The position numbers were made by a program, and so were the translations under genes. The notes under the pieces were generated by a model, which made no database searches, had not been told where the DNA came from, and was given only the letters and a program-made list of their open reading frames with translations. From the NCBI GenBank assembly GCA_945888575.1, contig CAMDAM010000001.1, positions 1 through 57,074 on the forward strand: DNA of 57,074 nt, read 5' to 3'. Positions 1 through 57,074 of this stretch are shown here, piece by piece; position 1 is the stretch's first letter; the number at the start of each line of letters is the position of its first letter. Origin of the DNA: Asaia bogorensis. Its GTDB lineage: Bacteria > Pseudomonadota > Alphaproteobacteria > Acetobacterales > Acetobacteraceae.

Positions 1-134
1 GCCAGGCGGATCTGGACGCGATCGCCCTGCGTCTGAACACGCGCCCGCGAGCACGTCTGAATGCTCTGACCCCGTTGGAGTGCTTCAATCAAATGATCGA
101 ATTCGACCGGATGAATGGACCGAAGACACAGTAG
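1..134 (+). mobile_element. IS30-family transposase, C-terminal fragment (5' part outside window)
   Basis: Frame 3 reads QADLDAIALRLNTRPRARLNALTPLECFNQMIEFDRMNGPKTQ* with stop TAG at 132-134. It resembles the conserved IS30 transposase tail (..LN.RPRK.LG..TP.E.F..). Called from recalled family consensus only. Confidence 0.5.
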
Positions 135-223
135 AAGAGAAGTGGTTGCACCCGGACCTTGAAACCGCCGACTTTTATTCGTTTGCGCCTTGGGTACCCG
201 TTCGCACCGATCCGCAAATGGAT

Positions 224-269
224 AAAAGTTTTTTGGTTCTTTTTTTCAAAAAAGAACGCGCTTGCCTCC
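224..269 (+). repeat. AT-rich hairpin repeat, solo unit A (copy 1)
   Basis: AAAAGTTTTTTGGTTCTTTTTTTCAAAAAAGAAC followed by GCGCTTGCCTCC. The 32-nt core (226-257) is identical to five other copies in the window. Confidence 0.9.
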
Positions 270-309
270 CCTTATGGACCCCACCGCGCGGAGCGGATAT
301 CCCAGGTCC

Positions 310-3300
310 ATGACCAGCTTCTCCCTGCCACGCCTGCTCGCCGCCATTGCGGAATATTGCCGCACCCGCGCCCTTCACGTGGTGCTCGCCGGCGTGGTGC
401 TGGCGGCCCTCGGCGCCTGGGCCGCCGCCGCGCGGCTGGGTGTTTCCACCGACACCGATGCGCTGTTCGACCCTGCCCTGCCCTGGCGCCAGCGCGAGAT
501 TGCCGCGGCGAAGGCCTTCCCGCAGTTCAGCGACCTGTTGGTGGCTGTGGTGGAAGGCGCCACGCCGGAGGAGGCCGATGCCACCGCCGATGCCCTGGCC
601 GCGAAACTGGCCGCCGACACGACCCATTTCCGCTTCGCCCGCCGCCCTGATGCCGCACCCTTCCTGCAACGCCATGGCCTGCTCTACCTCGACACGCCTG
701 ACCTCACGGCCCTGCTGGACCAGACGATCGACGCCCAGCCCTTCCTGGGCCAGCTCGCCTCCGACCCCTCGGCGCGCGGGTTGTTCTCCACCCTGGCCCT
801 GGTGGCGATGGGCGTGGAGCGCGGCGAGAAGCTCGACAGCTTCCGCCCGGCGCTGCAGGGCTTCGCCGCGGCCCTGGGCGATGCCGCCGCCGGCACCCCC
901 ACGCCGCTGTCGTGGCAGCGGCTGCTCGGCGGCAAGCTGATGGAGATGGCCGGCCCGCGTCGGCTGGTGCTGGCCCAGGCAAGGCTTGACCTCGGCGCGC
1001 TGGAGCCCGGCGGCGCGGCCACCGCGGCCTTGCGCCAGGCCGCCGCCGGGCTGGAGCACGTCGCTGCCGGCCGCGCCACGGTGCGCGTGACCGGCCAGGT
1101 GGCGCTGGCGGACGAGGAATTCGCCACCGTGGCCCAGGGTGCGCTTGGCGGCGTGGCGGTCTCCGCCGCGCTGGTGCTGCTGTGGCTCGTGCTCGCCGTG
1201 CGCTCCTGGCGACTGATCGTGCCGATCGTGGCGACATTGTGGCTTGGCCTGGTGCTCACCAGCGGCTTCGCGGCGCTGGCGGTGGGCACGCTCAACCTGG
1301 TCTCGGTGGCCTTCGCCGTGCTGTTCACCGGCATCGCGGTGGATTTCGCCATCCAATTCTGCGTGCGCTACCGGGAGATGCGGCTTTCCTCCGGCGATCC
1401 CACCCTGGCGCTGACGCAGACCGTGGTCTCTGTCGGACCGCAGATCCTGCTCGCCGCGGTGGCCATTGCCGCGGGGTTCCTGGCCTTCGTGCCCACCAGC
1501 TTCCGCGGCGTGGCGGAGCTGGGGCTGATCGCCGGCTTTGGCATGCTGATCGCGCTGGCCTGCACGCTCACCTTCCTCCCCGCCATGCTCGCCCTGCTGC
1601 GCCCGCGCGGAGAAGCGGCGGAGATCGGCTGGGCCTGGGCCGCACGGGTGGAGAGGAAGCTGCTGCGCCACCGCGTGGCCGTTGCCGCAGGCTTCGCGGT
1701 GCTGTGCCTGCTCGGTGCCGCGCTGCTGCCGCGCATCGCCTTCGACAGCGACCCGCTGCACACCAAGGACCCGTCCACAGAAGCCATGGTCACGCTGCGC
1801 GCGCTGATGGACGACCCGCTCACCTCCCCCTATTCGGCGGACATCATGGTCGCCTCCCCGCAGGAGGCCGCCTTGATGATGCCACGATTGCGCGCCCTGC
1901 CGCTGGTGGCGGAGGTTGTCAGCCTCCCCTCCCTGGTGCCGGAGAACCAGGAGGAGAAGCTGCCCCTGATCGCGGACGCCGCCTCCATCCTCGGCGCCAC
2001 CCTGGCCCCCCGCTCCGCCCCCGCCCCGGTGACACCGGCCGATCTGCGGCTGGCCGTGCTCACCGCCCGCACCGAGATCGACCGCGTGCTGCCGCGCCTG
2101 GCGCCGGATGACCCGCTGCGCGCCATCGCCGCCGCGTTGGCCACCCTGGCCACCGCGCCGGATGAGCGGCTGATGCAGGCGAATGCCGCCCTGACCCGTT
2201 TCCTGCCGCGCCAGCTCGATGCGCTGCGCCGCGTGCTGGAGGCCGGGCCCGTGACCCTGGCGGACATCCCCGCCGACCTCGCTGCCGACTGGCGCGCGCC
2301 GGACGGGCGCATCCGCATCCAGGCCAGCGCCAAGCCCGAGGCGCGGGACGGGGCGGGGCTGCAGCATTTCGTCGCCCAGATCCGCACCGTCGCCCCCCAG
2401 GCCGGCGGATCGGCGGTCACGATCGTGGAAACGGCGGGCACCATCGTCGGCGCCTTCGTGACCGCCGCGCTGGGCGCGCTGGCCGCCATCGCCGTGCTGC
2501 TGCTGGTGCTGCTGCGCCGGCCGCTGGACGTGGCGCTGGTGCTCGGCTCCCTGCTCGCCTCCGCGCTGCTGACGGTTCCCGTGATCGTGTTGCTGCCAAT
2601 GCCGCTGAACTTCGCCAATATCGTCGCGTTGCCACTGCTGCTGGGGGTGGGCGTGTCGTTCAACATCTACTTCGTGATGAACCGTGCCGCCGGTGCCACG
2701 GCCTTCCTGGGTACCGCCACGGCGCGCGCGGTGCTGTTCTCCGCGCTGACCACCGCCACTGCCTTCGGCTCGCTGGCCGCCAGCGCGCACCCGGGCACGG
2801 CCAGCATGGGCGCGCTGCTGCTCTGGAGCCTTGGCGCCACCCTGCTCGTCACCTTCGTGCTGCTGCCGGTGGTGCTCGCCTGGAAGCGGGCCACCGGCGC
2901 GGTTCTGGGCGCCCTGCTGCTGCTGGGCCTGCCGCTCCCGGCAGGGGCCGACACGCTGGTGCCGCCGGAAGGCGCGCAGCAGGGCGGGCCGCAAGTGCGC
3001 GCCCTGTGGCGGTTCGATGCACCAGCCACCGGCACCGGCACGCTCGCCCTGGAATGGACCGACACGCTGGGCCGCGTGGTGGAACGCCGCCGCATACCGC
3101 TCGACCTGCGCGCCGCGCGTGAGGTGGCGATCCCGCTGGACATGCGGCGCGCCATCGCCATGTCCAATACCCTCGCCGCCACGCTGGAACTCGCGGGCCA
3201 GCCGCCGCGCCGGCAGGAGGCCGGCTTCATCGCCCGCCCCCAGCCCGGTTGGCACGATTGGGTGGCACAGTACTGGCACGAGGCCGACGCGCCATCGCGC

Positions 3301-5340
3301 CGCCGCCTGTACGACCTCGGCATCACCGCCGGCAAGGTGATCCCCAGCCGCGAGGACCCCTACGACCCCGCCCTGGCCGAAACCCGCATGGCCCCCATGG
3401 TGGCGGCCGATACGCGCTGGTACCTGGAGAACATCGCAACCGACCTCTACGCCAACTATCACCGCTGGCGCCCCAACCTCAGCGTGACCTGGCTGTGGGA
3501 CGAGGTGCGCCGCCGCCAGCGCGAGAACCCGGCCGACCCCACCGTGTTCCACCGCGAGCCCAGCCTTTCCGACCCCGTCTGGATCGCCCGCATCCAGGAG
3601 CGCATCCGCGCCACCGTGCGCCATCTCGGCCCCTATCGCCCGCTGTGGTACGATCTGGCCGACGAGGCGGGGATCGCCGACCTCGCCGCGGCCTGGGATT
3701 TCGACATGGGGGCGCAGTCCCTGGCCGGCTTCCGGACCTGGCTGCGCAGCCAGTACCGCGACCTCGCGGCACTCAACCGGCAATGGGGCAGCAGCTTCGC
3801 CACGTGGGATGCGGTGATGCCGCTGACCACCACGGAGGCGCTGGCCCGGCAGGATCGCAACTGGTCCGCCTGGGCCGACTTCAAGGCCTGGATGGACATC
3901 GCCTTCGCCCGTGCCCTGCGCGCCGGCACCGATGCACTGCACAAGGCCGACCCCACCGCGCTCTCCGGCATCGCCGGCGCGCAGGTGCCGGGTTGGGGCG
4001 GCTACGACTACGGCCTGCTCGTCGGCGCGCTCGATGCGCTGGAGGTCTACGACAATGCCAACAATATGGAGATTGTCCGCTCCATCAGCCCCAGCACGGT
4101 GTTGCTCAATACCAACTTCGCCTCCGGGCCCGGCGAGATTGCCGGCATTTGGCGACAGGTCCTGCTCGGCAGCCGCGGCCTGGTGCTGTGGGATTCAAAT
4201 GCGTCGTTGCTGAACCCCGCCTCGCCGCGCACCACCGGCCTCGCCCCTGTACTGCGAGAACTCACCGGCGGCCTTGGCGCCCAGCTGATTGCCAGCCAGC
4301 CGCACCACGATGGGGTGGCGATCCTGTATTCCCAGGCCAGCTTCCGCACCCAGTGGCTGGAGGAGCAGTTGGCCGTGGGCCCACGCTGGGTGGAACGCGA
4401 TTCCGAGAAGGAATGGTTCTTCACCCCGCCCCATCGCGCCGCCCGCCAGCGTGCCGCCCGGCTGCTTTCCACCCTCGGCGCCCAGCCCCGCTGGCTTACC
4501 TCCGACCTGCTCGCCGGCGGGGCGCTGCGCAAGTCTGGCGTCCGGCTGCTTGTGCTCCCCGAGGTCTCCGCCCTGTCCGACGCGGAGGCGGCCGAAATCC
4601 GCGCCTTCGCCGCGCGCGGTGGCACCGTGCTGATGATGGGCACGCCCGGCCGCTACGACGGCCGCAGCCGCCTGCTGCCACGCCCGCTCCTGGCCAACCT
4701 GGCCCCCGCCCGCGCCATCGCTCGCCTGCCGGAGAACGACGAGGCCGCCCTGCCCGCGCTGGCCGCCCTGCTCGCCCGCGCAGAGACGGCTCCTCTGCTG
4801 CGTATCACCGCTGCCGCCGGCGGCCCCGACCCCAACGTGGAGACCCGCGTGCTGTCCAACGGCCGTGTGCTGCTTGTGGGCCTGCGCCCGCTCACGCAGG
4901 GGCCCACCGATATCGTCTTGACGCTGCCGCAGGGCCACACCGCGCACGACCTGCGCCGCGGCGGCCGGTTGCCGGAGTCGCAGGGCCGCCTGCCGCTGCG
5001 CCTTTCCGGCCCCGATCCCGTGATCCTGGCCCTCACCCCCGCGCGCCTGCCCGCACCCACGATCATGGCCGGGGCGGCCCTGCGCACGGGCAATGTCGCC
5101 GAACTGCGCCTTGGCCTCTCTGGCGCCACACCGGCCGAGGCCACAGCGCTCCGCGTGGAGGTTACCGCGCCCGATGGCACAGCGATGCCGCGCTATGGCG
5201 GCAACGTGGTTCTGCGCGGCGGCCCAGCCACCTGGCGCCTGCCGCTTGCCGCCAACGACCCGGTGGGACTGTGGCAGGTTCGCGTGACCGACATGCTCTC
5301 GGGCGCCAGCGACCGGATTGTGCTGCCGGTCGCGCCGTAA
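310..5340 (+). CDS. HpnN-like RND/MMPL transporter fused in frame to a GH42-like (beta-galactosidase-type) domain
   Basis: One uninterrupted ORF (track 262..5340; ATG at 310, alternative ATG at 274). The N-terminal ~860 aa match hopanoid-associated RND HpnN (..STDTDALFDPALPWRQREIAAAKAFPQFSDLLVAVVEG.., 12-TM MMPL layout). Next comes WKRATGAVLGALLLLGLPLPAGA-DT, an extra hydrophobic, signal-like helix (nt ~2881-2950). The final ~800 aa carry GH42-style motifs (FRTWLRSQYRDLAALNRQWGSSFATWDAV; a trimerisation-domain-like block VAILYSQASF...VRLLVLPEVSALSDAEAAEIRAFAARGGTVLMMG). Confidence 0.75.
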   Translation: MTSFSLPRLLAAIAEYCRTRALHVVLAGVVLAALGAWAAAARLGVSTDTDALFDPALPWRQREIAAAKAFPQFSDLLVAVVEGATPEEADATADALAAKLAADTTHFRFARRPDAAPFLQRHGLLYLDTPDLTALLDQTIDAQPFLGQLASDPSARGLFSTLALVAMGVERGEKLDSFRPALQGFAAALGDAAAGTPTPLSWQRLLGGKLMEMAGPRRLVLAQARLDLGALEPGGAATAALRQAAAGLEHVAAGRATVRVTGQVALADEEFATVAQGALGGVAVSAALVLLWLVLAVRSWRLIVPIVATLWLGLVLTSGFAALAVGTLNLVSVAFAVLFTGIAVDFAIQFCVRYREMRLSSGDPTLALTQTVVSVGPQILLAAVAIAAGFLAFVPTSFRGVAELGLIAGFGMLIALACTLTFLPAMLALLRPRGEAAEIGWAWAARVERKLLRHRVAVAAGFAVLCLLGAALLPRIAFDSDPLHTKDPSTEAMVTLRALMDDPLTSPYSADIMVASPQEAALMMPRLRALPLVAEVVSLPSLVPENQEEKLPLIADAASILGATLAPRSAPAPVTPADLRLAVLTARTEIDRVLPRLAPDDPLRAIAAALATLATAPDERLMQANAALTRFLPRQLDALRRVLEAGPVTLADIPADLAADWRAPDGRIRIQASAKPEARDGAGLQHFVAQIRTVAPQAGGSAVTIVETAGTIVGAFVTAALGALAAIAVLLLVLLRRPLDVALVLGSLLASALLTVPVIVLLPMPLNFANIVALPLLLGVGVSFNIYFVMNRAAGATAFLGTATARAVLFSALTTATAFGSLAASAHPGTASMGALLLWSLGATLLVTFVLLPVVLAWKRATGAVLGALLLLGLPLPAGADTLVPPEGAQQGGPQVRALWRFDAPATGTGTLALEWTDTLGRVVERRRIPLDLRAAREVAIPLDMRRAIAMSNTLAATLELAGQPPRRQEAGFIARPQPGWHDWVAQYWHEADAPSRRRLYDLGITAGKVIPSREDPYDPALAETRMAPMVAADTRWYLENIATDLYANYHRWRPNLSVTWLWDEVRRRQRENPADPTVFHREPSLSDPVWIARIQERIRATVRHLGPYRPLWYDLADEAGIADLAAAWDFDMGAQSLAGFRTWLRSQYRDLAALNRQWGSSFATWDAVMPLTTTEALARQDRNWSAWADFKAWMDIAFARALRAGTDALHKADPTALSGIAGAQVPGWGGYDYGLLVGALDALEVYDNANNMEIVRSISPSTVLLNTNFASGPGEIAGIWRQVLLGSRGLVLWDSNASLLNPASPRTTGLAPVLRELTGGLGAQLIASQPHHDGVAILYSQASFRTQWLEEQLAVGPRWVERDSEKEWFFTPPHRAARQRAARLLSTLGAQPRWLTSDLLAGGALRKSGVRLLVLPEVSALSDAEAAEIRAFAARGGTVLMMGTPGRYDGRSRLLPRPLLANLAPARAIARLPENDEAALPALAALLARAETAPLLRITAAAGGPDPNVETRVLSNGRVLLVGLRPLTQGPTDIVLTLPQGHTAHDLRRGGRLPESQGRLPLRLSGPDPVILALTPARLPAPTIMAGAALRTGNVAELRLGLSGATPAEATALRVEVTAPDGTAMPRYGGNVVLRGGPATWRLPLAANDPVGLWQVRVTDMLSGASDRIVLPVAP

Positions 5341-5343
5341 CGC

Positions 5344-6258
5344 CTACGGAACGCGCGGCGAAACCGGCGTGGCGCCGTCCATCGTGGCGCGCACGAAGGC
5401 ACCGCCATTGACGATGGCGCGGCGCCCGGCGGCCAGCACCGGGTGCATCACGTGCCACACGTGGATCATCTCCGGCCACACCTCCAGCGTGACGGCCACG
5501 TGTGCCGCCCCGGCCAGCGCGGCCAGCCGGGTTGAATCGTCCAGCAGCGTCTCGGCCGCGCCCACCTGGATCAGCAGCGGCGCGAGGCCGGTGAAATCGG
5601 CATGCAGGGGGGAAGCCAGCGGGTTCTTCGGATCCGCCCCGCCCAGATAGGTCTTGGCCATGAACTCCAGCCCGGCCTTCTGCACCGTGGGGTCCTCGGC
5701 GGACTTGGACGTGATCGAGCCGCCGGTGGCCTCCATGTCGATCCAGGGCGAGATGCACCAGCCGCAGGACGGCTGCGGCAGCCCGGCGTCGCGGATCGCC
5801 AGCAGGGCGGACACCACCAGGCCGCCGCCGGCACTGTCGCCGGCCAGCGCGATGTGCGACGGCGCGTAGCCCTGGGCCAGCAGGTAGCGATAGCCGGCCA
5901 CGGCATCCTCCACCGGTGCCGGGAACGGATGCTCCGGCGCCATGCGGTACTCCAGCGCCAGTACGCGCGCCGCCGCCGCCCGGCCCATCTCCGCCACCGC
6001 ATGCCGGTGGCTGTCCAGCGAGCCGATCACGAAGCCGCCGCCGTGGAAATATAGGATCGCGCGGTTGGCCGCGGCGTTCGGCGTGCTGGTCCACTCGGCC
6101 TTCACCCCGGCGGCGGTCACCTGCTCCACCGCTACGTCGTCCGCCAGCTTGTTCGCCAGGCCACGCGCATCGATGCCGCGGCGCATTTCGGCGAGATCCG
6201 CCGCCTTCGGCCGTGCGGCGATGGCGGCGCGCAGGGCGTCGATTTCAGGATTGCTCAT
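5344..6258 (-). CDS. alpha/beta hydrolase, HSL-type esterase/lipase family
   Basis: 304 aa with the HGGGF oxyanion motif and the GDSAGG nucleophile elbow. Confidence 0.85.
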   Translation of the reverse strand: MSNPEIDALRAAIAARPKAADLAEMRRGIDARGLANKLADDVAVEQVTAAGVKAEWTSTPNAAANRAILYFHGGGFVIGSLDSHRHAVAEMGRAAAARVLALEYRMAPEHPFPAPVEDAVAGYRYLLAQGYAPSHIALAGDSAGGGLVVSALLAIRDAGLPQPSCGWCISPWIDMEATGGSITSKSAEDPTVQKAGLEFMAKTYLGGADPKNPLASPLHADFTGLAPLLIQVGAAETLLDDSTRLAALAGAAHVAVTLEVWPEMIHVWHVMHPVLAAGRRAIVNGGAFVRATMDGATPVSPRVP

Positions 6259-6278
6259 GGTTAGTTTCCCCGAGGTTT

Positions 6279-6385
6279 AAGCAAGAATCTTCTTTTTCTG
6301 AAGAAAAAGAAGCAAAAAGACTTTTATCATTTTTCTGTCATAAAAGTTTTTTGGTTCTTTTTTTCAAAAAAGAACGTGCTTCCTT
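6279..6385 (+). repeat. AT-rich twin-hairpin repeat, composite B-spacer-A (copy 2)
   Basis: Unit B core at 6289-6323 (CTTCTTTTTC-TGAA-GAAAAAGAAG hairpin), a 16-nt spacer, and unit A core at 6344-6375. The GCTTCCTT tail overlaps the TAA stop (6384-6386, minus strand) of the amidase gene. Confidence 0.9.
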
Positions 6386-7724
6386 ACTTCAGTGCTGCCT
6401 CCACCGCCGCCGCCACGCGGAACAGTTTGGCATCCCCCATCGTCTCGCCCATCAGCATCAGCCCCACCGGGGCCTCGCCCGGCTGGGTGCAGGGCAGCGA
6501 GATGGCGCAGCGGTCCAGGAAGTTGCCGAAGGCGCAGTTGCGCAGCTGCATCAGGTTCACCCGGGTATAGGCATCGCTGTCCGCCTCCAGCGCTGCGATC
6601 GGCGGCGGCAGCAGCGGGCAGGTGGGCATCACGATGGCATCGAAATCCTGCGTGACGGCATTGGCTCGGGCGCAGATCTCGGCGCGCGCGGAGAGCAGGG
6701 CCACGTAGTCCGCGGCCGCCATGTCCCGCCCCGGCATGATGCGCTTGAGCACCTGGGGGTCGTACCCGGCGGCCTTCGCAGCGATCAGCTCGCGGTGCCA
6801 GGCCCAGGCCTCGGCGGCGGCGAAGGTGCCGCGGGCGTTGGCGCGGGGGATCTCGTCGAATGCTGCCAGCCGGAGGCGCACGATGCGGGCACCGGCGGCC
6901 GAGAGCTTGGACAGCGCGGCCTCGAACGCATTGGCCACCTCGGCATCCATGCCATCCAGCACCGCATTCTCCGGCGCGCCCAGGCGCAGGCCGGCGAGCG
7001 GGGCGGCGGCGAGGTCGGGGATCGGTTCGCCGGCGAACACCGCATCGATCGCGGCACAGCAGGCGACGGAATTGGCCAGCGGCCCGATCGAATCGAGGCT
7101 GGTGGACAGCGGCACCACGCCGGTGATCGGCACGCGGCGGGCGGTGGGCTTGTAGCCGACCACGCCGTTCATCGCCGCCGGAATGCGGCAGGAGCCGCCG
7201 GTATCCGTGCCCAGCGCGCCATAGGCCATGGCATCGGCGATCGACACGCCGGCGCCGGAGGAGGAACCGCCCGGGATGCGGCCCGTCGCGCGGTCCCACG
7301 GGGATTTCGGTGTGCCGTAATGCGGGTTGATGCCCAGGCCGGAGAAGGCGAACTCCGTCATGTTCGTGCGGCCCATGATCACGAACCCGGCCTCCGCGAT
7401 GCGTTGCACTACGGGGGCGTTGGCCGCCTCCGGCGCGGCATCTGCCAGCACGGTGGAGCCGGCGGTGGTGACCTGCCCGGCGATCCCGGCCAGGTCCTTC
7501 ACGCTGAACGGAATGCCCGCGAACGGGCCCAGCGCGCGGCCGGCGCGGCGCAGCAGGTCCATCGCATCGGCGGCGGCGCGGGCGCCGTCGGCATCCACCT
7601 TGATAAAGGCGCGGCTGCCCTCCCCGGCGGGGTCGGCAATGCGGGCGAGGCAGTCCTCCACCAGCTGGCGGGATGTGGTCTTGCCAACGGCAAGGGCGGC
7701 GGAGAGATCGTTCAGGGTGCGCAT
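6384..7724 (-). CDS. amidase (amidase-signature family)
   Basis: Start MRTLNDLSAAL at 7724, internal to track ORF 6384..8039. GGSSSGAG amidase signature and a GatA-like fold pattern. Confidence 0.85.
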   Translation of the reverse strand: MRTLNDLSAALAVGKTTSRQLVEDCLARIADPAGEGSRAFIKVDADGARAAADAMDLLRRAGRALGPFAGIPFSVKDLAGIAGQVTTAGSTVLADAAPEAANAPVVQRIAEAGFVIMGRTNMTEFAFSGLGINPHYGTPKSPWDRATGRIPGGSSSGAGVSIADAMAYGALGTDTGGSCRIPAAMNGVVGYKPTARRVPITGVVPLSTSLDSIGPLANSVACCAAIDAVFAGEPIPDLAAAPLAGLRLGAPENAVLDGMDAEVANAFEAALSKLSAAGARIVRLRLAAFDEIPRANARGTFAAAEAWAWHRELIAAKAAGYDPQVLKRIMPGRDMAAADYVALLSARAEICARANAVTQDFDAIVMPTCPLLPPPIAALEADSDAYTRVNLMQLRNCAFGNFLDRCAISLPCTQPGEAPVGLMLMGETMGDAKLFRVAAAVEAALK

Positions 7725-7817
7725 GGGCGAAGGGTGCAGCGCGAGGCGCGGGCGCGCAAGGTGTTGACGGCGGCGGCCCCCCGATGCCCTGCTGCGGCGA
7801 AACCCAGGAGAGCGACG

Positions 7818-8645
7818 ATGAGCCAGATTCCCGAAAAGCCCGTGCTGCTCACCGGCGCCTCCGGCGGGCTCGGCCGCGTGCTGGCGCGTGGCCTGGGGGC
7901 CCTGGGGTGGAAGCTGGTGCTGACCGATATCGTGCCCTTCCCCGACCCGGTGCCGGCGGGAAGCCGCTTCGTGAAGGCGGACCTGAATGACGGCGTGACG
8001 ATCCTGCGCCTGGCCGAAGGCTGCGGCATGATCCTGCATTTCGGCGGCGTTTCAGTGGAGCGGCCGTTCGAGGAGGTGCTGGGGCCGAACATCCGCGGCC
8101 TCTACCACATCTACGAAGCCGCCCGCCGCGAGGGTGCGCGCGTGCTGTTCGCGAGCAGCAACCACGCCATCGGCTTCCACGAACGCAGCGAGGCGCTGGA
8201 CGACGACTGCCAGCTTCTGCCCGATGGCTATTACGGGCTTTCCAAGGCCTATGGCGAGCTGATGGGGCGGATGTACTGGTTCAAGCACGGGGTGGAGAAC
8301 ATCAACGTGCGGATCGGCAGTTCCTTCCCGGAGCCGATCGACGCGCGGATGCTCTCCACCTGGCTGAGCTACGACGACTTGGTGCGGCTATGCGTGCGGG
8401 CGACGCTGGCGGAACGGGTGGAGAGCTGCGTGATCTGGGGGGCTTCGGCGAACAGCCGGACGTATTGGGGCCGGGATGCGCGGGATACGCTGGGGTGGGC
8501 GCCGGAGGATAGTGCGGATGGGTTTGCGGGGCAGATGGGGGGGAAGGTGACGGGGGATGCGGTGATGGAGCGGTATCAGGGGGGGGCTTACACGGGGATG
8601 GAGTATTCTCGGGAGGGCGGGGTGCCGGGGAAGATGTTTCGCTAG
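7818..8645 (+). CDS. NAD-dependent epimerase/dehydratase (uronate-dehydrogenase-like extended SDR)
   Basis: MSQIPEKPVLLTGASGGLGR Rossmann motif and YGLSK catalytic Y-x3-K. AGGAGA RBS upstream of the ATG at 7818. The N-terminal extension of the track ORF (5916..) is GC shadow. Confidence 0.8.
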   Translation: MSQIPEKPVLLTGASGGLGRVLARGLGALGWKLVLTDIVPFPDPVPAGSRFVKADLNDGVTILRLAEGCGMILHFGGVSVERPFEEVLGPNIRGLYHIYEAARREGARVLFASSNHAIGFHERSEALDDDCQLLPDGYYGLSKAYGELMGRMYWFKHGVENINVRIGSSFPEPIDARMLSTWLSYDDLVRLCVRATLAERVESCVIWGASANSRTYWGRDARDTLGWAPEDSADGFAGQMGGKVTGDAVMERYQGGAYTGMEYSREGGVPGKMFR

Positions 8646-8722
8646 CTAGCACGCTTGACGTTTCCAGCTGGTCGAGCAAACATGATACCGTAATCAAAAT
8701 AAAATAGGAAAGTTCGTCGGCG

Positions 8723-9481
8723 ATGCCTCGAGAACCGAAAACCGTCGATGAGTTGCTTGAAGAGATAACGTGTGAATTGTCGCCAACTGGGCGCGCCGAA
8801 CGCGTGTTGCTGGGAGGATTCACGGGTCTCTATCAGGCCGCAGATAATTGGTGCTGGGCGGCTGCGGCTGCCACGGTTGCGACCTATTATGATCGCGTCA
8901 AGGTTCCCGCAGGAACACCTGTGCCGTCTGTCCCGCGGGCGCAATGCGGCCTGGTCGACGGCGGTTACTGTACCGGTGGACCTGCGTGCGCCAAGCACTT
9001 GGCCGGATATCCGAACTGCAACAGACTTAACGACTACGGTAGAATAGATTTTTCGTGCCATAATCCGGATTTCGACAGACAAGGCTTTCTTAACCGCATG
9101 CTGGCTCGCTTGGGGCGCCTTGAAGTGTCCCTGCCAATGCGGGCATCGCGGAGCCACCACATAACATTGTGGGAAACAGCCCCGGGCACTCAGAAAGTGG
9201 TCCCATCGCGGGATTACATGCTTCAGGCGACGGTGGATGTGGACCAGATCGCACGGCTGTTGAAAGACGGGCGACTTGTGTGCTTCCGATCTAAGCGCGG
9301 TGGGACTCGACACTTCATCATTGTCTACGGCTGCGAAACGTACCCAGATGTGTCGCTGCTTGTATGGGATCCTGCCAAAGGATCGGAGATCATCGAAGCT
9401 GAGCAGTTCCTTCACGAGTTCGGCCCGTTCACCCATATGATTGTAACCCGTGGCGATTGGCAGAAGCAGAATGTCAGTTAA
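8723..9481 (+). CDS. papain-like cysteine peptidase (AvrRpt2/C70- or C39-like), Cys-rich insert
   Basis: 252 aa. Q-x4-NWCWAAAAATV nucleophile motif. A downstream RHFIIVYG His and VWDP Asp lie ~20 residues apart, similar to the Cys-His-Asp spacing of AvrRpt2-type proteases. Five Cys in residues ~75-122 (nine in the whole protein). No signal peptide. Local GC about 47-50%. Confidence 0.65.
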   Translation: MPREPKTVDELLEEITCELSPTGRAERVLLGGFTGLYQAADNWCWAAAAATVATYYDRVKVPAGTPVPSVPRAQCGLVDGGYCTGGPACAKHLAGYPNCNRLNDYGRIDFSCHNPDFDRQGFLNRMLARLGRLEVSLPMRASRSHHITLWETAPGTQKVVPSRDYMLQATVDVDQIARLLKDGRLVCFRSKRGGTRHFIIVYGCETYPDVSLLVWDPAKGSEIIEAEQFLHEFGPFTHMIVTRGDWQKQNVS

Positions 9482-10064
9482 GATATACCCGGAGGATTAT
9501 CCTCCCGAAGCTCTTCAAGCTGCGAAGCGCAAGATAGAGGCGTTGCTGTCCTGGGAGGGGTTGGTTTCTCGGAACCCTGAAGCGGCTACCTTCCTCACAC
9601 TGCCGCACCGCGTTTATTTTTTGCGTTCGCGCGGACTTGCTGGTGTTGGGCCCCTTAGGGCCTCCGTCGACTTCGGTGGCTGGCGCTTTCTTGTCAGCCA
9701 GGAGGCCCAGGCGATTGCCGCTGTCACGACGTGGCAGGGTGATGGCGAATGGCGGGTATCCTCTGTTCGGCCGGGAACCTGGGCATCCGCAACGCGAGCC
9801 GCACTGACCGGGGAAGGTTTGGACGGGGGGCCATATACGCTGGCCTATCTCTGGTGCCGCAGGAAATTTGTGGCAGCCTTGTGGCTGCAAACTGAAAGTG
9901 GACAAGGGGAGAAGGTTATCCCCTTGCCGTATGTTCGCGGACTGACGGCACTGCGCCCAACAACCCCCGACGCATATCTTGAGGCAATGCGTCGCCCTAC
10001 GTCCCACGCTCCGGGTATAGTTGCTGCAGCGCGGGCAGACCGACTCAGCCCGTTAGGTGGATAA
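9471..10064 (+). CDS. hypothetical protein, translationally coupled partner of the cysteine peptidase
   Basis: The ATG at 9471 overlaps the upstream stop by 11 nt (ATGTCAGTTAA); an alternative GTG lies at 9450. 197 aa, with no recognisable motif, signal peptide or TM segment. Confidence 0.55.
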   Translation: MSVKIYPEDYPPEALQAAKRKIEALLSWEGLVSRNPEAATFLTLPHRVYFLRSRGLAGVGPLRASVDFGGWRFLVSQEAQAIAAVTTWQGDGEWRVSSVRPGTWASATRAALTGEGLDGGPYTLAYLWCRRKFVAALWLQTESGQGEKVIPLPYVRGLTALRPTTPDAYLEAMRRPTSHAPGIVAAARADRLSPLGG

Positions 10065-10100
10065 AGAAAGGGCCCATCGGACGGGGTTATCCGATGGGCC
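10061..10100. terminator. hairpin terminator between convergent island genes
   Basis: GGCCCATCGGA-cggggtta-TCCGATGGGCC (11-bp stem, 10071-10100). On the minus strand it is followed by CTTTCTTTAT. A second 9-bp hairpin (10137-10161) sits 7 nt past the PAP2-like stop codon. Confidence 0.6.
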
Positions 10101-10167
10101 AGAGGTGCTTATCAGGCAGTGGGCGACGGATCGAACCCTCCGTCCATCAGGGGGACGGAGGCTCTAT

Positions 10168-11400
10168 CTAATGTCCGCTGCGATCCTTGCTCCGCTGCGA
10201 TAGCGGGGCGTCTCCCTCGGGCAGGCGTGCCCGGTCCGCCTCTTTTGGCGCTGGATAGCTCGCGACCTTCGTGCCGAGGGTCCGCAGGGTCGCTCCGGCC
10301 CTAAGCAACTGATGGGATGGAGACTTTTCATCTGGCAACTTCGCGTCTTCGGCTTTGTCGGGCACATAAACAGGTATGCCATCGCCGTCCTTGTTGCTTA
10401 CCTCCTCCCATTCCTTCCTGGCGCGGTCCAGTATGATGGTAAATGATTTCATACGCAGGAGCACATCCATTACAGTCGGGACAACACTCCAGCTTCCTTC
10501 CTTGTCGGAGGGCCAGTGGACGCCAGCGCGCTCACGATTCACCGGAATCTCCTCCGAGAGAGCCCGCAGAACCTTCGCCATGGCGGGTGCCGCCTCACGC
10601 ACGCAATGTTCGATGAGGTAGGCTTGCAAGGCATGGCCGCTGGGATAGGCCGGATGCGCAGGCGTATCGATCATGGGGGAAATGCCCGGCCAAACCTGTG
10701 CCGGGCGGGGGCGCATGAACTCCGCCTTGAACCGCGCCGCAATCATGCCGGCCACCTGCAGCCCAATCAGCACCAAGCTCCATGTTGCCGGCCTGGTCGC
10801 GGGCGAACAAGCTAGAAGATCAGCATAGTAGGTGGTGAAATCGCCCGCTTGTGCCAGTATCGCACCCTGATGCCGGGGGCCTCGTTCAGTGAGGCGCAGA
10901 TCACGCAAATGCGCCAGTTCCTTCCTCACCGCATCAGGGCTTTGGTCCAGCTTGCCTTTGAGCAGGTCCCGCATCGTATCCCAGGCACAGCGGCCAGTCC
11001 CATCCATCTTGGCAGCTTCAATCGCGAAATCGGTAGCGATCACAGCAGCCTTCAGCAGCGGGTCCCAGCCGTCCTCGGGGAAGGTGGTGTTGACGATCAT
11101 TGGGGCCGAGATAGCGGACTGCCCTGCATGGCGTGGCAGCGCCGCACCGATCAGGGTGGGCCCTCCACGCAGGGAACCGAGCCCACCCGGCACCCAGTAC
11201 CAGCCTTGCGGACGTCCGCCACTCTGACCACCGCTTTGACCACCACTCTGGCCGCCCGATTGCCCGCCGCTCTGGCCGCCATAGGAGGCATCGATCGTAT
11301 CGTCGACCGCATCCCCAATAGCTCCAAGAATCGTATCGGGGAGCCTATCAATCGTCTTTTGTAGTGCTGCGATCGCTTCAATCAGTTTGTCATCAGCCAT
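10168..11400 (-). CDS. PAP2 superfamily protein (acid phosphatase / vanadium-haloperoxidase-like) with N-terminal (GGQS)5 repeat
   Basis: 410 aa carrying the three PAP2 motifs: K-AEFMRP-RP (Kx6RP), PAYPSGHA (PSGH) and NRERAGVHWPSD (Rx5Hx3D). No TM helices or signal peptide are evident. GGGGGGA RBS upstream. Confidence 0.75.
   Translation of the reverse strand: MADDKLIEAIAALQKTIDRLPDTILGAIGDAVDDTIDASYGGQSGGQSGGQSGGQSGGQSGGRPQGWYWVPGGLGSLRGGPTLIGAALPRHAGQSAISAPMIVNTTFPEDGWDPLLKAAVIATDFAIEAAKMDGTGRCAWDTMRDLLKGKLDQSPDAVRKELAHLRDLRLTERGPRHQGAILAQAGDFTTYYADLLACSPATRPATWSLVLIGLQVAGMIAARFKAEFMRPRPAQVWPGISPMIDTPAHPAYPSGHALQAYLIEHCVREAAPAMAKVLRALSEEIPVNRERAGVHWPSDKEGSWSVVPTVMDVLLRMKSFTIILDRARKEWEEVSNKDGDGIPVYVPDKAEDAKLPDEKSPSHQLLRAGATLRTLGTKVASYPAPKEADRARLPEGDAPLSQRSKDRSGH
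11215..11280 (-). repeat. 12-nt in-frame tandem repeat encoding (GGQS)5
   Basis: Five imperfect copies of GGYGGNCARWSN lie inside the PAP2-like CDS. The synonymous differences between copies keep the peptide repeat perfect. Confidence 0.9.
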
Positions 11401-11433
11401 TCATTCCCCCCGCCCTTTCGGGCCATTGAACAT

Positions 11434-13398
11434 TCATTCCGGCAATCCCGCCAGAATCAGATGCCGCCCGTAAGCCTCCCGTCGCCACGCATCACGGAAC
11501 GGGCTGTTCTGGACCACGTCGCGCACGCGCTGGTCCGGTATCTCCCGCATCGCCCGCTCGGCGATCTGGCGGGCCTGTGCCAGGTCCCCGGCCGCCGCCA
11601 GCGAGGCAGCGGTCCAGCGCAGACCCACGCGCAGGTAGGAGGGTTCGGCAATGGCCTTCAGCCCCCATTGGGCCGCGATATCGTATTCACCGGCGGTGTA
11701 GTGGGCCACGCACAGCGTGCTGTAGAAATCGTGCGCGTCGCGGTCGCGAGGTGAAAGCTCCATGGCACGGGTCACGCGCCGGACCGCTTCCTGCGCCTCG
11801 CCGGCATAGGACCAAGTGTAGCTGCTCCACAGCCACATATGCGCCGAGCCGGGCCAAGATTGGTTGCCGCGATCGAACAGCTCCATGGCGCCTTCGATGT
11901 CGCGATGGTGCAAGGCGCGGCGGTGGGCGTGGAACATCAAAGCGCGGCAGTTCTCGGCATCCAGGGCCAAGGCGCGGTTTGCCTCCGCTTCGGTGGCCGC
12001 AACCGCTTGGCGGCGGTCCTGCCGCCACCCCTGGCTGAGCGACAGCGTATGCCAATCGGCCAACAGGGCATGGGCATCGGGATAGTCCGGCTCGGCACGC
12101 ACGATCTCGTCCAGGAGGGTTTTGGCCTGGTCGAAACTCTCTCGTTGCAGAACCTGGAGATGCTCGCGCGCCAGCAGCGCCTTTTCGTAGACGGTGAGGC
12201 TTTCGGGCCGCTTCCCCCGAATGCGCTTCAGCTCCAGCTCCTGCACCCGTGGGGCCAGGGTGTTCACGATCTGCGCCACCAGCCGATCCTGGTCGGCAAA
12301 ATCCAGCGTGGCCGAGGTGTCGTGCGTCCGCGCCCAAACCACCGCGCCGGTGCGGGCATCGGCCAGTTCCGTGGTCAGCCGCAGCACGTCGCCGCGCCGG
12401 CGCATGGACCCGCGCACCACGTAGCGCGCGCCCAGCTCGCGCCCCACCTGGCGCAGGTCAACCTGCGGGTCCCGATAGGTGAGGGAGGAGCCGTGCGAGA
12501 TCACCTGCAGTTCGCGCAGCCCGGCCAGCTGGCACACCGTGTCCACCAGGATGCCGTCGGCGATGTGGCTCGGCACCGCCTCGTCGCCCAGTTGTGCGAA
12601 CGGCAGCACGGCGATCTGCGGTGGCGCACCCACGGGCGTCGGTTCCGTGCGCGGCGGCTCGGGAAGGACAGGGGGATCCATCTCCGCGCGCAGCCGCCGG
12701 GCGATCTCACGCGTCTGCGCACCGGGGTTGATCCCCAGCTCGCGCTTCATCATCTCGGCAATCGCGGCGTAGTGGCGTAGCCCGTCAGCCCGCCGGCCCG
12801 CCGCGCCGCAGGCATCCAGCAGGCGGCAATGGATCTCCTCGCGCAGCGGGTCGATCGCGAACATCCGTTCGGCCGCTTCCAGCGCCGCGGCGGCATCGCC
12901 TGCCGCGGTGCAGAGCTCGCCGATGCGGGCCAGCACCGCCAGCACCTTGCGCTCCAGGTCGGCGCGGCTCGGTACCAGCCAGTCGGCGAAATCCTCCTCC
13001 ACATGCGGGAACCCGGCCAGCAGCGGCCCGGCATAGGCTTGCACCGCCTGGCGCAGCCCAGCGAGATCCTCGGCCAAGGCGTGGCGCTCGAACTCCTCCA
13101 CGTCGGTCGCCACATCCTCGCCCAGCGTCAGCGCCCCATCCTGGGAGACGACAACCTGCCGCCCGCGCAGGGGCCGGCGCAGTGAATAGAGTGCCTCGCG
13201 CAGGCTGCCCTGGATCTGCTTTGGCCCGCTGTTCGGCCACAACAGCTCCGCCACCCGCTCCCGCGCCATCGGCCGGCCACGATCCACCGCCAGCACGGCC
13301 AGCAGGGCGCGCGTTTTGCGGGGCAGCGGCGGGCCCTCCTGGCCGTCCACCCGCAGCCCGAAGCCGCCGAGAAGGTTGAGACGAACGCCTGTCATCAC
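11434..13398 (-). CDS. SARP/BTAD-family transcriptional regulator with TolB-like and TPR domains
   Basis: 654 aa. N-terminal OmpR-type winged helix (LNLLGGFGLRVDG..RKTRALLAVLAV..LWP), then a BTAD region, a TolB-N-like block (IAVLPFAQLGDE...YVVRGSMRRRGDVLRLTTELADARTGAVVW) and C-terminal TPR-like repeats. Confidence 0.8.
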   Translation of the reverse strand: MMTGVRLNLLGGFGLRVDGQEGPPLPRKTRALLAVLAVDRGRPMARERVAELLWPNSGPKQIQGSLREALYSLRRPLRGRQVVVSQDGALTLGEDVATDVEEFERHALAEDLAGLRQAVQAYAGPLLAGFPHVEEDFADWLVPSRADLERKVLAVLARIGELCTAAGDAAAALEAAERMFAIDPLREEIHCRLLDACGAAGRRADGLRHYAAIAEMMKRELGINPGAQTREIARRLRAEMDPPVLPEPPRTEPTPVGAPPQIAVLPFAQLGDEAVPSHIADGILVDTVCQLAGLRELQVISHGSSLTYRDPQVDLRQVGRELGARYVVRGSMRRRGDVLRLTTELADARTGAVVWARTHDTSATLDFADQDRLVAQIVNTLAPRVQELELKRIRGKRPESLTVYEKALLAREHLQVLQRESFDQAKTLLDEIVRAEPDYPDAHALLADWHTLSLSQGWRQDRRQAVAATEAEANRALALDAENCRALMFHAHRRALHHRDIEGAMELFDRGNQSWPGSAHMWLWSSYTWSYAGEAQEAVRRVTRAMELSPRDRDAHDFYSTLCVAHYTAGEYDIAAQWGLKAIAEPSYLRVGLRWTAASLAAAGDLAQARQIAERAMREIPDQRVRDVVQNSPFRDAWRREAYGRHLILAGLPE

Positions 13399-13528
13399 GA
13401 TCGACCGCCTCCTGCAGTCACTCTCCGTTAACGATCACGAAACAGGTTCGTGGGAGTATGGACAAGACTCCAAATCGAACAAATTCCGCCTTGGCCGCAT
13501 TTTTGACGGCCGCTTGGCCTCCGCTCTG

Positions 13529-14608
13529 ATGGCGTTGCGCTCCGATGCCGTGGCCGGCGCAGTCCCGCGCCGCTCAGCCGGAGATGCCGCCGTGTCAGTC
13601 ACCGCCCCCCCTGCACCGTCCGTGGGCCTGCCCGCCGTCCCCGTGGCGTTGCGTCCGATGCACGAGCCGGCGTTGCACGACCCTGTCGGCCTGCTCGATT
13701 CCACCCGCGACCGCATCCTGGCCGGCGGAGACATCGCCCAGGCGGTGGATATCCTCAGCGACGGGCTGTGGTGGATGCGCGCCGGCTTGCCGGAAGACGA
13801 GTGGAAGCAGGTGATCGCCCTGGTGCGCGCCCATCCGCTGATGGGGCTGATGCACGAGAACCCCTTCACCCGCCGCGCCTTCGTCAAGCCCCGCGGCTAT
13901 GCCGGCGATGCCCCGCTGATCGACCTGCTCTACTACGGCCAGGCCGCCGCCGAGGCGAAGGACGCCTCGCCCCTTGGCCTTGCCCTGCTGGCACGCGATA
14001 CCGGCGCGCCCGCCGCCGCCGCGGTGCGCGAACGGCGGGATTTCATGGCCGAGCTGATCGACCATGTGGCGGATGCCACGCCCATGCCCAGCATCCTCGC
14101 CGCCGCCTGCGGGCACCTGCGCGAGGGGCTGGTTTCCACCGCCGTGCAGCAGCACCGCATCGGCCGGCTGGTGGCGCTGGACCAGGATGCGGATTCGCTG
14201 GCCGTTGTCGGCAAGTCCTTCGGCATCAAGGGCGCGGAGATGGTCAACCGCAGCATCAAGGCGGTGCTGGACGGCAGCTTGAAGCCGGGCAGCTTCGACA
14301 TGGTCTATGCCGCCGGGCTCTACGACTATCTCGGCCAGCGCCTGGCCAGCGCGCTCACCGCCGCGTTCTTCGGGCTGCTGAAGCCGGGCGGGCGGCTGGT
14401 GATCGGCAACTTCGCGCGTGGCATCTACGACGCCGCCTACATGGAGGCGATCGGCGACTGGTTCCTGATCTACCGCGACGCCGCCGAAATGCAGGACCTG
14501 GCCAGCGGGATCGATGCGCGCGAAGTGGCGCTGAAGCGCGTCTATACCCGCCAGAGCCCGGACATCTTCTACCTGGAACTGCGCCGCCGCGGCACGCTCG
14601 CGGCCTGA
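13529..14608 (+). CDS. class I SAM-dependent methyltransferase (PhcB / 3-hydroxy fatty acid methyl ester synthase-like family)
   Basis: Conserved KPRGYAGDAPLIDLLY block, SAM motif I-like ILAAACGHLREG, and an acidic loop DMVYAAGLYDYL. The start is uncertain (ATG at 13529 or 13658). The track start at 13316 would overlap the divergent regulator. Confidence 0.6.
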   Translation: MALRSDAVAGAVPRRSAGDAAVSVTAPPAPSVGLPAVPVALRPMHEPALHDPVGLLDSTRDRILAGGDIAQAVDILSDGLWWMRAGLPEDEWKQVIALVRAHPLMGLMHENPFTRRAFVKPRGYAGDAPLIDLLYYGQAAAEAKDASPLGLALLARDTGAPAAAAVRERRDFMAELIDHVADATPMPSILAAACGHLREGLVSTAVQQHRIGRLVALDQDADSLAVVGKSFGIKGAEMVNRSIKAVLDGSLKPGSFDMVYAAGLYDYLGQRLASALTAAFFGLLKPGGRLVIGNFARGIYDAAYMEAIGDWFLIYRDAAEMQDLASGIDAREVALKRVYTRQSPDIFYLELRRRGTLAA

Positions 14609-14628
14609 CGGGAACCAGGGGGAACGCG

Positions 14629-15786
14629 ATGATGAGCGACATGCGCATGCCGCGCGCCGCGCCACCGCACCGGGGCCTGCCCAGCGGCGGCGGGCGCACG
14701 GTGCTGGGGTTGGCGGGGCCCCTCGCCGCCCCGGTTCGGCGGCCACGGCCGCAGCTGGCCGCGCAGGGGCTGGAGATCGAGGGCCCGGTGCCGATCCCGG
14801 GCGAGTACCGCCCGGGCACGGCTGGCTTCCGCTACTGGGCGGTGGCCGAGGCACTGGAACGCGGCGCGGCGCTGTGGCGCGCGGCGGCCGAGTTCCCCTG
14901 GGCCTGGGCCGGCGGCCGGCTGCGCGTTCAGCTCATCGGCGGCACGGATGCGGTGTGCGAACGGGGGTGGCTGCGGCTCGGGGCCGGCGCGCCGCACGCA
15001 GCGGCAATGCGCGCCCTGGGCCACGCGGTGCTGGACGGGCTGCGCCCGGCCCTGTGGCATGTGGCGGCGCCGGATGTCGCCAGCTTCCACGCCGGTTTTG
15101 CCGACGCCGTGGCGATGCTGGCAACGCTAGAGATCTCAGGCACGGCAGACGTCGTTCCACAGGCCACCACGCCGTTCGGCCGGGCCTTCGCGGAGGTGCT
15201 GGTGGTGCTGGCACAGTCCGGCCCGGCCGCGCGGCGCCGGCCCGATCCGCGGCTGCTGGCGCTGCGCGGCGCCCGCCTGCTGGCCGATGCAACCCGCCGC
15301 GCCCCCGTGGCGCCCGATTTCACCGCCCAGGTCGCCGCCGAGATGGCCCTCGCCGCCACGGTGCAGGAAGGCCCGCTGGTCGCCCTACAGCTGCGAGACC
15401 TGTTCGCCCGCCACTTCCTGCTGGCCCGCAGCCCGGTGCTGGAAGCCTACGACCCCCATTTGGCGGAAGACGGCACGGAGCTGCCGCTGCCGGCGTGCTC
15501 CCTGCCCTGGGTCGCCACCGATGCCGCCCCCTTGGGCCTGGACCTGCCGCTGCTCCTTTGCCCCGCCACGCAGCCGCCGCTGGTGGCGCCCTCGGCCGAC
15601 GCCCCTGCCCCGGCGGCTGCCGCCCAAGGCTTCGCACAGAGCCTGTTCGCATCCGGCATGGTCGAAAAGCCGCGCATCGGGCGGCTGCAGCGCCGCGCAC
15701 CTGGCACCAACGCGCTGGCCACGCACCTGCTGCTGGATGACGGCCGCACGCTGCGCCTGGTGCGGGAGCGTTTCGTGGCCGGATAG
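14629..15786 (+). CDS. hypothetical protein, possible degenerate thermolysin-like (gluzincin) fold
   Basis: ATG at 14629 with a GGGGGA RBS, 20 nt after the methyltransferase stop. The segment MRALGHAVLDG-x17-SFHAGFADAVA parallels HExxH-x19-NExFSD of the M4 family, but the first His and the Glu are replaced (RALGH). Confidence 0.5.
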   Translation: MMSDMRMPRAAPPHRGLPSGGGRTVLGLAGPLAAPVRRPRPQLAAQGLEIEGPVPIPGEYRPGTAGFRYWAVAEALERGAALWRAAAEFPWAWAGGRLRVQLIGGTDAVCERGWLRLGAGAPHAAAMRALGHAVLDGLRPALWHVAAPDVASFHAGFADAVAMLATLEISGTADVVPQATTPFGRAFAEVLVVLAQSGPAARRRPDPRLLALRGARLLADATRRAPVAPDFTAQVAAEMALAATVQEGPLVALQLRDLFARHFLLARSPVLEAYDPHLAEDGTELPLPACSLPWVATDAAPLGLDLPLLLCPATQPPLVAPSADAPAPAAAAQGFAQSLFASGMVEKPRIGRLQRRAPGTNALATHLLLDDGRTLRLVRERFVAG

Positions 15787-15787
15787 G

Positions 15788-17308
15788 TCAGGCGTTGTCG
15801 GTCCAGCCCGCCTCCGGGTCGATCGGATAGGCCGGGCGCGGCAGCCGCTTCCATTGGAAGCTCGACAGCACCGGCGAGTTGTAGCCCGGCACGTCCACCT
15901 CGAAGATGCGGTCCGGGGTGAAGAACTCGTCGAACCCCGCCCGGAAATGCCCGCGGGATTTCACGATCACCACGCGCTGGGCGGCGATGTCGAAGCCGTG
16001 CATCTCCAGCATCACCGGCTCCGCCAGCTGGCGCCGCAGAGAGCCCACCACCACGCGCAGGCCGGAGCCCATCAGCCGCAGCACCGCGCAGGGGCCGAGA
16101 TCGAACACCCGCCCCTCGGCGATGCCGCGCCGGCCGATCCCCCTGCCGTCGCTCACCTGCTCCACGACCACGTCGGCATCGAAGCGCTTGGAGAACTCGC
16201 TCTCTTCGCTGGCGAAGGCCGCGCGGAAGATGCCGCCGACGCCGGCCGAATGCGAAAGTGCCGCCAGCGCCGGGTCCACGAACACGCCCAGCACCACGCC
16301 CCTTCCCACGCCAGCCTCGTGAAGCGCGCGCAGGATCCAGGTGGTGTTGCCGCGCCCGCCGCCGCCGGGATTGTCGGCGCAATCGGCCAGGATGATCGGC
16401 GCGCGATCGCCCCGGCTCGCCTCGCCCGCGATCGCGACCGCATCGGCGAGCGACGTCAGCTTCGGCAGGAACCGCTCCCGCCCCGCCCAGGCCGCCCGCG
16501 CGATCTGGCGTGCCACCTCGCGCGCCGCCGCGGGGTCGTTGTCCGCCGTCACGGTGATGCAAAGCCCGCATTTCGGCAGGTCGCTATAGGTGAACCCGCC
16601 GGTGACAGACACGTTCAGGATCGGCGGCGTGCACAGCTCCTGGCCGAGGTTGATCAGGTCGGCATAGGGCCCGCTCGCCGTCAGCTGCATCACGTTGGGC
16701 GGCATCAGCGGCATGCGGATGAAGGCCTTTGCCGTGCGCAGCCCGCCGCGCAGCCGCTCAATGAGCTCCGCCGCCTCCGCCGCCCGCTCGCGCATGTCCA
16801 CATGCGGGTTGGTGCGGTAGGCGATCAACGCATCCGACAGCTCCACCAGCTTTTCGGAAACGTTGCAGTGCAGGTCATGCGTTACCACCACCGGCACCGC
16901 CGGCCCCACCATGGCGCGAACCATCTCCACCAGCGTACCGTCGCTATCCTCGTCCCCGGTGGCCGACGAGGCGCCGTGGCTGGCGATGTACACCGCATCC
17001 ACCGGCAGCGCGGCCGCCAGGCGCCGGCGCACGCGGTCCAGGAAATCCAGGAACACGTCCTGCACGATCGGCCCGCCTGGGGGGGCTGCGATCATCACCA
17101 GCGGCACCGGCGTCCATGGCCCCTTGGCATCCATCGCCGCATAGAACCCCGGCACCTCGCTCGGCAGGTGGCTGGGTATCCGCGCCAGTTCGGTGATCCG
17201 CTCGCCCTCCTCCCAGCACTGGCGCAGGAAATCCTCGCGCACCGTGGGCGGCGCGAAGGCGTTGGCCTCAAGGTGAAGGCCCAGGATGGCGATGCGCGGT
17301 GCGGTCAT
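15788..17308 (-). CDS. M81 family metallopeptidase (MlrC-like)
   Basis: 506 aa. N-terminal RIAILGLHLEANAFAP and overall MlrC N- plus C-domain pattern. Confidence 0.8.
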   Translation of the reverse strand: MTAPRIAILGLHLEANAFAPPTVREDFLRQCWEEGERITELARIPSHLPSEVPGFYAAMDAKGPWTPVPLVMIAAPPGGPIVQDVFLDFLDRVRRRLAAALPVDAVYIASHGASSATGDEDSDGTLVEMVRAMVGPAVPVVVTHDLHCNVSEKLVELSDALIAYRTNPHVDMRERAAEAAELIERLRGGLRTAKAFIRMPLMPPNVMQLTASGPYADLINLGQELCTPPILNVSVTGGFTYSDLPKCGLCITVTADNDPAAAREVARQIARAAWAGRERFLPKLTSLADAVAIAGEASRGDRAPIILADCADNPGGGGRGNTTWILRALHEAGVGRGVVLGVFVDPALAALSHSAGVGGIFRAAFASEESEFSKRFDADVVVEQVSDGRGIGRRGIAEGRVFDLGPCAVLRLMGSGLRVVVGSLRRQLAEPVMLEMHGFDIAAQRVVIVKSRGHFRAGFDEFFTPDRIFEVDVPGYNSPVLSSFQWKRLPRPAYPIDPEAGWTDNA

Positions 17309-17355
17309 GAATCGGGTCCGTTTGCGGCCGGGAGAGGGCAGTATAGAGTGCCGCC

Positions 17356-18555
17356 ATGGAGAGCAAAAACGCCTCAGGGGGCACCGTGTCAGGCATCGCC
17401 GAACCCGTCACCACCGCCGCCATGCTGGCACGCCTGGTGGGCTTCGACACGACCAGCCGCAACCCCAATCTCGACCTGATCGGCTTCGTCCGCGAATGGC
17501 TGGACCGGCACGGCGTGCCCTACCGCGTCAGCACCGATCCCTCAAGCACCAAGGCCAACATCCACGCCATCATCGGCCCACAGGTGCCCGGCGGCGTCGC
17601 ACTCTCCGGCCACGTGGATACCGTGCCGGTGGACGGCCAGGCCTGGAGCGCCGACCCCTTCGCCCTGCGCGCAGAGGGCGGCAAGCTCTACGCCAGGGGC
17701 GCTGCAGACATGAAGGGCTTCGTCGCCGCCTGCCTCGCCGCCGTGCCCGATCTCGCCCGCCGCAAGCTCCGCCAGCCGGTCCATCTCTTCATCACGCATG
17801 ACGAGGAGACCGACATGGCCGGCGCGCGCGAACTGGTGGAAGACCTCGCCGCCAGCGGCCTGCGCCCCGCCATGTGCATCGTCGGCGAACCCAGCCTCAT
17901 GCAGCCCATTCTCGGCCACAAGGGGCGCCTGGCCCTGCGCGTGATCGCGCGCGGCAAGCCCGGCCATTCCAGCGAACCCGCCAAGGGCGTCAACGCCATT
18001 GCCGCCGCCGCGGAGGCCATCGCCTACCTGAACGCCGAAGCCAAGCGCTTCGCCACCCAGGGCCCGTTCGACTCCAACTTCGACCCGCCCTACACCACGG
18101 TGCATGTCGGAACCATCCAGGGCGGCACCATCCTCAACATCATCCCCGAGCGTTGCGAATTCGTGATGGAATGGCGCACCATCCCGTCCGACGATTTCTT
18201 CGCCCAGGTGGAGCGCCTGCGCGCCCATGTCGCCGCCGCGATCGAGCCGGCGATGAAAGCCGTCGATCCCGCCTGCGGCATCACGCTGGAGGTGATGAAC
18301 TGGATCCCCGGCATGGCCCTGCCCGGCAGCCACGGCCTGGCCGACATGGTGAAGCAGCTCACCGGCTCCAACTCCATGGGCCACGTGAGCTACGGCACCG
18401 AAGGCGGGCTCTACGAGCAATCCGGCATCCCCACCATCGTCTGCGGCCCCGGCAACATCGCCCAGGCACACCAGCCCGACGAATGGATCGAACAGTCGCA
18501 GCTCGACGCCTGCGACGCCTTCATCCGCCGCCTCGCCGACCGGCTCTCGGGCTAG
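17356..18555 (+). CDS. argE: acetylornithine deacetylase-like M20 peptidase
   Basis: 399 aa with LSGHVDTVPV and ARGAADMKGF motifs typical of the ArgE/DapE M20 family. Confidence 0.8.
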   Translation: MESKNASGGTVSGIAEPVTTAAMLARLVGFDTTSRNPNLDLIGFVREWLDRHGVPYRVSTDPSSTKANIHAIIGPQVPGGVALSGHVDTVPVDGQAWSADPFALRAEGGKLYARGAADMKGFVAACLAAVPDLARRKLRQPVHLFITHDEETDMAGARELVEDLAASGLRPAMCIVGEPSLMQPILGHKGRLALRVIARGKPGHSSEPAKGVNAIAAAAEAIAYLNAEAKRFATQGPFDSNFDPPYTTVHVGTIQGGTILNIIPERCEFVMEWRTIPSDDFFAQVERLRAHVAAAIEPAMKAVDPACGITLEVMNWIPGMALPGSHGLADMVKQLTGSNSMGHVSYGTEGGLYEQSGIPTIVCGPGNIAQAHQPDEWIEQSQLDACDAFIRRLADRLSG

Positions 18556-18576
18556 GCCCATCATGGTGGCGCTGGC

Positions 18577-19563
18577 ATGACCGGCTCCAACCCACCCGGG
18601 GCCACCGCGTACGGCCCGGCCAAGCTGCCGCTGTTCGAGGTGCGGCTGCCCGCGCCCGACCTCGCGCCCTGGCACGCCGGCAACACCGGCATCCCCGGCT
18701 TCACCAGCTTCGCCGCCGAGGCCCCGGGCCCGCACGTGCTGCTGCTATCCCTGATGCACGGCAACGAATACGCCGGCGCCACCGTGTTGGATCGCATGCT
18801 GCGCGCGAAGCTGCGCCCGCTCTGCGGCCGGCTCACCTACGGCTTCGCCAACCTCGCCGCCTTCGCCGCCTTCGATCCCGCCAACCCCACCGCCTCGCGC
18901 TTCCTGGACGAAGACCTCAACCGCGTCTGGGACCCTGCCCTGCTCGACGGCCCGCGCCACTCCGCCGAACTCGCTCGCGCCCGCGAAATCCGCCCGGCCG
19001 TGGAAGCGGCAGACGTGGTGCTCGACCTGCACTCGATGCTCTGGCCCTCCGATCCGCTGATCCTGTGCGGCGCCGCCGCCCGTGGCCGCGCCCTGGCCCA
19101 GGCCGTTGGCGCCCCCGCGCTTGCCGTGGCCGATCGCGGCCACACCAACGGCCCCCGCCTGATCGACCTGCCGCGCTTCGCCCTGCCCGAGGGCGCCGCC
19201 ACCGCCCTGCTGGTGGAATCCGGACAGCACTGGGACCCCGCCGCGGTGGACATGGCCGCCGCCAGCATCGCCGGCCTGCTGCGCCATCTCGGCCTGCTGC
19301 GCGCCCACCCCACCCTGCCCGCTCCCGCGCCGCAACCGGGCCGCGTCGCCGAAGTCACCCAGGCCGTCACTGCCGCCACCGGCAACTTCGCCTTCGTGCG
19401 CGCCTTCCGCGGCGGCGAAGTCATCCCCCGCCGCAACACGCTGATCGCGCTGGATGGCACCGAGGAAATCCGCACCCCGCACGACGACTGCCTGCTGGTG
19501 ATGCCCAGCCTGCGGCCGAGCCGGGGGCATACGGCGGTTAGGCTGGCTCGGTTCGTGGAGTAA
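18577..19563 (+). CDS. succinylglutamate desuccinylase/aspartoacylase family (M14-like) protein
   Basis: 328 aa with HGNEYAG zinc motif and DLHS. Confidence 0.75.
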   Translation: MTGSNPPGATAYGPAKLPLFEVRLPAPDLAPWHAGNTGIPGFTSFAAEAPGPHVLLLSLMHGNEYAGATVLDRMLRAKLRPLCGRLTYGFANLAAFAAFDPANPTASRFLDEDLNRVWDPALLDGPRHSAELARAREIRPAVEAADVVLDLHSMLWPSDPLILCGAAARGRALAQAVGAPALAVADRGHTNGPRLIDLPRFALPEGAATALLVESGQHWDPAAVDMAAASIAGLLRHLGLLRAHPTLPAPAPQPGRVAEVTQAVTAATGNFAFVRAFRGGEVIPRRNTLIALDGTEEIRTPHDDCLLVMPSLRPSRGHTAVRLARFVE

Positions 19564-19566
19564 AGA

Positions 19567-19695
19567 AAGGAAGCGGTTCTTTTTTGAAAAAAAGAACCAA
19601 AAAACTTTCATTCGTCTGAGGCGGTAAGACCGGGCTTCTCCGCATCAAACGAATGAAGTCTTTTTGCTTCTTTTTCTTCAGAAAAAGAAGGACTT
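19567..19695 (-). repeat. AT-rich twin-hairpin repeat, composite in reverse orientation (copy 3)
   Basis: Reverse complement of unit A (core 19576-19607, tail AAGGAAGC starting 3 nt after the TAA at 19561-19563), a 47-nt spacer, and reverse complement of unit B (19656-19690) ending at the stop of the convergent crotonase gene. Confidence 0.9.
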
Positions 19696-20494
19696 ATCTA
19701 CCCTTCCACTGCGCCGGGCGCTTCTCCATGAACGCCGTGCGCCCTTCGCGGTAATCCTCGCTGTCGAAGCAGGCCAGGATCGCCGCATCCACCGCCGCAC
19801 GATCGCGCTGGCTCTCACCGGCCATCGCAGCGTTCACCGTCAGCTTGGTCGCGCGCAAGGATAGCGGCGCGTTGGCCGAGATGGTCTTGGCCAGAGCCAG
19901 CACCGTGTCGGTCAGGTCCTCGTCCGGCACCACCTTGTTCACCAGCCCCACGCGCTGCGCCTCGGCCGCGTCGAACCGCTCACCGGTCATGATGATCATC
20001 CGCGCATGGGCCTGGCCCACCAGCGAGATCAACCGCTCCACCATCTCGAAGCTGTAGGCGATGCCCAGCTTCGCCGCCGGAATGCCGAACTGCGCGCCCT
20101 CGCCGGCAATCCGCAGATCGGCCTGCATGGCGATGCCCAGCCCGCCGCCCAGGCAGAAGCCGCGGATGCACGCGATCACCGGCTTCGGAAACGCCGCCAG
20201 CCGCGCCCGCCCGGCCCCGGTCAGCCGGTCGTATTCCAGCTGCGCATTGCCGTCGGCGCGGGTGGACTCGAACTGGCTGATATCGGCGCCGGAGACGAAC
20301 GCCTTGGTCCCGGCCCCGGTCATCACCACGGTGCGGATCGCCTCATCCGCCTCGAACGCGTCCAGGATCTCCGACAGCCCATGCCACATCGCCACCGACA
20401 TGGCGTTGCGCTTCTCCGGCTGGTTGAAGGTGATCAGCCCAACGCCCTCCGAAACCTCGGCGAGCATCTTTCCGTCGGCATACTGCGTGGTCAT
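19694..20494 (-). CDS. enoyl-CoA hydratase/isomerase (crotonase) family protein
   Basis: Start MTTQYADGK at 20494. Crotonase pattern FVSGADI ... CIRGFCLGGGLGIAMQADLRIA. Confidence 0.85.
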   Translation of the reverse strand: MTTQYADGKMLAEVSEGVGLITFNQPEKRNAMSVAMWHGLSEILDAFEADEAIRTVVMTGAGTKAFVSGADISQFESTRADGNAQLEYDRLTGAGRARLAAFPKPVIACIRGFCLGGGLGIAMQADLRIAGEGAQFGIPAAKLGIAYSFEMVERLISLVGQAHARMIIMTGERFDAAEAQRVGLVNKVVPDEDLTDTVLALAKTISANAPLSLRATKLTVNAAMAGESQRDRAAVDAAILACFDSEDYREGRTAFMEKRPAQWKGR

Positions 20495-21702
20495 ACGATT
20501 CCCCGGGCCTTCATGTCGGTCAGTTCGGCCTCGCTGTAGCCCAACCCGCGCAACACCTCCACCGTATCCGCCCCGGCATCGGGCGTGGGCGAGCGCACAT
20601 CCTTCGGATGGCCCACAAGGTTGATGGGCGATGCCACCACCTCCTTCACGCCAAGCCGCGGATGCGACACCGGCCGCGCCATCTTCAGGTGCTTCACCTG
20701 CGGATCGGCGAACACCTTGTCGATCGTGTTGATCGGCCCGCAGGGAATGCCGGCACCCTCGAACAGCTCGATCCAGTGCTCCGCCGGCTTGGTCTGCGTG
20801 ATCGCGGAGATCGCCGCGTTGATCGCCTTGCGGTCGGCGCTGCGGCCCTTCTGCGTGGACCATTCCGGCTTGGTCTTCCACTCCGGATGCCCGATCGCCT
20901 CCGCGAAGCGGTCCCACAGCCGGCCGGAGCTGGCCGCGATGTTGATGTAACCATCAGCCGCCGGAAACGCCCCGGTCGGAATGCCCGTCGGGTGGTCGTT
21001 GCCCGCCTGGCCCGCCACCTCGCCATCGAACAGCCAGCGCGTGGCCTGGAAATCCAGCAGGAACACCTGCGTCTCCAGCAAGGAGGTCGTCACCCACCGC
21101 CCCACGCCCGTCTGCTCGCGCTCGAACAGCGCCATCATGATGCCCATCGAAAGCAGTGTGCCGGCACAGAGATCGTCGATCGGAATGCCCACGCGCATCG
21201 GCCCGCGCCCGGGCTCGCCGGTGATGGACATCAGCCCGCCCATGCCCTGCGCGATCTGGTCCACGCCGGCCCGCAGCCCATAGGGCCCGTCCTGCCCGAA
21301 GCCGCTGATGCTCCCGTACACGATGCGCGGGTTCACCGCCTTCACCTCGTCGTAGGAGATCTTGAGGCGATGCTTCACCGCCGCCCGCATGTTCTCCACC
21401 ACCACGTCCGCAGTGGCGGCCAGCTTCATGAACGCCGCATGCCCCTCCGGAGACTTCAGGTCCAGCCGGATCGCCTTCTTGTTCCGGTGCAGGTTCTGGA
21501 AATCGAACCCGTCCCGGTTGCCGGCGATATCCTCGCCGTTGCCCGGCGGCTCGATGCGGATCACGTTCGCCCCCCAATCCGCCAGGTGGCGCACGCAGGT
21601 GGGCCCGGCACGGGCGAGCGTGAGGTCGAGCACGGTTATCCGCGACAGCGGCAGCTTGGTGTCGCTCTGAACCTTGGGTGCGGCGTCGTCGGGCATGGTC
21701 AT
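20491..21702 (-). CDS. family III CoA-transferase (CaiB/BaiF)
   Basis: Start MTMPDD at 21702 with a GGAGGA RBS. ITVLDLTLARAGPTCVRHLADWGANVIRIE N-terminal motif. ATGA overlap with the downstream crotonase. Confidence 0.85.
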   Translation of the reverse strand: MTMPDDAAPKVQSDTKLPLSRITVLDLTLARAGPTCVRHLADWGANVIRIEPPGNGEDIAGNRDGFDFQNLHRNKKAIRLDLKSPEGHAAFMKLAATADVVVENMRAAVKHRLKISYDEVKAVNPRIVYGSISGFGQDGPYGLRAGVDQIAQGMGGLMSITGEPGRGPMRVGIPIDDLCAGTLLSMGIMMALFEREQTGVGRWVTTSLLETQVFLLDFQATRWLFDGEVAGQAGNDHPTGIPTGAFPAADGYINIAASSGRLWDRFAEAIGHPEWKTKPEWSTQKGRSADRKAINAAISAITQTKPAEHWIELFEGAGIPCGPINTIDKVFADPQVKHLKMARPVSHPRLGVKEVVASPINLVGHPKDVRSPTPDAGADTVEVLRGLGYSEAELTDMKARGIV

Positions 21703-21771
21703 CCTCCCGGATTGATCTGCGATGATCGGCCGGATGGCGCCATCGCTCAAGGGTGATGGTATCCTGCCGTC

Positions 21772-22410
21772 ATGGACGACGCCGATCTCGCCCTGATCAT
21801 CGCGCTGGACTGCTCCGCCAGCGTCTCGCTGGAGAGCTTCGGCCGCATGGCCAGCGGCTGTGCGGCGGGCATGCGCGACGAAGCCGTGATCGCCGGCCTG
21901 CTCTCCGGCCCGCGCGGCGCCAGCCTCTGCGCCCTCATGATCTGGTCCGGCCCCACTGCGCAGGAAGTGATGACGGGCTGGACCCGCCTCGCCAGCCCCG
22001 AAGCCCTGCACGCCTTCGCCGAGGAGGTGGAGAACGTCCCCCGCACCATCCGCGCCGGGGCCACCGCGGTGGGCGAGGCCCTGCGCGCCTGCGAAACCCT
22101 GATCCTCGCCGCCCCCGCCGGCGCCACCCGCGTGGTGATCGACATGGTCGGCGACGGCAAATCCAACCAGGGCATCCTGCCCCACGTCCCGCGCGACCGC
22201 CTCGTGGCCGGCGGCGTCACCATCAACGGCCTGTGCGTATTGCACGAGGAGCCGGACCTGCTGGCGCACTACCAACAGGAGGTGATCGGCGGCCCCGGCG
22301 CCTTCGCCATGACCTGCCAGAACTTCGCCGAGTTCGAGGAAGCGATGCGCCAGAAGCTGCGGCGCGAGATCATCGCATCGCTAGGCAAGAAAGAGTCTTC
22401 TTTTTTCTGA
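21772..22410 (+). CDS. DUF1194 (vWA-like) domain protein
   Basis: 212 aa with LALIIALDCSASVS, VIDMVGDGKSNQG, INGLCV and VIGGPGAF blocks typical of DUF1194. The last ~8 codons and the TGA stop lie inside repeat unit B. Confidence 0.7.
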   Translation: MDDADLALIIALDCSASVSLESFGRMASGCAAGMRDEAVIAGLLSGPRGASLCALMIWSGPTAQEVMTGWTRLASPEALHAFAEEVENVPRTIRAGATAVGEALRACETLILAAPAGATRVVIDMVGDGKSNQGILPHVPRDRLVAGGVTINGLCVLHEEPDLLAHYQQEVIGGPGAFAMTCQNFAEFEEAMRQKLRREIIASLGKKESSFF

Positions 22411-22526
22411 AGAAAAAAGAAGCAAAAAAGACTTCATTCGCTTGCACGCGTGCTGGTCGCCCTGCACGCGTGCCAGTGAACAAAAGTTTTTTGGTTCTTT
22501 TTTTCAAAAAAGAACCGCTTTCTTCC
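22387..22526 (+). repeat. AT-rich twin-hairpin repeat, composite B-spacer-A (copy 4)
   Basis: Unit B at 22397-22434 has one extra T and one extra A in opposite stem arms, so the stem is 11 bp. The 46-nt spacer holds two copies of TGCACGCGTGC. Unit A core is at 22484-22515, and its tail abuts the stop (22526-22528) of the SBP gene. Confidence 0.9.
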
Positions 22527-24112
22527 TATGCGCTCCGCTTCACATTCCAGAACACCGGCAGCCCGGTCAGCACGCCTTCCAGGTTGCTTCGATGGGCACT
22601 CTGCGCCCGCACCTGGCCCAGCGGGATATAGGGCACATCGCGGAACGCCTGCAGCTGCAGCGCCTCGCACACTTTCTGCTGCGCGGCGAGGTCCGGGGCC
22701 AGCAGCCATTCGGCCCGCAGCGCCTCGATCGTGGGGCTCACCGGCCAGCCCATGATGCCCTGGCGCCCGTTGCCGCGCAGGAAGGCGTGCACGGCCGGGT
22801 TGAACTGGTCCACCCCGCCCCAGGAGGTGTGGAACACGCTCCAGCCGCCCTGGTCCACCGGCTCCTGCTTGGTGCGGCGCTGCACCACGGTGGCCCAGTC
22901 CATCGCCTGCGCCTCCACATTGAGGCCGATGCGCTTGAACAGGTCGAAGGTCACCTCGGCGATCGCCTTGGTGGAGGGAATGTCCTGCGGCGCCAGCAGC
23001 ACCACCTTCTCGCCCTTGTAGCCGGCCTCGGCCAGCAGGCGCTTCACGTTCTCCAGGTTGCGCGGGGCATTGAGGTTCTCCATGCCCGCCTGGGTGTCCA
23101 TCGGCGTATCCGGGCAGAAGTAGCCCACGCCCTCGCGCCACAGCGCCTTGTCCTCGCCCTGGATGGCAATCATGTAGTCGCTCTGCGTCACGGCCTGCAC
23201 GATGGCGCGGCGGATCGCCGGGTTGTCGAAGGGCGGCTGCAGCTGGTTGAAGCGCATCGTGGCGATGGTCCCGGTCGGGATCATGGTGAACAGCCGCACG
23301 TTGCGCGAACGCTGCAGCACCGGCCGCAGGTCGGCCGTCGGCCCGCCCCACCAGTCGATCTCGCCCTGGATCAGCCCGTTCGCCACCGCTGAGACATCGG
23401 GGATGACCGACCATTCCACCCGGTCGAAATGCACCACCTTGCCACCGGCGGTGCGCTCGGCCGCCTCGTTGCGCGGCACGTAGCCCTCGAACTTCTCGTA
23501 CACCACGCGGCTGCCCGGCACGCGCTCATCCGCCTTGAAGCGGAACGGGCCGGAACCGACCATCTCCGTGATCTGCCTGGATGGGTCCGTCTCCGCCAAC
23601 CGCGCCGGCATGATCGGCAGCATGTTGGGCGAATAATGCCCCAGCGCATCCGGCAGCAGCGGGAACGGGTTCTTCAAACGGAACACGATGGTGCGGTCAT
23701 CCTGCGCCACCACTTCGTTGGTGGCCGCCATCAGCGCCTGGCCGAAGCTGTCGCGCTTGCCCCAGCGCTGGATGCTGGCCACGCAGTCCTTTGCGAGCAC
23801 CTTCTCCCCGTCATGGAACTTCAGCCCCTCGCGCAGGGTGATCTTCCAGGTCTTGCCGTCATCCTCCATCACATGGCCCTCGGCCATCTGCGGGCGGATG
23901 CGATACTGGTCGTCCTGCCCATACAGGCTGTCGAACACCATGAACCCGTGATCGCGGGTCTGGTAGCTGGTGGTGATCACCGGGTCGATCACCGCCAGAT
24001 CCGCATCCGGCACGAACTTCAGCACGCGCCTGTTTTGCGCCTGCACGATCTTCGGGGCAGCAAGGGCCGCGCCCGCGGTTGCGAGTCCGCCGAGAACCTG
24101 ACGCCGCTTCAT
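22526..24112 (-). CDS. ABC transporter substrate-binding protein, family 5 (peptide/opine/nickel type), Tat-like signal
   Basis: Start [26 protein letters not shown] at 24112. DppA/OppA-like body. No permease or ATPase genes are adjacent. Confidence 0.8.
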
Positions 24113-24240
24113 CGCCGTGCCTCCTGAAAGGAAAGGAAGCCCGGGATGTAGGGCCAACGGCAGGCACGGGGCAACCATGGCGTTGCCCCCCTTGCAAGCC
24201 GCCACGCGCCGGGCATCCTGGGCGCATCTGGAGGGCCGTT

Positions 24241-25344
24241 ATGGAAGACGTGGACGTTGTGGTGGTTGGCGCGGGCGTGGTGGGAATCGCCGTGGCCCGC
24301 GCGCTGGCACTGGCTGGCCGCGAGGTGATCGTGCTGGATGCCGCGGAGGGTATCGGCACCGAGACCTCCTCGCGCAACAGTGAGGTGATCCACGCCGGCA
24401 TCTACTACCCCAAGGGCAGCCTGATGGCGCGCTTCTGCGTCGAAGGCCGCCGCATGCTCTACCGCTTCTGCGACGAGCGGGGCGTGCCCTACAGCAATTG
24501 CGGCAAGCTCATCGTCGCCACCAGCGACGCAGAGACGGAGATGCTGGCCGGCATCAAGGCCCGCGCCGAGGCCAACGGTGTGGAAGGCATGCGCTTCCTC
24601 ACCGCCGCCGAAGCCGTCGCCATGGAGCCGAACCTCACCTGCACCGGCGCCCTGTTCTCCCCCACCACCGGCGTGCTGGACAGCCACGCCTACATGCTGG
24701 CTCTGCAGGGCGATGCCGAGCACGCCGGCGCCATGTTCGTCTTCCACTCCCCGGTGGAAGGCGGGCGCGTCACGGAACAGGGCGTGGAACTCGCCGTCGG
24801 CGGTGCCGATCCGATGCGCCTGCGCGCCCGCCTGGTGATCAATTCCGCCGGCCTGCACGCCTGCCCCCTGGCCCGCAAGATCGAGGGCATGCCGCGCCAA
24901 CTGATCCCGCAGGAATACTACGCCCGCGGCAGCTACTTCACCCTCACCGGCAAATCCCCGTTCACGCGGCTGATCTACCCGGTCCCGGTTCCCGGCGGCC
25001 TCGGCGTGCACATCACCATCGACCTCGGCGGCCAGGCCCGCTTCGGGCCCGACGTGGAGTGGATCGACCACATCGACTACACGGTCGATCCTCGCCGGGC
25101 CGACAGCTTCTACGACGCGGTGCGCCGCTACTGGCCCGCCTTGAAGGACGGCCAGATCCAACCGGGCTACGCCGGCATCCGCCCCAAGATCGTGCCCAAG
25201 GGCGCCCCCGGCCAGGATTTCGTGGTCCAGGGCAGCGCCGTCCACGGCATTCCGCACCTGATCAACCTGTTCGGCATCGAATCCCCCGGCCTCACTTCGG
25301 CCATCGCCCTGGCCGACCACGTCGCCGAGATCGCAGCCGGATGA
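24241..25344 (+). CDS. FAD-dependent oxidoreductase (LhgO / 2-hydroxyglutarate oxidase-like)
   Basis: Start [20 protein letters not shown] (GxGxxG) at 24241. [14 protein letters not shown] motif. Confidence 0.75.
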
Positions 25345-25417
25345 CCCACGGGTTGCGAAGGGCACGGGCCCAAACGTATTAAGGATTCATCTCGCAAGCC
25401 CGGCCGGATCGTTTGAT

Positions 25418-25546
25418 ATGCACCGCAATATGCCCCGGATGATCCTGTTCGGGATCTTTTTCGTGATCATCGCCAGCTCAGCAACCTTCGGCGCTGTCTG
25501 GGTCCTGGGCCATGCCGGCGGTGGCGGCTACGCCTCGCTGAACTGA
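25418..25546 (+). CDS. possible small membrane protein (42 aa)
   Basis: Found by reading the gap; it is below the ORF-track length cutoff. MHRNMPRMILFGIFFVIIASSATFGAVWVLGHAGGGGYASLN* has one hydrophobic helix. No homology evidence. Confidence 0.3.
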   Translation: MHRNMPRMILFGIFFVIIASSATFGAVWVLGHAGGGGYASLN

Positions 25547-25550
25547 CCCA

Positions 25551-26144
25551 TCAGGAGGCACGGCGCGCCCGCAAGGCCGCCGCCAGCGTCCCGTCATCCA
25601 GCACATCGAGCGCGCCGCCCATCGGCACGCCCTGCGCCACGCGCGTCACTGCAACGCCGGTCGGCCGCAGCCGCTCGGTCAGCCAATGGCTCGTGGTGGC
25701 GCCATCTACGGTGGCCGCCAGGGCCAGGATCACCTCCTGCACCCCACCCGCCTCCACCCGCGCCAACAGCGGCGCGATGTTGAGGTCCTCCGGCCCGATA
25801 CCCGCCAGCGGCGACAGCGTTCCGCCAAGCACGTGATAGATACCGCGATGCACATGCGCGCGCTCCAGCGCCCACAGATCGCCCACGCTCTCCACCACGC
25901 ACACCACGCCGCGATCACGATGCGGGTCCGTGCACACCTGACAGGGATCGGTGCTGTCCAGGTTGCCGCACACGGAACACGCCCGCACCGAACGCGCAGC
26001 GTCCTGCATCGCCTGGGCCAGCGGCAGCAGCCGCGTCTCCGGCTCCTGCAACAGCTTCAACGCGGTGCGTCTAGCACTGCGCGGGCCGAGGCCGGGCAGG
26101 CGGGAGAGCAGCGCGATCAGGCGGTCGATCTCGGGGCCACCCAT
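25551..26144 (-). CDS. recR: recombination protein RecR
   Basis: 197 aa. LPGLGPRSARR helix-hairpin-helix, C4 zinc finger CSVCGN..CQVC, Toprim region. Confidence 0.95.
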   Translation of the reverse strand: MGGPEIDRLIALLSRLPGLGPRSARRTALKLLQEPETRLLPLAQAMQDAARSVRACSVCGNLDSTDPCQVCTDPHRDRGVVCVVESVGDLWALERAHVHRGIYHVLGGTLSPLAGIGPEDLNIAPLLARVEAGGVQEVILALAATVDGATTSHWLTERLRPTGVAVTRVAQGVPMGGALDVLDDGTLAAALRARRAS

Positions 26145-26146
26145 CT

Positions 26147-26278
26147 AAGCAAGACTCTTCTTTTTCTGAAGAAAAAGAAGCAAAAAGACTTTTGTTCGTT
26201 CGCCGGCCACAGAGACCGTATGCAAAGTCCCAAAAGTTTTTTGGTTCTTTTTTTCAAAAAAGAACATGCTTCCTTGCC
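26147..26278 (+). repeat. AT-rich twin-hairpin repeat, composite B-spacer-A (copy 5)
   Basis: Unit B core at 26157-26191, a 38-nt spacer, unit A core at 26234-26265. It fills the whole ybaB-recR intergenic gap. Confidence 0.9.
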
Positions 26279-26605
26279 TTAGAACGGCAGCTTCATCCCC
26301 GGCGGAATCGGCAACCCCGCCGTCAGCTTCTGCATCTCGTCCTGGCTGTTGGCTTCCACCTTGCGCTTGGCATCGTTATGCGCCGCCAGCACCAGGTCCT
26401 GCAGCATCTCGGCATCGCCGCCTTCGCCCACCAGCTTGGGGTCGATCAGGATCGAGCGCATCTCGCCCTTCCCGTTCAGCGTCACCTGCACCATGCCGGC
26501 GCCGGCCTGGCCCTGGATTTCCAGAGCCGAGAGCTTTGCCTGCATCTCCTCCATCTTCTGCTGCATCTGGGAGGCCTGCTTGAGCATGCCGGCGAGGTTC
26601 TTCAT
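26279..26605 (-). CDS. ybaB: YbaB/EbfC family nucleoid-associated protein
   Basis: 108 aa, [22 protein letters not shown]..., in the conserved position between dnaX and recR. Confidence 0.95.
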
Positions 26606-28476
26606 GGCGAGGTGTCCCAGCTATCGAAATCGTCGGAGGCGTTGAACCCGTCCTCATCGGGCGGGGCGAATTCAAGGTCGTCGGCCGGCGGCGCGTCCTG
26701 CAGCAGGCTCGCGGGTTCGGCGGGCAGGCCATAGGCATCGGTGCGGCTGTCATGCACCGCCTCGATCTTTGCGCCCGGGAAGGCGGCCAGGATCGCCTGC
26801 ACAAGCGGATGCTGGGCGGCGGTCTGGCGCCGTGCCGTGTCCGCGGCACTGCCCTGCTCGGCCAGGGTCAGCTCGCCCGCCTGGGCCGAGAGCGCGATGG
26901 TCCAGCGCACGCCGGTCGCCTCCCCCAGCACAGCCGAAAGCCGGGCCGCCAGGTCGCGCGGCGCCTCGGCCTGCGGCCGCAGCTCGATCACCGGCGGGGC
27001 GTAGCGCACCAGGTGCACGGAATGAACGAGATGGGCATGCAGCGAGGGCTCCCGCTGCTCCGCCACCAACGCTGCCACCTCGCGGAAACTCGCCGGCAGC
27101 CGCGCCGCCGCGGGCACGGCCATCACGGCCCCACCCCCGCCAGCCATGGCCCGCGCCCCGCCACCACCATTGCCCGAAGGCGCAGGTGACCCACCGCCAG
27201 AGACCGCACCGCCCTCGGTCAGGCGGCGCACCAGATCCCCCGGCGGCGGCAAATCGGCCACGTGGCACAGCCGTATCAGCACCATCTCGGCCGCCGCCTT
27301 GCGGTCGGGCGAGGTCTCCACCTCCGCCACGCCCTTCAGCAGCATCTGCCAGGCCCGGCCCAGCACCGGGATGGTCAGCGCCTCGGCCAATGCCACGCCA
27401 CGGGTGCGCTCGGCCTCGGGAAGATCGTTGGAGGTGCGCAGCGCCGGCACCGCCCGCAGGCGCGTCAACGTATGCACCAGCTCCAGCAGGTCCTGCAGCA
27501 TCACGCCGAGGTCAGCACCCCGCGCATGCGCCCGGTCGGTCAGCTCCAGCGCCGCGGCCGGCTTGCCCGCCATCACCGCCTCGAACAGGTCGAACACCGC
27601 CTCCCGATCCGCCAGGCCCAGCATGTCGCTCACCTGGCCGCCGGTGATCGTCACGCCGGCCTCGGTCTGCGCAATCGCCTGGTCCAGCAGCGAAAGCCCA
27701 TCGCGCGCCGAGCCATCCGCCGCCCGCGCGATCAGCGTCAGCGCCTCCGGCTCGATCCGCGCCCCTTCCTTCTCGCAGATCCGCCCGAAATGCCCGGCCA
27801 GCTCGGCGGTGGCGATGCGCCTGAGATCGAAGCGCTGGCAGCGCGACAGCACCGTCACCGGCACCTTGCGGATCTCGGTGGTGGCGAACACGAACTTCAC
27901 ATGCGGCGGTGGTTCCTCCAGCGTCTTCAGCAGCGCGTTGAACGCGTTGCGCGACAGCATGTGAACCTCGTCGATCACGAACACCTTGGCCCGCGCCTGC
28001 ATGGGGCGGAAGCGCGTGGCCTCGATGATCTCGCGCACATCCTCCACGCCGGTGCGGCTGGCGGCGTCCATCTCCACCACGTCGGGGTGGCGGTCGGCCA
28101 GGATGCCGGTGCAGTTGGCGCACACGCCGCATGGGTCGGCGGTAGGGCCGCCATTGCCGTCCGGCCCGATGCAGTTCAGCGCGCGGGCGATGATGCGCGC
28201 CGTGGTGGTCTTGCCCACCCCGCGCACACCCGTGAGCATGAAGGCATGCGCCACCCGGCCCAGCGCGAAGGCGTTGCGCAACGTGCGCACCATCGCCTCC
28301 TGCCCGATCAGGTCATCGAACACCGTGGGGCGGTATTTGCGCGCCAGCACGCGGTAGGCGGGGGTGGCGAGCGCGGGCGCCGGGGCGGCAGCCGGCTCGG
28401 CCTCGCCGAACAGCCCGGGGCCTGCCGGTTCCGGCGGCGGCAGCTTGTCGTCTTCATCTGAGAACAAGCCCGACAT
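26602..28476 (-). CDS. dnaX: DNA polymerase III subunit gamma/tau
   Basis: AAA+ clamp-loader motifs ([23 protein letters not shown], zinc module CGVCANC). Start [10 protein letters not shown] at 28476, with an upstream alternative at 28545. ATGA overlap with ybaB. Confidence 0.9.
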
Positions 28477-28531
28477 GCGCGGCGCCGATGATTGCTGCCG
28501 AAGGCAGGGGCCCAAGGCGGGGGGAGAGGGT

Positions 28532-28628
28532 GGGAGGCCGAACAAACGACCCGAGCGGAAACTCGTTGCGGCTGCTTCCTTCCGGACCTGACCGGGTTGG
28601 CGAGGCGCCCGTCCGCCGCCGACCTCCC
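28532..28628 (-). ncRNA. ffs: signal recognition particle RNA (small bacterial SRP / 4.5S type)
   Basis: The minus strand reads GGGAGGUCG...GGUCAGGUCCGGAAGGAAGCAGCC...CGGCCUCCC. It contains the universal domain IV motif, and the 9-bp terminal helix closes a ~97-nt hairpin. ffs upstream of dnaX is a common arrangement. Confidence 0.85.
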
Positions 28629-28678
28629 GCCGCAGATATCGTGCATCCCCGCCCCGGTGGCAAGGGCGAAGCGGGAGG

Positions 28679-29677
28679 CTAGCCCCCGGTCACGCTCATA
28701 TGCCGCGCCACGGCCGGGCGGTCATGGCGGCGGTCGATGATGAAGTCGTGCCCCTTCGGCTTGCGCGCGATCGCGGCCACGATGGCGGCATCCAGTTCGT
28801 CGTCCGTGGCGCCGGCCCGCAGCACACGGCGGAAATCGGCGGAATCGTCCTGGCCCAGGCACATGTACAGCGTGCCGGTGCAGGTCAGGCGCACGCGGTT
28901 GCAGCTTTCGCAGAAATTGTGGGTCATCGGCGTGATGAAGCCGATGCGCGCCCCGGTCTGCGCCACGGTGTAGTACCGCGCGGGACCGCCGGTCTGGTAG
29001 TCGGTGTCCTCCAGCGTCCAGGTCTTGCGCAAGCGGGCGCGCACCATGGACAGCGGCAGGTACTGGTCGGTGCGATCGCCGTCGATGTCGCCCATCGGCA
29101 TGGTCTCGATCAGGCAGAGATCGAACCCGTGCTCGCCGCACCAGGCCACCATCGCATCCAGCTCGTCCTCGTTGGTGCCCTTCAGCGCCACCGCGTTGAT
29201 CTTGATCGCCAGCCCCGCCGCCTTGGCCGCGAAGATGCCATCCAGCGTCTTCTCGATCTTGCCCCAGCGGGTGATGGCGGCGAATTTCTCGGGGTTCAGC
29301 GTGTCCAGGCTCACATTGATGCGCCGCACGCCCGCCTGGGCCAGCCCCTCGGCATGCTTCACCAGCTGGCTGCCGTTGGTGGTGACCGTCAGCTCCTCCA
29401 GCCCGCCATGCCCCTTGGCCCCCAGCCGGGCGCCCAGGTTCTGGAACAGCGTCATCACATCCCGGCGCACCAACGGTTCGCCGCCGGTGATGCGGATCTT
29501 GGTGGTGCCGAGGCGAATGAACGCGGCGCACAGCCTGTCCAGCTCCTCCAGCGACAGGATCTCCGCCTTCGGCAGGAAGGTCATGTCCTCGGCCATGCAG
29601 TACACGCAGCGAAGGTCGCAGCGGTCCGTGACGGAAACCCGCAGATAGGTGATGGGCCGGCCGAAGGGGTCGATCAT
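28679..29677 (-). CDS. moaA: GTP 3',8-cyclase (molybdenum cofactor biosynthesis protein A)
   Basis: Radical-SAM CDLRCVYC motif and C-terminal [13 protein letters not shown] cluster. ATG at 29677, with an alternative GTG at 29701. Confidence 0.9.
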
Positions 29678-29764
29678 GGCGGAAGCCTCGGGGCTATACA
29701 CGGCTGGATATAGCGCAATGTCGTCTCCCGGGGCACCCAGTGCAAGGGGACCCTCGCACGCCCG

Positions 29765-29974
29765 TCAATCGTCGGCCGGTTGCAGCGCCACGAGATGCGC
29801 GTTCACCAGAACTTTACCCTCATGCTCGAAATTCACCGTCACGCGCGGCCCGACCACCGACTGAACCTGGCCCCTGCCCCATTCCGGTTGTTGCGGGTGA
29901 ACCACCCAATCGCCGGGGCGGAGATACCCGGCCTGGGGTGGCTTGGCTGCACCGCCTGCCCCGGTTCCCGTCAT
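29765..29974 (-). CDS. small conserved protein (DUF3553-like)
   Basis: 69 aa; WGRGQVQSVVGPRVTVNFEHEGKVLVN matches my recollection of the DUF3553 core. Confidence 0.5.
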   Translation of the reverse strand: MTGTGAGGAAKPPQAGYLRPGDWVVHPQQPEWGRGQVQSVVGPRVTVNFEHEGKVLVNAHLVALQPADD

Positions 29975-30032
29975 GGGGCCCGGATTTCGTTGACGATAGT
30001 TATAGACATGCCTGCGATCTCCTCGTAATTAA

Positions 30033-30049
30033 AACGTGATTTTCACGTT
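30033..30049. promoter_or_regulatory. candidate operator palindrome in the divergent DUF3553 / chpT-like promoter region
   Basis: AACGTGA-ttt-TCACGTT is a perfect 7-bp inverted repeat in an AT-rich stretch (GTAATTAAAACGTGATTTTCACGTTCGATCGA). Confidence 0.3.
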
Positions 30050-30102
30050 CGATCGATGCGGGGGTAACGCCAGTGCAACAGCGCCCGGAGGGTTTGGAGA
30101 TC

Positions 30103-30765
30103 ATGAGTCGGCACCATGATCCCATGGATGGGCTGCTGCTCGCCGAAACGCTGGCCGTGCGGCTGTGCCACGACCTCAGCGGGCAGGTGAACGCCCTCAC
30201 CGGCTGCATGGAAGTCCTGCGCGAGGAAGCCGATCCCGAAGCCCTGGCCCTGGCCGGCGATGCCGCGGATCTGCTCGCCCGCCGGCTGCGGCTGGCCCGC
30301 GCCGCGTGGGGGCGCACCGGCGGCCCGATGTCGGTGGCGGAATGGCGCCAGCTCGCCGAAGCCCTGGCCCGCCGCAACGTGGTCTTCGCGCTGGACGAGG
30401 TGGACCCCACCGAGCACTTCGCCCCCGCCGCCGCACGCCTCACCCTCAATCTGTTGATCCTGGCGGCGGAAGCCCTGCCAGGTGGCGGCGTGATCGAGGT
30501 GGCCGGGCAACCCGGCCAGGACCTGATGGTGCGCATCCGCGGGCCACGCGCCGCCTGGCCCGCCGGGCTGGCCGGCATGCTCGCCGATCCCGATCTCGCC
30601 TGGGAAAGCCTGCGGCAGGCAGAACCCACCATGGCGTCCCGCGCCCTGCAGGCGCCGCTCACCGCCCTGATCGCCCATGCCGAAGGGCTGCGCATCAGCA
30701 TGCTGATGGGCCCACAGGCCGAGGCCGCCCCGCCCTTGCTGGTCACGCTCACGCCCCACGCCTAG
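30103..30765 (+). CDS. ChpT-like histidine phosphotransferase (HPTransfase/DUF2328 family)
   Basis: LAETLAVRLCHDLSGQVNALTGCMEVL matches the ChpT phospho-His helix (..R.CHDL..P..A..NG.ELL), followed by a pseudo-HATPase body. The start is uncertain (ATG at 30103, GTG at 30073). Confidence 0.65.
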   Translation: MSRHHDPMDGLLLAETLAVRLCHDLSGQVNALTGCMEVLREEADPEALALAGDAADLLARRLRLARAAWGRTGGPMSVAEWRQLAEALARRNVVFALDEVDPTEHFAPAAARLTLNLLILAAEALPGGGVIEVAGQPGQDLMVRIRGPRAAWPAGLAGMLADPDLAWESLRQAEPTMASRALQAPLTALIAHAEGLRISMLMGPQAEAAPPLLVTLTPHA

Positions 30766-30964
30766 GCCGGCCGCCCGTTTCCGCAGAGTCATCGGCGCCG
30801 CTTCATTTGCACATCCGCTGCAAGATGACTCAACGCCGGCCCTGATCGAGCATGTTTTTGCGTAATCGGCACATCTTCCTCATCAAGCCCGCGCTCCTTT
30901 ACGATTTGTTTGTCCGCTCCCGCCACAGTGTCGTCACCCGCGCATCACTGCCTTGGAGTGACGG

Positions 30965-33649
30965 ATGGACGACCTACTCGCTGATTTCCTGACCGAAACC
31001 AACGAAAGCCTGGCCGAGCTCGATGTCGCCCTGGTGAAGCTGGAACGCGCACCCGACGACGACGAGACCCTCGCGCTGATCTTCCGCCTGGTGCACACCA
31101 TCAAGGGAACCTGCGGGTTCCTCGGCCTGCCCCGGCTGGAACACGTGGCGCATGCCGCGGAGAACGTGCTGGGCCGCGTGCGCGACAAGCTGCTGCCCGT
31201 CACGCCAGAGATCGTCACGGTCATCCTGGCCGCGCTGGACCGGATCAAGGAAATCGTCGAGGGCCTGGCCACGTCGGGCACCGAGATCCAGGGCGATGAT
31301 ACCGCCCTGGTGGAAGCCCTGGACGCCGCGTCCAACGGCCGCACCCCCGCGCCCGCTTCAGCCACGCTCGCCCCCATCGTGTCCGCCCCGGTTGCGGTCG
31401 CCCCGGTCGTGGCCGCCGCAGCACCGCCGCCGCCCGCGCCGGTGGTTGCCGCGGCACCGCCGCCCGCCGAAGCCCCCCCGCCCCCGGCCGCCGCGCTGCC
31501 CGAGCAGGTCCCCGAGATCCAGCCCGAATCCGCCGCCGGCCCGCAGACCATCCGCGTCGGCGTGGATGTGCTGGAAGACCTGATGACGCTGGTCAGCGAG
31601 CTTGTCCTCACCCGCAACCAGCTGCTCCAGCTGGCGCGCATGCAGGAAGCCCGCAACGGCGAGCCCAGCGGCTTCACCGTGCCACTGCAGCGCCTGTCGC
31701 ACATCACGTCCGACCTGCAGGAAGGCGTGATGAAGACCCGCATGCAGCCGATCGGCCATGCCTGGCAGAAGCTGCCCCGCCTGGTGCGCGATCTCGCCCG
31801 CGACGTGGGCAAGAAGATCGAGCTGGTGATGCGCGGCGCCGAGACCGAGCTGGACCGCCAGGTGCTGGAGCTGATCAAGGATCCGCTGACGCACATGGTG
31901 CGCAACTCCGGCGACCACGGGCTGGAGAAGGCCGAGATCCGCCGTGCCGCCGGCAAGCCGGAGACCGGGCGCATCACGCTGAACGCCTATCATGAAGGCG
32001 GGCACATCATCATCGAGATCGCCGATGATGGCGCAGGCCTGCCGGCAGACCGTATCCGCGCCAAGGTGCTCTCCAAGGGCCTGGCCACGGAGGCCGAACT
32101 GGCCGGCATGAACGACAACGAGATCCAGCGCTTCATCTTCCGCGCCGGCTTCTCCACCGCCGCCGAGGTCACCGCCGTGTCCGGCCGTGGCGTGGGCATG
32201 GATGTGGTGAAGACCAACATCGAGAAGATCGGCGGCACGATCGACCTCAAGTCCGTGCCCGGCCGCGGCACCACCTTCACCATCAAGATCCCGCTCACGC
32301 TGGCCATCGTCTCGGCGCTGATCGTGGAAGCGGCTGGCGAGCGCTTCGCCATCCCGCAGCTCAGCGTGGTGGAACTGGTGCGTGCCCGCCTCGAAGCCGG
32401 GTCGGAGGAAGACACCTCGCCGATGGTGGAACACATCCACGGCACGCCGGTGCTGCGCCTGCGCGACAGGTTGCTGCCGCTGGTGAACCTCGGTGACCTG
32501 CTGGCCCTGCCGGCCACCGCCGGCTCCGACCGCAGCGCCCATGTGGTGGTGGTGCAGGTTGGTGTCACGCAGCTCGGCATCATCGTGGACCGCGTGTTCG
32601 ACACGGAGGAGATCGTGGTGAAACCGGTGGCTCCGATCCTGCGCCACATCACGATGTTCAGCGGCAACACCATCCTGGGCGACGGCTCCGTCATCATGAT
32701 CCTGGATCCCAACGGCATCGCTCGCGCCACCGGCGCCACCAGCGCGGCCACTGCGGACCGCAAGAGCGAGCGCGATGCAGGCGAAGGCCATGCCCTGGCC
32801 GCCGGGTCGAGTTCCCGCACCGCGATGCTGCTGTTCCGCGCCGGCGGGCAGGAGCCGAAGGCGGTGCCGCTCGGCCTCGTTGCCCGGCTGGAGGATCTCG
32901 CCCGCGATCGCATCGAGTTCTCGGCCGGCCAGCCGGTCACACAGTATCGTGGCAAGCTGATGCCGCTGGTGCCGCTCTCCGGTGCCATCGACCCGGCGGC
33001 CGAGCGCCATGCCGTGCTGGTGTTCTCCGACAGCTCCGGCTCGCAGGAACGTTCCATGGGCCTGGTGGTGGATGAGATCGTGGACGTGGTGGAAGACCAC
33101 CTGCACATCGAGCTCAGCGGCGACCGTCCGGGCCTGCTCGGCACCGCGGTGATCGCCGGCAAGGCGACCGACGTGATCGATATCGGCCACTGGTTGACCA
33201 TGGCGGCGCAGGACTGGTTCCGGCGGTCCGACAACGCCTCCGGCTCGGCGAAGCAGCAGCGCGTGCTGATCGTGGAAGACAGCGATTTCTTCCGCCAGCT
33301 GCTGGTGCCCACGCTGGCCGCCGCCGGCTACCACGTGACGGCAGCGCGCGAGGCCAGCGAGGCGCTGCGGCTGCGCGAGGCCGGGGTGATGTTCGATGCC
33401 ATCGTGTCGGATATCGAGATGCCCGGCATCGACGGCCCGGCGCTGGTGCGGCAGATCCGTGCGGCCGGCCCCTGGGCGCAGCTGCCGGTGATCGCGCTGA
33501 CCAGCCACGCCAGCCCCGAGCATATCGAGGCCGGGCGCGCGGCGGGGTTCACGGACTACGTGACCAAGTTCGAACGCGAAGCGCTGCTCGCCAGCCTCAA
33601 GCAGTGCCTCGCCGTGGCGGCGCGCCCTGCGCTCGCCCACGCCGCCTGA
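30965..33649 (+). CDS. cheA: hybrid chemotaxis histidine kinase CheA with C-terminal receiver domain
   Basis: 894 aa. P1 HPt (FRLVHTIKGTCGFLGL), an Ala/Pro-rich linker, dimerisation plus HATPase (HMVRNSGDHG, DDGAGL, GRGVGMDVV), CheW-like P5, then REC (VLIVEDSDF...SDIEMPGIDG...YVTKF). Confidence 0.95.
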   Translation: MDDLLADFLTETNESLAELDVALVKLERAPDDDETLALIFRLVHTIKGTCGFLGLPRLEHVAHAAENVLGRVRDKLLPVTPEIVTVILAALDRIKEIVEGLATSGTEIQGDDTALVEALDAASNGRTPAPASATLAPIVSAPVAVAPVVAAAAPPPPAPVVAAAPPPAEAPPPPAAALPEQVPEIQPESAAGPQTIRVGVDVLEDLMTLVSELVLTRNQLLQLARMQEARNGEPSGFTVPLQRLSHITSDLQEGVMKTRMQPIGHAWQKLPRLVRDLARDVGKKIELVMRGAETELDRQVLELIKDPLTHMVRNSGDHGLEKAEIRRAAGKPETGRITLNAYHEGGHIIIEIADDGAGLPADRIRAKVLSKGLATEAELAGMNDNEIQRFIFRAGFSTAAEVTAVSGRGVGMDVVKTNIEKIGGTIDLKSVPGRGTTFTIKIPLTLAIVSALIVEAAGERFAIPQLSVVELVRARLEAGSEEDTSPMVEHIHGTPVLRLRDRLLPLVNLGDLLALPATAGSDRSAHVVVVQVGVTQLGIIVDRVFDTEEIVVKPVAPILRHITMFSGNTILGDGSVIMILDPNGIARATGATSAATADRKSERDAGEGHALAAGSSSRTAMLLFRAGGQEPKAVPLGLVARLEDLARDRIEFSAGQPVTQYRGKLMPLVPLSGAIDPAAERHAVLVFSDSSGSQERSMGLVVDEIVDVVEDHLHIELSGDRPGLLGTAVIAGKATDVIDIGHWLTMAAQDWFRRSDNASGSAKQQRVLIVEDSDFFRQLLVPTLAAAGYHVTAAREASEALRLREAGVMFDAIVSDIEMPGIDGPALVRQIRAAGPWAQLPVIALTSHASPEHIEAGRAAGFTDYVTKFEREALLASLKQCLAVAARPALAHAA

Positions 33650-33677
33650 CGTCACCCACCTCCGCAAGGAAGCCCTG

Positions 33678-34178
33678 ATGACGACGACGCTTCTTGAGCG
33701 CCCCTCCCTGTCCGGCCCAACCGAGGCAGGGGATGGGGACGCCACCTTCGTGACACTCTCGGTGGCCGACCAGCTCTGCGGCATTCCCGTGCTGGGCGTG
33801 CGCGACGTGCTGGGCGTGCAGACCATCACCCGCATTCCGCTCGCCTCGCCGGAGATCGCCGGCAGCCTGAACCTGCGCGGCCGCATCGTGACCGCGATCG
33901 ACCTGCGCCGCCGGCTGAGCCTGCCGGCGCCGCCGGATGGTGCGGAACGCATGTCTGTTGTCGTGGAGCTGGCGGGCGAGCTCTACGCGTTGCTGGTGGA
34001 CCAGGTCAGCGAAGTGATGACGCTGCAAACCAACAGCTTCGAACAAAATCCGCCGACGCTGCCGCCGCAGTGGTCGGAATTCAGCGCAGGCATCTACCGC
34101 CTGCAGGGCCGTTTGCTGGTGGTGCTCGATGTGGGCCGCCTGCTGTCGATCGGTCCGCTTTTGCGTGGGAGGGCGTAA
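33678..34178 (+). CDS. cheW: chemotaxis coupling protein CheW
   Basis: 166 aa with a CheW-like domain (FVTLSVADQLCGIPVLGVRDVL...). Its TAA overlaps the cheY ATG (TAATG). Confidence 0.9.
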   Translation: MTTTLLERPSLSGPTEAGDGDATFVTLSVADQLCGIPVLGVRDVLGVQTITRIPLASPEIAGSLNLRGRIVTAIDLRRRLSLPAPPDGAERMSVVVELAGELYALLVDQVSEVMTLQTNSFEQNPPTLPPQWSEFSAGIYRLQGRLLVVLDVGRLLSIGPLLRGRA

Positions 34179-34543
34179 TGCCGACGTGCCTAGTGGTCGA
34201 TGACAGCCGCGTCGTGCGCAAGGTCGCGCGCCGCATTCTTGAAGGCAACGGCTTCACCGTGCAGGAAGCCGAGGACGGGCAAGTGGCGCTGGACGCCTGC
34301 CGCAAGCAGATGCCGGACAGCGTGCTGCTGGACTGGAACATGCCGGTGATGAACGGCATCGAGTTCCTGAAGGCGCTGCGCCGCGAGTTCGGGCCGGGCA
34401 ACCCGCCAGTGCTGTTCTGCACCACCGAGAACGACATCTCGTTCATCGAGCAGGCGATTGAGCACGGCGCGCAGGAGTTCATCATGAAACCCTTCGACGC
34501 CGATATCCTGATGGGCAAGTTCGCGCAGGTCGGCCTCGCGTGA
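34178..34543 (+). CDS. cheY: chemotaxis response regulator CheY
   Basis: 121-aa single REC domain (CLVVDDS, LLDWNMPVMNG, FIMKPF). Confidence 0.9.
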   Translation: MPTCLVVDDSRVVRKVARRILEGNGFTVQEAEDGQVALDACRKQMPDSVLLDWNMPVMNGIEFLKALRREFGPGNPPVLFCTTENDISFIEQAIEHGAQEFIMKPFDADILMGKFAQVGLA

Positions 34544-35640
34544 GCGCCGCCGCCGCTCCGGTGGCGGATCGCGCGCCGGCCGCGGCGCGCGTGATGCTGT
34601 GCGACGACTCGCTGGTGATCCGCGCCGCGCTGGCGCGCATGCTGGAGGCCGACAAGGGCATCCAGGTCGTGGCGCGCGCCTCCAACGGCAAGCTGGCGGT
34701 TGAGGAGATCAAGCGCCAAGTGGCCGCGGGGACACCGATCGATGTCGTGGTGCTCGACATCGAGATGCCAGTGATGGACGGGATGGCGGCGTTGCCGGAA
34801 ATCCTGAAGGCCGATCCCGGCATCCGCGTGCTGATGGCCAGCACGCTGACCACGCGCGGTGCGGATATCGCGCTGCGGGCGTTGCGCCTGGGGGCGGCGG
34901 ACTACGTGGCCAAGCCGGGTGCGGCACAGATTGCCGATGACAGTTTCCGTGCCGACCTGCTGGCCAAGATTCGCGGGCTTTCGCGGACCCGCCGGCATCG
35001 CCGGGCCGGGCCGCCGCCGCCGGGGACACCGGTGACACTACGCCCGGCGCCGACGAAGGCGCCGCTGCTGCTGGCGGTAGGAAGTTCCACAGGCGGGCCG
35101 CAGGCGTTGTTCACGCTGATGCAGGGGCTGGGCAAGTCGGTGCCGGTGCCGGTGGTGCTGACGCAGCACATGCCGGCCGCGTTCACCCCGATCCTGGCCG
35201 ATCATTTGAACCGTATCGGCGGGCCGCCCTGTGCCGAGGCGCGGGATGGCGACGTGCTGGAACCGGGCCGCGCCTATCTCGCGCCTGGCGACCGGCACCT
35301 TTTGGTGGAGGGCACCCCGGGTGCGCTCCGCGCGCGGCTTTCGGATGGGCCGCAAGAGAATTTCTGCCGGCCGTCGGTGGACCCGATGCTGCGCAGCGCC
35401 ACGCAGGTGTGTGGCGGGCGCGTGCTGGTCGCGATGCTGACCGGCATGGGGCATGACGGGTTGGCCGGTTCCAAGCTTGTTGTGGCGGCTGGTGGTTCCG
35501 TGATTGCACAGGACGAAGCCAGCAGCGTGGTGTGGGGCATGCCGGGCGCTGTCGCCCAGGCAGGGCTTTGCTGCCACGTGCTGCCGATGTCGGCCATTGC
35601 CGGCAAGATTGGCGATTTCATGAGGATGATGCGCGCATGA
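34540..35640 (+). CDS. cheB: protein-glutamate methylesterase CheB
   Basis: REC plus methylesterase domain (GSSTGGPQAL, HMP..FT, GMGHDG). The GTG at 34540 overlaps the cheY stop; an alternative ATG lies at 34594. Confidence 0.9.
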   Translation: MSAAAAPVADRAPAAARVMLCDDSLVIRAALARMLEADKGIQVVARASNGKLAVEEIKRQVAAGTPIDVVVLDIEMPVMDGMAALPEILKADPGIRVLMASTLTTRGADIALRALRLGAADYVAKPGAAQIADDSFRADLLAKIRGLSRTRRHRRAGPPPPGTPVTLRPAPTKAPLLLAVGSSTGGPQALFTLMQGLGKSVPVPVVLTQHMPAAFTPILADHLNRIGGPPCAEARDGDVLEPGRAYLAPGDRHLLVEGTPGALRARLSDGPQENFCRPSVDPMLRSATQVCGGRVLVAMLTGMGHDGLAGSKLVVAAGGSVIAQDEASSVVWGMPGAVAQAGLCCHVLPMSAIAGKIGDFMRMMRA

Positions 35641-36500
35641 AGCCCCGCAGTTTTGACGTGCTCGCAACCTTGCTGCACCGCGGCTCCGGCCTGGTGATCG
35701 GGCCTGAAAAGCAGTACCTGCTGGAAACCCGGCTGGGCGCGATCATGCGCGATGTTGGCGTTCGCGACCTGGACGAGCTGGCCGATCGGCTGCAGGGCTC
35801 GTCGGCCGCCAGTGCGGAGATCGAGCGCAAGGTCATCGAGGCGATGACCACGAATGAGAGCTTCTTCTTCCGCGACGAGAAGCCGTTTGCGCATGTGCGA
35901 TCGGTGGCGTTGCCGATGCTGCATGCGGCGCGGCCGCCGGGGGCGAAGATCCGCATCTGGTCGGCGGCTTCCAGCTCTGGCCAGGAGGCGTATTCGCTGG
36001 CGATGATCGTGGCCGAGCTGCGCCATACGCTGGGCAACCGCACGGTGGAGATCCTGGGTACCGACCTCAGCCGGGAGCAGGTGGTTCGGGCGCAGGAGGG
36101 CGTGTACACCCAGTTCGAGGTGCAGCGCGGCCTGCCGATGACGCATCTGGTGAAGTATTTCCGCAAGGACGGGCTGAACTGGCGGCTGAACGACAACATT
36201 CGCTCGATGGTGACGTTCCGGGAGTGGAACCTTCTGGCGGACCCCCGCCCGCTGGGCGAGTTCGACATCGTGTTCTGCCGCAATGTGCTGATCTATTTCG
36301 ACCGGCCCACCAAGACCCGTGTGCTGGACATGGTGGCGCGGCAGATGGCGGGCGATGGGCTGCTGTATCTGGGCGGCGCGGAAACCGTGCTGGGGATCAG
36401 CGACAAGTTCGAGATCCTGCCGGACAATCGCGGCGTGTACGAGAAGACCCGCAGCGGCACGGCCCGCCCGGCCCTCGCCAGCATCGGCGCGAGAGTCTAG
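35637..36500 (+). CDS. cheR: chemotaxis protein methyltransferase CheR
   Basis: Start MKPRSFDVLATLL at 35637, with ATGA overlap with cheB. TNESFFFRD and IWSAASSSGQEAYSLAM motifs. Confidence 0.9.
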   Translation: MKPRSFDVLATLLHRGSGLVIGPEKQYLLETRLGAIMRDVGVRDLDELADRLQGSSAASAEIERKVIEAMTTNESFFFRDEKPFAHVRSVALPMLHAARPPGAKIRIWSAASSSGQEAYSLAMIVAELRHTLGNRTVEILGTDLSREQVVRAQEGVYTQFEVQRGLPMTHLVKYFRKDGLNWRLNDNIRSMVTFREWNLLADPRPLGEFDIVFCRNVLIYFDRPTKTRVLDMVARQMAGDGLLYLGGAETVLGISDKFEILPDNRGVYEKTRSGTARPALASIGARV

Positions 36501-36535
36501 CTTCCGCGCCCGCATCTGGGCGACGGGAGCGAGAG

Positions 36536-37336
36536 ATGGATCTGCAGGCGGAGTACGATAACGGCGCCAAGGTGCCGAGCTATCCGGCGATTGCAGAGCG
36601 CTGGATGCAGGAGGCCGCCGCCTTCCGGGCGAGCCATCGGCATCTGGAGCTCGGCGTTCCCTATGGCCCGACGGAGCGGCAAGCGCTGGACCTGTTCTGG
36701 CCTGATGCCGCGCGGCAGGGGCCGGTGGCGGTGTTCGTGCATGGCGGATACTGGCAGCGTTCCCACCGGCTGGCCTTCAGCCACCTGGCCCAGGGGCTGC
36801 TGGCGCATGGCGTGGCGGTGGCCATGCCGTCCTACGAGCTTTGCCCTGGCGTGACATTGGCGCAGCTGGTGGAGCAGGTGCGCGACAGCGTGGCCTTCCT
36901 GCACCGGCGGTTGGGCCGGCGGTTCCTGGCGACCGGGCATTCCGCCGGCGGGCATCTGACGGCGATGCTGATGGCGACGGACTGGAAGGCGCGCGGCGTG
37001 CCGGACGGGATCGTGGCGGCGGGCATGCCGATCAGCGGGTTGTTCGACCTGGAGCCGTTGATCCAGACCACGGTGAACGGCGCGCTGGGGCTGGATGAAG
37101 CGGAGGCGCGGCGGTTGTCGCCGTTGCTGATGAAGGCGCCGGGTGGGCCGATCCATGCCTATGTCGGCGGCGAGGAGGGGGTGGAATATACGCGCCAGTC
37201 GCGCTCCATCGCCGAGGCTTGGGGCGGGAGCTGGGATAGCCTGGCGGGGCTGCACCATTTCTCCATCGTGGAAGAGCTGCAGAATCCGGGCTCGGCGATG
37301 GTGGCCAAGGCGCTGGAATTGATTCCGGCGGGCTGA
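36536..37336 (+). CDS. alpha/beta hydrolase (arylformamidase/esterase-like)
   Basis: Start MDLQAEYDNGAKVP at 36536. VFVHGGYW and GHSAGGHL motifs. Confidence 0.75.
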   Translation: MDLQAEYDNGAKVPSYPAIAERWMQEAAAFRASHRHLELGVPYGPTERQALDLFWPDAARQGPVAVFVHGGYWQRSHRLAFSHLAQGLLAHGVAVAMPSYELCPGVTLAQLVEQVRDSVAFLHRRLGRRFLATGHSAGGHLTAMLMATDWKARGVPDGIVAAGMPISGLFDLEPLIQTTVNGALGLDEAEARRLSPLLMKAPGGPIHAYVGGEEGVEYTRQSRSIAEAWGGSWDSLAGLHHFSIVEELQNPGSAMVAKALELIPAG

Positions 37337-37411
37337 GGCTAGGGCACGGGTGATCGCCGCCGGAGGCGGGGTTTTCGCGACGGATTCGAGGTGAATTTGG
37401 GCGCGGGCCGG

Positions 37412-37780
37412 CTATGGCGGCGCGCGGGCGGCTTGCATCGGGCAGGGTACGGGCGCGCGTTGGCCCGCCAGGGCCATGCCCTCGGCGGGGTGGCAGCGCA
37501 GCAGCCAGCCGAGGCGGGCGCGCCGGCGGCGGAGGCGACGCAGGGCGTACCAGTCGAGGAGCGAGTCCGAGTCCTCGTCGGCCGGGATGTTCGCGGAGAA
37601 GAACCAGTCCTTGCGCAGGAGGTGCTGCGTGCGGCGGGGGACGTCGCCCATCGAGAGGGCGGCGAGCAGGGCCAGCAACAGGAGCTTGAGGGCCGCCGGA
37701 ATCCGGGCGTGCAGAATCGCCCGCGCCAAGGGGCGCGGTGCGTCGGCTTCGACCGGAGTGGCGGGTTGATGGGTCATCAC
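37412..37780 (-). CDS. hypothetical protein (orphan, 122 aa)
   Basis: High third-position GC in this frame supports coding. No motif recognised. Competing plus-strand ORFs are Arg/Gly-rich shadows. Confidence 0.35.
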   Translation of the reverse strand: MMTHQPATPVEADAPRPLARAILHARIPAALKLLLLALLAALSMGDVPRRTQHLLRKDWFFSANIPADEDSDSLLDWYALRRLRRRRARLGWLLRCHPAEGMALAGQRAPVPCPMQAARAPP

Positions 37781-37952
37781 CGGTGAATATGCCTAACGCA
37801 ACACCGGTGGGCAAGGAAAAAGTTAGTTTGGAATAGAACTTTGTTAGAAGGGGCGACTCTTGCGTGGGCGGCGGAGAGTTGGCGGGTCCGCTGCGCGACC
37901 CGCCCTACTTGGGGGGCACCCGCGCCTTCCGAGAGGCGCGGGTGCAGGACAG

Positions 37953-37999
37953 GAAAGTTTTTTGGTTCTTTTTTTCAAAAAAGAACCGCTTCCTTCGCC
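37953..37999 (+). repeat. AT-rich hairpin repeat, solo unit A (copy 6)
   Basis: Core at 37955-37986 is identical to the other copies. The tail CGCTTCCTTCGCC ends at the TGA (38000-38002, minus strand) of qor. Confidence 0.9.
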
Positions 38000-38971
38000 T
38001 CAGGGCACCAGGACGGTGCTGCCCGTGGTTTGGCGGGCTTCGAGGGCGGTATGAGCCGCGGCGGCGTTGGCCAGCTTGAAGGTTTGGTTGACGCGGATCT
38101 TCACCGCGCCTTGGCGCACCACGTCGAACAGGTCGTTGGCGGTGGCGACGAGGTCGGCGCGCTTGGCGGTGTAGGTGTTCAGCGTGGGGCGGGTGAGGAA
38201 CAGGCTGCCCTTGGCGGCGAGGATGCCGATATCCACCGGCGGGACGGGGCCGGAGGCGTTGCCGTAGCTGACCATGAGGCCGAGCGAGGCCAGGCAATCC
38301 AGGCTGGCGCCGAAGGTGTCGCGGCCGATGCTATCGTAGACCACGGGCACCATGGCGCCGCCGGTGAGGCGCTTCACCTGGGCCGGCAGGTCGCCGTAGC
38401 CGACCACGGCATGGGCGGCGCCATGTTCCATAGCGAGCTGGGCCTTCGCTTCGGTGGAGACGACGGCGATGACGCTGGCGCCGAGGTGCTTGGCCCATTG
38501 GCACATGATGAGGCCGACGCCGCCGGCCGCGGCATGGACCACGATGGTGTCGCCGGCCTTCACCTTGTAGGTGCGGCGCAGCAGGTATTGGGCCGTCATG
38601 CCCTGGAGCATCATGGCGGCGCCGGTGGTGGCATCGATATCGTCCGGCAGGACCACGAGGCGGTCGGCGGCGATGGCGCGTTCGGTGGCGTAGGCGCCGA
38701 TGGGGCCGCCGGCATAGGCGACGCGGTCGCCGGGCTTCACTTCGGTGACGCCGGCGCCGACGGCGAGGACCACGCCCGCGCCTTCCATGCCCGGGGTGGC
38801 GGGCAGCGGGGCCTTGTAGAGGCCGGTGCGGAAATAGACGTCGATGTAGTTCAGGCCGACGGCCTCATGGCGGACCAGGGCCTCGCCGGGGCCGGGCTCG
38901 GGCGTGGGCACATCCTCCCAGAGCATCACCTCGGGGCCGCCGTTGGCATGGATGCGAATGGCCTGGGTCAT
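38000..38971 (-). CDS. qor: NADPH:quinone oxidoreductase (zeta-crystallin-type MDR)
   Basis: 323 aa with MDR pattern, AAAGGVG nucleotide motif, and N-terminal GPEVMLWEDV. Confidence 0.85.
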   Translation of the reverse strand: MTQAIRIHANGGPEVMLWEDVPTPEPGPGEALVRHEAVGLNYIDVYFRTGLYKAPLPATPGMEGAGVVLAVGAGVTEVKPGDRVAYAGGPIGAYATERAIAADRLVVLPDDIDATTGAAMMLQGMTAQYLLRRTYKVKAGDTIVVHAAAGGVGLIMCQWAKHLGASVIAVVSTEAKAQLAMEHGAAHAVVGYGDLPAQVKRLTGGAMVPVVYDSIGRDTFGASLDCLASLGLMVSYGNASGPVPPVDIGILAAKGSLFLTRPTLNTYTAKRADLVATANDLFDVVRQGAVKIRVNQTFKLANAAAAHTALEARQTTGSTVLVP

Positions 38972-39016
38972 CGGGCTTCCATCAGGTTGAGAGGCAGGTT
39001 GAACAAAGGGGTCGGG

Positions 39017-39490
39017 TCAGGTGGGGGCGAAAAGGTCGCCGCCGGCCTGCCCGGCATTCTCGAGCGCGAGCAGGAAGCGCTTGGTGGGCAGGCCGTCGCC
39101 ACCGGAATAGCCGCCTATGCCCGTGGTGGCCACCACGCGATGGCATGGGATGACGATGGGGATCGGATTGCGGCCGTTCGCCCCGCCCACCGCGCGGGGG
39201 CTGCCGCCCACGGCGCGGGCGATATCGGCATAGGTGCGGGTGACGCCGGGGGGGATGTCGCACAGGGCCTGCCAGACGCGGCGCTGGTAGGCGGTGCCGG
39301 CGGGGGCGAGGGGGAGATCGAAGGCGAGGCGATCGCCGTCGAAATAGGCCTGGAGTTGCTGGCGGGCCTCGGCGAGGAGGGGCGAGGCGGTTTGTTCCTC
39401 CACCCAGCCCCAGTCGATGGCGACGAGGGACCCATCCTCTTCGGTGAGGGTGAGGTCGCCGACTGGGGAGTGCAGGGAAAGCTGGGGCAA
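39017..39490 (-). CDS. ogt: methylated-DNA--protein-cysteine methyltransferase
   Basis: 157 aa with the IPCHRVV active-site motif. Confidence 0.9.
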   Translation of the reverse strand: MPQLSLHSPVGDLTLTEEDGSLVAIDWGWVEEQTASPLLAEARQQLQAYFDGDRLAFDLPLAPAGTAYQRRVWQALCDIPPGVTRTYADIARAVGGSPRAVGGANGRNPIPIVIPCHRVVATTGIGGYSGGDGLPTKRFLLALENAGQAGGDLFAPT

Positions 39491-39495
39491 GGGGG

Positions 39496-41601
<2,106 letters not shown>

Positions 41602-41731
41602 TGCTTGTCCTTGCATGTCGCCACGGGTTCGCGGATAGGAAAGCCAAGGAACGGGCGCCGCGCGATGTGGCTCCCGCCGTATGCACGCCGCGGCGGTTGG
41701 GCCACCGCATGACGGCCAGCGGAGACCCATC

Positions 41732-42076
41732 ATGGACCATTCTGCCGCGCCGCCAGACCCAGCGCCGTTCTACGACGCGCATCTGTTTGTCTGCTGCAAC
41801 CGGCGGGCGGAAGGGCATCCGCGCGGTTCCTGCGCGGCTTCCGGCTCTGAGGCGCTGCGCGACTACATGAAGCGCAAGGCCAAGCAGATGGGGCTGAAGA
41901 AGGTGCGGGTCAATCAGGCCGGGTGCCTCGATCGGTGCGAGCTCGGCCCGTGCATGGTGATCTATCCCGAGGGGGTTTGGTACAAGATCACCACGGAGGC
42001 CGAGGTGGACGCGGTGCTGGAACGCCATGTGCGGGACGGCGGGCGCGTGCCGGAGTTGATGCTTCCGCCGGGATAG
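41732..42076 (+). CDS. thioredoxin-like [2Fe-2S] ferredoxin
   Basis: HLFVCCNRR...GSC...[21 protein letters not shown] pattern. Start MDHSAAPP at 41732. Confidence 0.75.
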
Positions 42077-42090
42077 GACGCGGCGGGGCG

Positions 42091-43392
42091 ATGTTGGCGG
42101 GCCAGGGCAGCGAGACGATCTTTGCCGTCGCTTCCGGGGCGGGGCGGGCGGCGATTGCGGTGTTCCGGATTTCGGGGCCGGCGAGTGGCGGGGCGTTGGA
42201 TCGGCTTTGTCGGCGGCGGCCGGTGGCGCGGCAGGCCGTGTTGCGGTCGTTGCGGGATCAATCCGGCGCGGTGATCGACCGGGCGCTGGTGCTGTGGTTG
42301 CCGGGGCCTGGCTCGTTCACCGGGGAAGACAGCCTGGAGCTGCATGTTCATGGCGGGCGGGCGGTGGTGCAGGCGATGTCGGCCGCGTTGGTGGAGCTTG
42401 GGCTGCGGCCGGCTGAACCGGGGGAGTTCACGCGGCGGGCGTTCCTGAATGGGCGGATGGATCTGCTGGAGGCGGAGGCGCTCGCGGATTTGATCGATGC
42501 CGAAACGAGCGGGCAGCGGCAACAGGCGTTGCGGCAGCTGGAGGGCGCGCTGGGGGAGGTTCTGGCCGGGTGGCGCGGGCGGTTGCTGGCCGTGCTGGCG
42601 CAGCAGGAGGCGTTGATCGATTTTCCCGACGAGGATTTGCCGCCGGAGGTGGAGGACGCGTTGCTGGGGGGGATCGCTGGGTTGTGCGGCGAGATGCGCC
42701 GGCATCTGGACGACGACCGGCGCGGGGAGCGGGTTCGCGAGGGGCTGACGATTGCGGTGCTGGGTCCGCCGAACGCTGGAAAGTCTACTCTTATCAATGC
42801 GTTGGCGGAGCGGGATGTAGCGATTGTCGCGGATCTGCCGGGAACGACGCGGGATGTGCTGGAAGCGCGGGTTGTGATGGCGGGTGTGCCGGTGACGTTG
42901 TTGGATACGGCGGGGTTGCGCGAGTCCGCCGACCCGGTGGAGGCGGAGGGGATCCGGCGGGCGCGGCTGCGGGCGGCGGCGGCGGATTTGGTGATGGTGG
43001 TGGAGGCGCCTGGTGAGGGGCGACTGGCGGCGCTGCCGGAGCATCCGCGGGTGCTGCGCGTGGCCACGAAGGCGGATCTCGGGGTTGGGGATGGCGATGT
43101 TGCCATCAGCGTTCATGCGGGCAGTGGGATGGACCGGTTGCGCGCGCTGCTGGCCGATCATGTGCGCGAGATGACCGCGGTGCAGGGCCCTGCCCCGCTG
43201 ACCCGGGCGCGGCATCGCGCGGCGTTGCAGGAGGCGGCTGGGAGCCTGGATGCTGCTCTGGCAGCGCCGCAGCCGGAATTGCGGGGCGAGGATTTGCGCC
43301 TGGCGCTGCGGGCGCTCGGCCGGCTGACGGGACAGGTGGGGGTTGAGGATATTCTCGATTCCGTGTTTCGCCAGTTCTGCATTGGAAAGTGA
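42091..43392 (+). CDS. mnmE: tRNA modification GTPase MnmE
   Basis: TIFAVASGAGRAAIAVFRISG N-terminus, G-domain GPPNAGKSTLINAL and DTAG, C-terminal FCIGK. Confidence 0.95.
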   Translation: MLAGQGSETIFAVASGAGRAAIAVFRISGPASGGALDRLCRRRPVARQAVLRSLRDQSGAVIDRALVLWLPGPGSFTGEDSLELHVHGGRAVVQAMSAALVELGLRPAEPGEFTRRAFLNGRMDLLEAEALADLIDAETSGQRQQALRQLEGALGEVLAGWRGRLLAVLAQQEALIDFPDEDLPPEVEDALLGGIAGLCGEMRRHLDDDRRGERVREGLTIAVLGPPNAGKSTLINALAERDVAIVADLPGTTRDVLEARVVMAGVPVTLLDTAGLRESADPVEAEGIRRARLRAAAADLVMVVEAPGEGRLAALPEHPRVLRVATKADLGVGDGDVAISVHAGSGMDRLRALLADHVREMTAVQGPAPLTRARHRAALQEAAGSLDAALAAPQPELRGEDLRLALRALGRLTGQVGVEDILDSVFRQFCIGK

Positions 43393-43416
43393 GTGCCTGG
43401 CCATGAGGAGCCGACC

Positions 43417-45288
43417 GTGACCCATGCCTTCGATGTGATTGTGGTGGGCGGCGGCCATGCCGGCTGCGAGGCGGCGGCGGCGGCGGCGCGGATGGGGGCG
43501 CGCACGTTGCTGGTGACGCATAAGCGCGCGACGATTGGCGAAATGTCTTGCAACCCGGCGATCGGTGGGATCGGCAAGGGGCATCTGGTGCGGGAGATCG
43601 ATGCGCTGGATGGGCTGATGGGGCGGGCGGCGGATTTGGCCGGCATCCACTTCAAGCTGTTGAACCGGAGCAAGGGGCCGGCGGTGCGGGGGCCGCGGGC
43701 GCAGGCGGATCGGGCGCTGTATCGGCGGGCGGTGCTCTTTCTGCTGGAGGCGCAACAGGGTTTGTCGATCGCCGAGGCGGCGGTGGAGGACCTGGTGGTG
43801 GACGAGGCCGGCGAGGTGGCCGGGATCGTGACGGAGGCTGGGGAGACGATCCTGGCCGGGGCGGTGGTGCTGACGGCGGGGACCTTCCTGCGCGGGGTGA
43901 TCCATATCGGGCATGAGACCCGGCCGGCTGGGCGGATGGGGGATGGGCCGGCGGTGGGACTGGCGCTTCGGCTGGAGGCGCTTGGTCTGCCGTTGGGCCG
44001 GCTGAAGACCGGCACGCCGCCGCGGCTGGATGGACGGACGATCGGATGGGACCGGTTGCCGGCCGATCATGGCGATGCGGTGCCGGAGTTCTTCAGCACG
44101 TTTACCACCGCGACCGGCAATCGCCAGGTGGCGTGCGGGGTGACGGGGACGACGGAGGTGACGCACCGGATCATCCGGGACAACCTGCAGCTTTCCGCGG
44201 TGTATGGCGGGCAGATCGCCGGGCGGGGACCGCGCTATTGCCCTTCGATCGAGGACAAGGTGGTGCGGTTTGCCGACCGGTCGCAGCACCAGATCTTCCT
44301 GGAGCCGGAGGGGCTGGAGGACGACACGGTCTATCCGAACGGGATCTCTACCAGCCTGCCGGCCGATGTGCAGGCGGCATTGGTGGCGACGATCCCTGGG
44401 CTGGAGAGTGCGCGGATCCTTCGGCCTGGCTATGCGGTGGAATATGACTATGTGGACCCTCGCGCGCTGGCACCGTCACTGGAGCTGAGCTCCCTGCCCC
44501 GGCTGTTCCTGGCTGGGCAGATCAACGGCACGACGGGCTATGAGGAGGCGGCGGCCCAGGGAATCATGGCCGGGATCAACGCGGCGAACCGGGCGTCTGG
44601 CGCTGCGCCGCTGATCTTCTCGCGCGCCGAGGCGTATATCGGGGTGTTGATCGACGATCTCACGACCCAGGGCGTTTCCGAGCCTTATCGGATGTTTACC
44701 TCGCGCGCCGAGTATCGGCTGACGTTGCGGGCGGATAATGCGGATATGCGGCTGACGGCCAGGGGGATAGCCGCCGGGGTTGTGGGCTTGGGGCGGGCGG
44801 CGCAGTTCCAGGGACATTCGGCGGGGATTGCTGGGGCAGAGGCTCGGGCTCGGGCGGAGGTTGCTACGGCACAGGAGATGCGTCGGCATGGGATTGATGT
44901 GCCAGCCGATGCCGAGAAGCGGGCCTGCTTTGCCTGGTTGGCACATCCGCATCTGTCGGAGGCGGACCGGCTGCGTGCGTTTCCGTGGTTGGCGGATCTG
45001 GCACCGCGGGTGCGGGGGCAGTTGGAGGCCAATGCGCTGTATGACGGGTACCTTGCGCGGCAGGACAAGGATATCGCGTGGTTTCGCAAGGAGGAGGCGG
45101 TCGTGATCTCCCCGGAGTTGGACTATGCGGAGATCGGCGGGCTTTCGACCGAAATGCAGGAGCGGCTGCAGGCCTCTCGCCCGCCCTCCCTGGGGGCTGC
45201 GGGGCGGATACCGGGAATTACGCCCGCGGCACTGTCGGCCATTTTGGCCCATGTGCGCAAAACACCCTCAGCGCGACGTTTCACGTGA
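43417..45288 (+). CDS. mnmG: tRNA uridine 5-carboxymethylaminomethyl modification enzyme MnmG
   Basis: [33 protein letters not shown] motifs. The GTG at 43417 has a GAGGAG RBS 6 nt upstream; the track start is 43393. Confidence 0.95.
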
Positions 45289-45292
45289 AACA
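45277..45292. promoter_or_regulatory. parS: parS centromere-like site 1
   Basis: CGTTTCACGTGAAACA matches the parS consensus TGTTTCACGTGAAACA at 15/16 positions. It contains the mnmG TGA stop and the proposed rsmG GTG start. Confidence 0.85.
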
Positions 45293-45887
45293 GACCCCCT
45301 CCCCCACGCCGGCTGTTTCACGTGAAACAGCCGAACGGCTGGACCGGTTTCTGGCGCTCGTGCTGGCGTGGAACCCGACGATCAACCTGGTTGGCAAGCA
45401 GGATGCGGCGCAACTGCGGCATCGGCATCTGGACGACTCGCTGGCGCTGCTGCCGTATCTCCCGGCGGAATTTGAGCGCGCCATCGATCTTGGGTCCGGT
45501 GGGGGTTTCCCGGGGCTCGTGCTCGCCATTGCGACCGGGCGGCCGTTTGATCTTGTGGAATCTGACCAACGCAAGGCGGCATTCCTGCGCGAAGCGGCGC
45601 GCATCACGGAGGCCCCGGCAACCGTTCATGCAGAGCGCATCGAACGGGTTCGGATACCCCCTGCCCCGCTGATTACAGCGCGCGCGCTGGCGCCGTTGCC
45701 TGTGCTTCTGGGCTGGGCCACGCCGCTGCTTGCGCCAGGTGGCGTCTGCGTGTTTCCGAAGGGGCGAACGGCCGACGAGGAATTGACGGCTGCCCGTCTG
45801 CAGTGGCACATGCGCGTGGAGCAATGGAGTAATCCACTCGCCCCCGACGCCTGCATCCTCCGGTTGAGCGAGATATCCCGTGTCTGA
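45285..45887 (+). CDS. rsmG: 16S rRNA (guanine527-N7)-methyltransferase RsmG
   Basis: [27 protein letters not shown]-terminus and SAM motif [10 protein letters not shown]. The GTG at 45285 overlaps the mnmG stop (GTGA). Confidence 0.9.
45314..45329. promoter_or_regulatory. parS: parS centromere-like site 2
   Basis: TGTTTCACGTGAAACA matches the consensus 16/16. It lies inside rsmG codons encoding (A)VSRET. Confidence 0.9.
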
Positions 45888-46725
45888 CCATTCTCGCCCC
45901 AGCGACCCCCAGAATCCCGCCGGCAGCGCCCCCAGGCCTGCCCGCATCATCGCAGTCGTCAACCAGAAGGGCGGTGTTGGCAAGACGACCACCACGATCA
46001 ATCTGGCCACCGCGCTGGCCGCCGCTGGGCATCGGGTGCTGATTGTCGATCTGGACCCGCAGGGTAATGCCTCCACCGGAATTGGTATCGCGCCAAGCCA
46101 GCGTAGTGCAGGCACCTATGCGCTGCTACTGGACGATATCGAGCCGGAAGAGGCCATCCTGCAGAGTTTTGTGCCCAATCTGAGCATCATTCCCGCCGAA
46201 ACCGACTTGGCAGGGGCCGAGATTGAGCTGGTGGGCCTGGATCGGCGGGAGTTCCGGTTGCGCGATGCGCTGCATGCGCCGGCGCTTGCCGCCTATTCCC
46301 ATATCTTGATCGATTGCCCGCCGAGCCTGGGATTACTGACGCTGAACGGCCTGGTGGCGGCAGATGCGGTGATGGTGCCGCTGCAATGCGAGTTCTTTGC
46401 CCTGGAAGGGCTCAGCCAATTGATGCGAACCATAGAGAGGGTGCGCCAAGCCCTGAACCCGGTGTTGCGGGTGCAGGGGATCGTGCTGACCATGTATGAT
46501 CGGCGCAACAACCTGTCTGATCTCGTGGCGGCCGATGCGCGGGGTTTCTTTGGGACCCAGGTTTACGACACCGTGATCCCGCGCAATATCCGGGTTTCGG
46601 AAGCGCCGAGCCATGGCAAGCCGGTGATCCTTTACGACCACAAGTCGCCGGGTGCCCAGGCCTATATCCGCCTTGCCCAGGAACTGCTGCGCCGTGAGCG
46701 CGCCTATTCGGAGACCCGCCCATGA
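45880..46725 (+). CDS. parA: chromosome partitioning ATPase ParA
   Basis: Deviant Walker A NQKGGVGKTTT. 281 aa. Confidence 0.95.
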   Translation: MSDHSRPSDPQNPAGSAPRPARIIAVVNQKGGVGKTTTTINLATALAAAGHRVLIVDLDPQGNASTGIGIAPSQRSAGTYALLLDDIEPEEAILQSFVPNLSIIPAETDLAGAEIELVGLDRREFRLRDALHAPALAAYSHILIDCPPSLGLLTLNGLVAADAVMVPLQCEFFALEGLSQLMRTIERVRQALNPVLRVQGIVLTMYDRRNNLSDLVAADARGFFGTQVYDTVIPRNIRVSEAPSHGKPVILYDHKSPGAQAYIRLAQELLRRERAYSETRP

Positions 46726-47603
46726 GCAAGGAACCCGGCCAGCGCCTGGGCCGCGGGCTCGCTGCCCTCCTTGGGGATCAGCGCCCTGCCCCGGCGGCAC
46801 CCGCTGCCGCGCCGCCCGCGCCAGGGGTGACGGCGATCCCAGTGGAGCACCTGGAGCCCGGGCCGTTCCAGCCGCGTGGGGATTTCGACCCGGCGAGCAT
46901 GGCGGAGCTGGTGGATTCCATCCGGGCGCGCGGCATCCTGCAGCCCCTGCTGGCACGGCCGCATCCGGAGCAGAAGGAGCGGTTCCAGATCATCGCCGGT
47001 GAGCGCCGCTGGCGGGCCGCCCAGCAGGCTGGGCTGCATGTTGTGCCCGCGCTGGTCCGTGCGCTGACCGATGCCGAGGCGATGGCGGCGGCGCTGGTGG
47101 AGAACCTTCAGCGCCAGGATCTCAACGCGATCGAGGAGGCCGAAGGCTATTATCGGCTGACTGAGGAATTCGGGCTGACGCAGGAGCGCCTGGCGGAATC
47201 CGTTGGCAAATCCCGCAGCCATGTGGCGAATATGCTGCGGTTGCGCCAGTTGCCGGCCACGGTGATGGAGGAGGTGCGGCGCGGGCGGCTTTCTGCCGGG
47301 CATGCAAGGGCGCTGCTCGGCCATCCCGACCCCGCCAAGGCGGCGCTGGCGGTGATCGCGCGTGGCCTGAATGTGCGGCAGACCGAGGCGATGGTGCCGA
47401 CCCATGGCACCAAGGCGCGCAGCCCGGGTGTTGGCAGCACCACCAAGGACCCAGAAACGGCCGCGCTGGAGCGGGATCTGGCCGAGCGGCTTGGTCTCAA
47501 GGTGGATATCAGCTTCGACGGCAAGTCTGGCAGCGTGCGAATCCACTACCGGAGCCTGGATCAGCTGGACAGTTTGATCGCGTTGCTGATGCCGTCGGCC
47601 TGA
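46722..47603 (+). CDS. parB: chromosome partitioning protein ParB
   Basis: ParB box GERRWRAA and an HTH region. ATGA overlap with parA. Confidence 0.95.
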   Translation: MSKEPGQRLGRGLAALLGDQRPAPAAPAAAPPAPGVTAIPVEHLEPGPFQPRGDFDPASMAELVDSIRARGILQPLLARPHPEQKERFQIIAGERRWRAAQQAGLHVVPALVRALTDAEAMAAALVENLQRQDLNAIEEAEGYYRLTEEFGLTQERLAESVGKSRSHVANMLRLRQLPATVMEEVRRGRLSAGHARALLGHPDPAKAALAVIARGLNVRQTEAMVPTHGTKARSPGVGSTTKDPETAALERDLAERLGLKVDISFDGKSGSVRIHYRSLDQLDSLIALLMPSA

Positions 47604-47615
47604 AGCGGCGCCGAT

Positions 47616-48629
47616 TCAGCGCCGTCGTTGCTGGGCCGCTCGCTGCGCGAGGCCGAGCAGGACACTGCGGGACAGCGATTCCGCCGGGGTGCCGGTGCGT
47701 TTGCAGGCACGTTCCGCTTCCCAGACCCGCGTTGCGGCCGCCTCCAGCGCAGGCTCTGGCCAGAGCCGCAGCGCCTGCACGAAAGCGGCTTCCTGCCGGA
47801 AGAAGACTGGAGGCCGCGCGGCCTTGGCCGCCTCGTTGGGGGATGCCCCCTGCGCCATGGCGGACCGGGCGCGCTGTAGCCGCTGCAGGTGGGTCAGGGT
47901 TGCGCGCAGCAGGCCAACCGGTGCCGTGCCTTCGGCCATCGCCAGTTCCAGGGCACGATCCGTCTCCGCCACGTCGCCCGCGGTGGCCGCGAACAGGGCA
48001 TCGTTCAGTGACAGGCCGGCGAGGTCGCCGACACACTGCTCGGCCGCAGCGAGGTCCACCTGCCCGCCTGTGCCCACATACAGCGCCAGCTTTTCCAGCT
48101 CGGAGCGTGTGACAGCCTGATCCGCGCCGAGCTGGCCCGCGAGCCAAGTTCGGGCCTCTGGAGTGACGGACACGCCGAGGCCGGAGAGAACGGTGCCGAT
48201 CACCTGGTCCAGGGCGGCGCCTTCCAGCGCGTAGCAGCCGATCGCCACGGCATCGGGGGCGCGTTCCAGGGCGGTGCGGAGCTTCGCTCGGGAGGCGAGG
48301 CCCGGGGCCTCCAGCACCAGCAGGGCCTCGCTGCCGCGTTGCAGGGCCGCGGTAACGGCGGCGGTGGCGGCATCCGTCACGTCGCGCACGCGGACCACGC
48401 GGCGGCCGCCGGTGAGTGAGCGACTGGCCAGTTCTTCGGACAGGCGCGAGAGGCCGTCCCGTTCCAGCTCGGCGACGCGGAACGGGTCATCGAGACCGCC
48501 GGCCACCGCGCGCACCAATCGGCCGGCACGTTCTCGGATCATTCCGACATCGTCACCGAATAACAGAACGGCGTGGCAGTTGCCCGGGGCATCGAGGAAT
48601 GCCTCCAGGCGCCGGCCGTCCAGCTTCAA
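47616..48629 (-). CDS. holA: DNA polymerase III subunit delta
   Basis: 337 aa, HolA-like N-terminus (..VLLFGDDVGMIRE..), in the conserved leuS-lptE-holA order. Confidence 0.85.
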   Translation of the reverse strand: MKLDGRRLEAFLDAPGNCHAVLLFGDDVGMIRERAGRLVRAVAGGLDDPFRVAELERDGLSRLSEELASRSLTGGRRVVRVRDVTDAATAAVTAALQRGSEALLVLEAPGLASRAKLRTALERAPDAVAIGCYALEGAALDQVIGTVLSGLGVSVTPEARTWLAGQLGADQAVTRSELEKLALYVGTGGQVDLAAAEQCVGDLAGLSLNDALFAATAGDVAETDRALELAMAEGTAPVGLLRATLTHLQRLQRARSAMAQGASPNEAAKAARPPVFFRQEAAFVQALRLWPEPALEAAATRVWEAERACKRTGTPAESLSRSVLLGLAQRAAQQRRR

Positions 48630-49159
48630 ACCGTGGACTTCCGGGCAAAATAGACCGCGAGCTGCGTGGCGATCTGTTCGGCCACCGCGTCCACCATCCG
48701 GCGCTGCACGGCGGCGCTGGTGAGTTCGGCGGCGAAGAACTGCTGGTTGATCACGTTCACCGCGTCTACTTCGCGCGCCGAGCCACTTACCAGCGTGGTG
48801 CGCTGGGCATCCTGCGCCAGCAACGCCCAGCTGGCGACGCCGATCAGGCGCACGCGGGAGCCGGAGCTGTCTGACTGGATGCCGATCGATTCCGCCGAGA
48901 GGGCGTACTGCACCGAAAGGTCATAGCGGCGCGCGATGGCCGACCGCCCACGCTCCAGCCGTGTTTGAAGAGCCTGGCGCAGCAGCTGGCCGGAGCGCTC
49001 CGGAATGAGCTGCACGTTCACCTCGGCCAGCCGGGCCTGTACCCCGGCATCCGCCTCGCCGCCGCTGCCATAGAGCGGGCGGAAGCCGCAGCCGCCGAGC
49101 ACGGCTCCGGCCGCTGCCAGCAGCAGCCCGCGGCGGGCAGTGCCTTCCGCGCCCGCCAT
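48626..49159 (-). CDS. lptE: LPS-assembly lipoprotein LptE
   Basis: Lipobox LGGC after a signal peptide. Positioned between leuS and holA. Confidence 0.8.
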   Translation of the reverse strand: MAGAEGTARRGLLLAAAGAVLGGCGFRPLYGSGGEADAGVQARLAEVNVQLIPERSGQLLRQALQTRLERGRSAIARRYDLSVQYALSAESIGIQSDSSGSRVRLIGVASWALLAQDAQRTTLVSGSAREVDAVNVINQQFFAAELTSAAVQRRMVDAVAEQIATQLAVYFARKSTV

Positions 49160-49163
49160 CGCC

Positions 49164-51782
<2,619 letters not shown>

Positions 51783-51904
51783 CCGCACGCACGCTCCATG
51801 GACCCGGCCGCCATTGCCGGCCCGTTCCCGGGCAGATCATGCCGCGACGGCGTAGGCAAGAAAAGGCAGGCCCGGCGCGGATCAGCCTCCGCGGCCGGAA
51901 GGGA

Positions 51905-52429
51905 TCAATTGCTGCCGACCTGCTGCACGCGCAGGTCGCGCGCACGCGCTAGCACCTTGTTCTCCAGCTCGTTGGCAGCAGTGGGGGAGACGGGCGCATC
52001 CATCCATGTGCCGCCCTGCAGCACCTGGCGGAACACGGACATGCGGATGCCATCGGCGCGCAGGGTGCGGCCGAGGATGTAGGCCGTGGCCTTGAAGCGC
52101 TCGCCGCCGCCGCCGGGCGGCTGGTACCAGTCGGTGATGATCACGCCGCCGAAGGGGTCGGCAGAGACCAGCGGCATGAAGCTGAGGGTTTCCAGCGCCC
52201 CGCGCCAGAGATAGGCGTTCACGCCCAGCGCGCCGCCCTGGTCGCTGTCGCCGCGGCCGCGGCCGATGGAAATCAGCGGACCGTTTTCGCCCAGGACGGA
52301 ACCGCGGTTGCCGGCGCCATAGTTGCGCGGGTCGGAGTAGTCCTCGGCGAATTCGGTCCCCGGCGTGCACGCGCCGAGCATGAGCGCGGTCCCGAGCAAG
52401 AGAATGACGGCACCCGGGAGTTTAGTCAT
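51905..52429 (-). CDS. DUF3576-like lipoprotein
   Basis: MTKLPGAVILLLGTALMLGAC lipobox. Conserved neighbour of leuS in alphaproteobacteria, from recollection. Confidence 0.6.
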   Translation of the reverse strand: MTKLPGAVILLLGTALMLGACTPGTEFAEDYSDPRNYGAGNRGSVLGENGPLISIGRGRGDSDQGGALGVNAYLWRGALETLSFMPLVSADPFGGVIITDWYQPPGGGGERFKATAYILGRTLRADGIRMSVFRQVLQGGTWMDAPVSPTAANELENKVLARARDLRVQQVGSN

Positions 52430-52600
52430 GCAATCACCCTTCACGCTGTCAGCCTGGCGCCATCGGCCCGAAATGCGGCCCTATGCCATGCCCTTACCGC
52501 GACGCCTATCGGATCACGGCCCTCCTGGCAACCCGGCCGGCTTGCCCTGTGGTTTCCGCGGACATTGCCGGCTGACAATGCCGGGCCGATCGGTCGCCTG

Positions 52601-52639
52601 AGAAATCAAAGGGGCGGCAGCGTTGACCGCTGCCGCCCC
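52601..52639 (-). terminator. rho-independent terminator of the porin gene
   Basis: On the minus strand, GGGGCGGCAGCG-gucaa-CGCUGCCGCCCC (12-bp GC stem) is followed by UUUGAUUUCU, 26 nt after the porin stop. Confidence 0.85.
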
Positions 52640-52664
52640 TCCATCGTTTGGTCTCAGCCAGGGC

Positions 52665-53966
52665 TCAGAAGCGGAAGCTGTTGCCCAGGATGACGGCGGT
52701 CGACTTGATCGACTTCGTGCTGCCGGCCGGCAGAACGTCGTTCGACAGGTTGCGGCCGCGCTCCTTGGCGGTGCCGGTCACGAGCTCGACGAACAGGCGG
52801 GCGCCCGGCACGTAGGTGTAGGTGACGCCGGCGTGGATGCCGTCATCGGTGCGCATGGCGTTGTTGCCGGCGACACCAGCAGTGCTGGACTTCACGTAGC
52901 CAGCGCCGACGACCCAGGGGCCGTTGGTGTAGCTGGCGCCGATCGTGTAGGTGGTGGCATCCTTCTCGCCGCGGGCGAGCAGGGTCTGGCCACCGTTGTG
53001 GGTGCCGGTTTCCATGTAGCCGCCAACCATGAAGCCCATGTACGACACGGTCGCACCGGCCGACAGGATGCTCAGGCCACGGTTGGAAGCGCCACCGACG
53101 TTGGCGTTCTGGATCGCGGCGGACCCGAAGTAGCCAACCATCGCCTGCACGCCCACGCCACCGAAGGTGCCGGTGTAGCGGCCAGCGGCCTGGACCATGT
53201 TGCGCGGACGCTGAAGGTCAGACGCGAGCACGGAGGCGGCCTGGCGGACCGCACCGCCGGTCGCCACGGCGCCGCCGTAGCCGGCCGTGTTGTTGGCGGT
53301 GGACGGCGCGAACGAGACGCCGAGCTGCAGGCCCGACCACACCGGCGAGGAGTAGACCACCTTCGTGGCGAGGTCGCCGCCGCTGGCGGCGAAGCGCCAG
53401 GGGTTCACACCGGTCGTCATGCCCGGGGCCCAGCCGTTCCAGCCGCCATCGGCGATCTGGCCTTCGAAGGTGCCGGTGCGCATGATGGAGGTGATGCCGT
53501 CCACCTGACCGAACTGCAGGCGGCCGATCTTGTCGGTGCCCACATAGCCCCAGGCGCGGTTCACGAACAGGGTGTTGGTGGTGCGCTGGTTGCCGCCACC
53601 GACCACGCCCGAGGTCGCGCCGGTCAGCGTCGTCGAACCGGCCGAGTTGCCGTTCGAACGGATTTCGGCGAAGGCGCCGTAGCGCAGGCCGTCCATGGTC
53701 TGCGCGTCGAACGACGGATACAGGCGGAACGTGTTCATGAAGCCGAAGCTGTCGGACTTCGCACCGTTCGGGGCCTTGTCGTTCGTGTTGGAGCCGACGC
53801 CGGCGGCGAAGAACAGGTACCCATCGAGACGGACGATGGCCTTGCCCGGAGCAGCGGTTCCAGTGATGGCGGCGGAGGACGAGCCGAGGGTCGGCTCCAG
53901 ACCGGAGGCAGCGGCCGCCCCGGTCATAGCGACTGTGGCCACACCGGCCAGCAGGATCTTACGCAT
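52665..53966 (-). CDS. outer-membrane porin (alphaproteobacterial beta-barrel porin family)
   Basis: Signal peptide MRKILLAGVATVAMTGAAAA, alternating beta-strand pattern, and C-terminal ...GNSFRF with a terminal Phe. Confidence 0.85.
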   Translation of the reverse strand: MRKILLAGVATVAMTGAAAASGLEPTLGSSSAAITGTAAPGKAIVRLDGYLFFAAGVGSNTNDKAPNGAKSDSFGFMNTFRLYPSFDAQTMDGLRYGAFAEIRSNGNSAGSTTLTGATSGVVGGGNQRTTNTLFVNRAWGYVGTDKIGRLQFGQVDGITSIMRTGTFEGQIADGGWNGWAPGMTTGVNPWRFAASGGDLATKVVYSSPVWSGLQLGVSFAPSTANNTAGYGGAVATGGAVRQAASVLASDLQRPRNMVQAAGRYTGTFGGVGVQAMVGYFGSAAIQNANVGGASNRGLSILSAGATVSYMGFMVGGYMETGTHNGGQTLLARGEKDATTYTIGASYTNGPWVVGAGYVKSSTAGVAGNNAMRTDDGIHAGVTYTYVPGARLFVELVTGTAKERGRNLSNDVLPAGSTKSIKSTAVILGNSFRF

Positions 53967-54212
53967 TGCACTCTCCTTGCATTACCGGGTTACCCCGGCG
54001 GAGTTGGAAGGCCCCGCCCCGTTTCCCCCTGGCTGGAACAACGACAGAGGATGGTTTCCCAAGTCGTTGATCCAGCCACCATCAGGTGGGAGCAGCCAGA
54101 CCTGTGGAGACTATTGCCCTCTGCCTGTCGGGCCCGCAATCGGACAAACGCGGGCGGCATGGCATTTCCGGAACACTGTGGCGCGGATGCCACAGCCCGG
54201 TATGACCGAACG

Positions 54213-54803
54213 TCATGGCGCCAGCGCCCCGATCGCCGCCGCGCAGCGCAGGCCGGGAAGGCGACGCACCGAGGCCCCGTCGATCCCGCCCAGTGCACCG
54301 ACCACCATCCCCGCCGTTGCACGCCGCGCCAGCGCCGCCCAGCGCACCGCGCCCAGGCCGCGCGCGCCAGGATGGCTCGCCGTGACGAAGGCAGGCGACA
54401 GAAACGCCAGTGCCGCACCGGCGCGCGCGGCCCGGCGCAGCTCCGTCGCGCCATGGGCCGAACTCGTCACCGGGCCGCGCAGCCCTTGCATGCCCCGCAG
54501 CCGGCGCCCGCCGCGCAGATGCACCCCTGCCCCCACCGCGCGGGCCAGCCGGGCATCGCCGGCCACCACCAGGGCATTGCGCCGCGACCGGCACACCCGC
54601 GCCAGCACCACCGCCAGCGCGGCCCGGTCGGCCCGCCCGTCATCGCGCAGCACCACGCCGCAGAGACCGCGCGGCAACCTCGCCGCGGCCGCCACCGGGT
54701 CGGCCAGCCGCGCCGTATCGGTGAACAGCCACAGCACCGGACCGCCCGTGCCGCGCAAACGGCGCTTGACCGCCCGCGCCCAACCGACAAGCTTGCTGTC
54801 CAT
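54213..54803 (-). CDS. thiamine-phosphate synthase family (ThiE/TenI-like) protein
   Basis: 196 aa with a TMP-TENI-like pattern (..VVLRDDG.., ..GVHL.., ..SPAFVT.SHPGA..G...., VGALGGI). Confidence 0.5.
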   Translation of the reverse strand: MDSKLVGWARAVKRRLRGTGGPVLWLFTDTARLADPVAAAARLPRGLCGVVLRDDGRADRAALAVVLARVCRSRRNALVVAGDARLARAVGAGVHLRGGRRLRGMQGLRGPVTSSAHGATELRRAARAGAALAFLSPAFVTASHPGARGLGAVRWAALARRATAGMVVGALGGIDGASVRRLPGLRCAAAIGALAP

Positions 54804-55497
54804 GAGCGACCCTGCCCCTGTTCCCCCTTCTTATAATCATGTCGCCGCCGGCCTGTCCGCCGTGCGTGCCCGCATCGCCGCCGCCGCGGCCCGCGCCGGC
54901 CGCGCGGCAGAGGCGGTGCAACTTGTCGCCGTGTCCAAGACCCACCCGGCCGAAGCCGTGCTGGCCGCGCTGGCGGAGGGGCAGGCGCTGTTCGGCGAGA
55001 ACCGGGTGCAGGAGGCGGCGACCAAGTTCCCCGACCTGCGTACGGCGCACCCGGCCATGCGGCTGCACATCATCGGTGGGCTGCAAACCAACAAGGCGCG
55101 CGATGCGGTGCGGCTGGCCGACGTGATCGAGGTGGTGGACCGGGCGCGGCTGGCCGATGCCATCGCGGATGCCATCCAGAAGGAAGGTCGCGCCCCGGAC
55201 CTGCTGGTGCAGGTGAATGTGGGCGACGAGCCGCAGAAATCCGGCATTCCTACGGCGGAAGCCGACGGCTTCATCGAAGCCTGCCGCGGCCGGTTCGGTG
55301 CCAGCCTCACGGGCCTGATGTGCATCCCGCCGGCCGAGGGCGACCCCGGACCGCACTTCGCCTGGCTTGCGGCCTGCGCCGCGCGCCATGGGCTTTCGGT
55401 GCTGTCCATGGGCATGTCCGGCGATTTCGAGGCGGCGATCGCCCAGGGCGCCACCCATGTTCGTGTTGGCACGGCGATCTTCGGCCATCGGGGCTAA
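54802..55497 (+). CDS. yggS: YggS-family pyridoxal-phosphate homeostasis protein
   Basis: LVAVSKTHP (PLP Lys), FGENRVQE, HIIGGLQTNK, SMGMSGDFE..A...GAT.VRVGTAIFG. Confidence 0.9.
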   Translation: MSDPAPVPPSYNHVAAGLSAVRARIAAAAARAGRAAEAVQLVAVSKTHPAEAVLAALAEGQALFGENRVQEAATKFPDLRTAHPAMRLHIIGGLQTNKARDAVRLADVIEVVDRARLADAIADAIQKEGRAPDLLVQVNVGDEPQKSGIPTAEADGFIEACRGRFGASLTGLMCIPPAEGDPGPHFAWLAACAARHGLSVLSMGMSGDFEAAIAQGATHVRVGTAIFGHRG

Positions 55498-55672
55498 GCC
55501 AGGCGACCGGCCTGCGGGGCTGATCCGCGCGCCGCGGCTTGCACGATGCCGCAGTGCAGCGTAACCAAGCTGCCGCGGGCAGAACGCGCCCGCCATCAGA
55601 GGGCCGCTGCATGATGCCGTGCCAGCACGCCACGCCATACAGCCCTCGCCCGCCGCGGAGCCCGGCACACTC

Positions 55673-57074
55673 ATGACATCCACAGACCCATCAGCCACCA
55701 CATCGCGCCCGGCGCCGCTGCACTTGGGTGTGCTGCTCGGCGTGCTCGGCGTTGTCTATGGCGACATCGGCACCTCGCCGCTTTATGCCCTGAAGGCCAC
55801 GCTGGAGCACTTCAAGCATGACGGGATTGATTCGAAGGATGTGCTCGGCATCCTCTCGATGATCTTCTGGTCGCTGATCCTGGTTGTGACGGTGAAATAC
55901 GTCCTGATCATCATGCGGGCTGACAATCGCGGCGAGGGCGGCATCCTTGCCCTGATGGCCCTGGCCCAGCGCGGGGTGCACGACCCGCGGCTGCGCACCG
56001 TGCTCACGCTTGTCGGCATTGCCGGGGCTTGCCTGTTCTTCGGCGACGGGGTGATCACCCCGGCCATCTCCGTGCTCTCGGCGGTGGAGGGCCTGCAGAT
56101 CGTGGATCCCCGCCTGCACAAGGCGGTCATCCCCATTTCGCTGGTGGTGATCCTGGGGCTGTTCCTGATCCAGTGGCGCGGCACGGGCGCGATGGGCAAG
56201 CTGTTCGGCCCGATCACCCTGGCGTGGTTCCTCGTGCTCGGCGTGCTGGGGATCGTGGAGATCGTCGCCAACCCCTCCGTTCTTCTCGCCCTTTCACCCA
56301 CCTACGCCTTCTACGCCATCACCCATCACCAGTGGCTGTCGTTGGTTGCCCTCGGCTCCGTTGTGCTCGCCGTGACCGGCGCGGAGGCGCTGTATGCCGA
56401 CATGGGACATTTCGGCGCCCGGCCGATCCAGAAGGCGTGGCTGTATTTCGTGCTGCCGTGCCTTGTGCTGAACTATTTCGGCCAGGGTGCGCTCGTGCTG
56501 GCCCACCCGGAGGCGATGGAGAACCCGTTCTACCTGCTGGCGCCGGAGTGGTTCCGCCTGCCGCTGGTGTTCCTCGCCACCGCCGCCACCGTGATCGCCA
56601 GCCAGGCGATGATCTCCGGTGCCTATTCAGTGGCGCGCCAGTGCATGCAGCTGGGCTTCCTGCCGCGGCTGACGGTGCGGCACACCTCCTCCTCCGAGGA
56701 GGGGCAGATCTACCTGCCGCAGGTGAACTGGGCGCTGCTGGTCGGCGTGGTGATCCTGGTGATGGTGTTCCAGACCAGCGACAACCTTGCCGCAGCCTAT
56801 GGCATCGCCGTGACGGGCACGTTCCTGTGCACCAGCGTGCTGGCCGCCGTGGTGTTCCGCCGCCATTTCGGCTGGCGCCGTTCCACCGTGCTTTCCGTGT
56901 TCGGTGCCTTCTTCGTGCTGGATGCGATCTACTTCGGCGCCAACGTGCTGAAGGTGCCGCAGGGTGGCTGGGTGCCGCTGGTGCTGGGCCTGGCGCTGAT
57001 GGCGATGATGACGAGCTGGAAGCGCGGGCGGGACCTGCTGCTGGATCGCTGGAAGCAGGATTCGCTGCCGCTTT
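55673..57074 (+). CDS. kup: potassium uptake protein Kup (KUP/HAK/KT family), 3'-truncated by the window end
   Basis: Read directly from sequence; it is open at the window end and absent from the ORF track. [44 protein letters not shown]...[17 protein letters not shown]. Confidence 0.9.

Follow-up and report, generated by a model that had tools for sequence, protein, structure and literature searches.

The 57,074-nt stretch of Asaia bogorensis DNA analysed here (hereafter the window) carries six sites of a palindromic repeat, 110–145 bp long, in which two near-identical A/T hairpin modules flank a variable GC hairpin. We consider this repeat to be a non-autonomous, copy-and-paste palindromic element of the REP-doublet (REPIN)/MITE/ERIC class, with a probability of about 0.6; its mode of movement and its role as a terminator are the parts of this reading that we infer. 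Its insertion is polymorphic among relatives and one recent duplication was found in a prophage. The element is specific to Acetobacteraceae and close Rhodospirillales, and it fills intergenic gaps both in genomes of the family and in prophages.

In the full element, the modules follow each other in this order: a tail (AAGN)n, the B hairpin, CAAAAAGACTTTT, the variable GC hairpin, AAAAGTTTTTTG, the A hairpin and a tail (CTTN)n. The mobile unit, ~120 bp long or 130–145 bp counting the tails, forms an imperfect palindrome with inverted ends of ~45–60 bp. The A hairpin at one end has the form GTTC-T6-7..A6-7-GAAC, while the B hairpin at the other end, its inverted twin, has the form CTTC-T4-6..A4-6-GAAG; the hairpins measure 22–26 nt and stand on the feet (C)GTTC and CTTC. 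Each hairpin is connected by an A/T-run 'head' with a lineage-specific inner stem that has a fast-changing loop, and the heads are U-rich (AAAAGUUUUUUGG and AAAAGUCUUUUUG). The outer tail of each hairpin comprises 2–4 CTTN tetranucleotides in most subfamilies; one subfamily has no (CTTN)n tail, and its mobile unit stops at the hairpin feet.

Across the window and related loci (~0.88 Mb), 312 units were detected (174 A-type and 138 B-type). A combination of A with B accounts for 70 of the 78 pairs with tails outward, the hairpin-to-hairpin spacing peaks at 68–72 nt, and one architecture is common to 69 composites from many genomes. The lengths of the T-run and the A-run of B co-vary (5/5 in 59, 4/4 in 14 and 6/6 in 10), the loop-closing pair changes from C-G to G-C, and whole elements gave fold z-scores of -2.8 to -8.8. 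The six sites in the 57-kb window, a density of ~1 per 10 kb, are as follows.

170..267, forward strand: locus 1, truncated composite upstream of the start of an MMPL-like ORF (near 262–310), consisting of the B-head remnant GACTTTT, the central stem ATTCGTTTGCG...CGCAAATGGAT, the A head, the A hairpin (236–257) and the tail GCGCTTGCCT.
6278..6386, forward strand: locus 2, composite between the tandem amidase (6384–8039, reverse strand) and Abhydrolase_3 (5344–6258, reverse strand) genes, consisting of the B tail TAAGCAAGAAT (6278–6288), B hairpin (6289–6312), B head (6313–6325), a short degenerate spacer (6326–6341), A head (6342–6353), A hairpin (6354–6375) and the A tail GTGCTTCCTT (6376–6385), which overlaps the amidase stop (TTA, 6384–6386).
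19564..19693, reverse strand: locus 3, composite in the gap of convergent AstE/AspA-like and enoyl-CoA hydratase genes, consisting of the A tail (19564–19575), A hairpin (19576–19597), A head, a strong central hairpin, B head and B hairpin (19667–19690).
22383..22525, forward strand: locus 4, composite in the gap of a convergent DUF1194 ORF and SBP_bac_5 gene, consisting of the B tail AGGCAAGAAAGAGT, B hairpin (22397–22422, a 6T/6A variant), central hairpin, A hairpin (22494–22515) and A tail CGCTTTCTTC.
26146..26278, forward strand: locus 5, composite within the dnaX-ybaB-recR gene string, consisting of the B tail TAAGCAAGACT (26146–26156), B hairpin (26157–26180), a weak central hairpin, A hairpin (26244–26265) and A tail ATGCTTCCTTGCC.
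37953..37999, forward strand: locus 6, A unit with no recognisable B, consisting of the head (37953–37964), hairpin (37965–37986) and tail CGCTTCCTTCGCC.

Locus 1 is devoid of a B hairpin, its B-head remnant and central stem beginning at about 170, and the stretch to the left of locus 6 (37808–37952) may be a decayed left half with a nested GC-rich palindrome at 37881. At locus 3, the AstE/AspA-like gene stops at 19561–19563, and the B tail is absent because the enoyl-CoA hydratase stop (19694–19696) lies only 3 nt from the B hairpin. At locus 4, where the central hairpin reaches about -30 kcal/mol, the A tail adjoins the SBP_bac_5 stop (CTA, 22526–22528), and the DUF1194 ORF (21772–22410) ends within B, so that its stop is the TGA of the loop and its last residues, GKKESSFF, are encoded by the element. 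At locus 5, the B tail lies 1 nt from the recR ATG (26144) and the A tail adjoins the ybaB stop (TTA, 26279–26281). The tail of locus 6 adjoins the stop (TCA, 38000–38002) of a zinc-type dehydrogenase gene. B ends thus touch gene ends at loci 3, 4 and 5 just as A ends do.

The original prediction, made from the letters of the window, had described two AT-rich core sequences, and both are present as described. The 32-nt A core is exact at 226, 6344, 19576 (reverse strand), 22484, 26234 and 37955, with 0 matches expected from shuffles, and the 35-nt B core at 6289, 19656 (reverse strand) and 26157; the copy at 22397–22434 indeed carries indels, namely an extra T in the stem, an extra A in the stem and an extra A in the head. 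The cores are AT-rich in GC-rich surroundings (22% GC for A, 29% for B and 24–40% for composites, against 68.8% for the window), and B is an inverted, slightly different twin of A, with 39 identities and 4 one-base gaps over 45/49 nt when A is aligned with the reverse complement of B. The statement that A is always followed by nnGCTTCCTT was too loose, the tails being GCTTCCTT at four loci and GCTTTCTT and GCTTGCCT at the others. The stops at 6384, 19563, 22526, 26279 and 38000 are ends of ORFs with coding-type GC3 and lie 0–3 nt from the 10-nt tail or overlap it, so that the placement of five of six loci at stops holds; locus 1 (226) lies instead upstream of a gene start.

Searching relatives for the cores, we found an exact 23-mer of A in more than 119 genome stretches, almost all from Acetobacteraceae or Rhodospirillales among the matches listed, and the conservation in these stretches extends past the query sequence. 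The same 23–45 nt modules occur across a bacterial family, a conservation far wider than a 'very recent spread' confined to one genome. The exact A 23-mer was also present in 37 viral contigs. BLAST against cultured phages gave nothing relevant. Against plasmids, BLAST matched only two Pseudoroseomonas cervicalis plasmids, in which the element fills the 130-nt gap of two PGAP-annotated convergent CDS, in addition to short chance matches. In Rfam, the SRP RNA was the sole family to reach the gathering score over the whole window, and locus 3 gave only sub-threshold chance matches at E<=10.

Copies either insert at gene boundaries, in the few bases that are free there, or survive nowhere else. 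The element occupies 74 tandem, 32 convergent and 10 divergent gaps, compared with 268, 85 and 68 among background gene pairs; divergent, promoter-side gaps are under-used, and 64% of sites lie between same-strand genes, such as the ybaB-recR junction, which has no spare bases, or the terminase-portal-capsid region of a prophage. Proximity to stop codons is statistically real at both ends of the element and holds over a set of 119 loci drawn from many genomes, with peaks in the hairpin-to-stop distance at 7–8, 11–12 and 15–16 nt. Stops near hairpins are TAA in 43 cases, TAG in 33 and TGA in 32, versus 74, 151 and 289 elsewhere (p = 5e-10), a 2.8-fold enrichment of TAA, which is then followed by G in 35 of the 43 cases. 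Stops seem fused to the element because the purine tail, seen from the gene as (T)AAG or (TG)AAG, easily restores a stop codon or provides one. The proposed strict lock to stops in a single orientation did not survive this larger set: tails adjoin start codons too (57 of the 147 A tails point at a gene start), a hairpin contains the end of some ORFs, and in tandem gene pairs A and B face the upstream stop equally often (16:16). The appearance of a lock with one orientation is largely geometry, since tails point outward at both ends.

Orthologous sites with and without the element were compared. At the ybaB-recR junction, the window, L120, L122 and L185 carry the element; L123 (TTCTAG-CGCC-GTG) and about 45 relatives at a greater distance have an empty site. 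Between the AstE and enoyl-CoA hydratase genes, L181 has an empty gap, and the window and L180 carry the element there in opposite orientations. L179, L181 and L183 lack the element at the 3' end of the DUF1194 ORF, and three kinds of filling occur there: one in the window/L184/L185 group, one in L182 and one in L180. Moreover, the prophage contig L194 holds two copies without a single difference over ~120 nt (CGTTC to GAAG); the sequences around them are unrelated, and no target duplication of any length borders them. The filled and empty sites, the independent insertions and the identical prophage copies indicate that the element is inserted and copy-pasted in the manner of a REPIN, MITE or ERIC, and the MITE/REPIN-like behaviour first proposed for the inverted-repeat composites is thereby supported. 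One copy was located at a synteny break.

Conservation differs between modules. At two sites shared with L185, a 94%-identical relative, we counted 0 changes in the A and B units and heads, while the central spacers differ by ~7 and ~14 changes in ~47 nt with folding retained. The A and B modules are likewise identical at shared sites although flanking genes are only 79–84% identical. Such identity is higher than expected for a neutral selfish remnant, which weighs against the preferred reading, and it suggests selection at the level of the host, gene conversion or repeated re-insertion.

Terminator-like anatomy was scored in each direction, the criterion being a hairpin at least as strong as -8 kcal/mol together with 5 or more U within 8 nt. 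In 128 of 135 composite-by-direction cases (95%), a hairpin of this strength is followed at once by such a U-tract, and the median hairpin ΔG is -19.3 kcal/mol. A transcript of either direction would thus present an A-tract first, then a stable hairpin and a stretch rich in U, and this arrangement suggests leaky intrinsic termination in both directions and/or protection of 3' ends as the probable role of the element. Several copies lie inside probable operons, and termination would necessarily be partial, because an efficient terminator between same-strand genes would be polar. Two cases in the window suggested that central hairpins are weaker in operons; in the larger set, their strength did not differ between convergent and tandem contexts (p = 0.28).

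These properties also suit a host-selected cis element, a modular bidirectional terminator or mRNA 3'-end stabiliser whose mobility is incidental. It would supply the U-tracts that are scarce in a 69% GC genome, and purifying selection would account for the family-wide identity of the A/T modules. The high pass rate of the terminator criterion, the exact fill of convergent gaps, the enrichment of such gaps with depletion of divergent ones, A/B modules unchanged where the flanking DNA has diverged by 16–21%, and a hairpin symmetry preserved by paired indels all speak for it. However, termination leaves unexplained why each U-tract is followed by its own complement, as in the A and B palindromes, and why the sequence, not merely the structure, is fixed across genera. 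The majority of copies lie in probable operons, one of them a phage late operon, the strength of the hairpins shows no relation to context, and the same sites were filled independently and in both orientations. We therefore regard selection in cis as possible but on the whole unlikely to be the primary explanation.

A bolder version of the copy-and-paste reading, which we put forward tentatively and think improbable as a whole, combines both views: the element would be a domesticated, self-spreading 'terminator cassette', in which one conserved Acetobacteraceae protein binds both hairpins and the host relies on the copies to end transcription in both directions or to form 3' ends, since U-tracts are scarce in its GC-rich genome. 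The protein would recognise the hairpins as single-stranded or cruciform DNA and would hold hundreds of copies sequence-identical across genera, with prophages as vehicles between hosts. If true, the relation between element and host would resemble a REPIN-RAYT symbiosis to which a cellular function can be assigned.

Another explanation is a classical MITE of a DDE transposon that targets and duplicates TA, like IS630/Tc1-mariner or some IS5-group elements. The association with stop codons would then follow because TA in a high-GC genome occurs mostly in TAA and TAG stops. TA is indeed found at the outer tail edge of 45% of A units and 35% of B units (background 12%) and at 36% of the tails that face gene starts; TA...TA flanks all four composites of the window, the empty sites nearest to filled ones contain CTAG or CTAA, and TAA is enriched and TGA depleted next to elements. 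Yet the identical copies in L194 have neither TA nor a border duplication of any length, TGA still makes up 30% of adjacent stops, the recR-side end in L122 is without TA, and TA at the two ends is uncoupled (27/15/23/12, odds ratio 0.94). As no IS with matching ends was seen between unit pairs 0.4–4 kb apart either, we consider a TA-duplicating origin doubtful.

By analogy with REP/BIME, for which gyrase has been proposed as a factor, the A/T palindromes might form arrays at which a host factor acting on DNA (an AT-seeking nucleoid-associated protein, or gyrase) binds or cleaves, and easy cruciform extrusion at gene ends would help to manage supercoiling. Perfect 10-bp A/T dyads in GC-rich DNA, conserved family-wide in sequence and maintained in symmetry, located at gene 3' ends and used equally in both orientations to transcription, would fit such a factor. 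It leaves unexplained the conserved heads, the inner stem, the heterotypic A+B pairing, the fixed spacing and the copy-paste behaviour, which makes it distinctly improbable. Least credible of all is that the repeat serves DNA uptake as a signal specific to the family. In Neisseriaceae and Pasteurellaceae, the DUS/USS are likewise conserved family-wide, abundant and often arranged at gene ends in inverted pairs that form terminators, but the module conserved here is at least 45 nt, far longer than known uptake signals, its density in the window is ~1 per 10 kb where DUS/USS reach ~1 per kb, copying involves the 120-nt unit in its entirety, and we know of no sequence-specific DNA uptake described in Acetobacteraceae.

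For the preferred copy-and-paste element, the two A/T hairpins conserved across the family would most likely be the recognition sites of an enzyme acting in trans. The hairpin nature of the ends and the lack of any observed target duplication would favour a single-strand mechanism, HUH-type or RAYT-like, over a DDE transposase. The window, the stretches between unit pairs and the surroundings of the elements (~1.5 Mb of related DNA) yielded no transposase, RAYT or other enzyme candidate, and Pfam assigned only metabolic functions to the genes flanking the window loci, with no transposase among them. Unit pairs 0.4–4 kb apart were considered as a parent transposon and set aside, as they hold ordinary genes (ABC-F, ParE, AmpD and others). 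IS91-like targeting of CTTG/GTTC does not fit the geometry and is kept as a lead only; integron attC, dif/Xer, IHF and CtrA sites mismatch in their core motifs, as judged by eye.

We found no published description of the repeat, either by sequence string or in the literature on repeats of Acetobacteraceae, Gluconobacter, Gluconacetobacter and Roseomonas. If our reading holds, a family that includes industrial acetic-acid bacteria and Roseomonas-type opportunists carries a repeat for which no description was found, and its sharp, family-wide conserved ends together with its insertion polymorphism would make it a tractable model for a question raised by REP and ERIC: how and why short palindromic repeats remain identical for so long. 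For annotation, the element rewrites protein C-termini (DUF1194 ...GKKESSFF*), supplies or shifts stops, and probably marks transcript ends. Insertion polymorphism could serve strain typing and, if bidirectional termination is true, the element would be a compact, ready-made synthetic-biology part for acetic-acid bacteria.

Among known systems, REP/BIME-REPIN sequences are also short extragenic palindromes at gene ends, present in hundreds of copies, and they form inverted doublets of slightly different units (A/B here, Y/Z in REPs) that fold as one long hairpin. REPINs share the lack of target duplication and the long-term, lineage-wide persistence, and the roles proposed for REPs are termination, mRNA stabilisation and gyrase binding. 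REPs are usually GC-rich, whereas the hairpins described here consist almost entirely of A/T within a genome of 69% GC; REP tags are GTAG or CGTC, whereas the feet here are GTTC/CTTC. CGTC repeats are reported to be missing from Acetobacteraceae (Di Nocera et al. 2013, PMC3733652). Moreover, unlike REPs, the same 23–45 nt sequence is common to several genera here, and in contrast to REPIN-RAYT systems, no RAYT gene was seen between or beside the units in the sequence examined.

ERIC (or IRU) is an imperfect palindrome of about 127 bp in intergenic transcribed regions, found in either orientation; its sequence is strongly conserved across the genera of one family, it has no known transposase and its insertion is polymorphic among relatives. 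The present element resembles it in being an imperfect palindrome of ~125 bp with family-wide conservation, either orientation and insertion polymorphism. It differs in taxon and sequence, in being A/T-rich, in having two self-palindromic end modules, and in its terminator-like core and tetranucleotide-repeat tails.

Correia/NEMIS of Neisseria, RUP, Nezha, the Coxiella MITEs and the Rickettsia RPE are comparable in size (100–160 bp), are non-coding and have terminal inverted repeats; a position at gene borders and co-transcription are further likenesses with Correia/NEMIS and other bacterial MITEs, and TA is frequent at the borders of Correia as well. The Coxiella and Rickettsia elements can alter ORF ends, as here (see PMC5896051). 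Of the features that define MITEs, we found terminal inverted repeats, a length below 300 bp and a non-coding sequence, and no target-site duplication; unlike MITEs, the element has no consistent TA duplication, its ends are perfect palindromes and no parent IS is known.

Subterminal palindromes at both ends without target duplication are shared with single-strand HUH transposons that have hairpin ends (IS200/IS605 with their PATE derivatives, and the IS91 family). The target or cleavage tetranucleotides of IS91, CTTG, GTTC and CTCG, have T at position 2 (PMC13181058), and they resemble the GTTC/CTTC feet and the CTTG/CTTC tail repeats seen here, a resemblance only. IS91 has a distinct oriIS and terIS, whereas here CTTN lies 3' of both ends and the ends are inverted copies; no Y1 or Y2 transposase, as in IS91 and IS200/IS605, was found in the sequence examined. 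Finally, bidirectional intrinsic terminators likewise present an A-tract, a GC hairpin and a T-tract alike on both strands and sit in convergent-gene gaps, and paired DUS/USS would be a further case of a repeated sequence that also has the form of a terminator. Unlike bidirectional terminators, the element is a copied block of 120–145 bp with extra A/T hairpins and tails, and it resides mostly in strings of same-strand genes.

All six copies of the A core, a 32-mer, were present in the window with zero mismatches (starts at 226, 6344, 19576 on the reverse strand, 22484, 26234 and 37955; loci 1 to 6), and dinucleotide-preserving shuffles, the control for this search, contained none. The B core, a 35-mer, has three exact copies and a fourth with indels at 22397-22434 (an extra T and an extra A in the stem, an extra A in the head), and A aligns to the reverse complement of B with 39 identities and four one-base gaps. 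The GC content is 68.8% for the window, 22% for the A core, 29% for the B core and 24–40% for the composites (B, centre and A). In these points the original prediction was borne out, as it was for the stops at 6384, 19563, 22526, 26279 and 38000, which end ORFs with coding-type GC3; GCTTCCTT, said always to follow the A core, is in fact a variable tail, GCTT(C/T/G)C(T/C)T. Locus 1 has a gene start, not a stop, on its facing side, and B ends adjoin genes too, not A ends alone:

19694: stop of the enoyl-CoA hydratase (ECH) gene, 3 nt from B of locus 3
21772-22410: DUF1194 ORF, which enters B and stops at the TGA in the B loop
Locus 5: B tail, 1 nt from the recR ATG

The window and 119 genome loci yielded 174 A-type and 138 B-type units (312 in all), which are two versions of a single unit: a head (A, AAAAGTTTTTTG; B, AAAAGTCTTTTTG), a perfectly paired A/T hairpin whose closing pair is G-C in A (GTTC..GAAC) and C-G in B (CTTC..GAAG), and, in both types, a tail of 2–4 CTTN repeats. 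One A is joined to one B in 70/78 tails-outward pairs, with a peak hairpin-to-hairpin spacing of 68–72 nt, and 69 clean composites share a common plan: purine tail, B, CAAAAAGACTTTT, a centre of 30–60 nt, AAAAGTTTTTTG, A and pyrimidine tail. The centre is an imperfect hairpin in its own right, with a variable loop and an outer stem of lineage-specific classes (e.g., ..CTGTCGCG..CGCGACAG.. or ..ATYCGTTTG..CAAACGRAT..). Since this hairpin lies between inverted A and B, the whole element is a long palindrome, predicted to fold into a rod or four-way structure (z-scores −2.8 to −8.8).

Hairpin symmetry is actively maintained. The T-run and A-run of B co-vary in length (5/5, n = 59; 4/4, n = 14; 6/6, n = 10; few unequal cases), and the loop-closing pair alternates between C-G (CTGAAG) and G-C (GTGAAC). 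Tails within one element agree at 6.23/12 positions, versus 5.34 ± 0.23 between different elements. GANTC, the CcrM methylation motif of Alphaproteobacteria, is formed where the B tail meets the B hairpin (..GA-N-TC-TTC..) in three of the window's four B units (6285-6289, 22393-22397 and 26153-26157) and elsewhere in the same subfamily; other subfamilies carry GGCCTTC or GCGCTTC. Tailless A and B hairpins also occur back to back, 0–15 nt apart with heads outward, in seven stretches from other genomes (L011, L015, L037, L062, L068, L077 and L094), so that adjacent elements are contiguous or arrayed in tandem, resembling BIME clusters.

Filled and empty gene junctions were compared among relatives. 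The ybaB-recR junction is filled in the window, in L120 (RecR 98% identical), in L185 (a 7.3-kb contig whose DNA is 94% identical to the window) and in L122 (RecR 90%). It is empty in L123 (RecR 85%), which reads TTC TAG CGCC GTG GGC, and the element is absent from ~45 further relatives, with gaps of 0–30 nt or unrelated repeats (L121, L127, L138, L144 and L149); L121, for example, has four TTTTGTGTCATGG units, and L127 and L138 have units of the TGATCAGTG type. Small repeats have landed at this junction repeatedly. In the convergent AstE-ECH gap (locus 3), which is filled in the window, L181 is empty (30 nt) and L180 carries the element in the opposite orientation, where TA and the hairpin's first G together make the hydratase stop TAG. 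At the DUF1194 3' end (locus 4), L179, L181 and L183 have overlapping stops for DUF1194 and MoaA (CTAA/CTAG). In the window, L184 and L185, an element-encoded C-terminus, ..GKKESSFF*, replaces the last ~seven residues of DUF1194 (consensus ..IIAARQRGRLA); L182 has a decayed copy beyond an intact stop, and L180 a lone B hairpin encoding ..RKTFFV*. Given that the empty relatives are closer to the window (DUF1194 identity 87–88%) than L180 (82%), these are independent insertions at the same spot.

Synteny breaks at locus 4 (window 22383-22525 and 28679-29701): DUF1194 and MoaA overlap convergently in L179, L181 and L183 versus lying ~6 kb apart in the window and L185, with SBP_bac_5, a DAO oxidoreductase, recR, ybaB, dnaX and an SRP RNA between them. 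The locus 4 element, at one breakpoint, may reflect a repeat-mediated rearrangement.

28530-28627, reverse strand: small bacterial SRP RNA (58.5 bits), directly upstream of dnaX-ybaB-recR
28679-29701: MoaA gene

The longest dnaX ORF shares ~16 nt with the 3' end of the SRP RNA, so the true dnaX start probably lies further downstream.

Recent copying was seen in a prophage contig, L194 (IMGVR_UViG_2784746772_000002), within a myovirus-like late operon:

5525-5643: composite, terminase/portal gap
9085-9203: composite, scaffold/major head gap
11079-11197: composite, upstream of the tail sheath gene

Copies 1 and 3 are 100% identical over ~120 nt, from CGTTC to GAAG, and diverge from the first outside base, with tails and duplication both absent. 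Identical copies with unrelated borders show recent copy-paste and define the minimal mobile unit, hairpin to hairpin; they speak against a mechanism of the duplicating, DDE type. With its hairpin ends and absent duplication, the element more probably uses a single-strand (HUH/RAYT-like) route. No transposase was found among the genes enclosed by unit pairs, whose contents are ordinary (e.g., ABC-F, ParE, AmpD), or among the window genes flanking elements, which are metabolic. A small GC-rich palindrome, GGCGGGTC-N8-GACCCGCC followed by CTAC, lies to the left of locus 6 with its lone A unit (37881-37904). The palindrome recurs inside a composite with a long spacer (L090:372), nested in that spacer, and may be another small repeat family inserting into the element. 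A further stretch of the window, ~8500-11500, has a GC content of 54–63% versus 69%, with ORFs weakly matching C70/C39-type peptidases and PAP2, and may be acquired DNA.

11434-13398, reverse strand: BTAD/TPR regulator gene, adjoining this stretch

At shared sites whose flanking DNA is 79–84% identical, A, B and the heads are unchanged, whereas the centre has diverged, with indels. Relative to L185, the A/B modules show zero changes at two sites, the centres differ at ~7 and ~14 of ~47 positions with the fold retained, and a third site has two changes in A. The best explanation of the A/T palindromes is that a conserved protein recognises them, because termination needs neither a fixed sequence nor U-tracts followed by their own complements. 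This protein could be a host DNA-binding factor; our preferred reading is a transposase-like enzyme. The conservation probably also owes something to turnover through re-insertion or gene conversion.

The predicted lock to stop codons holds as proximity, at both ends, but not as a rule for A: 57 A tails face a gene start, against 90 that face a convergent stop. Nor is A preferred over B on the stop side in tandem pairs, where the two face the upstream stop equally often (16:16). With both ends pooled, the hairpin lies 2–19 nt from the stop in 73/138 stop-side cases, with peaks at 7–8, 11–12 and 15–16 nt that match the tail's 4-nt period. Near a hairpin (within 20 nt), the stop counts are TAA 43, TAG 33 and TGA 32, versus TAA 74, TAG 151 and TGA 289 elsewhere (p = 5e-10); G follows TAA in 35/43 and AG follows TGA in 14, so that the stop is fused in register with the tail AAG. 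The window/L185 pair, with GCA-TAG-GAAGAAAG in one genome and GCC-T-GAAGAAAG in the other, shows how fusion arises: a 2-nt loss shifted the stop onto the tail. Start-side tails end just upstream of the ribosome-binding site.

In our reading, the element lands in, or survives only in, the few spare bases at gene borders; its purine tail readily regenerates a stop codon, and small deletions subsequently close whatever gap is left. It may also favour particular targets, either TA or purine-rich bases after a stop, as insertion more than once at certain sites hints. TA is enriched at the outer tail edge (45% and 35% versus 12% background; 36% for start-side tails). However, the two ends are uncoupled for TA, TGA makes up 30% of adjacent stops, and the identical L194 copies lack TA.

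Composite anatomy is predicted to be that of a textbook bidirectional intrinsic terminator. The central hairpin, scored with the UUUU:AAAA and C:G pairs of the heads, reaches −8 kcal/mol or stronger in 128/135 composite-by-direction cases (median −19.3), with at least 5 U in the 8 nt directly after it (UUUUUUGGUUCUUUUUUU or UCUUUUUGCUUCUUUUUCUU, depending on the direction); elsewhere in these genomes, U-runs of this kind are rare. Convergent gaps are somewhat enriched (32/116 sites versus 85/421 background pairs) and divergent gaps depleted (10/116 versus 68/421). Given that same-strand pairs make up 64% of sites, some clearly intra-operon, and that hairpin strength is unrelated to gene context, any termination would be partial, and partial two-way termination is the probable role. 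Alternatively, the element could act on RNA mainly through the protection or processing of 3' ends, an effect reported for REP, ERIC and Correia elements.

One-genome-per-species contigs were searched with an exact A 23-mer, GGTTCTTTTTTTCAAAAAAGAAC, which occurred in at least 119 genome stretches, with conservation extending past the query (aaaAGTTTTTT upstream, nGCTTSCTT downstream). Among the matches listed, nearly all carriers are Acetobacteraceae or 'Rhodospirillales' MAGs, together with Gluconacetobacter liquefaciens, G. tumulicola and Roseomonas sp. GC11. The element also lies on two Pseudoroseomonas cervicalis plasmids; in NZ_CP115853.1, two convergent CDS annotated by PGAP are 130 nt apart, and the element fills the gap. 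Because the exact 23-mer was also found in 37 IMG/VR viral contigs, phages could carry the element between hosts.

Nothing resembling the element was found in Rfam, nor any description of such a repeat in the literature searched; it is real, widespread and, as far as found, undescribed. CGTC-type REPs are missing from Acetobacteraceae according to a REP survey (PMC3733652). The IS91 family has CTTG/GTTC/CTCG tetranucleotides and subterminal palindromes (PMC13181058), a suggestive likeness, but its geometry differs, and no IS91-type gene was seen in the sequence examined. The element works like a REP doublet or REPIN and resembles ERIC in size and family-wide conservation, yet it has neither the GTAG/CGTC tag of REPs nor the target duplication of MITEs; it is thus best placed as a new family among short palindromic intergenic mobile repeats rather than as a novel type of system. 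Several of its traits are uncommon: A/T hairpins within a GC-rich host, two self-palindromic but non-identical ends, tetranucleotide-repeat tails fused to stops, a predicted built-in two-way terminator shape and occurrence in prophage late operons.

Follow-up and report, generated by a model that had tools for sequence, protein, structure and literature searches.

A low-GC stretch in an alphaproteobacterial chromosome as a probable allele of a resident, hypervariable peptidase-partner locus

Why does a chromosome with a GC content of about 70% carry, between an epimerase gene and a regulator gene, a block of genes that differs so strongly in composition, and what do these genes do? We addressed this question for positions 8646 to 11433 of a 57,074-nucleotide stretch of DNA (the window). 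The first-pass annotation had read the block as an acquired island, perhaps carrying an effector/immunity or defense-type module. Our comparison with related contigs points to a different origin: the locus appears to be resident, lineage-wide and multi-allelic, and the stretch in the window would be one unusually AT-rich allele of it. With a probability of about 0.5, the overall best explanation is that this locus encodes a protease with a cognate neutralizing partner of the toxin/immunity type, in a module with a phosphatase and a regulator.

Composition and boundaries of the low-GC stretch

The region has a GC content of 59.5%, compared with about 70% in the flanks and 70.7% upstream of 8645. 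It had been described as low in GC, and it is indeed the lowest 2.8-kb segment of the 57 kb; the minimum begins at 8601 (0.595, versus a mean of 0.689 with a standard deviation of 0.025). Two 60-nt segments reported at 47% (8641 to 8700 and 9001 to 9060) measure 46.7% each, whereas the 57 to 60% given for 9.6 to 11.4 kb was an underestimate, the value for 9600 to 11400 being 61.6%. GC3 is 0.61 in the peptidase gene, 0.58 in the partner gene and 0.66 in the PAP2-like gene, versus 0.87 to 0.90 in all neighboring genes.

The left edge of the anomalous stretch coincides exactly with the stop codon of the SDR/epimerase gene at 8645, as annotated, but the right edge does not lie at 11433. The hypervariable stretch passes this point and ends only at about 12380, within the regulator gene, whose C-terminal (TPR) half it includes. 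On the left, identity to relatives is lost no more than about 40 nt from the epimerase stop, in the intergenic leader of the peptidase operon (8646 to 8722, plus strand; 46.7% GC), which also forms the left recombination boundary. The blastn alignments of six relatives (L005, L010, L011, L025, L026 and L027) stop at 8605 to 8659, and sliding identity to L005 drops from 0.94 to 0.5 across the leader. This boundary is sharp, at 8645 to 8660, while the recovery on the right is graded and complete at about 12385: nucleotide identity to L005 is 0.51 to 0.77 in the TPR half of the regulator gene and 0.85 to 0.97 beyond 12385, with a dip to 0.67 to 0.71 at 12585 to 12784, and GC3 of the TPR half is 0.81 versus 0.87. 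Breakpoints are located at the epimerase stop codon and within the regulator gene.

The two transcription units converge on a pair of terminator hairpins, and folding bears out this part of the annotation: the first (10071 to 10100) has a 12-bp stem, a T-run on the minus strand and an energy of −23 to −24 kcal/mol, and the second (10137 to 10161) has a 9-bp stem and an energy of −18 to −19 kcal/mol. We likewise saw no integrase or transposase among the neighboring genes, no flanking direct repeats and, in addition, no tRNA.

Divergent alleles at a conserved position

Ten other contigs, which belong to freshwater Acetobacteraceae/Rhodospirillales, carry the cassette immediately behind the same epimerase gene. 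The same SARP-TPR regulator comes next after the cassette in all six contigs that reach far enough (L011/L013 shows only the 3' end of the regulator gene), and no empty site between epimerase and regulator was found among the ten. Flanking proteins are 80 to 98% identical between relatives, compared with 24 to 53% for the peptidase, 35 to 68% for the partner, 51 to 70% for the PAP2-like protein and 62 to 81% for the regulator. Divergence among the alleles greatly exceeds that among the genomes carrying them, and does so at synonymous sites too: between the window and its closest relative, L014, dS is 0.17 to 0.26 in the flanks and above 1.6 or undefined (saturated) in the cassette. Within one allele class (L005 versus L030), dS is 0.32 to 0.38 in the cassette and 0.28 to 0.29 in the flanks, with dN/dS of 0.25 to 0.27 and 0.16 to 0.18, respectively. 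For L010 and L013, dS again differs little between cassette and flanks, and dN/dS is 0.45 to 0.49 and 0.14 to 0.23, respectively. The flanks group the window with L014 and L015, and L028 with L010; the cassettes disagree with this and group L010 with L013, and L014 with L028 and L030. Because dS is saturated in the cassette beside low values in the flanks, stays close to the flank values within a class, and the groupings are discordant, we infer that the alleles are ancient, that the population maintains old allele classes and that these are swapped when the conserved flanks recombine homologously. All ORFs are intact in all alleles, which speaks for selection on function. The allele of the window is the most AT-rich seen (GC3 of 0.58 to 0.66), most others have GC3 values of 0.71 to 0.83, and that of L015 is host-like (0.86 to 0.91).

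These data bear on two simpler accounts of the stretch. The insertion of a foreign island between the SDR gene and the regulator gene, by an old or non-canonical event, would explain the strong deviation in composition (GC3 of 0.58 to 0.66 versus 0.9) and the sharp left edge. However, homologous genes fill the site in the ten other contigs with no empty site among them, the deviation continues into the gene of the resident regulator and comes without an integrase, tRNA or repeat, and the L015 allele has host-like GC3. Among the hallmarks of a genomic island, the stretch has the atypical composition and lacks mobility genes, an att site, repeats and presence/absence polymorphism. The first-pass annotation had itself named conservation at this locus together with host-like codon usage as an argument against acquisition; the position is conserved, because ten other contigs share the locus after the epimerase gene, while codon usage in the window is not host-like. 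Synteny already contradicts an insertion, which we regard as very unlikely; the acquisition would instead have been that of an allele, which replaced its homologue at a resident hypervariable locus, and not that of an inserted cassette. Dispensable genes that decay and drift to AT with no special selection would also show reduced GC3, as most alleles do, and dN/dS above that of the flanks (0.25 to 0.49 versus 0.14 to 0.23). Yet these ratios are well under 1, and full-length ORFs, an invariant triad, intact PAP2 motifs and translational coupling are kept in all alleles. Relaxed constraint cannot yield saturated dS beside a flank dS of 0.17 to 0.26, and the pair is conserved across phyla. The intact alleles, the dN/dS below 1 and the saturated cassette dS largely refute decay, to which we give almost no credence.

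Proteins of the six-gene module

The three genes of the stretch, annotated as a papain-like peptidase, its overlapping partner and a soluble PAP2-like protein, are all intact. The first (8723 to 9481, plus strand) encodes a cysteine peptidase of the C70/C39 type, 252 amino acids long, with a hypervariable, Cys-rich central region. It scores 24.3 bits against Pfam Peptidase_C70 (cutoff, 19) and 21 bits against C39. C44, H197 and D216, in the canonical order of a Cys-His-Asp/Asn triad, are invariant in 10 alleles, as is Q38 upstream of C44, and residues from about 60 to 170 are hypervariable. The equivalents of all four residues are invariant in a multi-phylum set of peptidases, with which the protein aligns in hhalign with a probability of 98.9% (A1 versus A4); distant paired peptidases reach 37 bits with C70 and also match C39_2. 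The AlphaFold2 (AF2) model has a pLDDT of 52, and its order of secondary structures fits a papain-like fold (a helix with the Cys, followed by a β-sheet with the His and Asp). The best Foldseek matches are papain-like (PCAT1 C39, 9l5u, 8ssm and Tse1), all with E-values of at least 0.03, and carry little weight because the model is poor. A profile search of the PDB, which contains 9l5u, gave no match at E-values up to 10.

The second gene (9471 to 10064, plus strand) encodes a putative cognate partner of 197 amino acids. We prefer the ATG at 9471 over the GTG at 9450 as its start; the gene then shares 11 nt with the end of the peptidase gene and is translationally coupled to it. Most relatives, like the window, have overlaps of 4 to 11 nt. 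Peptidase and partner both lack a signal peptide. The partner matched no Pfam, NCBIfam, PADLOC or PHROGs entry and no PDB entry by sequence (profile search, E-values up to 10) or by fold (AF2 model, pLDDT of 84). Its family comprises 595 representative clusters, in which the motifs PH, WR and ALWL are kept across phyla. A homologue lies directly downstream of a C70-type peptidase in 7/7 other contexts examined (Chloroflexota MAGs, two unassigned metagenome contigs, a Nocardia plasmid, Rhizobium leguminosarum pRlvC and Azospirillum oryzae), with hhalign probabilities of 98.9% and 99.95%. The three genes of the stretch recur elsewhere as a real unit; outside this lineage, the PAP2-like gene, like the SARP regulator gene, is absent beside the pair in all seven contexts. 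The divergences of peptidase and partner are correlated (Spearman coefficient of 0.63 for 36 pairs). The core of the locus is a translationally coupled pair that recurs across phyla: a peptidase of the C70/C39 type, its Cys-His-Asp triad intact, and a partner of about 200 amino acids without a recognizable fold.

The third gene (10168 to 11400, minus strand) encodes a soluble PAP2/class A acid phosphatase-like protein of 410 amino acids. It consists of an N-terminal helix, a (GGQS)5 linker, a conserved GW[YF]WVPGG motif, the catalytic core and a hypervariable basic C-terminal tail. The PAP2 signatures KxxxxxxRP, PSGH and SRxxxxxHxxxD are readable in the translation as KAEFMRPRP, YPSGHA and NRERAGVHWPSD, and each is conserved in every allele. 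In the PDB, acid phosphatases match with E-values of 1e−11 to 1e−6, the best being 7f18 (1e−11). The protein falls below the Pfam PAP2 gathering score (24.5 versus 27.2 bits), which five homologues pass with 34 to 48 bits and one fails. Hydropathy revealed no transmembrane-like segment (maximum KD19 of 1.56, in agreement with the annotation as soluble) and no export signal, the N-terminus being an acidic amphipathic helix followed by (GGQS)5 with no hydrophobic segment. Class A non-specific acid phosphatases are periplasmic enzymes. PhoN/PhoC (PDB 7f18 and 2a96) share the three signatures and the soluble helical core with the PAP2-like protein, which differs from them in lacking a signal peptide, in having the N-terminal helix, (GGQS)n linker, GW[YF]WVPGG motif and long hypervariable basic tail, and in being co-transcribed with a transcription factor. 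The linker is encoded by a 12-nt tandem repeat (11216 to 11275, minus strand) that varies among alleles in copy number and unit; every allele has 3 to 9 double-glycine repeats and a tail that ends in a semi-conserved motif. The residues before the first GG fit a classic double-glycine leader poorly. For a more distant PAP2-like relative, whose N-terminus is Gly-rich, no peptidase is encoded nearby. We found no immunity candidate beside the PAP2-like gene, which belongs with the regulator gene (same strand, starting 33 nt past its stop) and not with the peptidase pair.

The regulator gene is divided by the edge of the hypervariable tract. Its TPR half (11434 to 12380, minus strand) lies within the tract and contains the right-hand recombination breakpoints, while the half encoding the N-terminal wHTH and BTAD (SARP) domains (12381 to 13398, minus strand) is conserved like the flanks. 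The gene is a mosaic, the TPR half of the window being nearest to L010 (84%) and the N-terminal half nearest to L014 (88%). The product matches Pfam BTAD (E-value of 3e−20) and, weakly, Trans_reg_C (16.7 bits); residues 7 to 239 align with EmbR (PDB 2fez; E-value of 7e−12), giving the OmpR-type winged helix plus BTAD that defines a SARP. The co-variation of TPR half and cassette can be explained by physical linkage alone. Divergent from the regulator gene lies a gene for a class I SAM-methyltransferase-like protein (13529 to 14608, plus strand; weak Pfam Methyltransf_11/25 matches), a conserved member of the module with 81 to 97% identity among relatives. It is followed by the gene for a 385-amino-acid protein with no Pfam or PDB match (14629 to 15786, plus strand), which is multi-allelic in its own right (88% identity to L014 and 43 to 45% to L028, L010 and L017). 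All six genes, including that for the methyltransferase-like protein, were also found in a second, different chromosomal context. The functional unit exceeds the three genes of the low-GC stretch.

Possible functions and their implications

An effector/immunity-type pair, as first annotated, is still the best available reading of the peptidase and its overlapping partner. The peptidase would be a protease that is toxic or dangerous in some other way, and its cognate partner would neutralize it as an immunity protein or inhibitor, on the pattern of Cpe1/Cpi1 or staphopain/staphostatin; their co-diversification would be driven by specificity for each other. In this lineage, the pair, the soluble PAP2-type phosphatase (co-transcribed with the regulator) and two further genes would form one module, in which the TPR sensor half and the phosphatase termini may vary with the pair through direct interaction or mere linkage.

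This toxin/immunity-type function is suggested by analogy. Staphopains are Sec-secreted pro-enzymes, papain-like cysteine proteases co-transcribed with a dedicated inhibitor that lacks a signal peptide and is encoded directly downstream; the inhibitors, staphostatins, are β-barrels of about 110 amino acids. The arrangement of a cysteine protease gene followed directly by the gene for a signal-peptide-less partner recurs here, but our peptidase has neither signal peptide nor pro-region, and the partner has about 200 amino acids and no PDB fold match. C70-type papain-like peptidases include T6SS/CDI toxins, followed by immunity genes for 79 to 239 amino acids whose identities co-vary with those of the toxins (PMC12136450, PMC7991086). 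With the interbacterial toxin systems Cpe1/Cpi1, EvpQ and TsaP, described in these studies, the pair shares a C70/C39-related, probably papain-like domain with a Cys-His-Asp triad, a small unrelated gene immediately downstream with correlated divergence (neutralization being predicted here), the patchy distribution across phyla and the atypical composition. Unlike those systems, it has no PAAR, VgrG, Rhs or CdiA carrier or neighbor. The peptidase stands alone, with 252 amino acids and a Cys-rich hypervariable insert, and has no detectable sequence similarity to Cpe1/Cpi1 (PDB profile searches, E-values up to 10) beyond a weak fold-level hint; the partner has its own family, and the pair is part of a six-gene module that also encodes a regulator and a phosphatase. 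A delivery apparatus (PAAR, VgrG, Rhs, CdiA/CdiB or secretion genes) was found neither among the genes around the cassette nor in related loci, and ten larger ORFs sampled further along the window included no delivery genes; neighbors and sampled ORFs are ordinary chromosomal genes, such as dnaX, leuS, mnmG and cheA. The motif conservation of the partner exceeds that of most immunity families, and the partner could have an activity of its own.

The locus could alternatively provide abortive-infection-type defense, with the protease as effector, the partner as sensor or keeper and the hypervariability resulting from an arms race with phages. In R. leguminosarum the pair on pRlvC lies one gene downstream of a Septu system (PtuA, E-value of 3e−228; PtuB, 4e−104), that on the Nocardia plasmid is near a PycTM-like Pycsar effector, and the peptidases of both are fused to β-propeller-like repeat domains, a common sensor architecture; the distribution is patchy across phyla and includes plasmids. 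However, these are the only two defense-adjacent contexts seen, and the neighbors in the lineage of the window are metabolic genes. None of the cassette proteins is matched by a PADLOC or PHROGs model (with PADLOC 2.0, the 385-amino-acid protein also had no match, and the regulator and methyltransferase-like protein had marginal ones, with E-values of 0.0099 and 1e−4). Defense systems, moreover, usually vary by presence/absence and not as ancient alleles at a fixed site, and we consider a defense function unlikely. The fixed position invites another comparison. Known hypervariable specificity loci include agr, the comQXPA pherotypes and bacteriocin/immunity loci. As in these, deeply diverged alleles at a fixed chromosomal position are common to several lineages, and breakpoints inside a sensor/regulator gene leave the output part conserved and the sensor part variable. 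In contrast to these loci, the components are unrelated (SARP-TPR regulator, PAP2 phosphatase and C70 peptidase), the locus has no known signal molecule or precursor, and the host is a Gram-negative alphaproteobacterium. In a pherotype-like or kin-recognition regulatory circuit, a GG-specific C39-type peptidase would process the (GGxx)n N-terminus of the PAP2-like protein or another signal, the partner would gate the protease, the TPR domain would sense the product or bind the variable tail of the phosphatase, and the components would co-diversify into specificity groups. Proteases related to this class cut at GG motifs (PMC12136450), every PAP2-like allele has such repeats and a variable tail with an end motif, its gene is co-transcribed with that of the regulator, the hypervariable tract takes in the sensor half and not the DNA-binding half, and the six genes move together. 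Against this, the pair occurs without the PAP2-like or regulator gene in 7/7 contexts outside the lineage, the first GG is not preceded by a good leader, the distant Gly-rich PAP2-like relative lacks a nearby peptidase, and linkage alone accounts for the co-variation. It is a doubtful proposal that protease, gatekeeper, phosphatase and TPR sensor physically interact in a new kind of multi-allelic specificity system of Alphaproteobacteria, for kin recognition or with pherotype-like action, with mutually incompatible groups that frequency-dependent selection maintains and recombination shuffles between lineages.

Under the preferred reading of a protease with a neutralizing partner at a resident locus, the apparent island becomes a locus of fixed position in an abundant freshwater lineage, with ten or more deeply diverged alleles. 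Since these were recovered from metagenome series, tracking their frequencies could probe frequency-dependent selection directly. Our work also defines a widespread, unannotated two-gene module of a C70-type protease and a partner with no Pfam or PDB match, which is present in the cultured strains Rhizobium leguminosarum UPM791, Azospirillum oryzae KACC 14407 and Nocardia sp. NBC_01377. If the partner neutralizes the protease, the pair would represent a branch of the protease toxin/immunity theme that is independent of delivery systems, and if the regulator and phosphatase participate, the locus would constitute a new specificity circuit.

Composition and synteny of the locus

The contig under study comes from a metagenome (ENA ERZ27280278, k141_534769) with ordinary core genes (dnaX, leuS, mnmG, cheA, a porin and the SRP RNA). 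GC content is 59.5% in the region 8646-11433 versus 70.7% upstream, and in a sliding analysis of the whole contig the lowest-GC 2.8-kb window starts at 8601, 3.8 sd under the mean. The first-pass annotation had given about 47% GC for 8641-8700 and 9001-9060, and these figures are correct (46.7% each). The anomaly lies mostly at codon position 3, with GC3 values of 0.61, 0.58 and 0.66 for the peptidase, partner and PAP2-like genes versus 0.87-0.90 for every neighboring gene.

These three genes form a cassette whose ORFs are real; public pipelines call them too. The peptidase (8723-9481, plus strand; 252 aa) matches Pfam Peptidase_C70 above the cut-off, with C39 just under it. The best start of the partner (9471-10064, plus strand; 197 aa) is the ATG at 9471, 11 nt ahead of the peptidase stop. 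The PAP2-like protein (10168-11400, minus strand; 410 aa), encoded convergently to the pair, has all three PAP2 motifs, and its best PDB matches are class A acid phosphatases. Both hairpins noted earlier, at 10071-10100 and 10137-10161, fold stably. The lack of a mobility signature was likewise confirmed: tRNA, integrase and transposase genes are all missing, Rfam and tRNA scans of the cassette region gave zero matches, and no repeat borders the cassette, where direct and inverted ones were looked for and only chance-level matches turned up.

The first-pass annotation had suggested that the region is an acquired island, a suggestion that is not borne out by synteny. Protein-identity look-ups and pattern scans showed the same arrangement at the same site in ten other contigs (L005/L014, L007/L008, L010, L011/L013, L015, L017, L025-L027, L028 and L030), which come from freshwater and other metagenomes and, where a taxon is given, from Acetobacteraceae or Rhodospirillales MAGs. 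Abhydrolase, amidase and epimerase genes are followed by the peptidase and partner, then, on the opposite strand, by the PAP2-like gene and a SARP-TPR regulator (11434-13398, minus strand); beyond the regulator lie a divergent methyltransferase-like gene, an unknown gene and MlrC, with only a partial arrangement on short contigs. No empty site was found among the relatives' contigs recovered, and scanning metagenomes with the peptidase alignment yielded three further short loci and nothing more. A foreign island and simple decay can both be largely discounted.

Several observations concern the contig as a whole. A contig with an identical peptidase (L001, ENA) is 99.6%, not 100%, identical to the window across 19.3 kb, and three shorter contigs from other samples show 100% identity across the cassette. 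The bacterial small SRP RNA (28530-28627, minus strand) directly precedes dnaX (26602-28545, also on the minus strand), an ordinary arrangement. Most other low-GC 60-nt windows of the contig stem from an intergenic AT-rich repeat of about 130 nt (copies at 6278-6385, 19561-19690, 22383-22524 and 26146-26281; half copies at 224-274 and 37954-38003), bounded by the palindromes CTTCTTTTTCTGAAGAAAAAGAAG and GGTTCTTTTTTTCAAAAAAGAACC. This family looks REP- or MITE-like and has no copy in the cassette region.

Allele classes and their exchange

Among the window and its relatives' contigs, the flanking proteins are 80-98% identical, and the corresponding values are 24-53% for the peptidase, 35-68% for the partner, 51-70% for the PAP2-like protein and 62-81% for the regulator. 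The closest relative, L005/L014, matches the flanks at 96-98% (protein) and about 92% (nucleotide). Nucleotide identity to it collapses a few bases from the epimerase stop codon, stays at 30-70% across the three cassette genes and on through the 3' half of the regulator's gene, and recovers to mostly 83-97% only in the part encoding the wHTH and BTAD domains (12381-13398), with a single dip to 0.67-0.71 at 12585-12784. Fast protein evolution alone is not the cause, because synonymous divergence is also high in the cassette: between the window and L014, dS is 0.17-0.26 in the flanks versus >1.6 or undefined in the cassette. Within one allele class (L005 versus L030), dS is 0.32-0.38 in the cassette and 0.28-0.29 in the flanks, with a modest rise in dN/dS (0.25-0.27 versus 0.16-0.18). 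L010 and L013 follow the same pattern, cassette dS being close to flank dS, with dN/dS of 0.45-0.49 versus 0.14-0.23.

The groupings of cassettes and flanks are incongruent, the flanks joining {window, L014, L015} and {L028, L010} and the cassettes joining {L010, L013} and {L014, L028, L030}. The regulator is itself a mosaic: in the window, L014 is nearest for the N-terminal half (88%) and L010 for the TPR half (11434-12380; 84%). The near-identical contigs L005 and L007 differ by a tract lying wholly within the partner gene and the 3' portion of the PAP2-like gene. The simplest account is that old allele classes move between related lineages when the conserved flanks undergo homologous recombination, and a resident locus with ancient alleles and recombination breakpoints is well supported. 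The window carries the most AT-rich allele, GC3 elsewhere being 0.71-0.83 and, in one allele, 0.86-0.91; import from a lower-GC carrier, or a long stay in a rarely recombining allele class, would fit this.

The protease-partner pair and its associated genes

Residues Q38, C44, H197 and D216 of the peptidase are invariant across alleles, and residues from about 60 to 170 form a hypervariable insert rich in indels and cysteine. The structure prediction reached a pLDDT of only 52, and its fold search is therefore no more than a hint; PDB sequence searches with the peptidase profile and the partner gave zero matches at E up to 10. The partner, modeled confidently with AF2 (pLDDT 84), had zero matches in Pfam and NCBIfam, and Foldseek of the model against PDB and BFVD returned nothing under an E-value of 0.05. 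An exhaustive profile search placed it in a family of 595 representative clusters, mostly stand-alone proteins of about 200 aa, that keep the motifs PH, WR and ALWL. We rejected a Cys/His enzyme as the identity of the partner, conservation of C129 being limited to the local clade.

Searching plasmids by tblastn with the window's peptidase and partner gave no match, plasmid matches coming only from more distant members of the family. Every distant partner gene with readable context is directly preceded by a gene for a C70/C39_2-type peptidase. The contexts read were those of two Chloroflexota MAGs, two metagenome contigs of unassigned origin (in one of which the partner domain opens a 547-aa protein), a Nocardia plasmid, Rhizobium leguminosarum pRlvC and a replicon of Azospirillum oryzae. 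Cultured strains that carry the pair include R. leguminosarum UPM791 (RLV_RS00140 / RLV_RS38070) and A. oryzae KACC 14407. In profile-profile comparison the peptidases of these contexts are homologous to that of the window (98.9% and 99.95%), and they share the cysteine pattern QC...CC...CN; those of Nocardia (NZ_CP109569.1) and Rhizobium are about 500 aa long and fused to long repeat regions. The constant upstream position and the profile-profile homology together identify the pair as an autonomous multi-phylum module. Divergence of peptidase and partner is correlated (Spearman 0.63).

A gap of 33 nt separates the regulator gene from the PAP2-like gene, which follows it in the same orientation and so belongs to the regulator's transcription unit. 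The catalytic core of the PAP2-like protein is 75-92% conserved, and its N-terminal helix and its basic tail of about 80 residues vary between alleles, with a semi-conserved terminal motif. Repeat search and allele comparison revealed a 12-nt tandem repeat (11216-11275, minus strand) encoding (GGQS)5; copy number (3-9) and unit (GGQS, GGQN, GGQT or GGHN) depend on the allele, which suggests slippage. A word-based homologue search with the full protein was swamped by this repeat and missed the syntenic homologues, which synteny recovered. A reading of the protein as a colicin-like bacteriocin with the glycine-rich N terminus as translocation domain, which rests on a likeness in composition, was set aside except as a sub-option of a toxin reading.

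Two further genes belong with the cassette and the regulator to a wider module. All six occur together in a second chromosomal context, between flagellar (fliP) and spermidine-synthase genes of another MAG (GCA_041443025.1, 89,684-bp contig), where the regulator and the methyltransferase-like gene are separated by an additional S8 peptidase gene and a 52-aa ORF. Their joint presence in a different context makes them one module. Co-occurrence of the cassette genes elsewhere, a check proposed in the first-pass annotation, is seen at two levels, as the peptidase-partner pair in distant contexts and as all six genes in this MAG. The methyltransferase-like gene (13529-14608, plus strand) is 81-97% identical among relatives; as a candidate PrmC-type GGQ methylase it was rejected, with no readable NPPY motif and GGH in place of GGQ in some alleles. 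The sixth gene (14629-15786, plus strand; 385 aa) is multi-allelic, with 88% identity to L014 and 43-45% to L028, L010 and L017, and a dS of 1.09 between L028 and L010. Its product contains a GHAVLD...FHAGFAD stretch, which we take to resemble a degenerate thermolysin-type HExxH...NEAxSD site.

Possible functions of the pair

What might such a pair do? Its two genes are coupled, it is conserved across phyla, and its active site is intact; its allelic diversity is deep, and it is linked to a regulator with a variable sensor half. We hypothesize, with a probability of about one half, that the locus encodes a protease and a cognate neutralizing partner of the toxin/immunity type. The protease would be harmful unless restrained by its partner, and specificity between the two would drive and maintain the allele classes. 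Among characterized systems, the papain-like protease toxins Cpe1, EvpQ and TsaP come nearest. Immunity genes of 79-239 aa follow them, with immunity and toxin identities varying together; these toxins cleave at double-glycine motifs, and Cpi1 neutralizes Cpe1 as a competitor for the substrate site (PMC12136450, PMC7991086). The window's pair is at most a candidate member of this family: it has no detectable sequence similarity to the Cpe1-type proteins, and no delivery system is seen nearby or in the related loci examined.

An anti-phage defense module, as the first-pass annotation had also contemplated, seems improbable to us. The pair lies one gene downstream of Septu (PtuA/PtuB) in R. leguminosarum pRlvC (NZ_CP025505.1, 36.4-43.1 kb) and, on the Nocardia plasmid, near a PycTM-like Pycsar-type effector gene and relaxase genes; the window's cassette proteins had zero matches in PADLOC and PHROGs. 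A regulatory specificity circuit seems about as improbable; here the GG-repeat N terminus of the phosphatase would be the target of the protease, with the TPR domain as sensor of the result.

Within the known theme of a protease and its neutralizing partner, the pair is apparently a family not described before, and its six-gene, regulator-linked, multi-allelic form is new. Unannotated and widespread, the pair has cultured carriers and lends itself to direct testing.

Follow-up and report, generated by a model that had tools for sequence, protein, structure and literature searches.

An overlapping gene pair in Asaia bogorensis, encoding a papain-like C70/C39-type peptidase and an unannotated partner protein, as a possible mobile antagonism module

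A gene for a papain-like cysteine peptidase and an overlapping gene for a partner protein of an unannotated family form an autonomous, horizontally mobile module, which is found in unrelated genomic contexts and on plasmids. The pair is tentatively interpreted, with slightly less than even confidence, as an active C70/C39 protease with a dedicated inhibitor or immunity partner, i.e. a module for antagonism, of the bacteriocin or polymorphic-toxin type, that is autonomous, mobile and variable between strains. It was found in a 57,074-nt stretch of A. bogorensis contig CAMDAM010000001.1 (termed here the window), where it consists of the following:

8723..9481, plus strand: C70/C39-type papain-like cysteine peptidase (ORF A), 252 aa, assigned from Pfam, alignments and Foldseek.
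9471..10064, plus strand: partner protein (ORF B), 197 aa, pI 9.7, member of an unannotated family of ~200-aa proteins.
9471..9481, plus strand: 11-nt overlap between the start codon of ORF B and the end of ORF A, read from the sequence.

An earlier note on this DNA pointed to the ORF A motifs Q-AADNWCWAAA, GTRHFIIVYG and LLVWDP, to a His and an Asp about 20 residues apart, and to a catalytic arrangement like that of C70 and C39 peptidases. The three motifs are present in the 252-aa sequence and the arrangement holds up well. The putative catalytic residues are Q38, C44, H197 and D216, and the spacing between H197 and D216 is 19 residues. The Pfam search proposed in the same note gave 24.3 bits with Peptidase_C70 (PF12385), above the gathering score of 19, with only residues 38–70 aligned; an alignment over the full length of the C70 model is seen in partner-linked relatives (45 bits, positions 7–129 of 141, in L019). 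The score with Peptidase_C39 (PF03412), 21.0 bits, lies below the cut-off of 22, and the match spans the C-terminal His/Asp half only. Conservation among 58 unique partner-linked sequences is almost complete: Q38 and C44 are found in 58/58 each, H197 in 56/56 and D216 in 56/58, and W43-C44-W45 is unchanged in the whole set. The four putative catalytic residues are invariant in alignment A1 as well. As in the C70 members AvrRpt2 and EvpQ, a Gln...Cys-Trp catalytic helix appears to precede C-terminal strands that bear the His and Asp. The sequence data thus support the assignment of ORF A as a papain-like peptidase of the C70/C39 type whose catalytic residues appear intact.

ORF A has a hypervariable insert of roughly 110 residues (about aa 57–170). 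The Cys-rich insert described earlier is confirmed; conservation of its cysteines is limited to C75 and C99, the others being allele-specific. These two residues are invariant in alignment A1 and are found in 58/58 (C75) and 57/58 (C99) of the wider family. No signal peptide is visible in the sequence and hydropathy profile, in agreement with the earlier note, nor is a transmembrane segment.

The AlphaFold model of ORF A, built from a 10-sequence alignment, is of low confidence (pLDDT 52, with the N-terminal 120 residues below 50). In this model C44 lies within a helix (residues 37–54), and H197 and D216 are on strands. The best Foldseek matches are all papain-like but weak (E 0.03–0.3, TM ~0.2); they include the C39 domain of PCAT1, the structure 9l5u, a CdiA-CT toxin and Tse1. 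A profile search of PDB sequences with the peptidase alignment gave no match.

More specific assignments of ORF A were considered and set aside. A C39 peptidase of the exporter type is disfavoured, as ORF A scores below the gathering score and is a stand-alone protein, whereas C39 domains are joined to ABC transporters, and no gene for such a transporter is present within 10 kb, either here or at syntenic loci. A role as a C39 leader peptidase was rejected on similar grounds, with neither an ABC transporter nor a gene for a small double-glycine precursor close by. A peptidoglycan hydrolase of the NlpC/P60 or Tse1-like type was also set aside: the Tse1 matches are weaker than those with C39 domains and toxins, and a periplasmic immunity protein would need a signal peptide, which ORF B lacks.

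The start of ORF B is placed at ATG 9471 and not at the upstream GTG 9450, which fits the N-termini of 10 homologues, and the TAA stop codon of ORF A is at 9479–9481. The 11-nt overlap reported in the earlier note is thus correct, and tight spacing is conserved at related loci, with overlaps of 4–7 nt in Acetobacteraceae and distances of −4 to +33 nt in soil relatives. Such an overlap is the usual signature of translational coupling, which may therefore be predicted here. Both ORFs appear to be real genes, since homologues of the two (E 1e-52 to 1e-24) are paired on the same contigs.

The absence of a known motif in the partner, also remarked on before, extends to all searches made: ORF B gave no match with Pfam, NCBIfam, PADLOC or PDB sequences, either as a single sequence or as a 129-sequence profile. 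The family is nevertheless large. A profile search yielded 595 representatives at E<=1e-3, each representative being a cluster at 50% identity. Residues P45, H46, W71, R72, G102, W138 and D147 are near-invariant, and the His, Arg and Asp among them could equally well belong to an enzyme or to an adaptor. The AlphaFold model of ORF B is confident (pLDDT 90, pTM 0.84), and Foldseek comparison of the model with PDB and BFVD gave nothing above a probability of 0.35 or a TM of 0.25. A cystatin-like or staphostatin-like inhibitor fold is therefore unsupported. With Pfam, NCBIfam, PADLOC, PDB and the Foldseek databases taken together, ORF B fits no described immunity family or fold, and no DNA-binding family was detected with Pfam or NCBIfam. 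ORF B has no signal peptide. Two fused forms, P0109 and P0152, have the partner domain N-terminal to a transmembrane helix and also lack a signal peptide, and this topology places the domain in the cytoplasm. The cytoplasm is where a factor for self-protection would act, and the location of the partner would fit such a role.

The constancy of the pairing was assessed with a metagenome scan that used partner sub-alignment A4. The scan gave 78 loci, and 51 non-redundant loci served for neighbour analysis. An upstream C70 ORF in the same orientation accompanies 56 of the 59 partner matches that have at least 650 nt of upstream sequence. One of the three exceptions is truncated at a contig edge (L054) and the other two are decayed remnants (L094 and L095); L091/L092 represents a remnant of an in-frame deletion-fusion. 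The called ORFs are separated by −60 to +200 nt in 40 of the 56 cases, and for most of the others the gap comes out negative, an effect of taking the longest possible start when partner ORFs were called. Pairing of the partner family with a C70 gene is obligate, counting intact partner homologues with enough upstream sequence. A distant C70 relative (L010–L012) has no partner and retains PAP2-like and BTAD-TPR neighbours.

The surroundings of the pair are heterogeneous. No neighbour was found in more than two of the 51 loci, the 150 largest neighbour ORFs belong to 111 different Pfam families, and only two integrases are found among the neighbours of these relatives. Plasmid copies are present on pRlvC of R. 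leguminosarum and on a Nocardia plasmid, in the latter between mobC and mobF, and one plasmid copy adjoins a gene for a Pycsar effector. ORF B of the window itself has no plasmid match, and a collection of 50,697 phage records contains no homologue.

In the window, the pair is part of a larger variable region that includes two genes on the opposite strand:

8650..11490, no strand assigned: hypervariable low-GC3 cassette (peptidase, partner and PAP2-like gene), from nucleotide identity and GC3.
10071..10100, minus strand: 12-bp G+C-rich hairpin followed by a T tract, between convergent operons, from a terminator scan.
10168..11400, minus strand: PAP2-like class A acid phosphatase homologue, 410 aa, from Pfam, PDB and an 8-homologue alignment.
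11216..11280, minus strand: 12-nt tandem repeat, 5.4 copies, encoding GGQS repeats, from Tandem Repeats Finder.
11434..13398, minus strand: transcriptional regulator with BTAD (SARP-type) and TPR domains, 654 aa, from Pfam (BTAD, E 3e-20; TPR_19; TPR_14).

A freshwater Acetobacteraceae lineage carries the pair, the PAP2-like phosphatase and the BTAD-TPR regulator at one chromosomal site, and the genes within ±10 kb, like the 10 largest ORFs in the rest of the window, are ordinary chromosomal ones (DnaX, LeuRS, CheA, Kup and others). The left edge of the cassette is sharp and lies directly after the stop codon of an epimerase gene. Nucleotide identity to the syntenic locus L001 is 30–77% within the cassette (bins of 300 alignment columns) versus 91–97% in the left flank. 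GC3 is 0.58–0.66 compared with 0.84–0.91 in neighbouring genes, and codon usage is atypical in the window. At the protein level, identity between genomes is 40–57% for the peptidase and 37–65% for the partner, versus 85–98% for flanking proteins. Loci L001 and L003 are mosaic with respect to each other: they share an identical C70 gene, and their partner genes differ with a dS of 0.10. The dN/dS comparison is limited to this near-identical pair because other alleles are too diverged; it gives 0.34 for the partner and 0.14 for the epimerase, and the partner value, from one pair of alleles, is taken to reflect relaxed, not positive, selection.

Variability does not end with the cassette. Nucleotide identity of the BTAD-TPR gene to L001 rises from 67–71% in the 3′ part to 92% in the 5′ part, so that divergence declines gradually from the TPR end towards the DNA-binding end. 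The hypervariable block therefore covers the peptidase, the partner and the TPR (sensor) end of the regulator, beside sharply conserved flanks, and polymorphisms of agrBDC and comQXP show a similar pattern. This raises the question of whether the locus is an agr- or comQXP-like system for self/non-self or pherotype signalling, whereby the peptidase would process a variable product and the co-diverging TPR part would act as sensor. Such a role is very improbable. A small precursor-peptide gene was not identified, the partner is a folded 197-aa protein according to its AlphaFold model, the adjacent regulator is absent from most family members, and hitch-hiking can account for the gradient of divergence in the regulator.

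Relatives of the peptidase are found fused to lectin (carbohydrate-binding) domains of three kinds. C70 proteins of the L048 type have at the N-terminus a module of the lectin-like bacteriocin putidacin L1 (NCBIfam E 5.8e-63; B_lectin E 6e-22), and other relatives are joined to propeller lectin repeats of the CV39L/PLL type. These relatives share the tandem B-lectin module with LlpA and putidacin L1, whereas the peptidase of the window has no lectin, delivery or receptor-binding domain in Pfam, and LlpA itself has no toxin-immunity module. LlpA and S-type bacteriocins lack signal peptides, modular bacteriocins are co-expressed with immunity proteins, and albusin B consists of a B-lectin domain joined to a peptidase (PMC6240691). 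The fused relatives resemble LlpA and S-type pyocins in the absence of a Sec signal, and resemble modular bacteriocins in the presence of a downstream gene that is probably co-expressed. A full-text literature search on lectin-like bacteriocins and cysteine proteases turned up no C70-lectin chimera with a partner gene.

In the proposed antagonism module, ORF A would be an active and toxic cysteine peptidase, and ORF B would be its dedicated cytoplasmic binding partner, made in step with it via translational coupling. Inside the producer, ORF B would most likely bind the protease and block it, serving as immunity protein or cognate inhibitor. The protease would have to leave the cell, and might do so by lysis, as has been proposed for the signal-less LlpA and S-type bacteriocins. 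Indirect, comparative support for a toxin and immunity function comes from the C70 pairing, the autonomy of the module and its presence on plasmids, hypervariability at an orthologous site, and the lectin-bacteriocin fusions of relatives. The suggestion in the earlier note of a toxin/effector-immunity pair thus stands as far as the adjoining downstream cognate gene, its conserved pairing and the strong allelic diversification are concerned; a delivery domain, secretion system or lysis gene and a match of the partner to a described immunity family were looked for and not found.

The search for T6SS and T1SS genes that had been suggested drew a blank. The Pfam-annotated genes within ±10 kb at the syntenic L001 locus include no T1SS, T5SS, T6SS or T7SS genes, nor do the 10 largest ORFs in the rest of the window, and Pfam analysis of the 150 largest neighbour ORFs showed no secretion-system genes near the 51 relatives. 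Lysis and mobile-element genes are likewise absent within ±10 kb and from the 10 largest ORFs elsewhere in the window. ORF A differs in this respect from the known C70 members, which are secreted effectors, AvrRpt2 via T3SS and EvpQ via T6SS (PMC7991086). No secretion-system or host-targeting context was found for ORF A, which in addition has the ~110-residue hypervariable insert and is followed by a dedicated partner gene, a feature that descriptions of AvrRpt2 and EvpQ lack.

An established case of a papain-like protease toxin with its cognate immunity protein is Cpe1/Cpi1 (PMC12136450). ORF A and ORF B resemble Cpe1/Cpi1 (PDB 9l5u) in that a papain-like protease is accompanied by a downstream cognate protein and is polymorphic between strains. 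The structure 9l5u is also among the top Foldseek matches of ORF A, although the match is weak (E 0.08, with the pLDDT 52 model), and there is no match of Cpe1/Cpi1 to either ORF at the sequence level. Cpe1 is reportedly a ~140-aa C-terminal toxin domain of polymorphic toxins delivered by CDI or T6SS, and is said to target GyrB and ParE. ORF A, unlike Cpe1, stands alone and has no delivery domain. In staphopain-staphostatin and SpeB-Spi, the gene for a papain-like protease is followed in the same operon by a gene whose cytoplasmic product shields the producer against protease activity that sets in too early. Staphopains have signal peptides and pro-peptides, and staphostatins are beta-barrels of ~110 aa; in contrast, ORF A has no signal peptide, and the partner has 197 aa and a fold unmatched in PDB by Foldseek.

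The lack of signal peptides in both proteins is also what would be expected of an intracellular toxin-antitoxin or abortive-infection system, where a cytoplasmic protease held by its partner is freed by phage or stress and cleaves host or phage proteins. An autonomous two-gene module with variable contexts and decayed copies fits this possibility, as do the plasmid copy beside a Pycsar effector gene and the strain variability and atypical composition, which are typical of defence islands. Nonetheless, this explanation is quite unlikely. PADLOC-DB 2.0 shows no match for the peptidase, the partner or the PAP2-like protein, and the only match among the four cassette proteins is a marginal one of the BTAD-TPR regulator (E 0.0099). 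The phage records lack homologues, and other defence genes are not recurrent near the 51 relatives. Lectin fusions of three kinds and the invariant C75 and C99 fit extracellular action better. The partner, moreover, has no recognizable DNA-binding domain, unlike typical type II antitoxins. A type II toxin-antitoxin system as such was rejected, the partner being second in the operon, 197 aa in length and without a detectable DNA-binding family.

The larger conserved cluster around the pair, with the PAP2-like phosphatase and the BTAD-TPR regulator, was missed in the earlier note. The PAP2-like protein features an amphipathic helix at the N-terminus, a (GGQS)5 repeat and a C-terminal tail that is basic and variable. 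Its match to Pfam PAP2 (E 2.4e-5, 24.5 bits) is under the gathering score of 27.2, and PDB acid phosphatases are matched at E 1e-11. The copy number of the GGQS-type repeat varies with the allele, from 4 to 9 in the homologues of the 8-homologue alignment. The BTAD-TPR gene is 33 nt upstream on the same strand and is kept in all related loci whose contig reaches that far. The hairpin at 10071–10100 is likely to be a terminator of the BTAD/PAP2-like operon and is possibly bidirectional; the RNA fold z-score for 10055–10175 is −3.4. A PAP2-like gene adjoins the pair also in L077, L083 and L087, as well as the partner-less C70 gene in L010–L012, and in L083 the order on a single strand is BTAD, PAP2, C70 and partner. 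The recurrence of this gene points to a functional link for which toxin and immunity do not account.

The pair can thus also be looked at as a processing or modification system. ORF A would be a peptidase or an acyl- or peptidyl-transferase of the C39/C70/BtrH type, the partner would be an adaptor, chaperone or substrate-presenting subunit, the client here would be the PAP2-like phosphatase, and the cluster would be under BTAD-TPR. The phosphatase carries a Gly-rich N-terminal (GGQS)n that is similar to the Gly-Gly cleavage sites of C39-type enzymes. These enzymes trim off double-glycine leaders, and their relative BtrH acts as a transferase (PMC10318531). All PAP2-like homologues have an N-terminal Gly repeat, of changing sequence (GGQS, GGQN, GQDG, GGGS); in L077 and L083, however, it starts at residue 3, and cleavage would therefore remove almost nothing. 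The C70, PAP2-like and BTAD-TPR genes are together at every Acetobacteraceae locus and in a second lineage with different flanks, and their co-occurrence is seen again in L083, L077 and L087 and, without the partner, in L010–L012. Against this, only 3 of the 51 non-redundant soil loci have a PAP2-like gene near the pair and only one has BTAD, so that the pair works without them in most genomes. The near-invariant H46, R72 and D147 of the partner would suit a processing role, but a housekeeping function predicts neither the 40–57% peptidase identity between genomes with 96–98% identity in the flanks nor the bacteriocin-lectin fusions. On the whole, a processing system is improbable.

A broader form of the antagonism model is possible but doubtful. 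The family would constitute a large unannotated class of protease bacteriocins and immunity proteins, the latter with a fold that has no solved analogue. The warhead would occur alone, on LlpA-type or propeller lectins, or with a Gly-repeat PAP2 protein and a SARP-TPR regulator. The locus described here would be a recombining hypervariable locus on the chromosome, serving strain discrimination among freshwater Acetobacteraceae, and the PAP2-like protein might be a co-effector or a client processed by the protease.

If the toxin and immunity interpretation is true, a protease warhead would have been recombined with the targeting module of lectin-like bacteriocins, whose killing is considered to need no toxin-immunity unit. 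The partner would also be of use as a reagent, namely as an inhibitor specific for C70/C39-type peptidases. The hypothesis can be tested directly in cultured strains that have copies, Nocardia sp. NBC_01377 and R. leguminosarum UPM791, where the pair is WP_080646131.1 and WP_131704933.1 on pRlvC. In Lake Mendota genomes, the Acetobacteraceae locus offers a natural instance of allelic diversity persisting over a long time at a fixed chromosomal site, and the sampling dates from this lake make it suitable for a study of balancing selection in the wild. For the family as a whole, an annotation would become available for about 600 sequence clusters, which all carry the label ‘hypothetical’, and a widespread protease-based antagonism family, together with a new immunity or inhibitor fold, would be added to those known.

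The earlier note proposed that a papain-like peptidase and a reading frame that overlaps it form a candidate toxin/effector-immunity pair. Reading of the sequence bears out both frames, termed ORF A and ORF B, with an 11-nt overlap at 9471-9481, as well as all the motifs that had been quoted for ORF A. A search of 5.8 billion proteins yielded ~10-17 close homologues for each ORF (E 1e-52 to 1e-24), and homologues of the two neighbour each other on shared contigs. ORF A and ORF B are real genes. They and the genes that follow are:

8723-9481, plus strand: ORF A, predicted C70 peptidase, 252 aa
ATG 9471 to 10064, plus strand: ORF B, the partner, 197 aa
10168-11400, minus strand: PAP2-like gene
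11434-13398, minus strand: gene for a BTAD (SARP) plus TPR regulator, here BTAD-TPR
13622-14608, plus strand: methyltransferase-like gene with weak Methyltransf_11/25 matches, divergent from the regulator
~14629-15786, plus strand: ~385-aa gene with no family match, divergent from the regulator

The G+C content of the window is ~70% and dips to 57-63% at 8.7-11.4 kb. GC3 is 0.61 in ORF A, 0.58 in ORF B and 0.66 in the next gene, and 0.84-0.91 in neighbouring genes. The remaining window contains housekeeping genes, including those for DnaX, LeuRS, CheA and Kup. Two strong hairpins, at 10071-10100 and 10137-10161, lie between the convergent operons (fold z-score -3.4 for the region); the first consists of 12 bp and a minus-strand T tract, which overlaps the partner stop codon.

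The proposal that ORF A is a papain-like peptidase is sound, because Pfam scores, invariant residues, full-length matches of relatives and structural matches agree. Pfam Peptidase_C70 matches residues 38-70 with 24.3 bits (gathering score 19). Q38, W43-C44-W45, H197 and D216 are invariant in a 10-sequence family alignment, as are C75 and C99; residues ~57-170 are hypervariable. C44, H197 and D216 would form the predicted catalytic triad. A set of 58 unique sequences, more distant and linked to a partner, also keeps the Q/C/H/D residues and the C75/C99 pair essentially invariant, and these relatives align to the whole of the C70 model. The AlphaFold model of ORF A is poor (pLDDT 52) because the alignment is shallow. 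Its top Foldseek matches are all papain-like (E 0.03-0.3) and include the PCAT1 C39 domain, the 9l5u papain-like protease toxin/immunity pair, a CdiA-CT toxin, Tse1 and GtgE. By profile score and catalytic residues, ORF A belongs to the C70 family. It is not a C39 transporter domain; the Peptidase_C39 match to residues 185-234 (21 bits) is slightly below the cut-off of 22.

Stand-alone C70 proteins at eight comparison loci (L017, L019, L023, L029, L038, L051, L069 and L083) share a short conserved motif near the N-terminus, roughly (D/E)x(S/T)R(V/I)P(L/I), 30-45 residues ahead of the catalytic Gln. This motif may serve as a pro-peptide or as an export/recognition signal, and is not obvious in the window peptidase.

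Searches with ORF B, also in the form of a 129-sequence profile, gave nothing in Pfam, NCBIfam, PADLOC or PDB sequences. Among 1.84 billion cluster representatives, a profile search picked up 595 relatives at E<=1e-3, of which nearly all measure 190-210 aa; the ones that were looked up carry the label hypothetical. P45, H46, W71, R72, G102, W138 and D147 are near-invariant across the family. The AlphaFold model, built on a deep alignment, is confident (pLDDT 90, pTM 0.84) and has one N-terminal helix, about eight strands and additional short helices. Foldseek finds no analogue of it in PDB or BFVD (best probability <=0.35, TM <0.25). In two fused variants the partner domain is N-terminal to a transmembrane helix and there is no signal peptide; this topology implies that the partner would be cytoplasmic.

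Scanning metagenomes with a sub-alignment of the partner gave 78 loci, apparently mostly from soil, which together with L017 and L018 comprise 81 partner hits in 80 loci. The pairing is obligate: where at least 650 nt of upstream sequence is present, a same-strand C70-type ORF precedes the partner in 56 of 59 hits. Between the ORFs as called, the spacing is -60 to +200 nt in 40 of these 56 pairs, and the true gaps are -4 to +33 nt; larger negative values are mostly a product of calling partner ORFs from the longest possible start. As to the apparent exceptions, a contig edge cuts the C70 gene in L054, an in-frame deletion in L091 (82-657) and L092 (352-1113) fuses the C70 N-terminal half, with the catalytic Cys, to the partner C-terminal half, and L094/L095 (4884-5267) has a truncated 127-aa partner remnant and no C70 gene. 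The copies in L091, L092 and L094/L095 are decayed.

The pair is also autonomous. No other neighbour occurs in more than two of 51 non-redundant loci, and the 150 largest neighbour ORFs of these loci spread over 111 Pfam families, none of which belongs to a secretion system. In Chloroflexota genomes the pair stands alone. It is carried on plasmids as well, namely pRlvC of R. leguminosarum UPM791 (L098) and a plasmid of Nocardia sp. NBC_01377 (L097). The upstream gene bears the annotation 'papain-like cysteine protease family protein' in both records, where the partner is called 'hypothetical protein'; the Nocardia partner CDS is apparently annotated too short (121 aa, compared with a ~185-aa tblastn match). 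The Nocardia copy sits between mobC and mobF, near a Pycsar effector gene, and the phage collection searched contains no copy of the pair. That the pair is an intracellular toxin-antitoxin or abortive-infection module is considered improbable.

Some C70 proteins carry additional domains. Those of the L048 type have an N-terminal tandem B-lectin region that matches the NCBIfam 'putidacin L1 family lectin-like bacteriocin' (E 5.8e-63) and Pfam B_lectin (E 6e-22). Similar fusions occur in L049, L062, L064 and L076, these four by inspection, and a partner gene follows the fusion in L048, L049, L062 and L064. The searched literature has no description of C70-B-lectin chimeras; albusin B combines a B-lectin domain with a peptidase, and modular bacteriocins are co-expressed with immunity proteins (PMC6240691). 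Propeller repeats are found N- or C-terminally (L021/L040 and L037/L050/L082). The L050 repeats match the PLL-family propeller lectin CV39L (6gxs, E 5e-7), the rest being assigned by inspection; multi-blade 'LDVFvvGtDGgiYtaaWD' repeats are seen in L020-L022, L037, L040, L050, L054, L082 and L089. L057 and L074 have repeats of other types, and L034 has a weak AbfB/ricin-type trefoil. None of the C70 N-termini inspected resembles a signal peptide; Sec signals are absent from LlpA and S-type bacteriocins as well (PMC6240691).

The best-supported reading, held tentatively, is that a protease toxin or bacteriocin-like enzyme would be made together with its co-translated partner, which would act as a cytoplasmic inhibitor or immunity protein for the protease. 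The analysis establishes the family of the peptidase, its obligate pairing with the partner, the autonomy, plasmid carriage and hypervariability of the module, and the fusions of relatives to lectin-like bacteriocin domains; toxicity, inhibition, release and target are inferred. In its working the pair may be likened to staphopain/staphostatin operons, of which it is not a member. It would also work similarly to modular bacteriocin toxin-immunity units and to Cpe1/Cpi1 (PMC12136450), yet it belongs to neither. The window pair has no delivery domain, and the annotated parts of the window contain no secretion system; the pair has no sequence relationship to these systems, and the predicted partner fold lacks a solved analogue.

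A processing or modification system that acts on the PAP2-like protein is an unlikely alternative, one that deserves more weight than the toxin-antitoxin proposal. C70, PAP2-like and BTAD-TPR genes recur together. The same six-gene cluster is present in a second lineage with different flanks. In L010-L012 (839-4585) a distant C70 protein (197 aa, 28% identity, also with a Peptidase_C39_2 match) has as neighbours a BTAD-TPR regulator and, in convergent orientation, a PAP2-like gene with a Gly repeat; there is no partner gene, and this is the only intact C70 found without one. PAP2-like genes also lie beside the pair in L077, L083 and L087, preceded by BTAD in L083. PDB matches at E 1e-11 identify the PAP2-like protein as a homologue of class A acid phosphatases, and on reading of the sequence its KxxxxxxRP, PSGH and R(x5)H(x3)D motifs are apparently intact. 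All homologues have an N-terminal Gly-rich repeat of varying unit (GGQS, GGQN, GQDG or GGGS); the window version, (GGQS)5, is the product of a 12-nt tandem repeat at 11216-11280. Gly-Gly is the site after which C39-type enzymes cut, and BtrH, which is related to them, is a transferase (PMC10318531); the PAP2-like protein may therefore be a substrate or client of the peptidase.

The PAP2-like protein has no signal peptide, and an amphipathic helix precedes its repeat; the repeat number among homologues is 4-9, and the variable C-terminal tail has a conserved basic 'R.R...APLS.RS' motif. In the second lineage a Methyltransf_25-like gene of 330 aa and a 317-aa gene without annotation, similar in size and order to the methyltransferase-like and ~385-aa genes, travel with the cluster. 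The latter two are conserved like the flanks here (97% and 88%).

The close homologues of the pair all belong to metagenome-assembled genomes of freshwater Acetobacteraceae or Rhodospirillales; the names of two records point to a Lake Mendota series. Gene order is identical in all these loci.

Gene order, where contigs reach far enough, with strand and protein identity between the window and comparison locus L001
amidase, minus, 98%
epimerase, plus, 96%
C70, plus, 42%
partner, plus, 48%
PAP2-like, minus, 61%
BTAD-TPR, minus, 78%
methyltransferase-like, plus, 97%
~380-aa unknown gene, plus
MlrC, minus, 96%

Nucleotide identity to L001 is 91-97% as far as the epimerase stop codon. The 300-column bin across the boundary has 60%, and identity from there to 11.5 kb is 30-77%. 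In the BTAD-TPR gene it is 67-71% at the TPR-encoding 3' part and climbs to 92% at the 5' part, which encodes the DNA-binding region. The regulator has either hitch-hiked with the cassette or co-evolved in its sensor part. Among seven loci, identities are 85-97% for the epimerase and 86-100% for the methyltransferase-like protein, and, with the near-identical L001/L003 pair left out, 40-57% for C70, 37-65% for the partner, 57-70% for PAP2-like and 72-81% for BTAD-TPR. Flank divergence does not predict allele divergence in these loci. That this is an agr/comQXP-like pherotype locus is very improbable.

The near-identical genomes L001 and L003 are mosaic. Their C70 genes are identical, and ~80 differences fall across the partner and PAP2-like genes (L001 10001-12500 compared with L003 1189-3718); the BTAD and methyltransferase-like genes have almost none. 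The partner shows dS 0.10 and dN/dS 0.34, and the epimerase dN/dS 0.14. The pattern of differences places recombination breakpoints inside the cassette, between peptidase and partner. GC3 of the window allele is distinctly below that of other alleles (0.71 to 0.92), which suggests that it may have been imported more recently. The cassette is hypervariable, recombines and occupies a fixed site in the chromosome. On the tentatively preferred reading, a toxin or bacteriocin-like protease with its inhibitor, the pair would be an autonomous, mobile and strain-variable module.
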